A stretch of DNA of 55,367 bases, filler included, from Jimgerdemannia flammicorona (lineage: Eukaryota): NCBI GenBank assembly GCA_003990765.1. It is 2 parts of 2 records of this genome, joined end to end, with 100 filler letters (N's around TTAATTAATTAA, not from the genome) between each part and the next. Parts side by side here need not be neighbours in the genome. Positions count along the whole stretch, not along the records: positions 1 to 27,637 come from RBNJ01000616.1; 1 more part is not named here. One strand, written 5' to 3'. The position numbers and the translations under genes are program-made. Shown here piece by piece: positions 1-55,367 of this stretch. The notes under the pieces were generated by a model. It was given only the letters and a program-made list of their open reading frames with translations, did not search any database and was not told the DNA's origin. Position 1 is the stretch's first letter. Every line of letters begins with the position of its first letter.

Positions 1-1
1 A

Positions 2-27
<26 letters not shown>
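1..27 (+). repeat. Poly(A) tract, probably the tail of a LINE upstream of the window
   Basis: A-run of 27 at the window start; LINE copy 1 in this window also ends in a long poly(A). Confidence 0.45.
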
Positions 28-33
<6 letters not shown>

Positions 34-609
34 CAAATGGGACACAATTTTTCAAAAAAAGGTACTAATCCTGATAGGCCATAGGGCACCTTTTGAAATT
101 AGTCTATTCTTTGCTGAATTGACAGACAGATCATTAAAGCTTTTCCTGCAAAGTTATGGTCTTTCTCGTCAGACCCTAGTTGTGCATTGTTTGAGTATAT
201 ACACAAAACGTTGTCACCACATATGAAGTGGCAGACAATCATATGTCATTCTCAATGATTACTTGTTGGTGATGGAGGCAATCATTGTTTAAGATAGATC
301 TAGCAGCTACATTCACCTCTGCAACAACCATATCATCTCTATGTCTGGCATCACCTAGGATCAGATTTTCTGACCAATCTGAATGAGATGTTGGGGAAAC
401 CTACTAATAGTCATTGCATTATAAAACATTGAATTGAAGTTTCCCCCTTACTTAATATTGGCATGAAACACTTCAATTACCTACTATACCTCAATTGTCA
501 GCTGATTAAGAGGTCAATCTATATCTCATATCTGAAAACAATATGAGGAAATTCATATAGCATATATTTGTATATAGGGTCTATAAACAAGACATCTTGG
601 CCATCCATC

Positions 610-996
610 AATGAGATCTCTCCACTAATTGTCAATGTGATCCCTCTACCATTTCTTCTTAAGTGATATAACTACCTACTATCTGAAGAATAGCTATTTT
701 TTTTCTCTCTAAGTAATGTAACTATTTACTATTAGAGTTTATCTAGAGAACAACCATATTGGAAATCTTTATAAAAGTATAAATTTCAGTTTAAAAAGCT
801 ATAGTGATTATAGTTAAGTAAAAGAGATATGCTAAACTATATATATATTTAAAATATATAAAAGTATATATATTGAAAGGAATTATTTAATTTCATTATT
901 GGATATAATGTTATAAATGATTTAAGTTATTCAAAGTTCTTAGAAAAATTAAAATAAATAGCTAATTATAGAGAATAAATATATAATAATTTAAAA
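610..996 (+). repeat. AT-rich dispersed repeat, inverted copy at ~26575-26990
   Basis: atttcttcttaagtgatataactacctactatctgaagaa (~651-690) is the reverse complement, apart from transitions, of ttctttagatagtagatagttatattacttaagaagaaat (~26886-26925); similarity runs ~390 bp. Confidence 0.85.
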
Positions 997-1103
997 TAGT
1001 TTATATATATAATATTTATCATATTTAACCATATTAAAATATAATAATATATATTCTTATATATTTATATATATTTATAATTAATTATATATATTTGATA
1101 TAT

Positions 1104-2656
1104 TGTAACAGTGACTCCAGAATGATGACATCAGCACAGGAGACAGTCTTTCCTTATAAGCTACCAGATCAGAGCATAAGAGGATTATATAGTATATGAG
1201 ATGAGTAATGATGACCAACTGTGAGTCATTGTGACCATAGTATAGTATCTTGAGAAATATAAAAAAAGAATCAAGGAACTACAGTAGCAGCAACCAACAA
1301 GACCCATCAATTCCAAAATAGCTCAAAGACTTACTACAAACAAAATGCCTGCTACTCATCAAACTTCAAGGTCAAGGAACCACCAAGACATCTCAGTTGA
1401 AGAAAGAATATTCCAAGACATCAGAAGAGCCATGAAGACCTACTCAAGAAGGACTCTTAGTGTCAATCTGGGTACTGGTGACTCTTATCACTATATTCTC
1501 TACTGCTGTAAAATGGAAACCAGGATCACCATTACTACTAAATACCTCCAAATGTGGCAGGAATATAAAATAGAAAACCTCCTCTGCTGGAAGTTCTCAT
1601 AGGCCAGTACTCAAGAGCTACAAGATGCCACTCCCATGGATATATATGAAATGAGAACAGCTAAGAAGATTCATCAGATCTTCAGGCATACACTATGGTC
1701 GATCTCCAACTTAGAGTATGTTAGAGTCTCAGATTTCAGAGATCTGTCATCCTGCCATATCAATGTACTAGAAGTCAGAGTGGCTACAGAAGCCCAGTCC
1801 ACTATCACCCTCAATATTGATGAAGTAGAAGACTTCTGGCATCCCATTCTTTAGGATAACCCAGACCAATTCCTGCAAGGATTGATCTCAGTATTCCAAG
1901 GCCTAAGCATCCAGGTTAGACCTCTCCAAAATCCCACATTTGTCCCTTATTTTGTAGAAGAGAACCTTATAGATTGGAGAGCCCCTGATTTCCCTACTGC
2001 CAAACATAATGATATCATCCCGTGCAACTTCAAAGCATGCAAAATACACAACATATGCAAGATGCATAACCTATGTAATGACAACAACAACAATGATGAA
2101 TTTACAGACCTCATCTCCTTCGAAGATATCCTAACCTCTGATGATGAGGATGAAGCCTTCATAGTCCTGATCATTCTGCTCTAAGTTTCTTGTTATACTG
2201 AATAATATCAGCACCAGCATTCTGAGGTAATACTGAATAATGCCAGCACTGGCATTCTGAGGTAACACTGAATAATACCAGCACTCTGAACCTATACAAC
2301 TATCAGTGCTAACCCTGGAACTTAGCAGTTTTTCCTATTCTGGTATTTTATTTTAGTTATTGGAATTTATATTTAGCTTTATATCTTAGCAACTATTGAA
2401 TTATATTTTGTATAAATACTCCTCTTATTTTCTCTGAAATAAAGTCAATTCAGTTCTTCTCAGTGCAATATACACACTTTCTTACAAGCAATCTAAGAGA
2501 TAATAAGACAGTTTAAAGATAAGAAGTTTGAGGACTATAAGACCTTGAGAAGGTACTCCAATAAGAACTTGCTTATAATAAACTTAAGTTAGTCTAAGAG
2601 ATACACCTTGAAGAGAATCTGGCATATTTGAAGGACTCAGTGACCACTATGTGATA
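1104..2656 (+). mobile_element. Long solo-LTR-like element (~1.55 kb) with internal ORF
   Basis: Starts TGTAACA, ends TGTGATA (TGTGACA with C>T); ATAT on both flanks (weak TSD in AT-rich DNA); GTATAAATACTC at ~2410 then AATAAA at ~2438; higher GC than flanks. Confidence 0.65.
1345..2184 (+). pseudogene. LTR-borne accessory ORF of unknown function (~279 codons, 2 internal TAG)
   Basis: ORFs 1345-1602, 1636-1854 and 1882-2184 share one frame, separated by single TAG codons; ATG in A-rich context (acaaacaaaATG) with TATAAA ~85 nt upstream; acidic C-terminus. Confidence 0.75.
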
Positions 2657-2866
2657 ATATATAAATTTTAGAAAATTATAATATTAATATAAATATTAAT
2701 TTAACTTACTCAATTATTTTAATATAAATGAAGTATAAGATAGAATAAGAATATTGTTATTCTTAATATCCTCAAATTGATATAGCTAAAATATAGATTT
2801 CAGCTATTTAAGTCTATATTTCAGAGTTTCTAATATAATTTATTCAATATTATTTAACTTCTCTAT

Positions 2867-3306
2867 TATAATAAAACTATATACTGATAGAATTAATATA
2901 TTATAAATAATCAAACTATAAGTTCTGAGTTTTTGTAAAGAAGCACTGAGTTCTAATTATCTATTATAGTAGAGTTCAGATATTACTTTTAGGTTCTTAT
3001 ATTAATAGAAGTGCTATACTTATATCTTAAATTAATTAGACTCAGAATCATTAATATGTCATATTTAAGAATTTTGTAATAAGAATATTACTTTATTCTT
3101 ATATTTAAAGAAAATAGAGCTGAGGTTACAACATACTCAGTACAGAATATATTTATATATATTTGAGACTATATAAATATAGTATACTGGGTATATCTAT
3201 ATATATTTATACTATTTTGAGTAACTATGACTACTAGTCAGAAATTCTATAGAAATTTTCATTAGAATTTTCAGTAGCTTATAGATATATATAATAATTC
3301 ATTATA
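2867..3306 (-). repeat. Gypsy-A 3' LTR
   Basis: Aligns with 24166-24517 over ~340 bp (aagttctgagt...ctttattcttatattt...tatatttgagactata); right end inferred from the adjacent PPT. Confidence 0.75.
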
Positions 3307-3360
3307 TTTTTCTCTTTCTTATCTAAGCCTACTTATTAGACTTAGTACTAAACTCTAGAT

Positions 3361-3703
3361 TAGTACTCTAAAATGAATCAAATCAATTTGAATTAAATCA
3401 AATTGAGAGTCATTTGAATCAAATTGAATTGGAGATTTTTCAATTTGAATAAAGTTTAAATTAAATTAAATTCAAATTAAATTGAGAGTCTAATTCAAAC
3501 CTTATTTTTTAAAATATAATAACTTGATAAAAATATATCCAAATTTAATGATCTTTAGCTTGTTAGATTCCTCTTATATAGAGGAATCTAACAAGCTAAA
3601 GAATATTAAATTTGAATGTGTTTTTGTCAAGTTATTATATTTCAAAAAATAGGATTCAAATTAAATTGAATTGGACCTTTGATTTGATTTATTGAGAGCA
3701 CTA
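3361..3703. mobile_element. hAT-family foldback MITE (343 bp)
   Basis: Ends TAGTACTCT...AGAGCACTA; 8-bp TSD CTCTAGAT (3353-3360)/CTCTAAAT (3704-3711); central hairpin tctttagcttgttagattcctct-tatat-agaggaatctaacaagctaaaga; same terminus as the hAT at 30026-36540. Confidence 0.9.
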
Positions 3704-5373
3704 CTCTAAATACTTATCAAACTGAAGAGCAGTATACTAAACTACTTAAAAGACAATATTACTCTATTATTCATCATTTAGATTAATAATGTTCTCAGAG
3801 AATACTCTACAGAGATAGTCAAGGACTTAGGATCAGATACAGAAAAGGACATAGAGTCTTTTGGCAATAATATAGATATAGTTATTAATAAAAAGATAAG
3901 CTCATTGTTTGGCAGTACTAAGAGTAGCTTATTGATAGATGAGGTGTCTTATCTCATAGTACTTCTTTAATTCTTACTAATAGTAAAAAGTCTAAAAATA
4001 TTGAATTCTTCTAAGATATTATTTGACTTTATTTAAATCTAAGTCTTTAGAGATTCATATGTTGACAGAAAGTAGTTCAGTAGAATTATATTGATATTCA
4101 ATAGCCATAAGAACAGTGGTAGCAATCTTGTTTTTAGTTTATTCTTAGTATTATTATTAGGTACTTATATTGAAATAAGTTATCTATATGAGATTATTCA
4201 GAATATTTATACTTCTCTTCATTAGAGTATTTAGATATATAACTATCTTTTGGAAATTCTATCAGAATTTCTATTATACTAGATATCTATATTGAGTTAC
4301 TATTTCTTCTATATTTGGTAAAAGATTATCTTCTTTTTCTCAAGTAGTATCATATTTGAGATATCTTTTTCATTTTATAAGATAGTACTGAGTAGGCTTA
4401 GTAGTTTGTCCAAATTAGTAATTCTTATAATCTAAAATATTGTCTTTTTTATATTTTAATTACTGATCAATAAATACTAGATCTAAAGATAGTATGGTTT
4501 TTTCTTTAAAGATATTTAAAGTATATATATAGCTAAAGTTAAGATATATATATAAAACACTGAGTGTATTTTCTCTAATTTGTTAAAAGATCCAACTTAT
4601 ATATAACAGGTCTACATTTTTCAAAAATCTTGAATAGTTCAATATAGTAAAGTCTAAGCTTCTTTTTAAGATCTATATTATCTAGAGTCAGATATTAGAA
4701 GCAGAGTAATACTTGTTTTCTTTTTTTGTAGATAGCTTCTCTTTTATTTTTATCATTATATACTACTTATATTCTTTATATCTCTATGAGAACATTTTAT
4801 ACTTGCTGAATATTATTTTATATAGTATCAGTAATATCTTATATATATAGCTAATACTATAGTTAAGATAGTAACTATAAAAGTTTGTAAATATTATTCA
4901 TAGTTCAAGTAAAATAGTATCATATTAGTTCTTATACTTATACTGTTATTATATGCAAATTTGGCTAGGTTTAGCTTTTGTCTTAATTATTTTATTTATA
5001 GTTATAATAGATACTAAATATCTGCTTTAAGATTTGATTAGTTCTTTCTATTTGACCATCTGTTTATAAGTAGTATACTATAGATATTTTCAGTTGTACT
5101 TCTAGACTCTTGAAGAGTACTTGCCAAAAGTTGCTTATAAATTTTGTATCTCAGTCTGAGATAATTACTAATGATAATCTATAAAGATGAAATATATTAT
5201 TAATAAACAGCTATACTATTTCTAATATTATTATAGGAGTAGTTGTTATAATGAAGTAGGTCTACTTGCTGAGATAATTAATAAAAACAATGATCACATC
5301 TCTTCTCTTCTTGGTTTTTAGCAACTGAACAATAAAATCCATTCTGATATAATTGGTAAAAATTGGTAGTGAC

Positions 5374-5837
5374 TATAATGGTTCTAGTTTCTTTAAGAGA
5401 AAGTGGCTAAATATGGAAGTTCTAGTTGATCTAAAGTAGCTTGAAGAGATACTTAAAGGTTTAAGTATTCTTGAAGGATTTCTGGGAGAAAATATTCTGA
5501 GCTTTATTCAAATAGAGAATAAGGATATTTATATATAATCTGAAAGAAAGATCCAGAAGGATCTTGAAAAGAAAGAGAAATACCAAGAAATAGGTTCTCA
5601 GCAAAGCTGACTAATACTATTCAATAATGTTCCAAAAGGTTTCATGACTAGCTAAGACAAGATACTTAGTGCCAAGAAAAGACAAGAATGTTCTAATAGT
5701 GTCTGAGCACTGAGAGAAGATTTCTAAGCAAGTTGAAGGTGATGGAACATAGTAGAATGTTCAAGAAATAATAAAAAAAGACTAACTAAAAGATGTGAAA
5801 ATATACTAAGACAAAATATAACTGTGAAATTGTTACA
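5374..5837 (-). repeat. Gypsy-B 3' LTR (464 bp)
   Basis: Direct repeat of 13092-13556; differences mostly transitions; ends TGTTACA. Confidence 0.95.
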
Positions 5838-8422
5838 TTCCTCTCTCTTTAAGAACCAATGTCTGTTGAGTTTTTAGATAACACAAGACTAGATATACTT
5901 AACCAAAATTTTTCAAACTTGTATCAGCACATTGATAGGGATTGGCTATCCTTATATAGAGCAGAGGGCCTATTACCAGACTAACTGACTGGGAGGGGTT
6001 TGAACCCAGCTAATAGCTTCATTTTGGTAGACTTCTTGTTCATTAAATGTTCTGCTGGTTTCAGGGTCCTAAAGTAAACTTCTAATATATAAGGCACTGG
6101 TTATTGTCATAGGTTATTGACAATCCAAGAAAGTTACTACAGAGATTGAGTAATGTATTTTATCTCAAAGTCTTGAACTAGATCTTGAGAGTTCTTGAGG
6201 TTGATCAGTAGTTCCCAGATAGTATCATATTCAGAATAACCCATCCACTTAACTAGGTATTCAGGATGGCAGTAGCAGATTTATTTGTTAAGAATTTTCT
6301 CAGCTTTATACTCAATATGGTCTTCAATAATTACAGAGGCAGAAGGCTTAGAAATTCAACCAGGATAGGGTAGTGACTGGTTCCAGGTCTTAAGATGTGA
6401 CATATGAAAGACTGGGTATACTCTCATGGTTTCAGGTAGCTTGAGGTAGTAGGAGAATGCAGAGACTTGTTCAGTGATCTCAAACAGTCCAATATACTTA
6501 AGTTGAAACTTGTTTAAAGGGCAGTTGACTTGAGATTATATCTTGAGGTTCTTGGTAGACAGTAGGACTTGATCTCTAATAGTATAAGTGACATCATAGT
6601 GTTTCTTGTCAGTATACTTAGCTTGATGCTATTGAGCCTTCTGAAGATTTATAGTAGCAATCTTAAGTAGTTCATCCATTTTGTCTGTAAGGTTCTTAGC
6701 AGTTGAGACTTGTATTTAACTGGTTTTCTTAAAAGGGAATAGACTTGCAGAGGTCTTGAGATCTTGACTATAGATTAACTGAAAAGGGAAAAGACCAGTA
6801 GATAATTAGACAGCATTATTGTATGCAAACTCTGCATAAGTCAGATAGATATCCTAATTATCTTACTTATAAGAAACATAGTTTCTAAGTATTTGTTCTA
6901 AAGTTCTGTTCATGCACTCAGTTTGTCCATCAGTTTGTGAGTAAAAGATAGTAGATATAGCCAATTGAGTTCCCAGAGTCTTGAAGAGAGTTTGCCAGAA
7001 GTGACTAGTGAACTTGGGGTCACAATCACTAATGATTACTCATGGTAGATCATAGTGACAGAAGATGGACTTAAAGAAGATTCTTGCAATCTTAGGTATA
7101 GTAGCATTGGTAGTGATTAGTTCAGCAACTATAGTCTTGGTCAGGTGATCAACAAATATGATGATAGCATCAGCACCAGATTGAGTTCATAATAGTTGAG
7201 TTACAAAGTCCATGGTAACTTGCTTGAACTTCTTAATAGGAATTGGCAGTAGTTGTAGTAAACTGGTAGATGCTTGGTTAGTAGACTTGTTGTGTTGACA
7301 TAGATCATAGCTGGTAATATAGTTCTTGATTTTCTTGATCATGTTTGGCCAATAGTAGTGGTGTTGTATGTTCTTGATAGTCTTTTCAATTCCCAGGTGA
7401 TCAGCGAGAGGAGAGTCATGGTGTTCTTGCAAAACCTTATAGTGTAGGTTCATGTTTTCAGATAGGTAAACTTGGTCTTGATGATAGATCAGATTGTTCT
7501 TGATAATATATATATCCTTGAGCTCATTCAAGAAAACTCTAGTAGCAACTGTGTCTTCTTTATAAGCTTGTCTGATTTGGTCTAGAAATTCTGATGCCAA
7601 GATAACTTGCATGATTGTGGTGAGGTCTGAGCATCTTTGATAAGGTATCTGATACTACAAGTATCTTGCCAGACTTGTAGATGATCATTGGATTGAAGGT
7701 TTGAAGCTCAAGGCTCCACTTGGCTTATAGACATAACAGAGTAGGTTGGGTGTTGATATATTTGAGGGATTGATGATCAGTAATGATATCAAACTCAATA
7801 TCTTCTAGATAGCATTACCAGTGGTCTAGTGCATATATTATTACTAGTAGTTCCTTCTCATAAGTAGCTAGCTTTGGTTCAGCTGGGGCCAGCTTACAGA
7901 ACTCAAAAGCAATAAGGCAATGTCTTTTACCATCATCTTATAACAGGACTACTCCAATGGTAAAATTTGATACATTAGTAGTGACTATGAATTTTAGGCC
8001 TTGATCTGCATTATGCAGGACTGGAGCATAGGTTAGGCAGTTCTTGAGTTCTTGAAAGGCTTATTGACAGAAGAGGTCCCAGGTGTAGGGTATATAGTGA
8101 TCTGAGTGTGGGGCCTTCTTCATGAGATTAGTCAGTGGCTCAGCAATATCAGAGAAGTTTCTGACAAAGTGGCAGTAATAGCCAGCTAGACCAAGGAAGG
8201 ATCAGAGTTCTGTGAGGTTTGATGGAATGGGTCATTCTTTGATTGCTTCTATCTTATATGGGTCTACTTGAATTTCTTGTGCAGAGACAATATGGCCAAG
8301 GTATTCGACTTATTCTTTGAAGAATTTACACTTCTTGAGCTTAGTGTAAAGCTTGTATTTTCACAGAATCTCCAGGACTATTCAAATGTGTTTGAGGTGT
8401 TCTTCTTTAGTTACACTAAAGA

Positions 8423-10486
8423 TGTAAGAGGGTTGCTTTTTAGGGTAACCATTACATAGTTCTGAAAGGGTTTTCTGGAAGTTCTGGATATTCTGAAAGA
8501 TCATTTTCTTATGGTCAAGATCAATTTCATATAGAGTATATCCTCTACACTTATTGATTTTAAGATCAGGTTGATGTCTCAACCAAAGTCCTTTTTCGGA
8601 CTAGTTCTGGATGTTCAGGATTTTTCGTATTTCAGGAAGTTTAAGAAACTAAGACCAGCTTAGTTGAATTGGCATATCGCTGTAGACAATACCCAATTAG
8701 GAAATTTCGTGATGGGGTTAGGAGTGGGACCTAATAGGGAGCAGATTTACTTAAGAGTGATTTGTGGGTTATTAAATAGGTTTATTCGCTATTCATGATA
8801 TTACTATACTAGGAGTAGTTGTGTAAAGAAATATTGTGGGAAAGTGTTCAGGAGTTGTGTTCAGATTATTCAAGTCTGAGATTCTGAGGTCTGGGGGAGA
8901 GAGTATTTATACTAGTGAGGGGCTATCTGAACTATGCTAAATATGGATGTAGCACTAAGTGCCTTGCTGAGTAAGAATACAGTCATGTAGTACAAGTGTG
9001 ATCTGACATATCAAGAGATCGTCTGACTGCTGAGTCAGTTCACAGTCATATCATACAAGGCTAATCTAACTATGCTATGACTGCTAAGCTATTTATAGGT
9101 TTAGACACTATCTGGGTAGTCTTTGATAATATCACCATCAATGATATCATCTCTGATAAAGTAGTCATCTAGGAAGAGTGGTTCACGGATTACTTCTCCT
9201 TGTTGGCTGAGATAGTAATACATTGGAACTTCATCTCCATCCCACAAGATGGCATCATCAGTCTCATATACTGGGTAAGGTGTTGGCGAGTGAAGGAGGG
9301 GTGCATCATCTTTGCTTTCATTGAATTCACTGTCTGCATACCTTCTGTAGATTATAGCACTATGAGTCACAGGGTTGTAGTAAGTTGGTGGCTGTGGTTT
9401 ATGTTGTTTGTACTCAGGTAGTGGAGTTATTGGTTCGATCTCGAGGGTTGTCTGAAGGTACAGGTTGTGTTCTCCAGTCTCTTCATTATAGTTAAAGTAA
9501 TTGGAGGTAAATGTGGATTGGTATTCATGCTAGTAGTCATTGTCCCAATAAGTCTCATAGGTAGTTATGAACTGTTGTATATTCATAGGCAAGGTTGGCA
9601 GTGTGATCAGTGTTGACAGGGATCCTTGGCTTGAGGTCATATCAGTGTCAGAGGAATCATTGTTTTCTGCTTCATCTTCATTGAACTGGATTATATCATA
9701 GATATTCTTCATGACATATCTGACTTGAGGCATTTACAGGATGTGGTCATCAGAGTGCAGGAAGGTTCTGTCTATAGTCTGGACATACTTGAGGTACTTG
9801 TAGTTGAGTTCTTGTATCATGTCATCGATTTGGCCATAAGACAGAGTAGCAACCATTTCACTGGTAGTAACTCGGAGGTGGAGAATGAAGGTGCTATACT
9901 CATAGAAGAGTTCTTGATGTTTACAGGTGATGAGCTTCTGATATTAAGATATCTGGGTAATGTCTGTGTCATAGTAGTATTTGACCATGTCTTCTAGGAG
10001 GCAGCCAATCTGATAGTAGCTTAAGATTTGTCCAATTCAGTGGGCCTCATTAAGCATGTTCAGAGCATTCCATCAGGCTTCCACAAAGTAGAGGGGTGCT
10101 AGGCTATGGATATTCATGAGGGACAGAGGGGGTGTAGCTCGGTTAACAATGGCATTCCAAATGTCAGCACAGATGTGGTTGTAGATCTTGGTGGTCATAT
10201 TTGTATGTTTGGAAGTTGTAGTTGTTGTTTGTTTTGGTTCTCTGTTTTGACATGTCTTAGTGCTCAGTATATATATATTTGGTCCTAATTGGTAAGATTC
10301 TGTTTGTGTGAATCTTGTATTCTGTGACTTCATGTTAACTCAGCTTTGTTCACTGTGACTTTAGTTTGACTCAGCTTCGTGATTATACAGGTGATTTCCA
10401 GATTTGTTCAGAGATTGCATGTGATTTCTGTGGCTTGTTCAGAGAGTGATGTGTGATTTCTGTGACTTGGAGGTTGTACACTTACA
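8423..10486 (-). mobile_element. 2064-bp solo LTR with internal ORF, inserted beside the RT YLDD motif of Gypsy-B
   Basis: Ends TGTAAG...CTTACA; perfect 5-bp TSD AAAGA (8418-8422, 10487-10491); removal restores YLDDILIFSVTKEEHLKH; minus-strand GTATAAATACTC (~8901-8912) then AATAAA (~8781-8786). Confidence 0.92.
9101..10198 (-). pseudogene. LTR-borne accessory ORF of unknown function (~366 codons, several stops, no frameshift)
   Basis: ORFs 10073-10333, 9530-9733 and 9101-9370 share one frame; likely start ATG 10198 (acaaatATG) with a TATA-like run ~70 nt upstream; acidic C-terminal half. Confidence 0.8.
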
Positions 10487-11612
10487 AAAGATCAGGATGT
10501 CATCAAGATATACCAACAGGAAAATGAATAGTTGGTCCTTGAATATCTTGTTTATCAGGATCTAGAATGTGGTTGGTACATTGGTGAGACCAAATACTAA
10601 GACCAGAAATTCATAGAGTCCAAAGGGGGGTCATGAACACAGTCTTGGGAATGTCTTCTGGCTTGATTCAAATCTGATGGTATCCTGATATAAGGTCTAA
10701 CTTAGTGAAGTACTTGGCATTCTTGAGAGTATCAAAGATTTGATCAATCAAGGGTAGTGGATAGCAGTTCTTAACAGTGAGTTTATTGAATACATAATAG
10801 TCTATACATATTTGTAGAGTACTATCCTTCTTCTTGACAAATAAGACTGGTGAGCCATAAGGAGATTTTCTTGGCTAGATGGCTTCTCATGCAAGTAGTT
10901 CTTCTAGTTCCTTCTTGACTACTTCAATTTTGAGTAGTGATATGTAGTACATGTGTTTCTTGGGTAGTACAGCTCCTAGGGTCAGTTTGATTTCATGATT
11001 AACTTCTCATATAGGTGGTAGATCAGGTAGTTTGTCTGGAAAGATATCCTTGAATTTTTCTAGCAGTAACTTGATGCTTTCATTGACTGATAGTCTCTTG
11101 TCTTATTTCTTGAGGTGGATCATTACAATAAAGACATGCATTATCTTCTTGAGTGCTTTTTTATACTGTATAGCTGACAGTGTTGCAATCTGAGTCTTGC
11201 TTGTAGTCTTGTCTGTCTTGATTGTAATATTGGCTCCATCTTGAAGTAGGGTGACTTCATTCTTGCACCAATCAATGTCTGTGTTGTATTTCATAAGCCA
11301 GAGTTTTCCTAAGATCAAGTCATGATCTCCTAGTGATGCAATCTCAAAGTCTACTCATTCTCAATATTTCTAGATCTTAATGGACAGTTTGGTAGCAATT
11401 GACTTGATGGGGTATAGAGTACTATCTGCAGTGACTATACTATTGTTCTTGGGTGCAGGCTTGGTGAGGATCTTGAGGCTTTTAATGAGATTCTGATTAA
11501 TGAAGTTCCCTGCAGCTCTATTGTCTATGAGTATTTGAACTTCTCTTTCTTTGACTAGGCCTTTAAAAATGAGCATAGCTTGAGCTTGATTTTCACTAAG
11601 ACTTATTACTTG

Positions 11613-11990
11613 ATCAGTGCTATTAAAACCCTTTTGATCTCATTTGGTTTCATGAAGTTCTTAGACTTCTGTAATCTTGAGTTGACTGGCTTTTTCTAGA
11701 ATCATTTGCATGACTCAGTCTCCTTCTTTAACTGTGTAGTCTTGATCCTTCTGGTTGACAAGCAAGACTTGAACTTGTCCTCAAAAGTCTGAATCAATGA
11801 CACTAGTACCTATATCCAAATGATGTTTGATACTGAGTTCTGATTATAGTGCAATTCTAGTATAATGTCCTTCAGGGCATTGAACTGCAATTCTAGTAGA
11901 CACCAGAGTGTGGTCCTTGGCTGGAATAGTGACTTGTTTGACTGAGTATAGGTCAAGACCAATGGCTCCTTCTATTTGATATTGAGAGAC
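11613..11990 (-). pseudogene. dUTPase domain of Gypsy-B
   Basis: Reads GAIGLDLYS...CPEGHYTRIAL*SELS...VIDSDF*GQVQVLLVN...EGD*VMQMIL...TK*GSKGF: all five trimeric dUTPase motifs, with conserved Arg codons converted to stops. Confidence 0.9.
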
Positions 11991-13091
11991 CTAGGCCTTC
12001 AGATGAAGCTTCTTGATCTTGAGCTCAAGTTGACTGGTGGTGGGATTGATAGGTGTGTCCTTGGACAACACAGTGACTAGTCTTGAGGGTTTGCTAGTCT
12101 TCCTAGGACATTTGGTTGCAATGTGTCCTGTTTGGCAACAGAAGAAATAGGCTCCAGATTTCTTCAGATAGTTCTTTTCTTCAGGGGTGAGCTTGGTGTT
12201 CTTTTTGTTCATAGTGTCTAAGTCCATTGATGCTGGGCCAACTGTTCTTGGTTGGTTTCTGTGGTGGTTCTCAAAGTGGTTCTTCTTGTAGTGTTCTGGC
12301 TTGAAGTGGTTGCCAAAGGTGATAATATCAAATCTATCAGTAATTTTTATAGCTTCATCAAGAGTTTTAGACTCTTCTAGCTTGACCTTGACTTGTGTGT
12401 TTCTCTTCAGACCTCAGACATAGCAATCTATCTTTTCATCCTTAGATACTGCTGGTAGCTCAAGTAGGATTGACAAGAATTGTGTATTATAGCTTTGTAC
12501 AAACTTGAGTTGCTTGACATTTACTAGCTTGTCTCTGGCTAGCTTGGTAGCATTAGTAGGCTTGAACTACTTGTAAAGGGCTCTCTTGAAAGCTTTCCAA
12601 TCTCTGATTTATATATATGAGTATATATATATAACTATGATATAATTATATCACCAGATAGCTGTATTTCCTTAAAGAAGTGTGGTGGCAAATTGGACTT
12701 GCATGTTGTCTTCCATTCTTGTAAGCTCAAAGTATTGATCTAACTGGAAGGTCCATGTATCTGTAGATAGTCCTCCTTGATAGCTGTCAAAGGTATTTAG
12801 CTTGAGTGGCTTGAAACTGACTAGTGCTATAGCAGGATGTGATGTATCTGCAGTTTATGTTTTCTGCTGTTCTAGTTATACTTGCAGTTCTTGAATTTGG
12901 TAGGCCATAGTATTGATCATATCTTCTATGTTGAGCTGTGATCCTCCTACTTCTTCTGTGACAGAGAGGTCTGACTGATAGACTGACTCTTTGTAGCTTA
13001 TTTCAGATTTGTATGACTAGTTGTGACTGGTTTCTGAATTCATATGAGGTTTCTTAATAAAGTAAGATATAATGATACCACTGCTACTAAG

Positions 13092-13556
13092 TGAAATGGT
13101 TCTAGTTTCTTTAAGAGGAAGCAGCTAAATCTGGAAGTTCTAGTTGGCCTAAAGTAGCTTGAAAAGATACTTAAAGGTTCAAGTATTCTTGAAGGATTTC
13201 TAGGAGAAAATATTCTGAGCTTTATTCAGATAGAGAACAAGGATATTTATATATAATCTGAAAGAAAGATCTGGAAGGATCTTGAAAAGAAAGAGAAATG
13301 CCAAAAAATAGGTTCTTGGCAAAGCTGACTAATACTTATTCTACAATATTCCAAAAGGTTCTATAACTAGCTAAGATAAGATGCTTAGTGCTAAGGAAAG
13401 ACAAGAATGTTCTAGTGGTGTCTAGGTGCTGAGAGAAGGTTTCTAAGCAAGTAGAAGGTGACAGAACATAGTAGAATATTCAAGAAATGATAAGAAAAGA
13501 CTAACTAAAAGATGCAAAAATATACTAAGATAAAATATAACTGTGAAATTGTTATA
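13092..13556 (-). repeat. Gypsy-B 5' LTR (465 bp)
   Basis: Direct repeat of 5374-5837, adjacent to the PBS. Confidence 0.95.
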
Positions 13557-16196
13557 GTAACTATAGAGCTAGTATCTGGTTACTAGATTTATATCTTTGA
13601 TAGATATTATAGGATTTAATATAATTCTTGATGTCAGATATTATTTTAGATCAGTAAAAGTCTCAGACAATATTCTTATATATCTTGTCAAATTTTATAT
13701 ATCTAGCTATAGATATATTATATAGTTCTTATAGGATTTATAAGCAGATAGAGTATCAGAGACTCAGATTCTTGTATTTTTAAGATATATATCTCTGTTT
13801 TAGACAGATACATTCTTATAGACCTTCTTTATGATATTACTATCTTCTTCAGAAATTTGTTTAGTAATTTTTTATATATTAGTATAGTATACTTCTTCTT
13901 AACTTTTTTAAATAGGCTGATGACAATATGACTAATTGTAGTAAGATCATCTTTCTGAGCACTCTGGGAGATTATATTAGCTACTTTATTCTTAGTTCTA
14001 GTAATATACTTAATTTCAATATTAAAGGATATAAGTATCTATATCTATCAGATCTATCTTTCTATAAGAATTGACTATATCTGAATATATCAGAGAGTGT
14101 AATAGTCTGTTTATAAGATGAATAATTTATCAAGTAAGAAATATCTCATACATATAGAGATTGGATAATGGTGAGGAGTTTCTTATCTTACATGATATAG
14201 TTCCTTTTATATTTATTGCATTTCTAGAACAAATAGATGACAGAGTGTTCATATTGAGTCAGGATAGCTCTAATAGTAATATTTAAAATATCAGTGATAA
14301 CTATAAAGAGTCTTATTAGATCAGAACCAATTAAAATCAGTATATTAGTCAGTATTCTCTTGAGAGTATTTATAGCTTTAATACATCCTTCTGTCTATTC
14401 TTTTTTAATATTGGCTCCCTTTCTGATGAGACTTATAAGTAGGGAGACAATTGTAGAGAATTCTTAAATAAATCTCCTATAATATTCTGCTAGTTTATTG
14501 AATCCTCATAGAGACTTGAGAGTCTTTGAGATAAGCTAATTACAGATTGCTTAGATCTTCTTAGAATCAATAGTAATACTATTTTCTGAGATAATGTATT
14601 CTAGATATTCAATTTCCTTCTTAAAAAAGTAATATTTCTTCTTTTTTGCTAATAACTTATATTTATAAAGTATATCAAAAATAATTTATAGATATTAATG
14701 GTTGATGATGCTACTTGTGCTATATACCAGAATGTTATTCAGATAGATCAGAATGAATACTTTAAGATATTTATAAAAAATATTATTCATCAGTATTTGG
14801 AAGATTACTAATATATTGATAAGACTAAATGATATTATATAGAATTCATAGTGTCCAAATCTTGTTCAAAAAGCTGTCTTGAGAATATATTTCTCTTTGA
14901 TGTAAATTTGATAATATCCAGATACAAGATTATTAAGTAAAAAGATCTTGGCCTTATATACTTACATATATAGTTAAATAGTTCATCATTTATAGGAGTA
15001 TAAATTGGTTCTTAATAGAGATCTTATTACTCAGTAATTAATATATATGTAGAGACTTCTATCTTTCTTATAGTTAAAGAGTATTGATATACTATATTGT
15101 AATTTCAATAGATAGATAAGACCTTTGCTTACTAATTCTGCTAATTATTCCTTAAGGATCTCTAGCTCAGATTGAACTAGTTGATAGATTTTATAGTAGG
15201 GTGGGTCTGAATCAGAAATAGTTTCAATGCTATATTTTACTTGAGTAGATAGCAGTCCTTGAAGTTCTTGAAAAACATCTTCATATTTCTTGAGTATTTC
15301 TTGGAGGTTATCTTCCTCATTATCTTTATCCTTCAGAAGTTCAGAGAGTTCTTTATTATCTTTCTCTGAGGTTTTCTTGACTATACATATGTAGATATAC
15401 TAGACTGATTTCCAAATTAGCTTCTTTATCTAAATGATAGAGATAACATCATATCTGGGGTTGGATTTCTTTTTGATATACTTAGATTATAACTTAATAT
15501 CTCTTAGAGAGATTATATTGATTTGCCAATCAATGTTAAGTGAGCCAGGAAGAATAAGATTGTATCTAGAGAGATATATAATGTAGAAGGTTTGTCTTAT
15601 AGTATAATTTCTGAGTTGTAGAAATGCATTCTTACATATCTTAGAGAGTTTCTATATTGTTTTATTTTCAAATATAGTAATGTTTTCTTCTGAATTCCTC
15701 TGTATCTTGAGGTGAAATTTTTTAGCAGTTTTTTTTGTCAAGATAGTACTTACTTACTCTACTATTAATAAGAACTTAAACAGAGTTTTCTTTGATTTTT
15801 TCTTAGAGATAGATATATTCTATATTACCTTCTTACTAGGTAGCAATTGTTTCTGAGGTAGTCTCTTCTTCTCAATCTTATACTTCTTTATCTTTATCAT
15901 CAATATTCTTGATTTTTTCTTTCCATCATTCTGGAATAGTTGACTTATACTTCTTAAATTCAAGGATACATATAATACATTCTCTTATATATTCAAAACA
16001 ATACATCTTAATTCTATAAGGATATTATCCTATAAGAATATATTCATTAGCAATATACTAATACTATTTCTGGTCTCAGTTTTGAGATTCTTTGATATAG
16101 ATGATCTTCTATATCTTAGTCTTCTCCTTGGCCTTATTATAATACTTTTCTATTAATTCAAAAGCTTTTTCTTCTCTATTAGAGAGTAATAGTTTA

Positions 16197-19100
16197 CCTT
16201 TTACCAGTAACATTCAGGTGACATAAGACTCAGATAACACTTTCTACTAAAAGGTGACTAGTAATATAGACAGCAATAACTGTACTAGTGAGTGTGATAG
16301 CCAGGGGGGCAGCAGTGCCTTTGACTGGCAGCATGTAGAGAGGAGGAGGAGGGATGGTTTGGGAATACCAGGGCCTCCTATGGTAGGCCATGGTGCTGGT
16401 GGTGGAGGAAGAGGCAGATTGAGGCAATGAGGAGGAGAGAGAATGACCTTTACAGATAAGGTCAAGATGGAGAGAATGGCATCTGGTCTGGATAGTTGGC
16501 TGGGCCTGGGGAAGGAATCAACAGCTACTGTTGGGGGACAGAGAGAGGCCCCCATGGGAGGGTTGGGCAGTAGGGGAGGTAGGGGAGTAGGGGCTGGAGA
16601 TGTGACTACTGATAGAGCTATGACTAGAGATCTGGAAAAAAATCCAGATATAACAGTAGTTGGCAGTTCAGGATAAAGGGTGGGCATGAGGCCCAGGGAT
16701 CTAGCAGATGGCATGACAGGCATGGTGTCAGCACTGTTACTTAAGAAATCAAGATCAGAATTTGCCATTACATTGTATTTCCAGGGCTTGGCAGTGACTA
16801 CAAAGATGATCTTGGGGCTGGTGGTGCAGAAGGTAAAGGGGGTGGCTTCAGTGAAGTTCTTAAAGGAGAAAGAAGAGATTGAGATTGGGTTTGAGGAAGA
16901 GGTGTTGTTGTTGGAGACCATAGAGAAGGGGGTAATAGTGGATGGAGTGATAGTTTCTATGGCTAGGTATATATACTGAGACTCCTGAGTGGTACAGTTG
17001 ACAGTGTTGGATCTTTCTATAGTATTGAGGGAGAGGGCCAGAGAGTTGATTGTGGAGGTGATCAAGGAGTATGGAGAGATTGTAGACATTAGGTTCAGAA
17101 TCTGTAAGGGTACTGAGCTCTGAACTGGTGATATCAACATCAAGATGAGGCTGGCTGAGAAGAAGAACACAGGGAAGATGAGAGACTGGCTGGTGATCCT
17201 TAAGTAGAGACCAGTGGAGTGCAAGATCTCAAGGGTGAAAGGGACACTGGAAGAGGAGGAGGACTTGCTGGAGGCTTTTAAGGATCTGATAGGAGTAGTT
17301 GAGAGAAGGAGACAGGCTTGGAAGTCAAGATGGTAGTGGAGATTGTGGATGAAAAAAGGATTTGGATAGACAAGGGGATGTGGGAGAAGATGCAGGGGAG
17401 ACAAATCCAGAAGGAGTTACTAGTGAAGATAAGAGGAGGTATGGTAGAAGGTGGGGCCAGAGAAGGTGGTGCTGTACTGAGAATGAGCACTTGGGCTGGA
17501 GAGCACAGAGTGGCTCTAGAGGTGGCCCCAGATAGATCAAATGAAGAGGGTCTAGGTAGTATAGTAGAGGATGCTGAAATGGGAGAGGAGGTTTGCTCTC
17601 TATATAGTGTCCCAAGCAGAGCAGGGGGGGAGGAGAAATTGCTGGATATACTGGAAGAAGAGTGAGATGAGTCAGGAAGGAGGAGTGCTCTGGTGGACCC
17701 TGTGGTGGGAGTTGAAGGAGTTGCCCAGGGTATTGCTGAGGCAGTGGATGAAGAGAAGTGACTATGGAAGACTCTAGAGAGAGTAGCAGCTGAGGAGCTT
17801 AGAAGAGAGAACTTCTAGGTACTAAGTGATTGGTACTGGGAGGAAATTCTTTGTAGGGAGGAAATGCTGAGAAAGATTAGGAATGAAATCCTGACAGTAC
17901 TACTGGAGTCAGAGAAATATCAAGTTGATGATCAGAAAGAGGAGACCCTTCAGGAGATTGCAAATGACTGGGCAGTATACTTGTGGGGCTCAAGGAAGGA
18001 GTTGGATAAATAGAGAGTGGTATGCACAGATTATCAAGTAGAAATAGAGGTTGTAGATGAGGTGGAGTATCAGGAAATTTTGGAAACACTAGATGCTCAG
18101 GCTGTAGCAGAGAATGGTTTAGAGGCAGAGTGGTATTTAGATCTAGCTGGGGATGGAATGAGCATGGAATTCTAGATGGGAATCTTAAATATCAAACATT
18201 TTTTCAATATGAATAGTACAACTAGAATCTTTTCTTTGAATATAAATGGGTTGAGGGATGTAGCACTATGTAGGAATATCTTTAGCTGACTGAGGGGACT
18301 GGATGCAGATTTCTTCTTATTGTAGGATATACAGTATGAGGTGGATATGGACTTACTAGACTAGACTCAAGAATGGGGTGAGGCAGCTGTGTGGACTGAG
18401 CAGATGGGCATTCTGATTTAGAAGGGGATGAGAAACATTGGAGACATTGGACATTTGGGGAGTAGATTGGTGTGGAGAATATGGAAGAGGCCTAGATGGA
18501 ACCCTTTGACTATTGGGTCATATTATTGCCCAGCTGAGAGGGGGAAATATATTTATTGAGTCAGAGGCCTGAGGGAAGCTGGTATCATTGGTGAGGCTGA
18601 AATTGATTACCTAGAGAGAGAGATTTCAATATAGTATGAGATAATGAAATAGACAGAACTGATGATGGGAGAGTAATGAGAGGCAGAAGTGGTGGGTTCA
18701 ATGATTTGGATGGAGATTGAGAGATTGAGCTCATTGGTTGACTCAGGATGACAGTTCTGGGTGGATTGCTGAATTTATATCCATTGGGTGGCAGGGCTGG
18801 ACTCCAGAATTAACTGAGTATTGATGGCAGAGTACTGGGGAGTAAATGTCTAGGATATACTAGAGGTGGTTTGGTGCCCATGATTGGATCACTGAGGTCT
18901 AATTGGGGGTGGGAGATTTGGGGGAAGTGGGGATGGGCCAGGATATTGGGAGCTAAATTCTTCTTTACTGGAGAATAGTTCCTTATAGACAGACTGAGAG
19001 GTAGAAGTTGTTGAAAAGATTAGTAGATGGTAGGAGTAGGGATTAGTGATTGAAGATCACTAACAAAGGTTGAAATCAAGTGCCCAGGGGTACTGAAGGG

Positions 19101-21935
19101 AGGTGGGGAAAAGAAGAAGTGCTCAGAGGTAGTGGCAAGTGCAATGGGCTTTATAGAGATTGGTGGTGCTTCTGGGAAGATGGGCAGGGTTACTGGAGGA
19201 TTGGAGAGCAGCAGATTGGAGAATTCAGTAGATATGAAAGGAAGTTGATAAGTTAAAGGAAGTGCTATGAATGGAGAAAGAGATTCAGTTAAAGGAGATA
19301 GTGGTAAGGTTATGATGGCAGGGGTTGGAGGAGGGGGAGAGGTCCACTAAATTTCTTTCATAGTTACTTCAGGCTCAGAGAACCAGACAGCAGTAAGAAG
19401 AGATTCTGAATAAGGAGGAGATGATGGTAGTAGAGATTCCTAAGATTCTGTGATTGCTGAGAACTTGCTGGGGGAATTTATAGAGTGAGGAGAAAGAGAG
19501 GGAGGATGCCCTGAACATTGAATGGCAGTTGGAGGATTGGCATCCAGACCCAGCTCTGGGTCTGGGGATACTGGGGGATCTAGTGAGGGGGGAGGAATTT
19601 CACAAGGTCTTGGCTTCGATGAGTAAAGGGACTGCTCTAGAAGAGGATGAACTGCTCTGGGATTTTTGAAAGAAGATGGCCAGGGTGGAAGTAGTATTGG
19701 AGGAGATAACAGTGATGAGTAATGAGGTCCTTTGATCTGGATTGTGGATTGGGGGCCAGCACCTAGGGCTGGTCTCACTGCTCTATAAGGATAAGAGATG
19801 AAGAGAAGATTGGAAGAACTGGTAACTGATTATGCTCCTTGATATAGACTGCAAGCTGGTGACAAAGATTTTAGTGACTAGACTGTAGGAGATTGCTCAG
19901 CAGATACTAGAAGTGGAACAGAGGGGATTTGTTAGTAGATGGTTGATCTAAGATAGAACTGCCTGAGTCCATGGGGTAATGAAGGAGCTTGGGCAGCTGG
20001 GGTTGATGGCCAGTTAGTGTTTCTAGATCAGGAGAAGGCATATGACAGGGTGAGGAGGGTCTGTCTAGAGGGGGTGCTGAAATGAGTAGGAGTTCCCCCA
20101 GGAATCAGAAAGTTATTAATCAATCTACTGAAAAACAATTAAGCAGTATTAATGGTAAATAAGTACAGGGGTGTGACTTTTTCTTTAGGTTATGGGGTGC
20201 TGCAAGGAGATTCTTTGTTATTTATCTTATATGTCCTCTCCTTGGAGCTCCTATAGGACAGGATCAGATATTGAATTGGGAGTTTGGACATTTTGGGAAT
20301 TAACTGAAAAGTTGGAGCTTTTGCAGATAATATGGTAGTTAAACTGGATTTATTGGAGAATGTAGAGGAGTTAAGAAGGTCTGTGGAATGGTATAAGAGG
20401 GGCTTGGGGGCCAAACTCAACTGGCACAAATACAAGACTCTGGTGCTAGGCAGTGAGATAGTTGGGGGTAATGTAATTGGGACAGTAGTGCCAGCAGGAG
20501 AACTGGTCCAGTATTTGGAGATCTACTTTTCAGTATATGAGTCTCTCCTGCCCCATGCATGGTAGGAATAGTAACTTCTAATATGGGGAAATATACTCTT
20601 GAGGTGGGGTGGCTGACATATATCCTTAGTAGGAAGAGTGATAGTGCTGAATGTGTACTGGCTGCCAAAGCTGTGGTATGTAGGATATTATCTGGACTTC
20701 TCAGTATAAGTGGTCAGGTGGCTTCTGAAGATGGCAAGATCATAGATCTGGGCTGGGTGGCAAAGTTAGATTGGATGAGAGGTTCTTACTCTATCTGTTG
20801 ATAGAGGCAGGCTAGGCTTAGTGGACTTTACCAAATGCCTTCACTGTCTGAGAGCATGGTGGCTGAAGAGGGTGAGCAAGTTGAGGGGCCAGGAGTGGGT
20901 ACCCTCATGCAGAGAGTGTGGGAAGTCTGATATTCCCCTCATGGAGTGACTGGTGATCTGCTTGCAATAGTAGCCCTGGATTGGAGCAGGAGGATATAGT
21001 ATAAAGGCTTTTGGTGGGGAGTGGTGGATGGTGTAAGGAGAATTGGACTTCAGTGGTAGAGTAATGAGAGAGAGGAGGACTGGGGTCTACAGATGTAGAG
21101 ATGGGACAAGCTTTTGCTGAGAGATGCATTGGTGGAGGATTTCTAGCTTGGCAATGAAATAGATTGCATATGGGGCCTAGGGGGGACCTTTGGCCTGTAG
21201 CATAGCAGAGGGTGGGGATTGGTAAGGAGTGGGACTGGAATAGTCTTTGGCCTTGGAGCAAGCAGATGATGCAGTGACTTCTCTTCAAGTTCTGGGTAGT
21301 ATGGTGGAGGTTTCTGAGATAGAATGTGATACTGAACTATTAGTCTGAGTAATTGGTGGCAGATGGCATATTTGAGTGTAAGGAATGTTTGGATGTTGGC
21401 CAGGAGGAGAGAGTGATACAAATGTCTGAACATTGGCTTAGTGAGTGTGAAGTCTTGGGGGAGTTTTGGTACTATATTGTAAATTAGTTAAGACTATGGA
21501 CGCTAGTGGGGGGGGAAGGAGAGAGATGGGGGGACCTCTGCCAAAGACTAGTGAGTGGGGTTAGAGATGAATAGTTGACCTTGGGCTGGGTTCTGGCAAT
21601 TTGGGTTGGGCTGACTAGGTATTGGCTGCATGTATTTGAGGAGGGTCAGTAGGTTGAGATTGGGACTAAGGTAGCATAATGAGAATGGTTAATACTTGAC
21701 ATTTTGAATAGCTGGTGGAGAGGGTGGGGACCAGGTGGGGGGGGACTGATGGAGTTTGGTGAAATATATTTGCCAAAAAAGTGGAGAGAGGGTTCAGATA
21801 GCAAATGACTGGGTTATCCTTTAATGGAGAGAGATAGAGAGTAGAGAAAAGAATCCAAGAGGTATTGGGTGAGGGGTGGGGGTGGAATTGTATTATTATT
21901 TATAGATTGAGGTAATAAAGAGAAGTCTGAGTGAC

Positions 21936-21983
<48 letters not shown>
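16197..21983 (+). mobile_element. Full-length decayed L1/Tx1-like LINE (copy 1)
   Basis: 5' end ccttttaccagtaacattcagg (shared with 46281); ORF1 remnant; ORF2 from ATG 18209 (IFSLNINGL; FLDQEKAYDRV; GVLQGDS; AFADN; YLEI); 3' gtgact+poly(A); TSD GAGTAATAGTTTA (16184-16196)/GAGTGACAGTTCA (21984-21996). Confidence 0.92.
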
Positions 21984-21986
<3 letters not shown>

Positions 21987-22290
21987 TGACAGTTCATTTA
22001 TTTTCTTGACTTTGAGATTATTATATATTATCTCAATAATGGCTTTGGGCAATTTGTTTTCCACATATAATTTCAACTGTCTTCTATTTAGTATTATATA
22101 GTAGGATCTTAATTTTATCTTTGAATTCTTGATCTATAACTCCTCTAGCTATATAGAGTCTCTCTTCCTTAATCAGACTGCTTCTTTCTATAAGACAAAT
22201 ATAGGTTTCTTTAGGGACTTCTATTCTAACACCTGTGCTAATAGTCACTTGCTTGTTTAGTTTGATGAAAACTTCTATACTAGAGTAGAG
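21984..22290 (-). pseudogene. dUTPase domain of Gypsy-A, split by LINE copy 1
   Basis: DYNLYSS...ISTGVRIEVPKETY...ERSSL...RGVIDQEFKDKIKILLYN; a motif-5 remnant (NREEKAFE) continues at ~16155-16183 on the other side of the LINE. Confidence 0.8.
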
Positions 22291-24165
22291 ATTATAGTCA
22301 GTATTAGATTCATATATTTTGTCTAGAATTTTTACAATGATGATGTAGAATTTCTTAATCTTGATCTTTTTAGAGATTCTTTTGGAAATATCTCCTATTA
22401 TAGTGATAGTGTGTAAGGAGAATAGTTCTTTATTTATGTTGGTCTTTTTGTTAGGATATATGTCCTTTTTTTTTATAGTAAAAACATCTCTTTTCTTTAT
22501 GAGTTCTTCTATTTCCTTTAGATAGTTTCTTGAATCTACCTTGTAGTCTTGATAACTCATTCTGGGGTTCATACTTCTTCTCAAATTGATGCTATTTATC
22601 TCTCTTATTGTTGTTTCTATTGTCTCTTAGCCTTTGAGCTATAAGGATAGTATGTACTCTGGTAATGGCTTGTTCTATATACTATTACTCATATAGATAA
22701 TCATAGAGTTATTCTTGTTTATAAAATTTTTCTAATAACTATCTAGAGTTAGCATTGAAGAAGTTGGTAGCTCAGATTCTATTTACAATCTGTTCTCATC
22801 AGCTATATTCTACTCCTATAATATCTAGGAGGAGTTTCAGTCTTATAGTAAATACTTTAAGATCTTCTTTTCTATTATTATAGAATTAAAGATTCTTGAG
22901 CTTTGTTCTGACTTCAGCAATGGGGGTAGAGCTGTAGAACTATTAGATGATTAGTTTTTTTCAATCCACAGTAGCTAGATAGGCTTCATTACTAGAGTAA
23001 TTATTATCTTCTTTACTTGTATTGATTTTACTATAGGTTTTTCAGATAAGAGGGTATATTGATAAATTATACCACTTCTGAGTAGCCATACCTATAAAAT
23101 GAATAGTAACTTTCTCTATTTGTAAGTCTGCAGTTATATAGAGATCTTCAATCTCATAGTACTCATTATTATTGAGAGTACTGTCTGGATTTTGATTGTC
23201 ATTTAATTCATTAGTATAATAATTAATATATATCAACTTATTTTAAGAATATTGTTACTTAGTCTACTTTATCTTTGAATAGTATAAGACAGAGGCCTTT
23301 TGTAGATTTGTTTGTCTTAATGCTGAGATAAAAGGCTTAAGTGAGTATAGTTACTTGGTCAGCCAGTACTACTATCTTGTTATTTGCTAATATTATTCTA
23401 CTATTTCTGTTATCTGTTTAGTAAAATAGCTGAAGTTCTTCTTTTATTATATATTATGGTATATTGATTGTAGTTTGGGGTTGACTCTTCTATAATATTA
23501 CTGAGATGGGTAAACTTATAAACTAGTAGTCTTGATGGAGTAACTATTAGATCTGCTGTGATTTTTAATAGGCTTAATACTCTTAGTAGTAGTTCTGTAA
23601 CAGTACTGAGACTACTAATATCAGGTTCAGATATCTTTTCAATTATCCTCCTAGGTCTGGATGATGTAGCAGAGGTCTTGCTAGATCTAATAGCTTGTAG
23701 TTCTTATTATTGAATTATTCTTACTTGTATATAGCAAATTTAATAATAGAAGTGAGATTTCTTTTAATAGATATAGTATTTTTTATAGTTCAGAAAGACC
23801 TTGGCTTTGTAGTAGCAATTGTTGGAAAAGAGATTTAGAAAATTTTCACTTATAGTCTTAATAGATTCTTATATATATTTTTTATAAAAGAGTCTACTGA
23901 CTAGTTTGTTGAATTTTTTCTTAAATTTAGTAGTATAGAAGACTTCTTTATTGAGTTTATTAAACTTTTAGCTGGTATAAGTTTTAGTCTACTCAGTAAT
24001 AATTTTGTTGAATTCTTTAGCTTAAGTCTAGAGAGTATTCAGAGTAAAGGTACTTTTTGACTATTGCTGACAATATTGATAATATTGACTAATTCTGATT
24101 ATCTGTAGTAGATTCTTTAAAGAAGATTGCTTATGGGTAAGAAGTAACTTCTACTGCTACTAAAT

Positions 24166-24517
24166 TATAATAAAACTATATATCAATATAATTAATATAT
24201 TACAGATAATTAAACTAATTATCAGCCCTAAGTTCTGAGTTCTTATGAAAAAGTACTGAGTTCCAATTATCTGTTATGGTAGAGTCTAGATATTACTTTC
24301 AGATTCTTATACTGATAGAAGTACCATACTTGTATTCTAAGTTGATTAGGCTCAGAATTGTTAACAAGTTAGGTCTAAGAATTCTATGATAAGAATACTA
24401 CTTTATTCTTATATTTGGAGAAAGCAGAGCTGAGATTATAATATACTCAATATAGAGAGTATTTATATATATTTGAGACTATAACTAAATATAGTATACT
24501 GAGTATATTTTATATAT
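24166..24517 (-). repeat. Gypsy-A 5' LTR, outer end apparently truncated
   Basis: Aligns with 2867-3210; PBS remnant adjacent at 24154-24162; similarity lost after ~24517. Confidence 0.8.
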
Positions 24518-24789
24518 TATGATAAGTAGTAGAAATCATACTACTAATATTATAAAATAACTATATATCATAGTAGAAACATTAGGCAGTCTTGGGTATA
24601 TAGTATAAAAGACAGTCAAATATATCTAAGAATATCTAGAACTGCTTTATCATAATAATTTATAAATTAGCTAAAGATATTAGAAAGAGTATATTTATCA
24701 TATAAACTCTATATATTATATAGACTCTGTTTACTATACAGACTCTATATATCTACCATAAATAGCATTCTATACTTAGATATATAGCA

Positions 24790-26060
24790 ATCAGATAGTA
24801 ATAAACTTATATAAAATACTTCAGAGATAAGAGTGAATAAACCTCAGCCTGAAAAGTTCAAAAACAAAAGATAAATCTATCTACTATACTTCAAGAAGAA
24901 CTCTAAAGCTATTACTAGGAGATTGTGAGCTTACTTTTCACTCTGGTCTACTTTCTGATTTAAAGAATAAGTTAAGAATATTTACTGTCAAGTTCAAGAA
25001 CTTTGCTACTATTTGAAGAGAAATCTATTATTTAAGAAATAAGCTATTATATTTTAATCTACTTGCTAGATAAGTCTAAAGAATCTAAGAATCCATCTCT
25101 TGCTATAAAGTCAGTCTTCTGGTGTAACTTCACAGTGAACTTGTTTATACAAATAAAGTCAGTCTCTGATATAACTTTACTAAGAGAAGAATTCACTGTT
25201 TTCCAAAAAGTCTAATATAAGAAACTTTACCACAAAGTCAGTCTATCCAATACAACTTCACAGTAAAGTCAGTCTATCTAACATAGCCCTGTACAAACAA
25301 AGTCAGTCTTTGATATAACTTTATCAAGAACCTGTACCATCTGAGTTATTTCCAGAGAGTCTGCTAATTTAGAAGAATTTGTACTAAACTGAGTTATCTA
25401 AATTATCTATTATCTAAGTTATCTAAGTTATTAAGTTATCTATTAAATAAAGTCTCTACTAAATATAGAATACCACTAAGATTATCATACTAGAAATTAC
25501 ATACTTTTGAAAACAAGATCACTATATATATATAGATCATTATACTATATAGAGATTATTATGTAGAAATCACATAAGGAATCCATTCATACTATATAGA
25601 GATTGTTATCTAGAAATTATATACTTTTGGAGATTACTGCACTATACTAAATTACCACTATACTCAAGATCCATTCTAATAAGGAAATTGATATACAAAT
25701 TAAACATTATATTCAGATTTGACTATTATACTACTAAATACCAAGAACCTCAGAAATTATAGAATATTTTGTTACTTTTTAACAAAATAACTATAGACTT
25801 AAGCCAAACTATATTAATTCCAACCTTGTAATTTATCTCTATTGAGCCAGATATATTATATTTAGAGACTTAACTGAGAAGATTTAAAAATCGACATAAT
25901 ATTTTAACTTACAATAACTTACAATCAAACTGAATATATTTGATACAATATTAATTTCTGCTATTATAAGAGAATCAGTCATTGCCAGCATTTGACCAAA
26001 AAGAGAAGTAATTACTTTAAGACTTATTAACTACTAACTATTAGAAGAATTCCAATCAGA
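24790..26060 (+). repeat. Unclassified degraded repeat, second copy at ~28200-28840
   Basis: Shared blocks ataaaatacttcaga..gaataaacctcagcctgaaa and gaatattttgttactttttaacaaa..taatttatctctattgagc; this copy also has tandem aaagtcagtct units at ~25105-25310. Confidence 0.75.
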
Positions 26061-26329
26061 GGCCAAACAGCAAGGTTCAGTATATGGGTCTGATAATATA
26101 TATAGTAGTTTCTTGTATTAAAGGCCATATTTTTCTATTGAAGGTTAGCTATTAAAATATAGAAAAATGTTATATTGTTTGTAGTATTGTCTATTGTAAT
26201 AATCAAAATCTATACTTAAAATTTTTAATTCACAAATTTATATAAAAATAAATAATTATTAAAATCTGTTTTTTTAAGACTTCTCTCAAAATACTAATCA
26301 GATAATAAGTTCTTCTTTTTTATCTTAAT

Positions 26330-26575
26330 TGTGATCTCAAGCTTATAGATATAACTAATAAAAGTATCTATAATATTTCCTTCAGAATGAGAATCTTTAA
26401 GCTTGATAAAGTCAAGGATAAGAGATTTAAGTTATCAATCAATATCAATCTAATGATCAGTAATATCTAGAAATGAAATTACATTAAAGGATATTTATAA
26501 TTAATTATAAATAAAATTCTGTCTACTGAATTCTATTTATTGAATGTGAGATTAAATTGGTAAGCTCTTATATAT
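26330..26575 (-). pseudogene. Highly mutated hAT transposase fragment
   Basis: Colinear with 35201-35450 (aaagtcaagg..agagatttaag..caatctaat..agaaatgaaatt); differences mostly C>T/G>A. Confidence 0.85.
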
Positions 26576-27008
26576 ATTTTAAATTATTACATATTTATTC
26601 TCTGTAATTAGCTATTTATTAATTTTACTAAAAACTTTAAATAACTCAAATTATTTATAACATTATACTCAGTGACAAAATTAAATAATTCCTTTCAATA
26701 TATGTATATACTTTTATATATATATTTTAAATACATAGTTTAGAATATCTCTTTTGCTTAATAGTAACCACTATAGTTTTTTAAAATAAAATTTATACTT
26801 TTATAAAGATTTTCAATATAGTTATCCTTTAGATAAACTCTAATAGTAGGTAGTTATATTGCTTAAGGAGAAAAAGATATAACTGTTCTTTAGATAGTAG
26901 ATAGTTATATTACTTAAGAAGAAATAATAGAGAGATTATATTGATAATTAGTAGAGGGGTCTTATTGACAATAGTAAAGAGATCTCATTAGTAGTGAGAT
27001 CTCATTAG

Positions 27009-27637
27009 CGTCCCTTTCTCCACTACCTTACCCGTCACAAGATTTGGTAGGCGACCTTCCGAGTCCCCTTTCCCCTATTTTTACCCCCTCTACCTCGGGT
27101 TGGTTTGCTGTGCCTGCATGGGCATGGTGGGAGGAGGGCAATGGCGATGAGTTGCCTCTTTATCGGTATCAGATCGGTGTCTTCTCTACTTTTTCGTGGT
27201 TTCTGGTGTCTTCGGCTGCGTCTGGAGTGCATCCGTTTTGGTGCGGCGCTTTCTTCCTTTTGCCATCATCAACAAGGTGCTGTCTCGGTGTGTCTCGGGC
27301 TACGTAGGGAGTCGGCCGACCTTGGGCGTCAAGTGCTCAGTATAGGTTACCTGCAGGTCCTCGGTGCCTGTGGTGGGGCCCTCTGGCTTTGGCGAGCTTC
27401 CCGGCGAGCGCAGTTCTGGCATAGGTGACTGCTTTTCGGGTGATGTCGGGATGGGAGGGGAGATGGCCGTCACAGATAGGAGGAAGGGTGATTACAGTGA
27501 ACCAGTGGGGTGCCAGACTGGGGGCGGTCATCGGGGTTGGGGCGGACAATATTTCGGTGGGGCCTTTCGATTGGCTAGTGGGGGGTGGGGTGGTGCAGGG
27601 GCCGGCGTCCTGGCTGTACCCAACTGGAACCGGGAGC
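27009..27637 (+). mobile_element. CpG-intact G-rich segment, probably the 5' end of a young LINE running into the gap
   Basis: Abrupt switch from AT-rich to GC- and CpG-rich DNA; start ctttctccactac resembles ctctctccactac (~49514); plus-strand G skew like the LINEs; poly(A) follows the gap. Confidence 0.45.
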
Positions 27638-27737
27638 NNNNNNNNNNNNNNNNNNNNNNNNNNNNNNNNNNNNNNNNNNNNTTAATTAATTAANNNNNNN
27701 NNNNNNNNNNNNNNNNNNNNNNNNNNNNNNNNNNNNN
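27638..27737. other. Assembly gap with artificial TTAATTAATTAA spacer
   Basis: 44 N + TTAATTAATTAA (stops in all six frames) + 44 N = 100 nt. Confidence 0.97.
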
Positions 27738-27761
27738 AAAAAAAAAAAAAAAAAAAAAAAA

Positions 27762-28046
27762 TGTAATTACGGTGGCTTGGAGGTTGTGTGCTTACACAGA
27801 GGCTATTGAAGCTAGAATCTAAGAAGGTGAGATAGAGATCAGAAGTAGGCTAAAGTGTCTGAGTAACTAAGAAGATAAGATAAAAGAGAGAAGAGGTTTA
27901 GAGATCTCAGAACCTCTGGATCTGATTATTTAAGACTATTAGCTACTACTGTGGTAAGAGATTATTTATATATATTTAATATAGATTAGAGCTTGTAAAG
28001 TACTTTAGTACTGAAAAAAACAAAAAAAAAAAAAAAAAAAAAAAAA
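27762..28046 (+). mobile_element. Short polyadenylated fragment, possible 5'-truncated retroposon
   Basis: ~250 bp purine-rich segment ending in an interrupted A-run at ~28014-28046; no TSD found. Confidence 0.3.
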
Positions 28047-29051
28047 TACTCACTATAGTTATCTATATGTATATACTACTATCAATTTGTATAAATAATT
28101 AGATTTATCAATTGAGATATACTGTTCTCTAAATAAATATCTATTCTCTAAAAGAATAGAAAGTTATGTCTTTCTAAATTAGTATTACTATACATATATT
28201 ATATTATTAACCAGATTGCAAAATATATATATAAAATACTTCAGATATTTGAATGAATAAACCTCAGCCTGAAATCTAAGTTAAAAGCAAAAGATAAGTC
28301 TATCTAATATACTTTAAGAGATATATCTACTAAAAGTTACTTGATTTATAAAAAGAATTACAATATTTAGAAAAAACATCTTATCTAAAGTTATAATTAA
28401 GGATATTATAAGAATTAACATCTGATTTAACTCTGGTTTAATTTCTGATATAAGAAGATTTCTCAATAAGTTTAAGTAAAAAACTTTATAAGAGAAAGAT
28501 ATTAATTTGATCTACTTACTAGATTATATTATATATAAAAATTTACTACTAAGTTTAAGAATTGGCCTCTGCCTCTTTGTGATAATTCTAAAGATCTATT
28601 TATGATAAATTATTGAATATTTTGTTACTTTTTAACAAAGTAACTAAAGGCCCAAGCCAATTCACATAGCTAATATATCTTATAATTTATCTCTATTGAG
28701 CTAATATGTTATATTTGATATAATATCAATCTCTATCACTATAAGAGAACAAATCTTTAGTAATATTTAGACAGAAAGTGAAGTAATGACTTTGAGACTT
28801 ACTAACTATCTGATATTAGAAAGATTTCAGAAAGAAGTCAACTTGTCTAATTACTAATTTTATGGCTTATAAATATATCTAAAAAAGAAGCAGATATACT
28901 ATCATGAAATCTGACTCAATCTGACCAATTTGACAATACTGACTATCTTACTCAGAGTTTGATAAACTTATATAGAAACTCAAGATCTCATTATCTAATT
29001 TTTCTTAAAAGTTCTACCTATTTCTCCTCTGTCTGAACTGTAACTCCTCTA

Positions 29052-29490
29052 TAGTACTCTATATAGATTTGGTATATCCAGATGTGATTTGATTCAGATT
29101 TGTCAAGTAATAGATTTGAATCAACTCAGATTGGTCTCATGATCTGATCTGGATTACTCAAAATCTTTATTAATATCACTCAATCTTTGTTTCACTCTTT
29201 CTTTGTTCTTTTCTTTTTCCAATACCCTTTTTTTATTTTTTTCTACTACATCATAAATAAATAAATAGTAGTTCTTAATTGTATATTAGTTTATTCATTT
29301 TTTTTACCCATTTAATTATTGTCAAAAGAGGGAATATTTCAGGTGAAAAAGTAATCTTTACTAACAATATTAAGTTCTTTCTCATATAAGTAGTATACAA
29401 GCTACTCATTGAGAGCCAAAGTAGCAGTAGTGATGGCAATAGTAATGGCAATAGTAATGATGAGGATGAGGAAGAATTCTGGCTATTGAA
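29052..29490. mobile_element. Truncated left end of a related hAT copy
   Basis: Starts TAGTACTCT; shares atcaactcagattggtctcatgat and ctcattgagagccaaag..aggatgagg..gaattct with 30026-30555. Confidence 0.8.
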
Positions 29491-31017
29491 TGACAACTTG
29501 ATATGTCAATATGTGATTATATCATTTTATTAGATTTATGTCATTTATCAGTAATATGTGAAATATAAGACCTATGTAACTTCAATAAACTGTCTCTTTT
29601 TTTTGGTAATAAAGGTTATGAGCCTCTCTAGTACTTAGCAGCTATAGAATATAGAATATATCTCTTAAAATTATACTATGTTAAAATATCAGACAATCAG
29701 TCTAGTAATATAAGTACAGAAATAGATATACTAATTGTAAATATTCCTACAGATATAACCACAATAACAGATACAGAAAATACAAACACAGTCTTAGTTG
29801 GAAATATAAATACAGCCAAGAGATCCATCCTGATCTTTGATATGAAAAATTATAGCAACTAGAGATTCTATATAATAAAACTCTTAGATAAATATGGCTT
29901 AGTAGAGTATACAAGGCTACAAGTACTGATTCAAGATTATGATACCTCAAATGACTATTAAGCATTATAGAAGATCACATTCACATTGTTGAACTCTCAA
30001 ATAAAGCTCATAATATATAGAGCAATAGTGCTCTGAATGAATGGAGTTGATCCGGATGAGATTTGATTCAGGTTCATCATGTGATGGATTCAAATCAACT
30101 CAGATTGGTCTCATGATTTGATCTGGATTGATCCAGATTGATCTGGATTGATCCATCTGGATTGATCCATCTGAATTGAAATCTTTGGTGACATCACTCT
30201 TTCTTTTATTTATTTCACTCTTGTTTTTTTTTTCCTGCCGCACTTTGGTGACATCACCCTTTCCTTTGTTCCCTCTCTTTTCTTTGTTCTTTTTCTTTGT
30301 TCTTTCCTGCTGTATTACAAGCAAACAAAACAGCAGCCCTTAATTCATACATTGATCCAGTCTACTCATTTTTCACCCTGCAATGATCATCAAAAGAGGG
30401 AGTATTCAAGATGGAAATGCATTCTCTGCTGACAATGTTAGATTTTTTCTTATATGGGTAGTACATAAGCTGCTCATTGAGAGCCAAAGGGGAAATGGTG
30501 GTGGTGATGGCAATGGCAATGGCAATAGCAAGGATGAGGGTGAATTCTAGCAACAACTCATGGTGGCCCTTTGGACCTTGGAATTTACAGACCTTACAGC
30601 TATATATGCAGCAGCCTTTTTGGAGCAGCCGGTAGTAGATGTAGGTTGCTCTTTTCTGCTGCTACTTGTTTAAATTCCCCTAGCACAACCAAATTTACCT
30701 CATGCTCTTCTTAGGGTCCACAGCTCTACAGCAAGATCTGCCAACTTTATTCACAATATCTGGTCATGATGAAGAAAGATTGGAGGACATTGTGGGGTAT
30801 GCCATTGGTGGCTGAGCTGTTGAGTCAATATATCACATGGTGGAGGTCTCAAAAGGAACAGAAGTAAGCCTTCATGAGCAATCTTGTGCAACTTGTCAGC
30901 ATGCAACTCATTGGCATGCAGCTCACTCACTCACTCACTCACATTCTTTTTCTGAAATACCCATCTCTGTGTTTTATTTAATTTCATTTTTTACATGGTC
31001 TCCCCCCTAAAAAACAC

Positions 31018-31135
31018 CCACACCCACATGCAACCTGCCCACATGCAACTTGCCTGCACACAACCCGTCCGCACATAACCCGTTCAAATGCAACCTGTCC
31101 ACATGCAACACATCCATATGCAACCTGTTCACATA
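31018..31135 (+). repeat. 15-bp tandem repeat (CACATGCAACCTGYC-like, ~7-8 copies)
   Basis: Visible degenerate units; period is a multiple of 3. Confidence 0.8.
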
Positions 31136-32734
31136 CTTATCTCGGTCCCTCAGATCAGAGCTCAGTTCAATTGGAAAGGAGAGTTCAAAGTTACTTGAGT
31201 TCAACTGCATCCAGCATCTGATCAAATAGAGAAATTTGAGGGCAAGATGTTCAGCATGAGCAGTATCAGCATCATCATCAAGGCTTGGGGGTCTACATTA
31301 GAATCAGAGTCAATTGTTCTCAACCAAGGGATCCATTGGCCAGCAGGAGTAACTAATGATGAAGAGAACCATATCTTTATTAACAAATATAGAGAGGTGG
31401 TTGTGATGGTGGTAAGGAATCTCTACGGTGATGAGCTTTGCCACTACATCAATGAGATTTGCAAGAATTGCATCAAATACTGAGTGGCAGGAAAGAGGGG
31501 GCAAAAAAAGCAAGGAGAGGGAGTTTGGACAGGAATTGAGTATACTGCAACACTGGCAAAGGGTGAGTTCTGGAGTTCCAAAATCCCCCACACTCATCTC
31601 TCTTTTTTTTACTCCTCCCTAGATAAATCACACTCTTCACCAATATACTCTTTTTGATATAAATTCAGGGATGTACAAGATTCTGTACCTCTACTGGAAC
31701 TTTAGAAGTGCTGTTGAAGAGTAAACTGCACATGAGCATGACGTGGTCTATGTGGTGAAGGCAGCTATAATCTGGGGTTCTTTGAGGAGATTGGTAGAGC
31801 ATACAGCAGACCAGCTTGGTAGTGATCTTGGCACAGCTGTATGTATGTTCTTGACACAATTTAGCATACTGTATGAGGTGAGAAGCTCCACTTTTTTGGA
31901 GTGCTGCAGCCCGGGGGGGTTCTGTGGCCCAGGGGGTTTCTGCGGCCCAGGGGATTTCTGCCCCCCTGCATGCAAAAAGGACTGACCAGTTGCCATCTGT
32001 TTTGGCAGGTTTCCAAGCTGGGGCTCCCAGGGCTGGACCAGGGGCAGGTATCCACCAGCAGTATGAGATCCTGGGCCAAGGGTTCACCCAACTATATGCT
32101 TGTGTCACATCAGGATAAGTTGGGCACAACCTTTCTCTGCCCACACACACAGACAACAATGTCATCTCAGTAATATTTTACATCCCAGAAAGGAAGGGCC
32201 CAACCTGGGAGGATTACAGCGGAGTCTGGTATGATCTCATCTATGGTTTCAGGGTCCCGTTTGCAGCCAACACAGCCATCCTCTTCCAACCACATGACTA
32301 CCATGGCACCATTGCCTTTGAGGATAGCTTGGATACAACAGTCATCGCACTCACAATGGATGATAGGCTCATCAAGGCCTGGGACTGATGGGTGGAGCAG
32401 TTTTTGTGAGGGTTAGGCAATCTTTTGTAAGGGTTAGGCAATCATTTTGTATGGGTTGGGCAGTTTTATGTAGGGAGTTGGGCCAGGCACCTCTTCTGTA
32501 GCACTAGCTTAGCCATTATGCAGGACCCTACCAGCCCCTTGGCCATGCTCTGCAGTGCCGCAAGTGCAGTGCTGTGGTGCAGGGCCAGGGTGTCCATGGA
32601 ACCTGAACTAGTGATGGGGCCCAAATCTGTGGTGGACTTCAACTGCCGGAAATACCCTCTGACTGCCAGAAGTACCCTCTGACCACCAGAAGCACCCTCT
32701 GACTATCAGAAGCACCCTCCACCCCAGACTCCTT

Positions 32735-33375
32735 GGTGGCTTAGGGCTGCTCCTATACCGCTGGCAGAGGGCCACAAATTTTGTGTGCTCCCTCTGTCTG
32801 CCCCACCCATCCTGAATACTTGTAGCTTGGGGCTGCCCCTTGCTGCTGGTGGAGGGCTGCAAAGTTTGTGTGCTCCCTCAACGACCCCACACCCACCAAC
32901 TCTGCCCACTGACCCAGGCGCTGACAGCTTGGGGCTGCCCCTCACTTCTGGCAGAGGGCTACAAATTTTGTGCCCTCCCTCCACCTGCCCTACCTGTCCT
33001 GGACACTTGCAGCTCAGGGCTGCCCCTTGCTGTCAGCAGAGAGTAACAAATTTTGTGCACTCTCTCCACCAACCCCATGCCCACCAACCCTGCCGACTGA
33101 CCCCACCCACTGACCCGGGAACTGACAGCTTGGGGCTGCCCCTTGCTGCTAGCAGTGGGCCGCAAGTTTTGCACACTCTCTCCACCAACCCCCTCGACCA
33201 GGACACTTGCAGCTTGTGGCTGCCCCTTGCTGCTGGCAGAGGGCTACAAATTTTGTGCACTTTCTCTACCAACCCACCCACCAACCCAGGCACTGACAGC
33301 TTGGGGCTGCCCCTTACTACTGATGGAGGGCTGCAAACATTGTATGCTCCCTCTGTTGCCACCACCAACCCCACC
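32735..33375 (+). repeat. GC-rich tandem array, ~7 units of 80-120 bp
   Basis: Recurrent cagcttggggctgccccttgctgctggcagagggctacaaattttgtg at ~32740, 32823, 32926, 33010, 33126, 33210, 33297. Confidence 0.9.
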
Positions 33376-33509
33376 AACTGCTGCCCACTTGGGCCACAAC
33401 CTCAAGGCTGAGTCCTCAGGGTTTTTTACCTTTTTATTATTTTGAAAAGTATTAAATATTTCACAAGGCCAACCAACTTATCTGCAAACCCCCAGAACCT
33501 GCTGAATTT

Positions 33510-35900
33510 TAGTGGCCTGAGCCCCACCAAGACTTCAGACACATACATGCCCTGATTGTCTCAGCATTCAGTGCACACCTCTTTAGGACAACAAGGTCCA
33601 CCCCACCTGAGAACACCTGCTCGATGGGAGCACTAGAGATAGGAATCACCAGATAGTCTCAAGCCATACCATACAGACTGGGGAAGTCCATTTGATGCAG
33701 CTGCATGCCCTGGGGGGTAGAGTAGTGGGTAGAGCAGTGGTTAGATTGGTGGGTTAAATTGACCCAACACCTACCTAACAACCCACCTTCCACCAGTTGA
33801 GCACCTCCATGCCCTCCAGCAGGATTATGCAGTCTCTGGTGAGGTAAATAGTAAGTTTGTCTATTGACAGCAGCTCTTTCACTGATGGCTCCCTCTTCCT
33901 CTTTCTACTAAAGTAAATGTGGGACAGGAGGGATCCCTTGGCATATTCATCTAGACTTCTGCCAGAACCTTATGGTGGTATGTGGATTTTCCAGTACACT
34001 TCAATTATGGCCTACTTGGTTCTCTCAATGAAGTGCTGCTCCCAGCCCTGATCTTTATGGTATTGTAGCTTTAAGCATGGGTCTAGCACTATTTGAAGAA
34101 GAGAAGAGAGTGAGTTTTTGCAGGGGTTTCTCTGTTTTGGAAGGGGTAACAGCCACATGTTGACATCAACATATCTGTACTGATTGAGTATACAGTGGTA
34201 TCTGTTTGGGAGTAGTACTTTCTGAGCTTGCTAAGAGCAACCTCTATGGCATCTCTCTGATCTGGGCTCAACCATAAATCACCACAACCCTCCAGCCTGT
34301 CCTCGAGCTTATCCTCTAGCCAGTCAATCAGAAGGTTGTAAACTGGTATTGCCGAGCTTATTTTTGGGGTCGTTTGTTTGACTATATCCTTTGTACAATT
34401 GTCAAAATACTGGCAGTTATATGTGGTGAGGTATTGTATTGTACAGAGGCAGACAAAACGAGTGTGGAGGCTGACAAAACAAGTGTGGAGCCAGAGCAAT
34501 CACCATTTACTTCCAAAACTCTGACAATATTCCTAAGTATATTCCACTCACTTTCACCTAGAGCCTTGGCCCATATTTCCTTATTGGCAGCCACTGTTGA
34601 ATCTATTGACTTTTTTTGTTTTTTTTTTTTTTTTTAAATAAATCTTCAATTATCTGAAACAAGTTGCTTTAGCCAACTGAAGAAAAAAAGAATGCATACC
34701 ACAGCAAACTCCAGTGTGTACTGGATCATTGCAAATGTTGAGTTCCAACATGTACAGACATCTAATATAACCTCTATTGAGGCGAAACTGATTGCCCTAT
34801 ACTGCACAGCAAATTTGTCTCATCATTGTAGGGATAATCAGACTGACACAACCAGGTTGCACAGCTTGGAAATCATACTCAGGGCCCCTCCTCTCTCAGA
34901 TGTTTTGTCTACATGCATAAGATAGTCCTGAACAGCGAGGTTCAGTATGTGGGCCTGACATCACATATGGCAGCTTTCTGCACCAAAGGCCATGTTTTCC
35001 TGTTTGAGGCTGGCTGCTAAAACTTTGAAAAATGTTGAGTTGTTTATAGCATTATCTGTCATAATGGCCAAAATCTGTACTTAAAATATTCAGTTGGTGA
35101 ATTTATGTGAAAATAAATAACTAATAAAATCTGGTTTGGTTTAGGACCTTCCTCAAAATGCTAACCTGATGGCAAGCCCCCCTTTTTTTTTACCTTGGAG
35201 GTGATCCCAAGCTCTCAGATATATATAACTAATAAAAGCATCTGCAATATTGTCTCCAGAATGAGGGCCAGCAAGTTTGACAAAGTCAAGGGTGAGAGAT
35301 TTAAGCTGCTAATCGAGGTCAATCTAATAACTGGTAATGCCCAGAAATGAAATTGCATTAGGAGATATCCATGTGTCGATCATAAACCAAATTTTGCCTG
35401 CTGAATTCTGCTTATAGAATGTGAGGTTAAATTAGTATGCTCTTTTATATAATTCAGCTTGCAAAGGTCATAGTGCTGCCCTTATTATATCTGAAGTATA
35501 TAGTGGAGATTGTCATACTCCTTCCTATAGGCCTCCAGGACATCTTTGTGAATAGTATCAGCACTTGGCAAATATAAATCATACTTGAGGAGGCCAAAGA
35601 TTCTATGCAATTGATCACTCTCAATGGTTGTGAATAGCTGGTCTGTGCATACAATCTAGTGAATGAGCTGATTTTGAAATTCTGCCAAAGTGTATGACTA
35701 AATATTTTTGATTAAATGGCATTTTTGGTACAGAAATGGTCAGGCAATTGGATAAATATACCCACTACAGCTTGGATATCAATTTTATTTATCTCCATGT
35801 TCTTTTTGATTTTGTTAGAGTGCTTGTCTTTTATGTGTTGATTCATGTTCAAAGTCATATCCCTAAGTATTTTGAACTTCTGGCTAGTGCAGTTCATGGG
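33510..35900 (-). pseudogene. hAT transposase, intron-containing and disrupted
   Basis: MIDTWISPNAISFLGITSY; GPHSGDNIADAF; IMTDNAINN; HM*CQAHILNLAVQD; TCWNSTFAM; KLRKYY; C-terminal dimerisation region FPSLYGMA*DYLVIPISSAPIEQVFS..CLKSW. Confidence 0.92.
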
Positions 35901-36199
35901 GGTGGATGAAACAATATCATGTATGTGTCAAAACAAATAAAGTATCAATAGGTGCATCTTAATTTTTTATCTGCAATAATTATAAACAACATTATCTCCT
36001 ATCTTCAATGTTGCCCAATTTCAGAGTGAGGATTGCATAGAAGGTGTGGAGCTATCAGGGATGTTTGATTTGAAGTATCATCAGTACTGTAAACTGTTGA
36101 AGACTGATCTGTCGACATGTGTGTTTGCATGTTTGCATGTGCATGTGTGTGCGTGTGTGTGTGTATTGTGTTGTGGACATGTCCAGCATATGAGTCATG

Positions 36200-36455
36200 T
36201 GGAGGATTTGGATTGGAGGATTCAGTTGAAGGATTCAGATGAGGATTTGGATTGAAGGATTCAAATTGGAGAATTTGAATTGGAGGATTTGAATTGGAGG
36301 ATTCAGATTGAGTGATTCGGATTGAGTGATTTGGATTGAGTGATTTGGATTGAGTGATTTGGATTGAGTGATTTGGATTGGGGTAGTTCAGATGGATGAT
36401 TTGGATGGGTGATTTGGATGGGGTGATTCAGATGGAGTGATTCGGATTAATCTAA
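36200..36455. repeat. hAT subterminal ~14-bp repeats (GGATTGAGTGATTT)
   Basis: Tandem units near the right TIR; GATCCATCTGGATT-type units lie at ~30115-30175 near the left TIR. Confidence 0.85.
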
Positions 36456-38619
36456 GTTGATTTGAATGGAGATTCAGATCAAACTGTTATGTGATGAATT
36501 GAATCTGGATTTGATTTGAATTAACTCATTCAGAGCACTATACAGCAACTACTCATAAGATATGAGAGACTCCATATAATAATCATATATAAATATCTAT
36601 ATTGAATTGATTTCATCTGAAATCTTAGTTATTCTATCTATGATAAAGCCAAAGAAGACTATTTATAAATATGCCAGTCATATTTTTGATCTGATGAATT
36701 AGGTCAATTCTCTAAATATATCAGCACAGTATATAAGTGATAAAGACAAGGTCTTGGCTCTTATAAGAGATCTTTCTGAAATATATTACATCATAGTGGT
36801 AGCTATGTAAGAGAGTGGTAAACTTATCAACTATACTCATATGATAATGGGCCTCATGAATGAAAAAATATACTAAGGAAATGACACTGCTGATAATAAT
36901 GAAAACATAGATCATATAGATATTATACCAAATAAGATCAAAAGTATAGATAATAAGACCAACAAACCCAAACCTAAGCTCAATAATGCAATAATAACCA
37001 GTCAAGCCAATCAACTATATATGATGGTTACTATTAAATCTAAGGACTCTAAGAAGTCTTAAAGACTAAAAATCTAAAATTAAGAAATCTGCTATATTTT
37101 CTATATTAAGTTGCTACTATATTATAACATTTATATTATAATTACTCAATAGTATTATAATATTTATTTTATAAGTAGATAATTTATATATAAACTTAAA
37201 TAAGAGGAATTAAAACTCAGCTATATTAGATATTTATATTACAGATCTTAATAATATTTTTTATCTCTTAGAAATCCTTTTAAACTCACTACTATACTCT
37301 TGCTGAGAACTTTGAGATCTTAAAGAGAACTAAGAACTAGAATAAAGAAATCTGTTATATTTTTTATATAGTTATTTTTCAATCTTTATTAATAATTATA
37401 ATTCATATACTGAATCTCAATTTAGATTTATTTCAATTAATCTTATTACTCTTATTACTAATCTTATTTATTTTGTTATTAATTCTCATAAAATATCTTC
37501 TATATACTAAGTATTAAAAGACATAATTAATATTTTAATTATCTCTATTATCTCAGTAGACTTATTAATTAATTAATATTGGAATAATATATTTATTATC
37601 TTTATATGTAACTTTATCTTCAAAGATAGATATTTTTTTAACTATACTTATAATAATAATAACTAATATGATAGTATATAACTATTATTACTAAAATAGA
37701 AAGTTTTATAATTATGTACATAATAAATATACATGAATTATAAATGTTAGATATTTTAGTTTTGTATAATATATAATAAAAATTTATCTTTTCAACTACT
37801 AGCAACTAGCAGAGCTCATTATCTGATTTAATTATAATTTTTGATAACAGCGATATTTTTATTAATATTTCAATTGATATGTAACAAAATATATAAGATA
37901 CAAATAACTAGATAATAAGTTATAAATACCAAAAGTTGATTCTATCATTACTTTTATTATATTGTTTAGTTTAAGAACAAGAATTTGGCATATAAGTGTA
38001 TACGTTTTTACAACCTTTGAAATCTACCAAAATATTTTCTGATTTGTAAAAGATCAACAACAATGTTAGCAACCTCATACATCATGTCAGTGTCACAATA
38101 TATTACGTTCGCCAGCCTGAAATGCGCAAGCAGACAGAAATAGACAAGCAGACAGAACTCATCAACACCTGTTGTCTACCAACCGAAGGATTACTGAATT
38201 GCGGGACTCGCTGCAGTTTGCTATGAGCTTGACGAAATGCGCAATACAATTTGCCCTTTTTGTAGGTTGACCGATTTGGTTTCCCATTTTGCCAAAAAAA
38301 AAAAAAAAAGAAAAAAAAAATTGGATGCATTGGGCTTCCCGTCCAAGTCCGACAGGTTTGACCTCTGCGAAGATGTCGTTTCAAATGGCAATGTCGTTAT
38401 ATTTAATTTCACCGTCATTCCTACCGCTTATACGTTGCATGGCTCCGGGCCTCGGGATGACGCCGAACGCCCACTCAGACTTCCCTTTTTCTTGCCATCA
38501 TATGGAATCGAATCACTGTTAAGAACACTCAGAAATCCTATGCTATTATTTTTGGAATGAGATTATGATTACATGATGATTTGTACAATTGTCTGACAGT
38601 GCAAAAGAATAAATTTCCC

Positions 38620-41600
38620 TCAGGTTTTAAACACGCTATCGTACTGGAAATTTGTTGTCATGAGTTTGGTGGAACGGCAGATAATCCGATGGCTCCCGAC
38701 GACAACGATAACATGCCCTTTCAGGCGGTCTCGGCCACTCTCCGTAACCCTGACACGCTCATCAAAGACACCCGACTCGTGATACCCCATAACCTCACCC
38801 TTCACGATTGTCTCCATATACGCAATCAGCTGAGTTTCTGCGTTCCGCACGATATCCCTCACCGTCATCAACTCTGACTTTTTCTTCTCCTTCGACCAAA
38901 ACATATACTTCCTGTCTAACAACGCATCATCGTTCTCAGCAACCAGATTCTTGTTCATGTTCTCCGAATTTCTATAATCGACAAACTGATCCCAGTTGTT
39001 AGCTGCCCCTTTTACAAGACCGTTCAGCGTGATGTATTTAAGCTCGATGGCCGTGCCAAGAGATCGCGTGGTGTCGCTCACGTGTCGTGGGGGGATGAAG
39101 ACATCGACAAAGCCAAATCGGCCATCACCCTTCGATTTGGACCCATCCATGACAAGACGAAGTTCGGGGACACGGTTGCGTGGTGGGAGAAGCAACTCGA
39201 CTACCCCTTGGAGCATGGCCTCGCTCGACGTCATCACCGATCTAGTAGAATAAACAAATAAATTGTGAGATATTATTTCCCGAAACTTTTTACTTTCTCC
39301 AGTGATATCATGTCAATCCTCTCACCTCGTTGCCCTTGTTTGGAGGAATGTTTTCAACAGTTCACTGAAACACACAACATCACCAAGTGTGAGTCTGTCA
39401 AAGGCCGGTTGCATGAGGTTGCGGATGTCCTCGCGTACATTTAAAAAGTCTCTGATCCGTTGTAATACCTGAATTTTAATATAGTCGATTTTTTATTATG
39501 TACCTGTCTGTAAAATGCCAAACAACAAATTGTAGCAAAAAAATGACCAAACAATACCTCTGTCTTCATGACATCGTTTGGAATTTTCAGCCTCCCGTTT
39601 GAGCCACGAGTTAGGATTCCCAGATACAGAAGCAGAGACCAACATAGATTTTTCTTTTTTCCAAAGTTGAGCAGCTCGACAAATCCGAATTGGCTGACGA
39701 TCTCCGTATCGACGGATCCGGAGGTGATCAGCTCGATGAGGTTATCGACCGAGAATTCTCCAATGTCTGCGATATACTTGAGTATGTGCATGGAATGGAC
39801 GACTGTGGCTTCATTGGGTTTGGAGACGGATCCGTGGCTAGCCAATTCGCGAAGAAAGTGGAAGACTAGCTGCGGGTTATAGAGGCCAGGAGTGTTCATG
39901 TCGCCGGCGGAGTTCGCGAAATGGTACCCATTGTACAACCGTCGCATGGTGTCGACAATAGGTTCGGCATCCTTTTCATCCTTGCGAAGGTAACATTGCA
40001 CCAGGACACTAACCTCGTCCTCCGTAAAACCGCATATGCCGTGCAGCTCGTGACGCCCTGAAATGATGTCGGTCTCTTGCAGAGGGCTTATACCTTCTCG
40101 GAACGCCGGGGTGACGCCGGTCACAAAAAATTTGGAGATGATCGCGCCGCAATCGCCCATCGTTCCACATCCCTCCTTCAATACGGCGAAGAAGCTCTCC
40201 TTGAAGAACTGCTCGATCTGGGTGACCCTTTGGAGAGTCGCTTGGTTCAACTCTTCGTTAGCGCCCGTGAACACGCTGTTATTTGCCGGTGAATCATACT
40301 CGTCCACTCCGACGAAAAGGGTGTAATTAGATGAACCAACAAGTTTCTTCATGCGCGAAAAAAATAAAATAAAATAAAATAAAAAACATATGAAAGGAGG
40401 GATCTATAACGCGTTCAGAAAATATGTATCACCGGACATGCAAAACGAAACTTACCAGTAGATTGTTTAGAGACGCAGAAGCATCTCTCGTTACGATCAC
40501 GCTGGCAATATCTGGATATGCCAATTCTTCCTCATATTTTTCGATGAAGACTTTTAGCACCGCGTTGATCTTCTCGTTGAAACTCTCCCTCATTAGGTCA
40601 ATCGAGCCACTTACGCTGATCGATGACAGGTCGAACTTCAGGACAAGGTGCTTGTTGCGCCATGGCGTTGGGTGTTGGCCAATGTAAAGTGGTCCGAACA
40701 GCTCGTGGAACTCGCCAGCAGTGTGTATGTCGTAGTATGTGCACAACAACCCGAGGAAAGCCGATTTACCGAAGCGGCGTGGCCGGAGGAATGTGTAACG
40801 GAAGTGGGTTTGAACCTTCTCGAGCTGCTCGATGTACATCGTCTTGTCGACGAATAACATACTTCCCACGCTGCGGAAATCACGGAAATTGGGATTGCCA
40901 AATGGGACCTCGCGGTTTTGCTGAAATTAAAGATGACGATGGATTAGAGCGAGAGTATAGACGAGAAGATGAATGAGAAGCTTATTACGGTCGTCACACA
41001 ACATAATACATACCATGCCATCATCCTCCGCCACTGACTCGAATATCGTCGATGCGTCATTGACATTCCTAGCTGGAAGGATTTTCGACCTTTTATGGGG
41101 ACGGTCATCTGATAGACGCAGGCTATCCTTACGCTTTCTTTTTGCAGGGACTTTTAAAGAGAAACGATATACGGGGTCCCAGCAAAGCAGTTGAATGTTA
41201 GAATACATAAAGTACGAAAAAACTATGGAAGGAAGTGACATGACGTATAGTGAAATGAAAGAGCAACGAAATTCACACCTTAGGGACCATATATTATGAG
41301 GGGAGCGGATAAGAAATGAAAATCAGTGGGAGGAGCGGGCAATAGGGCAATAGGGCAATAGGGCAATGACACTCCTTTCCTCAGCGGGCCACCCCGTGTA
41401 CGAGTGGCAAAGAGAAAATATTTTGCTTTCACTCGTCCCCAATCGTACACGTTTGCCGATGGTTTAATTAGTTTGTTGCGCGGCACGTACCAGGTTCGCC
41501 GACAAGCCCTATGAATTTCTTCAGATCATTGATCAAGATGACTATCGCTTTCGCCGGTCCACCTGGAACCTTCCAACGCTCCAGATCGTCTTGGGTCAAG

Positions 41601-41911
41601 GCGAGGAAGGCTTTGCCGGCGACTTCTTGGTCTAGGAGGAGTTGAATGTGTCTGTCTTTGAGCTTATACTTGTCTTTGTTGAGATACAGGAATTCGATAA
41701 CGTCACTGTCGCCCCATGCGTCGACTTGTTTTGTTTCAAGATTCCCAGGAATAACGAGGCCGTCGGCGATGGAAGAAACTTGTACGGTTGGGGCAGGTAA
41801 GGCGGGTGAGGCGGCTGAAGCGGGTGAGGCGGCTGAGGTGGGTGAGACGGGTGAGGCGGGTGAGGCGGGTGAAGCACGTGAGGCGCATGAGACAGGGACC
41901 GTTTCCGACAT
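38620..41911 (-). CDS. SAM + AAA-ATPase-like + PD-(D/E)xK nuclease protein (Crinkler/CR-effector-like), 6 exons, ~858 aa
   Basis: Exons 41911-41491, 41150-41014, 40920-40456, 40346-39558, 39468-39326, 39241-38620; all GT-AG and phase-compatible, 2577 nt. SAM-like WGDSDVIEFL..DQEVAGKAFLALT..GPAKAI; FVDKT; Walker A RPRRFGKS; Walker B FVGVDEYD; YNGYHF/YNP; nuclease GFVDVFI..IELKY. Confidence 0.9.
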
Positions 41912-42975
41912 CTACGAAGCAAGGAAAGAGGGACGAATTGGGAAGTGAGAATGACAAAGTTGGGAAAGGTCATGGCACAGAAGGAGAGAGAGAGAAATAA
42001 GACGGTAATGTACGTCAGTGATTTCGCAAAGGGGAAATATTATAGAATATGCGAGCTGTTGGGCAAATGGGAGATGTGTGTCTGGTGACACCCGAATAGT
42101 TCACGTGTTGAAATTTCCGTTGAGTCCCTAATTGCAAAGCCACAACTCTAGCTCGCAGGAATGCAAAGCCACAACTCAACCGCCTTGGGACTGTCAACTA
42201 GGAGCACGTGCGAACAGGTCAATGTTGGCCTTTCAGAAGGATAATGTGCGTATATTCTAATAGTCAGCAGAATAATTAGCGAATTGAGGCCCCGGTATTG
42301 GAACCATCGCGCATTGAAATTAAGATGGAGACAAACCGAGATAAAAAAAAAAATTTCTATTGGAACTCGTCACAAACCGAAACTCGGCAGATCGACGCGC
42401 ATGGTCCGCGCAGCTTTGTTAGTTCGTCGTTTCCCACCTACCACGAGAAACATAACGATTCCCGGCATCATTTCCTTGTTATTGGCATCGCTCGGTACAT
42501 CATGAGGAATTCAAAATGGTGTTTTTCTGTGGCGCAGTGCACTAGAAAGCAGTAAAGCGTCGCTGCACAACCTGTCGAGCTTGATAGATAATACGCGGAT
42601 TCTGACCGCACATTCCTTTCCTGAATATACGCGGATTCCAAATGTTCCAAATCCGGCATTTTTTATTTTATTTTTATTTTGCCAACTATTTATTTAATTT
42701 ATTTAATATATAGAGGTGGCTGCGTATGACAATATGTAATTTCGAGAGTACGCATTATAGGCCTCTTAAACCTCGAAAAAATGAAACGACAGATGCGAAA
42801 TTTTACAAAAGAACATTATCATAATTAGTATCTCATTACGTCTGGAATAAGCAAAAATGATTGCATTGGTTGCAACTTTTGTAAATAACATCACGACCAA
42901 CTCGTACTCAAGACCAAAAAAAAAAAAAAAAAAAAAAACCCGAACAAAAAAAAAAAAAAAAAAATTAGGAAAAAA

Positions 42976-43011
<36 letters not shown>

Positions 43012-43776
43012 CAACGCGTAACGCAAATGTTATAAAGAAAGATCTTGGTAAAATCGGAAGCGATCATGCAACTAGTTGACGCCTACCGACAATGAGCCCA
43101 ATTTTATGATCGAACGACACAATTACGGAAATAATAATAATAAAATAAAATTCGACAACAGCGATAGGCAACAAACGTGCTTGCAGGGCGGCTGACAGTC
43201 ACCAATAAGCTTTCATTGTCACTTGTCTCGTCCACCTTATCCGCCTCCTGGGTGCACTTTTGCTGTTCACGCATGAGCGGTTGGCCATTTTGGAAAAAAA
43301 AATAAAATAAAAGCTTGATATTCGAATCCACAGTGTGTTTAAGACACACAGTCTGACACGAACACAGCTTGATTGCGGGCGTTGTCATCAACTTGGCTGT
43401 TTGTCAGCCGTAGCGACATCTTATGATAAGATCGCGCCACACCAAGGACCATATTGTTATTTGTCATTGGTTTCAGATACCCTGACATATTTGGCACCGC
43501 ACCCCCCTGATCGGTATATCAGTGTTAAACAGCTTGTGTGACGTTGTGGGAACTTAGCCTATTGCTATAGCTACATCTTTCTGGTGACACTAAGACTGTA
43601 AACATTGGGGTCACGACTATGCAGAAGACCAAAATCGGAATCAGGATCGCAGTCGCATATCAGTATGCTGCGTACGTGCCAAATTCTATATAAAATATGA
43701 GCGATTGATTTCCACAATAGGTAACCAAAATTTGTCGAAAGTTATCGCACACTTGACATGAAAGACTCAGCCTCTC

Positions 43777-44044
43777 GGTTATTTATTAGTCCAACTCACA
43801 ACGTGTCATTTTGCAAGCCCGTAGCAGCACTGGTCGCCCCCCCTCTTAGGGTCGCCTTCCAAGGTGTCCCTCGGAATCGAGCGCCACCTCCGTCTTGGTG
43901 GATCTGCCTGACAAAGTCGCGGGATCGTCGGCAAAGATATGAATGTCGTCCCCACGAGTTCGCGAGCTTCTCAACAGGGGTCTGGAAGGCATCGCGATTG
44001 GACCAAATGTGGAATACCTTCCCGGGACGGGCTACTGGGTCCAA
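43777..44044 (+). pseudogene. Degenerate partial duplicate of the 5' part of the downstream DUF4246-like gene
   Basis: Colinear with 44643-45021 (ccaactcacaacgtgtc; aggtgtccctcg; gatctgcctg; gcgagcttctc.acaggggtctgga; gggacgggctactgggtccaa) with several internal deletions. Confidence 0.88.
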
Positions 44045-44586
44045 CCCCAACTATTTGCAATATAGGTTTACTATAATTTTAAGGTTAATTATCTCAATAA
44101 ATAATATTTTTATCTGTTTTTTATTTGTATTTCAATTGTTTATTTTGTTTTTTATTTTATTTTTACTTAATTTATAAATTATATGAGTTCTATCAATGGA
44201 TATCCTTTAGTCCATAATAATATCATAAAAGGGTGTTGTAGGTTTTTTTTTTTTTGCAAAGATTTGAATGGGGATGGCGGATTGTTTTATAACATTTTGC
44301 GGGAAAGCTCGACGAGCGAGGTAGGCTGGAATGAGAGATCGAGGAATTATTCTAAAGAGTGGGTGTGTGAGAGTGAAGATTTTGTTGGGTGAGAGAATTT
44401 GAAGGGGCGAAGCGCAAAACGGAGAGGGGTAGAGACGGAGTTAGTTTATAAGTCATGTTCCGGTTCCGGTCTTCTGCATGGCTGTGACCCAAATGTTTAC
44501 CCCTCTTAGTGTCGCACCAGTATGCTGCGGAAGTCGAAGGAAATATATAACATGACTGATTAAATTCCACCATAGGTAACCGAATT

Positions 44587-45876
44587 ATGTCAATAAACAC
44601 TCGAAAGGTATGGCTCGCTTGCCCTTGACGACCCATCCTGTTGGTTATTTAAAATTCCAACTCACAACGTGTCTTTTTGCAGCAAACTCTGACCGAATTT
44701 TGGAAATTTCGGGTCGCAGCCCTTGTATTTCCTCTTAAGGTCGCCTTTCGAGGTGTCCCTCGAAAAGCCGCGCCAACTGAACCGGAATCCAGCGCAACCT
44801 CAGTCTTCGCAGATCTGCCTGCCGAAGTCGTAGGCCTGCCTGCCGAGGTCACGGTATCGCAGGCTGTTGTCGGCAAAGTCATGAAGCCGATTCTACCTTT
44901 AGTCCTTGTGGCAGACTATGTCGTACCTACGGGTCTCAGCGAGCTTCTCGACAGGGGTCTGGACGTCATCGCGACCGGACCAGACAAGGACTACCTACTG
45001 GGGACGGGCTACTGGGTCCAAGGCCTCATTAATCCTAACCGGTTCCCGTACATTCGAAACGTCAGCACCGTTCGGGACCCACCTATCCCCGAGGAGATGT
45101 ATTGGCAGCTGAATCCCCCACCCCGGCGGCTCCCAAACCAATTCTACGTTGACAAAGACGGTTCTACCACAGTCAGTTCGTATATCAACAACCTCGACCC
45201 GTCCAATAAAGATTTGTACAGGGCCATCGAACAGAGCTTCTCACTTTTTGTGCCAATGTTCGAGAAAATTCTAAAGACGTCCCTCCGCTCGCGTGAGCTG
45301 CAAGTCATTGTCAAGGCCGTCAACTACATTGTGCAGCCAAGTGGTAAGACGTCCCAAGGGGAGTTGCGCCAGGATAGCTCTACACTCGAGCACATCATCG
45401 CCTGTGGTAACTACTACTACTCGACCTCCCCGCATCTCATTGACCGCGGGCTGACGTTCTGGGGGCAATCCGGGTTCAAAAATGGCTGCAAGGTACAGAC
45501 GACGGAGGGCCGACTACTCGCGTTCCACAGCACGCTGGGTCACCAGATGTCCGGGATCGTTAACGAATCAAAGACTGAGGTCGGCATCCGCAAGGTACTC
45601 AGCTTCTACCTTGTCGATCCGAGGCATGAGATTATGTCCACCAAGCATGTGCCAGAACAGCAGTGGGACCGTGTGCGGCATCGGAACATGATGGCGTTAA
45701 ATGAAGTGGTGATAAGGACGATCGGGAGGGGGATGCCAACCGAAGTCTTGCTCGAAATCATGGTGTCGGCCAAGACGGGGTTCACATTGGAAGAGGAGTA
45801 TAAGTACCGGCCACGTTTCTATGACGGATTTCATTATCCTAGGCCGAATGCTGGATCAATTAAGAGTCTGTTTTGA
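44587..45876 (+). CDS. DUF4246-like protein (putative 2OG-Fe(II) dioxygenase fold), ~404 aa
   Basis: Exon 44587-44607 (MSINTRK), intron 44608-44682 (GTATGG..TTTTGCAG), exon 44683-45876 in frame; motifs SYINNLDP, LQVIVK, RKVLSFYLVDP, STKHVPEQQ recalled as typical of DUF4246. Alternative start at ATG 44881. Confidence 0.8.
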
Positions 45877-46280
45877 TTAAATTCCCATTAAAATACATTT
45901 AATATTTGCCAAAATAAAAATAAATAAATTCATTTATGCATAGGTATTTAGAGCAACAGCGCTCTGCCAATTAAACTATTAATTCTGAAATTGCATGTAT
46001 TGTCAATGATATATTTCCAACTCTTCTTATGATACTAAATTACCTTTAAAATATATATACTTTAACTGTTATATAGTTGAACATTATATATTACATTGAT
46101 ATTGATAGTTGAATTTTAGAAATATTGATTATTTTAAATAATAATATATAGTAAATCCAATATAATCAAGTAAAATTATATAATAATAAATATTATATTT
46201 ATATATTTTCTCAAGTTTATCTTAATATTACATGAATTGGTAGTTTAGTAAGATAGATAATAAGTACAACAGGATCCAGT

Positions 46281-47393
46281 CCTTTTTCCAGTAACATTCA
46301 GGTTACACAACCTCTTGGCAACACTTTCAACACAGTTTCTGGAGAAAAGCTACTAGTATCATGACAACCATTGAGCATTCTGAGATATATACTGGACAGG
46401 GTGGCCCAGGTGCTTTCGACTGGCAGTATGTGGGGAGGGGCCCTGGCTTGGGGGGAAGCATGAGGGGCTGGCTGGCAGGAGGATATGGTAGGGGAGAGGG
46501 AAGCACTGGAAGTCAGGGAGCAGAGAGGATGAGCTTTGCAGATAAGGTGAAGGGGAGTCAGCAGAGAACTGGGGTGAAGGGCTGGCTTAGGAGGAACAAG
46601 GAGATAGTGAAGACTGCAGAGCAGTGGCCCCAAGGGAGAGTCTCTCTAGGGGGCCAGAGTAGTGGGACTGATGGTATATGAGCTGAGGGGGTGACTACTG
46701 ATAAGTACATGATGGATAATTAGGAAAAAAATCTAGATGGAACTGCTGATGGTGGACTGAGCAGTGGAAAGGCACAAAGCCTAGTAATCTGATAGATGGT
46801 ATAATGGGACTGATTGTAGTGCTGTTAGTCAAGAAGTTGATCTTGGAGTTTGTAGTTACCTTGTACTTCCTGGGCTTAATAGTGATAGTGAAAATGGTCC
46901 TGGGGCTGATTGCTAAGCAGGTGGCAGAAGCAGCATCTGTGAAGTTTCTAGAGGGACTGGAAGGAGTAGAGGTTGGCTTTGAGGAGACTAGACCATTAAA
47001 GGAGGCACTGAAGGTAGAGTTGATAGTTGGGGAGATGTGTATTCTAATAGCATACTACTTGAGATGAGACCCCAGGGTGGTGCAATTGCTGGTAAGGAGG
47101 GTGTCTATAGTGATAGCTAAGAAGATAAGGAGGAGAGTGAAAGAAGTCATGGCCAAGTATGGCAAGGTAGTTGATGTTGGATTCTGGGTCTGGGAGGTGA
47201 CCTTGTTCAGAACTGGGGATATAGATGTTTGAATTCAGTTGGCTGGGAAGAAGGCTACTGGAAAGGCCAGAGACTGGCCCTCAGTAATAGTCTGGAGAGC
47301 TTTCTTATATAAGGTGATAAGGGTGAAGAGGAGCAAGAAGGAGGAAGAGAATCTGCTGGAGGTGCTGGAAGAGCTAAGTAGTACAGTGAGGGG
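46281..47393 (+). mobile_element. L1-like LINE copy 2: 5' end and partial ORF1
   Basis: 5' cctttttccagtaacattcagg as at 16197; ORF1 YTGQGGPGAFDWQYVGRG, ASVKFLEGLEGVEVGFEE homologous to copies 1 and 4; similarity stops at ~47393. Confidence 0.88.
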
Positions 47394-49510
47394 TCTTCTT
47401 TTGCTCAAACCATTCAGAGTGAGCTAAGCCACATATACATCTCTTTATGAAAAGCAACATGTTTTTAAGTTTTCATTTTACCTATACTGGTGTACAAGGT
47501 GCAGCAGGAGTCTGGCAACAATTTGCATAAGTTTCATTGAAATCTGTCAAGTTTTCAAGATATGGCAACCCAGGGTCCATCAAGCTCAGAGTACCTGGAG
47601 AGGAGAAGGCCTGGCCTGGGTCTTCCTAAGAGTTTTGCAGCAGCTGCTGGTCATGGTAGAGCTGGAAGGCAGGTCAGAGGTCAAGGACTAGTGGCAGGAT
47701 TGGATGGTTGGTGCACAGTGGTGGGGAGTAAGCGGGTGGCCTCTAGGCTTATAGTTGGAGAACAGTAGGAGCATAGTATTGACAGGGGTGAATGTCAGAT
47801 GACTGGTCAGCTGACTGGCCAGGGACCCAACAGGGGTCAGGGTCTGGGAGTATAATGGCTGGGACAGACTTTCCTGGGGCTGGGCTGGTGGCTGGGGGTT
47901 AGACTGCTAGGGGTGCAGTAGCTTCTGGTGAGGTGGTGGCTGGCATGTCCGGAAGCAAGAACAAGGCAACCCTGGCAGCAGGGACTGGTGAGCTGGTGGT
48001 ATGACCATTCTTTCAAAAGTCAGTATTGATGTAGGTGGTCTCTGCCAATTTCTTGGGCCTTGGTCTGTCAGCTAAGGAAGTTCTATGACTGGTGGATGAG
48101 GAGGTAGCAGGGGCAGAGTTGCTGAGGTTTATTCTCTTGGCAGAGGCAGTGAAGGTCGGATTTGTTGAGGAGGAGGCTATGGTGAAGGCCTTGGAGAAGG
48201 GGTTGATAGTTAAGAATGTTAAGATGGGGATGGTGAGGTACCTGAGATGGGACCCATGTGCAGTGAGGTTGGTGGTAGAAGGATTGCCAATGCTGAGCAG
48301 GCAGGAGACCAAGATGGTGATTGCCAAGGCTCTGGAAGGCTTCAGTGAGATGTTGGATTTCAGATTTATGTTTTGGGAGGGCACAAAATTGAGGAATGGC
48401 AATTGTGAGGTAATGATGTGGTTGGAGGAGAAGGAGGTGATGGGTTTGGGGTGAGACTGGCCAGAGGTTATTCATATTGGGGAGCAGGAATGTCAGGTTT
48501 GGAGGAGAAAGACTCTGAGCAGAAAGAGAAGGAGCTGCTGATAGCCCTTGAGGAGCATAATGAGGTGAAGGCTCTGCAGAAGAGGAAATGGGAGAAATTT
48601 GCCAAAGATTGAATCTGGATTGAGATAGATGGAAAGAGGAAGCACTGGTGTAAGGCAAACTGGGAGCAGCTGCAGGCAGTGCTGCAGGCATCTACAGAGG
48701 AGGAGGTTGAAAGGGTAGCATCTGACAGGAATTGAATGGAAGGGGTAGAGGCAGCTGAGGTGTCCTTCTCACAGCTGGGGGGAGTGGGAGAATCCATGCA
48801 TGCACCTATAACAGGGAAGTGAACAGATGGTGAGGAAGAGCAAGGAGCAGACTTCAAAGGAAATGTTGAGGTGGTTCTGGAAACTCAGATGGAAGACATG
48901 GTGATGGCTAGATTGGCAAATATGCACTGGGAATATCCTGAGGCAGAGGTTGGATAAGGTCTCTGAAGAGGATGAGCTGGTGGATGTTGCTTCTGATGTG
49001 TCTGCAGATAGAGAATTGCTTCAGGAGCTATGCAGGACTCCTAGACCTGTGACTCTGGGGCCGCTGGTAATGGTAGCAGATGGCTGGTTCCAGGCAGTCC
49101 TGGAGGAACTAGCAGAGGATGATATTAAGGAAGTGGATGTATTTCAGGGTTCGTCAGAGGCATGGGAAGGATTTCTAAAGGTGGTATTACAAGGACCAAA
49201 GCTGGTGACTGCCATGGTGGCAGCCCTTCTGAAGGATGAAGGATATGAGGTGGATGATACCAGAATGGCAGAGATATATAAGATGGCATCAGAGTGAGTA
49301 GACTCCTTCTATAGCAGTGTCAATGGTGAGAGAATTTGGTGAGTAGTCTGTGAGGAGCATTGAGACATCATTAAGGGCAGAGCTAAGAAGGTGGTGGCAG
49401 TAGCAACTGATATCTAAACTCTAATTTATTATAATGAAGTACATTCTATGAATTCTGTCAATCAATGTCAATAGTTTAAAAGATGGAGTGAAGTGGCAAC
49501 ATCTCAGGCA
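47394..49510 (+). mobile_element. Divergent L1-like LINE copy 3: 5' end, ORF1 and first codons of ORF2
   Basis: Pyrimidine-rich start (tcttcttttgctcaaaccattcag); ORF1 VKVGFVEE..MVRYLRWDP; ORF2 start at 49434 MKYIL*ILSINVNSL (APE motif I), then interrupted. Confidence 0.75.
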
Positions 49511-52500
49511 CATCTCTCTCCACTACAATTCACATTACACATACTTTATAACATACTTTCAAATCATTTATTGGAGAAAGATATTAAGAAGATATCAAGC
49601 AGCAAGCAAGCCGATGTGTATACTAGGTCAGGGGGACCTGGGGCCTTCAACTGGCAGTATGTCGGAAGAGGGTATGGGCTGGAGATGGGGTCTTTTGGTG
49701 GCTCAAGTGAACTGGGCAGCTTGGGTAGTAGAGGTGGCACTGGTGGGGGGGCTGGAGGGTGGTAGAGGAGGAGCTTTGCAGATACACTGAGGACTGGGGG
49801 TTGGCTGATGGGAGCCCACAGTGGAGGGAAGGGGAAGCAGAAGGCTGGGGATGCTGGGGGAGCTATGCCTTCGCTGGTGGGGGGTGGGGGAAGTGGAGTG
49901 ACTGCTGGGGGTAGAGGCAGGACTGCTGATAGTAGCATGACAGTGAATCAGGAAAAAAAAAGAGATGTGACAGCTGATGGCCAGGGGGGGCAGGGGTTCC
50001 CGATGCAGAAAGGGGACCTGGCAGATGGTGTAATGGGACTAGCAGTGGCCCCATTGCTCAAGAAGTTGATCTCGGAGTTCGTGGCTACCTTGTGCTTCTG
50101 GGGCTTGGCAGTAACAGTGAGGATGGTCCTGGGGCTTATTTCGAAGCAGGTGGCTGGGGTGGCCTCGGTGAAGTTCTTGAAGGGTCTGGAGGGGGTTGAG
50201 GTAGGCTTTGAGGAGGCGGGCCCACTGGATGAGGCCATGAAGACTGGAGTAGTGGTTGGAGAGATGGTGGTCCCTATGGTACACTGCTTGAGGTGAGACC
50301 CCAGGGTGGTGCAGCTTCTGGTGAGGGAGGTGCCCATGGTGACTAAGGAGGAGACTAGGAGGAGGGTAGAGGAGGTGATGATAGAGTATGGTGACATAGT
50401 GGACATTGGCTTTCAGTTGTAAGAGGGGACAATATTCAGAATGGGTGATGTCGATGTCAGGATTCAGCTGGCAGGGAAGGAGGCCACAGAGAAGATGAGT
50501 GACTGGCTCTTGGTGCTGATATGGGGGGCCTTCATCTGTAAGGTTTCGAGGGTAAAAGGAGTGAAGAGGAGGAGGAGGACTTGTTGGAGGCACTGGAAGA
50601 GTTGAGTGGTGCTGTGGAGTGGAGGGCGAAAGCCTGGAAGCTGTATGAGGAGTCAATACATCTGGAGGTTGTGGATAGGAAGCATATCTGTACTGACAGG
50701 AAGCAGTGGGAGCAGGCCCAGGGATGCAAGGGACAGAGGGAGCTGTTGGCAAGTATGACAGCAGAGGTAGAGAAGAAGTTGATTGGAGCTGAGGAGTCTG
50801 GAGGCATCAAAGCCAGTGTCTGGGCTAGTAAAGGAGGAGGTAAATGAGGCAGGGGCAGGGAAGATGCTGGACAAGAATCCATTTGCTGATGGTACCTTTG
50901 AAGTTTGGGAGCCAGAGTTGGATGCCACCCCTCCCCCACTTATCAGGAGGGGCCCAGCTGAGAAGAGAGGGGTGACAGAGGATATACTGATGCAGGGGGC
51001 CCAGCAAGTGCACTTTGGGGTCCCTGATGTTATGAAAGGGGGCCAGGTCATGGCAGTTGGTGAGGACGAGTTGGTGGATGTCCCTGAGGAGGAGTGGGAT
51101 GAGGCTGCCAGTGTAGAGCTAATACCACAATATTGGATGCAGGGTGGCCAGGGACTCCAGGAGGGAAGGAAGTGGGGAACCTGCTGTGGATGAGTAAGGT
51201 GATGGATAACCTCATAGCTGAGGAGTTGAGAGAGGTGGACCTGTGTGTAATGCCTGAGGAGTAGTAGGCAAGGATTTTGCACAGTAATGGGGTGGTGGAG
51301 GTACTGAAGGTAGAGATTCTGGCAATTTTCATAGAGGAGGAGGGATATGAGGTTGATAGGGTGTGAGAGGAGGAGTTGGCAGTTGTTGCTGGTGAGAGGG
51401 CTGCCTACTGTTGGGCAGAGCATCATGGTTTGCAGCTCTGGCAGGAGGCCTGTCTGAAGTATCATGAGGACTTTGAGGAGAGAGAGGATGGGGCGATGGC
51501 TGAACTTCTGGGAGGGTTGGAGGCACAGGAGGCTGAGAAGAAAGAACTTGCAGCTGAATGAGTTCTGGACTTGGCACAGGAGGAGTTGAATGTGGACCTG
51601 TAGAGGATGTGAGCAATATCTAACATTATTTTCTATGAGCAGTACAACCAACATTTTTTCTTTGAATGTGAATGGGTTAAGGGGTTCTGGGTGGCATAAG
51701 AACATTTTTACTTAGGTCAAGGAATTGGAGGCTGATCTCTTCTTACTAGAGGATGTCTGGTGTGAGGATGAGGATGATCAAGTAGAGTGAACTAGAGAAT
51801 GGGGTGGGGCTACTGCTTGGTTTGGCAAAGTGGTGATCCTGGTGAAGAAGAGTAGAGGAGACCTGGGGGGTATCAGGAACTGGGGTGACAGATTGGTCTG
51901 GGGAGATTGGATTCAGCCTGGGTGGGAATCAGTGAGGGTTGGCTCCTGTTACTGCCCAGCAATAAGGAGTGAGAGGATTATATGGATTGAGGAGTTGCTG
52001 GAGGAGGGGATTCTCTTGGAGGAAGGAGTGGATATTCTGGGTGGAGATTTTAATATGGTTTGGGATTTGCATCTTGATAGAACTAATGGAGAGAGAAATG
52101 CAGGTGGGAGGAGTGGTGGCCTGGAGGCATGGGAGGAGGTGGAGAATCTTAGTGCCTTAGGGGATATGGGCAGAACATGGTGGGGCAATACCAGGGTCTA
52201 TACACATTGAGTGAATGGCTTAGGTATGAGGATTGACTGGATACTGATGGCTGAATGCTGGGGTACTGATGTTTGGAAGACTTTGGAGGTGGAGTGGTGC
52301 CCATGATCTGATCACTGGGGTCTGTTGGGGCAGGGGCAGTTTGGGGGGAGTGGAGATGGACCTGGACATTGGCACCTTAACTCCTCCCTGCTGGCTGAGA
52401 AGGGGTTGTGGGACTCATGGGTGGAGGATGTTCAGGAGAAGGTTCCTATGTGGAGGCATGAGGGTTTGTCTGTGGGTGTCCAGTGGATATGGTTGAAGGA

Positions 52501-55367
52501 GGCTGCAAGGATTTATTGGAGTAGAGCTGGTAGAGAGGCTGGGAGACAGAGGAGAAGGCAAATACAGTGTGCTTCAAATAGGCTCATGAGATTGCAGATG
52601 GAATGGGCAGACTTGCTTTCCTCTGTGGAGATGGATGATTGGAGGTTAGAGCAGGTGAAATTGGAGGTTGTCAAACTGCAATAGGTGTTGAGGGAGGAGG
52701 AAGAGATTCATATGCGAGGATGGCTGCCAGGCTATGGTGGCAGGCACTAGAGGAGGGGGAGCGGCCTACTAGGTACTTGTCTAGGCTCCTCAAAGCTAGA
52801 AGGGTGTGACATCAGTAGGATGGAGTCTTGAATGCTGGAGGAGATATGGTACATGGTATACAACAGATCTTAGGGGTATTGAAGGAGAGTTGGCAGGGGC
52901 TGTGGAGTGAGGAAGAAGGGGGTGTAGAGGAAGAGGCAATTGGTGATGCTCTGGAAGAGTGGGAGCTACTGCAGGTGGAGAGACTGAGTGATCTGATCTT
53001 ACCAGTCCAAGAGGAGGAGATCCAGGGGGTCCTTGCAGCCACTAAGATTGGGATGGTACCTGGGGAGGATGGGTTGCCTTGGGACTTCTGGAAGAAGATG
53101 GCAAAGGTCCCTGAAGTGTTAGGAGAGATGGCTGCCCTCTGTGACCATGTTCTTCTGAAAGGCAAGTAGGTTGGTGAGCAAGACCTGAGACTGGTGGCCT
53201 TATTGTTTAAAGACAAGGGTAGAAGGGAGGACTGGAAGAACTGGAGGCTGATCATGCTTCTGGAAATAGACAGGAAGTTGGTTACTAAGGTGATTGTTGT
53301 AAGGCTACAGAAGGTTGTTCAACAGATATTGGGTGAGGAGCAGTAGGGCTTTGTAGGAGAGAGACTCATCAGAGATGGGACTGCCTGGGTACATGGCATC
53401 ATAGAAGAGACCCGGGCATGTGGTCTGGATGGTAGGCTGGTATTTCTGGACTAGGAGAAGGCCTATAACCATGTTCAGCAGGTATGGCTAGGCAAGGTGC
53501 TGGATAGAATTGGTGTTCCACAACAGTTTAGGGCTTCTATGTTGAAGTTGTTGGAAGGCAGTAGGGCAGCACTAATGTGCAATAGTCATAGGGGTTTGGC
53601 ATTTTCCTTAGGAAGAGGAGTCCCCCAGGGAGACCTGCTGTCCCCTATTCTTTATGTGCTTTCACTGGAACCTTTGATGGATAGGATCTGGAGGAAGGTG
53701 GCAGGGCTCTCTGTATATAGTATAGTGTGGAAGGTGGAGGCTTTTGTAGATGATATAGTAGTTAGACTTGGATCAGTGGCAGATGCAGAGGTGCTTAAGG
53801 AATTGGTGAAATGGTATGAGGCATGCTCTGGAGCAAAACTCAACTGGCATAAGTGTGAGATGATGGTGTTGGGGAATGGGCTAGCAGGAGGGGACATCAT
53901 TGGAACAATTGTCCCCACAGGAGAGGTGGTGCCGTACCTTGGTATCTTTCTTTCTATATATGGGTCTGCCTTACCCTGAGTATGGTGGGAGAGGAGGGTG
54001 GCTGAATGGGGGGAGGCTCTTCGAGGTTGGGGTGGTCATCACATCTCCCTGGCAGAGAGGGTTTCAATATTGAATGTTTACTGATTCCCCAAGCTGTGGT
54101 ATGTGGCATATCACTTAGACTTTCCTGCCTGGGTGGTGAAGAGGCTGATGAAACTGGCTAGGGATTGGATTTGGGCAGGTAGAAGGTCCCAGATCAGTTG
54201 GGATACTCTGGTAGAGTCCAGGATTAGGGGAGGCCTAGGTCTGGTATATTTCCCTAAACAGCTACACTGTCTGCATGCCTGGTGGTTGAGAAGGGTAGTG
54301 GAGCTGTAGGGAGGAGGTTGGGTACCATTTGATGCAGAGGGTGTGGGAGAAGAGATTCTCCCCTCAAGGGTCCTCAGGCGATTTGCTCTCTCTGGTGGGT
54401 CTGAATGGAAGCCACCAGATGAGGTATAGGGGCTTCTGGTGGGGAGTGATGAATGGAGTGCACCAGATAGGCCTGTGCTGGTGTAGCAATGAGGGGGAGG
54501 TGGTGTGGGGCTCTGCTATGTGGCGATAGGACCTACTGCTTCTTGGGGGGTCTCCACTTACTGATTTTGACATTGGTGATAGAGTGGAGTATCAGTGGGG
54601 ACTTGGCCAGGACCTTTGGCTGAAGAGCTGGCAGACAGTGGAGATTGGTGAGGAGTGGAACTGGGCAGGAATCTGGTCCTGGAGTGCTGAGGTGCAGAGG
54701 TGGCTTCCTCTCAAGTTCTGAGTAGTTTGGTGGAGAATACTACAGAGGAATGTTATGTTGAATTTCCATGCAGGGCATCTGGTGGTTGGTGGTCAACTGG
54801 ATTGTGAGGAGTGTTATGATGTAGGGCATACTAGAGGAATTGTGCAGATGCCAGAACATTGGCTGGGAGAATGTGAGGTGTTGGGGGACTTTTGGATAGC
54901 TATAGAGGACTGGCTGAGTGTAGGAAGGAGGCCAGATGGTGAGAGGGGTCACTGGGAGGATTTGAGATCTAGACTGGTAGGAGGTGTAGGCAATTAGTGG
55001 CTCACATTAGGGTGGGTTATAGCAGTGTGGGTTGGTTTGGCTGGGAATTGGCTCTTTGTTTTTGAGGAAGAACAACAATTAGAGATGCAGGAGAAGTTGT
55101 TGAGGTGGGAGGCTATGGTGGAAGATCTAATGACTGGGTGGTGGATTGGTTGGGGTCTTCAGGGTGGGCGACGTCACTGGCTGGTAGAGGAGATCTGTAA
55201 ATAGAGTGGGGGGCAGGTGGTAATGGTGGGTGACAAAGTGGTATTTTGGCATAAAGAGGTGGGGGGAGGGGGGTCCCCTAGGGGGATCAGATAGGAGTAG
55301 GGCACTGTGTATTATATAGAGGATAGACAGGAGTATTAATAAAGAATAGAGTCCAAGTGACTATAAA
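49511..55367 (+). mobile_element. Full-length decayed L1/Tx1-like LINE copy 4
   Basis: ORF1 homologous to copies 1 and 2; ORF2 from 51635; 3' end gtgactataaa identical to the end of copy 1; 5' boundary approximate. Confidence 0.92.
51635..55300 (+). pseudogene. LINE ORF2 (APE endonuclease + reverse transcriptase), disrupted
   Basis: IFSLNVNGL; ILGGDFN; SDH; GPGHWHLNSSLL; PGEDGLP; NWRLIMLL; FLD*EKAY; GRGVPQGDLLSPILY; AFVDD; YLGI. Confidence 0.93.

Follow-up and report, generated by a model that had tools for sequence, protein, structure and literature searches.

Complex retroviruses are typified by accessory genes inside the LTR: MMTV sag, foamy-virus bel/bet and lentiviral nef lie within or overlap the U3 of the 3′ LTR. 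Foamy viruses also have an internal promoter, and the wording 'ORF within the U3' is reportedly used in a foamy-virus paper. Additional ORFs (aORFs) of LTR retrotransposons have been described in other positions, namely the stretch from an LTR to gag or the stretch from pol to the 3′ LTR. The aORFs of plant elements are reviewed in PMC7264820, and a fungal precedent is the brtn ORF of the Botrytis Boty/BcGypsy1 elements (10.1101/2021.04.13.439636). A phrase search of the review gave 0 occurrences for each of 'within the LTR', 'in the LTR', 'inside the LTR' and 'LTR region'. No description of an LTR-internal accessory gene in fungal LTR retrotransposons was found in the literature searched.

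Two candidates for such an arrangement, here termed unit 1 and unit 2, lie in the window analysed (the whole 55,367-nucleotide stretch of DNA); their features are listed in Table 1. We consider it reasonably likely that each unit represents a separate high-copy LTR family, most likely as a Ty3/Gypsy solo LTR, in which a long U3 holds a complete sense-strand ORF. The initial annotation had assigned a common layout to both units. Its TGTAA start, TATA-like run, ATG, ORF, GTATAAATACTC and AATAAA were all recovered, both units lying at the coordinates it had given, and the CA-type end was confirmed for unit 2, whereas unit 1 reads GTGATA at its 3′ end. The flanks of unit 1 are AT-rich and of low complexity, and for this reason the adjacent tatat, the 3′ boundary and the target-site duplication are ambiguous. 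Unit 2 is bounded by an exact 5-bp duplication and has a 6-bp terminal inverted repeat. It breaks the reverse transcriptase (RT) frame of its host element after YLDDILIF, and when the unit is removed together with one copy of the duplication the frame is restored, with S following directly on this motif. The host element retains paired LTRs of ~470 bp (~13554-13082 and 5835-5364) that are 88-91% identical.

Table 1. Features of the two units and of the element that hosts unit 2. Positions count along the window.
Feature	Position	Strand	Description
Unit 1	1104..2656	+	LTR-type repeat, probably a solo LTR; 5′ end TGTAAC clear, 3′ end uncertain
Upstream TATA-like run, unit 1	1258..1267	+	~80 nt 5′ of ORF1 ATG (1345); candidate internal promoter
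ORF1	1345..2184	+	279 codons plus stop, interrupted by in-frame stops (1600-1602, 1852-1854); conserved gene, here in decayed form
35-nt tandem repeat, 3 copies	2192..2296	+	Between ORF1 and unit 1 core TATA
Unit 1 LTR core	2410..2443	+	GTATAAATACTC at 2410-2421, AATAAA at 2438-2443 (~20 nt on); putative U3/R boundary
Host element, Ty3/Gypsy chromovirus	5364..13554	-	gag, dUTPase, protease, RT, RNase H, integrase and chromodomain (Pfam matches); unit 2 nested in RT
Target-site duplication of unit 2, copy 2	8418..8422	-	tcttt on minus strand
Unit 2	8423..10486	-	2064-bp LTR-type insertion with ends TGTAAG...CTTACA; probably a solo LTR
Unit 2 LTR core	8865..8912	-	GTATAAATACTC at 8912-8901, then AATAAT at 8870-8865; canonical AATAAA further on, at 8786-8781
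Direct repeat, 2 copies	8965..9070	-	43-nt units, 63 nt start to start; between ORF2 and core TATA
ORF2	9101..10198	-	ATG at 10198; 365 codons plus stop; in-frame stops at codons 42, 54, 85, 155 and 223
31-nt tandem repeat, 2 copies	10315..10376	-	5′ of a TATA-like run (~10277-10268) that precedes ORF2
Target-site duplication of unit 2, copy 1	10487..10491	-	tcttt on minus strand

Relatives of ORF1 were found repeatedly: 6 in a first search and 7 in a profile search (P0002-P0008), intact or partial, at 43-72% identity. Among them, P0002 is intact (271 aa) and covers the full length of ORF1. A scan of JGI metagenomes yielded 537 pattern matches, a single one of which belonged to the ORF1 family (L001). 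This locus lies on a metagenome contig, spans 1345 bp without reaching either unit end, and encodes an intact 323-codon ORF with ATATAAAAG ~60 nt 5′ of its ATG, like the TATA-like run of unit 1, and a TATAAATA/AATAAA core 3′ of the ORF. Scans of IMG/VR for both families gave 176 and 143 pattern matches, none of them a relative, and a scan of prokaryote genomes gave 266, again with 0 relatives. Within the window, 15184-15399 (-) was considered as an ORF1-related sequence (tblastn best E 0.31, with 5/7 of the ORF1 relatives) and rejected; the matches are not significant and not independent of one another, and the segment belongs to a decayed, old Gypsy copy, in which it forms the protease-RT linker (...YEDVFQELQGL...). 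ORF2 is more isolated. Searches covering 5.8 billion clusters and 1.84 billion representatives recovered one partial relative, P0001, with 59-60% identity across the last 251 codons. As this relative is single and partial, constraint on ORF2 is read from one intact frame of 247 residues.

The initial annotation had proposed that the two ORFs, although carried by units without DNA similarity, encode one homologous LTR-encoded protein family. The lack of DNA similarity was borne out (best blastn E 0.39). The 32-residue block that had been aligned by eye has a BLOSUM62 score of 6 with 7 identities, and a better 32-mer block was obtained in 200/200 shuffles of ORF2. Likewise, the Smith-Waterman score of the two whole proteins was 42 against 35.9 +/- 5.1 for shuffled controls, with 69/500 shuffles reaching 42. 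Profile comparisons gave a similar picture: the hhalign probability for ORF1 against ORF2 was 1.8%, and the ORF1-family HMM scored ORF2 at 0.5 bits, a value reached by 54/1000 shuffles. A profile of ORF2 and P0001 (247 positions, leaving out the first 114 residues of ORF2) was used in hmmsearch against the 1.84 billion representatives and returned P0001 only, with no member of the ORF1 family, and a word search with the ORF1-family profile returned no relative of ORF2. Homology was thus not detectable by pairwise or by profile similarity, and the proposal of a single protein family is therefore unsupported. A number of resemblances nevertheless point towards diverged homologues, that is, one protein family spread over different LTR families. 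The position and orientation of the ORF are alike in both units, and YEIGNLL of the ORF1 family and YQIGCLL of ORF2 lie at similar distances from the N-terminus. (The window copy of ORF1 reads YKIENLL here; the suggestion that its GAA stands for GGA agrees with the relatives, which have EIGNLL.) Moreover, the best local alignment pairs the blocks best conserved within the two families (PTFVPYFVEENLID with PLFLDDYFIRDDIID), and hhalign aligned DDIIxxDVI to DDIIDGDII. Both are acidic proteins, and their tails are acidic as had been claimed (net charge of the last 60 residues -8 for ORF1 and -13 for ORF2), and low-confidence models of both have a helical N-terminus and a C-terminus of coil. Because the profiles are thin (Neff 1.6) a remote relationship retains some probability, and with the shuffled controls set against these resemblances we consider it unlikely. 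On present alignments the two proteins appear to share only their general make-up and are not detectably homologous.

The LTR nature of the units was assessed by comparison with the paired LTRs of the host element. These begin TGTAACAATTTC and contain TATAAATATCC-N-GAATAAAGCTCAG, and the same module was found in unit 1 and L001 and, in looser form, in unit 2. The pattern of the host LTR core has 5 matches in the 55-kb window, 4/5 of them within host LTRs or units. A TATAAATAYYY...AATAAA module is common to the units, the host paired LTRs and L001, and its position in the 3′ part would fit a U3-R-U5 organisation. Neither unit contains internal terminal direct repeats, and neither contains gag/pol or Pfam domains. 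Self-BLAST revealed no second copy of either unit in the window.

The abundance of the units was estimated from run X1, the 1 run returned by the sequencing-run search, with a small share (0.08); the search yielded no RNA run. Run X1 is labelled as a soil metagenome, possibly one related to the source. Its contigs are short, and 5875 of them were placed on 1000-10700 at 80-100% likeness, contig depth being summed per bin. Summed depth in this run was 169-1631 for the bins of unit 1 and 2.5-44 for the flank at 2944-5211; bins of unit 2 had 589-2809, the host LTR 403-451 and host internal bins 34-88. Unit bins are thus several-fold to hundreds-fold deeper than the flank, which identifies the units as dispersed, multi-copy sequences in run X1. 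Within the units the depth in this run was uneven (169 at 1972-2295; 2072-2809 at 8452-9099 vs 589-816 over ORF2), and the ORF part may be missing or different in many family members.

An alternative is that the units are not LTRs but a small kind of mobile unit with one gene, short terminal inverted repeats and a 5-bp duplication; a non-autonomous element that depends for its movement on a retroviral-type integrase or a transposase would be an example. What is directly seen at unit 2 is only the 6-bp terminal inverted repeat and the 5-bp duplication, a paired arrangement of the units was not seen within the window, and both are much longer than the 470-bp host LTRs, all of which would suit such units. 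Against this, the units and a genuine paired LTR begin alike (TGTAAC) and have the TATAAATA/AATAAA core at matching relative position, the tandem repeats 5′ of the TATA boxes are LTR-enhancer-like, long terminal inverted repeats are absent, and the units yielded no transposase or other domain. We therefore regard this alternative as rather improbable. The termini (TG...CA in unit 2, TGTAAC at the 5′ end of unit 1), the duplication at unit 2, the start and TATA/poly(A) core resembling those of the host LTRs, the absence of internal repeats and the high copy number agree with the initial annotation that the units look like LTRs, and from these features both are probably solo LTRs, with a putative assignment of U3, R and U5. 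Each decayed ORF lies 5′ of the LTR core promoter and would accordingly sit in U3; a U3-embedded accessory ORF is likely.

If the units are solo LTRs, their U3 would be unusually long (~1.3 kb in unit 1 and ~1.6 kb in unit 2). From one end to the other, each would comprise a TGTAA end, short tandem repeats with a TATA-like run, the ORF, further tandem repeats, the core TATAAATA box, the poly(A) signal, U5 and the final end. In a full-length element the ORF would occupy the U3 of the 3′ LTR and so be 3′-terminal in the genomic RNA, the place taken by sag, bel/bet and nef in retroviruses. The upstream TATA is a candidate promoter for the ORF, and a transcript begun 5′ of the ORF would stop at the poly(A) site of the LTR itself; with its own poly(A) site ending such a transcript, a solo LTR could stay a self-contained transcription unit. 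A more far-reaching version would have a fungal-type Ty3/Gypsy lineage equipped with retrovirus-style U3 accessory genes under their own internal promoters, thousands of solo LTRs serving as potential stand-alone genes for a trans-acting factor that boosts transcription of the family or blunts host silencing, and ORF1 and ORF2 as fast-evolving versions of one gene. We give this version little credence.

As the initial annotation had stated, each unit carries a single-frame ORF. This sense-strand frame has 279 codons and 2 stops in ORF1 and 365 codons and 5 stops in ORF2. Stops per frame across the ORF spans were 2/13/25 for ORF1 and 5/19/41 for ORF2, while the ORF of L001 has 0 stops in frame vs 15 and 22 in the other two frames. 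The intact frames of the ORF1 family (271 and 323 codons) are at 47-65% identity and have a conserved start context, and the C-terminal ...LNFLL end is conserved across ORF1 relatives. Comparison of the window copy of ORF1 with L001 over 211 codons gave pN 0.24, pS 0.69 and dN/dS 0.15, and over 246 codons dN/dS 0.17; since dS is near saturation (pS 0.69-0.70), values of 0.15-0.17 are only rough. The dN/dS check that had been called for thus came out at ~0.15, with intact relatives alongside. Judged from these codon comparisons, ORF1 is a conserved coding gene, kept in active relatives by purifying selection. Both copies in the window are dead, having decayed through stops and many transitions. 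That the frames are chance open frames or functionless relics of captured host sequence, as might be read from the broken window copies, the absence of a Pfam family, the low-confidence folds, an atlas search with nothing usable and an A/C-rich strand composition that leaves fewer stops in some frames, is highly improbable given this dN/dS, the two intact frames with conserved start context and C-terminal end, and the stops in the alternative frames of L001.

The proteins of ORF1, ORF2 and their relatives have a pI of 4.0-5.2 and a net charge of -8 to -15 over the last 60 residues. In the ORF1 family the first 40 residues carry a net charge of +4 to +8, and the N-terminus is Arg-rich. Pfam searches returned 0 families at E <= 1 for ORF2, P0001, P0002, P0003 and the L001 ORF, and 0 at E <= 0.01 for ORF1; by sequence, no membership of retroviral Sag, Bel/Bet or Nef or of a Pfam family was found. 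AlphaFold2 models had a mean pLDDT of 44.9 (ORF1 family) and 31.6 (ORF2), too poor for a fold search. The top feature score in the ESM Atlas, 0.83 for P0002, lay below the bar of 0.9 set for a lead, P0001 had no usable match, and structure comparison gave TM <= 0.33. Both proteins are acidic and, in large part, probably disordered. The models weakly suggest a helical N-terminal part followed by a long, acidic, disordered C-terminal part with hydrophobic-acidic motifs of the D-I-I type. These and the LNFLL motif could presumably be read as SUMO-interaction-like or NES-like, a reading that we considered and do not claim. As to function, our guess would be neither an enzyme nor a structural protein but a regulator or adaptor of the element that acts in trans, in the manner of a transactivator or by handling RNA.

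Should the units prove to be LTRs, a conserved U3 ORF would mean that solo LTRs can retain coding capacity once the element is lost, and that trans-acting factors can ride in the genomically most abundant part of an element. It would also provide a concrete candidate for element self-regulation or silencing evasion in a repeat-rich, AT-rich genome. Because the window copies are dead and a shared family was not upheld, the finding is a lead and not a demonstrated system. As a lead, it resembles MMTV sag, bel/bet and nef in that a sense-strand ORF lies inside or overlaps U3 and so would be present in both LTRs and 3′-terminal in the genomic RNA, and a possible internal promoter of the units would parallel that of foamy viruses. 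Unlike the retroviral U3 genes, the ORFs have no sequence relation to them (no Pfam match), the host is a fungus-like, AT-rich eukaryote, and the units are Ty3/Gypsy-like and not Retroviridae. With aORFs they have in common an extra lineage-specific ORF beyond gag-pol in Ty3/Gypsy elements whose function is unassigned; however, the ORF of the units is inside the repeat itself and has no sequence relation to aORFs. Lastly, the units share with ordinary solo LTRs of fungal chromoviruses (e.g. the 470-bp LTRs of the host) their start (TGTAAC), core (TATAAATA/AATAAA), ends (TG..CA) and 5-bp duplication, as well as nesting inside other elements and high copy number, but are 3-4 times longer and carry in U3 an ORF of 279 or 365 codons with an upstream TATA-like run.

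Both units are islands of complex, A/C-rich sequence within very AT-rich DNA, and each carries one nearly open frame. Stops in the remaining two frames number 13 and 25 across the span of ORF1, and 19 and 41 across that of ORF2. Both units start with TGTAA and have a TATA-like run 70–85 nt 5′ of the ATG, with short tandem repeats 5′ of the TATA boxes. The 12-mer GTATAAATACTC lies 3′ of the ORF in each, with AATAAA or AATAAT downstream. The motifs listed in the initial annotation are all present, except that a CA-type end is not clear in unit 1, and, as it had stated, there is no obvious DNA similarity between them, the likeness being limited to the 12-mer (best blastn E 0.39). No second copy of either unit was found within the 55-kb window. 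The units, their layout and their decayed ORFs are real, whilst the protein alignment proposed alongside them is no better than chance.

Features of the two units and of other elements and genes in the window
Feature	Position	Strand	Description
Unit 1	1104-2656	+	nearly open frame ORF1
ORF1	1345-2184	+	279 codons, 2 in-frame stops
Unit 2	8423-10486	-	nearly open frame ORF2
ORF2	10198-9101	-	365 codons, 5 in-frame stops
Duplicated 5-bp tcttt	10491-10487 and 8422-8418	-	both sides of unit 2
Host chromovirus-type element	about 5364-13554	-	gag, dUTPase, protease, RT, RNase H, integrase, SH3, chromodomain
AAA-ATPase_like (PF09820) gene	39441-40926	-	split across two stop-to-stop frames
DUF4246 gene	44653-45876	+	host-type gene

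Searches of 5.8 billion protein clusters recovered six relatives of ORF1 with a single sequence and seven with a profile (P0002–P0008), all on ENA or JGI environmental contigs of 0.8–1.6 kb; no Pfam domains were found in these seven. One of them, P0002 (271 aa), covers ORF1 over its full length at 64–65% identity. Family members share their start context and the C-terminal ...DEDEAPxxLNFLL, and the segment preceding the C-terminal end is variable. A JGI metagenome contig (L001) carries an intact relative of 323 codons with ATATAAAAG ~60 nt 5′ of the ATG and GTATAAATACCCC...GTGAATAAACCTCAG 3′ of the ORF, an LTR context shared with unit 1. Codon comparison of this relative to the window ORF1 gave a pN of 0.24, a pS of 0.69 and a dN/dS of 0.15 over 211 codons, and a dN/dS of 0.17 over 246 codons; the ratios are rough because dS is near saturation, but the synonymous excess is large all the same. 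Differences from the relatives and from contigs of X1, a public sequencing run labelled soil metagenome, are mainly transitions, and the in-frame stops occupy positions at which intact relatives have sense codons. Judged from these sequence comparisons, the gene is maintained by selection elsewhere, the window ORF1 being a dead copy. For ORF2 there is one relative alone, P0001 (247 aa, intact), with 59–60% identity across the C-terminal two thirds. When the ORF2/P0001 profile (247 positions, leaving out the first 114 residues of ORF2) was run exhaustively with HMMER against 1.84 billion representatives, it recovered nothing besides P0001, and with this lone relative constraint on ORF2 is plausible but thinly supported. 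Of the LTR-encoded protein put forward in the initial annotation, an LTR-embedded, selected ORF is likely for the unit 1 family and only plausible for the unit 2 family.

A single protein family shared by ORF1 and ORF2 had also been proposed, and is unsupported by alignment, profile and database tests. We consider it unlikely that the two are even remote homologues, despite a neat match between YEIGNLL of the ORF1 family and YQIGCLL of ORF2, in which the relatives confirm the G previously guessed in YKIENLL. In the best local alignment, too, the blocks most conserved within each family are paired (PYFVEENLIDW vs DYFIRDDIID), and D-I-I type acidic-hydrophobic repeats follow them in both. However, no test gave a significant signal. 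The Smith-Waterman score was 42 against 35.9 ± 5.1 in shuffles (reached by 69/500), and the proposed gapless block of 32 residues, with 7 identities, scores 6, a better 32-mer block occurring in 200/200 shuffles. With family profiles that are thin (Neff 1.6), hhalign of the two family alignments returned a probability of 1.8%, and the ORF1-family HMM scored 0.5 bits on ORF2, as did 54/1000 shuffles or better. Database searches with either family (5.8 billion clusters; 1.84 billion representatives) found no member of the other.

Unit 2 splits a Ty3/Gypsy RT frame on the minus strand (...YLDDILIF, then TGTAAG...CTTACA, then S-V-T-K-E-E-H-L) and is a clean insertion. In unit 1, the putative 3′ end GTGATA and a candidate duplication both sit in low-complexity DNA. 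The genuine paired LTRs of the host element (~470 bp, 88–91% identical) start TGTAACAATTTC and carry TATAAATATCC, then GAATAAAGCTCAG ~20 nt on. Unit 1 starts TGTAACAG and has the core GTATAAATACTCC...GAAATAAAGTCAATTCAG; unit 2 starts TGTAAG and has the core GTATAAATACTC...CCTCAGAATCTCAG...GAATAAT. The pattern TATAAATA-YYY-(8-45 nt)-AATAA[AT] has five matches in the 55-kb window, four being the two host LTRs and the two units. Units 1 and 2 are quite probably solo LTRs, for which paired copies round PBS-gag-pol-PPT would be the defining test; DNA collections yielded one ORF1-type locus, of 1345 bp, and X1 contigs are short. The fifth match, at 4153-4211 (-) (TATAAATATTC...AATAAT), has very AT-rich surroundings and could be the remains of a badly decayed LTR or have arisen by chance. 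Miniature LTR-internal-LTR elements were ruled out, since a search inside both units found no terminal direct repeats.

Contigs of X1 (n=5875, 80–100% likeness) were placed on 1000-10700 in bins of 324 nt. Summed depth was 169–1631 in unit 1 bins and 589–2809 in unit 2 bins, compared with 403–451 in the host LTR, 34–88 in host internal bins and 2.5–44 in the flank (2944-5211). The depth steps agree with the unit boundaries at this resolution and, given the depth relative to the flank, both units are therefore high-copy repeats. Within unit 2, the R-U5 part (8452-9099) reaches 2072–2809, 3–4 times the depth of the ORF-bearing U3 (9100-10395; 589–816), and in unit 1 depth falls to 169 over the variable C-terminal segment (1972-2295). 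This suggests LTR subfamilies with a common R-U5 that differ in, or are without, the ORF region.

Several further elements lie in the window. The host chromovirus, with many of its frames broken by stops, carries its dUTPase domain after gag and before protease (about 11990-11615 (-)), along with an SH3 domain of the Tf2 type. It is inserted into an older, very AT-rich Gypsy remnant (about 13600-15600 (-); RNase H, integrase zinc-binding domain), whose protease-RT linker matched the best-conserved block of the ORF1 family weakly and non-significantly in tblastn (best E 0.31). Two LINE-like non-LTR elements, at about 16000-22150 (+) and about 50000-54900 (+), are 64% identical to each other and have an unusually G-rich sense strand (GC skew 0.45–0.50). 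The former has a weak RVT_1 match and terminates near 22.1 kb with a long run of A. Next to that run is a second dUTPase-domain fragment (about 22040-22320 (-), E 1.3e-12), which probably comes from a different Gypsy element with a dUTPase. The GC-richer part of the window contains two host-type genes, AAA-ATPase_like and DUF4246, the latter of a mainly fungal family. Two 44-N runs 12 bases apart (27638-27681 and 27694-27737), though read as assembly gaps, are filler joining the records.

Pfam searches assigned the proteins to no family, the ESM Atlas gave no usable neighbour, and AlphaFold2 confidence was low (44.9 for the ORF1 family, 31.6 for ORF2), so that the predicted helical first 140–185 residues and subsequent coil of both models amount to no more than a hint. 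Both proteins are acidic (pI 4.0–5.2; net -8 to -15 in the last 60 residues), with a hydrophobic-studded tail that is probably disordered. The ORF1-family N-terminus is Arg-rich (+4 to +8 in 40 residues, ...RRAMRTRSRR...), and ORF2 is Tyr-rich (9.7%). Many regulators and adaptors, rather than enzymes, combine a basic N-terminus with an acidic, hydrophobic-studded and probably disordered tail, and from this composition we infer, and favour, a role as putative trans-acting regulators of the element.

Assuming that the units are LTRs, each ORF would lie in U3, 5′ of the core TATA, and its copy in the 3′ LTR of a full-length element would form part of the 3′ end of the genomic RNA. A transcript from the upstream TATA-like run, a candidate promoter of its own in either LTR or a solo LTR, would traverse the ORF before ending at the LTR poly(A) signal. 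Extra ORFs are known from plant LTR retrotransposons (aORFs, reviewed in PMC7264820) and from Botrytis (brtn, 10.1101/2021.04.13.439636); a phrase search of PMC7264820 matched none of four phrases of the "in/within/inside the LTR" kind. Searches of open-access full text returned no report of an ORF within or inside retrotransposon LTRs, the matches being retroviral or irrelevant. The unit ORFs would represent accessory ORFs of LTR retrotransposons at a U3 position resembling the retroviral one, an arrangement like that of the retroviral genes sag, bel/bet and nef.
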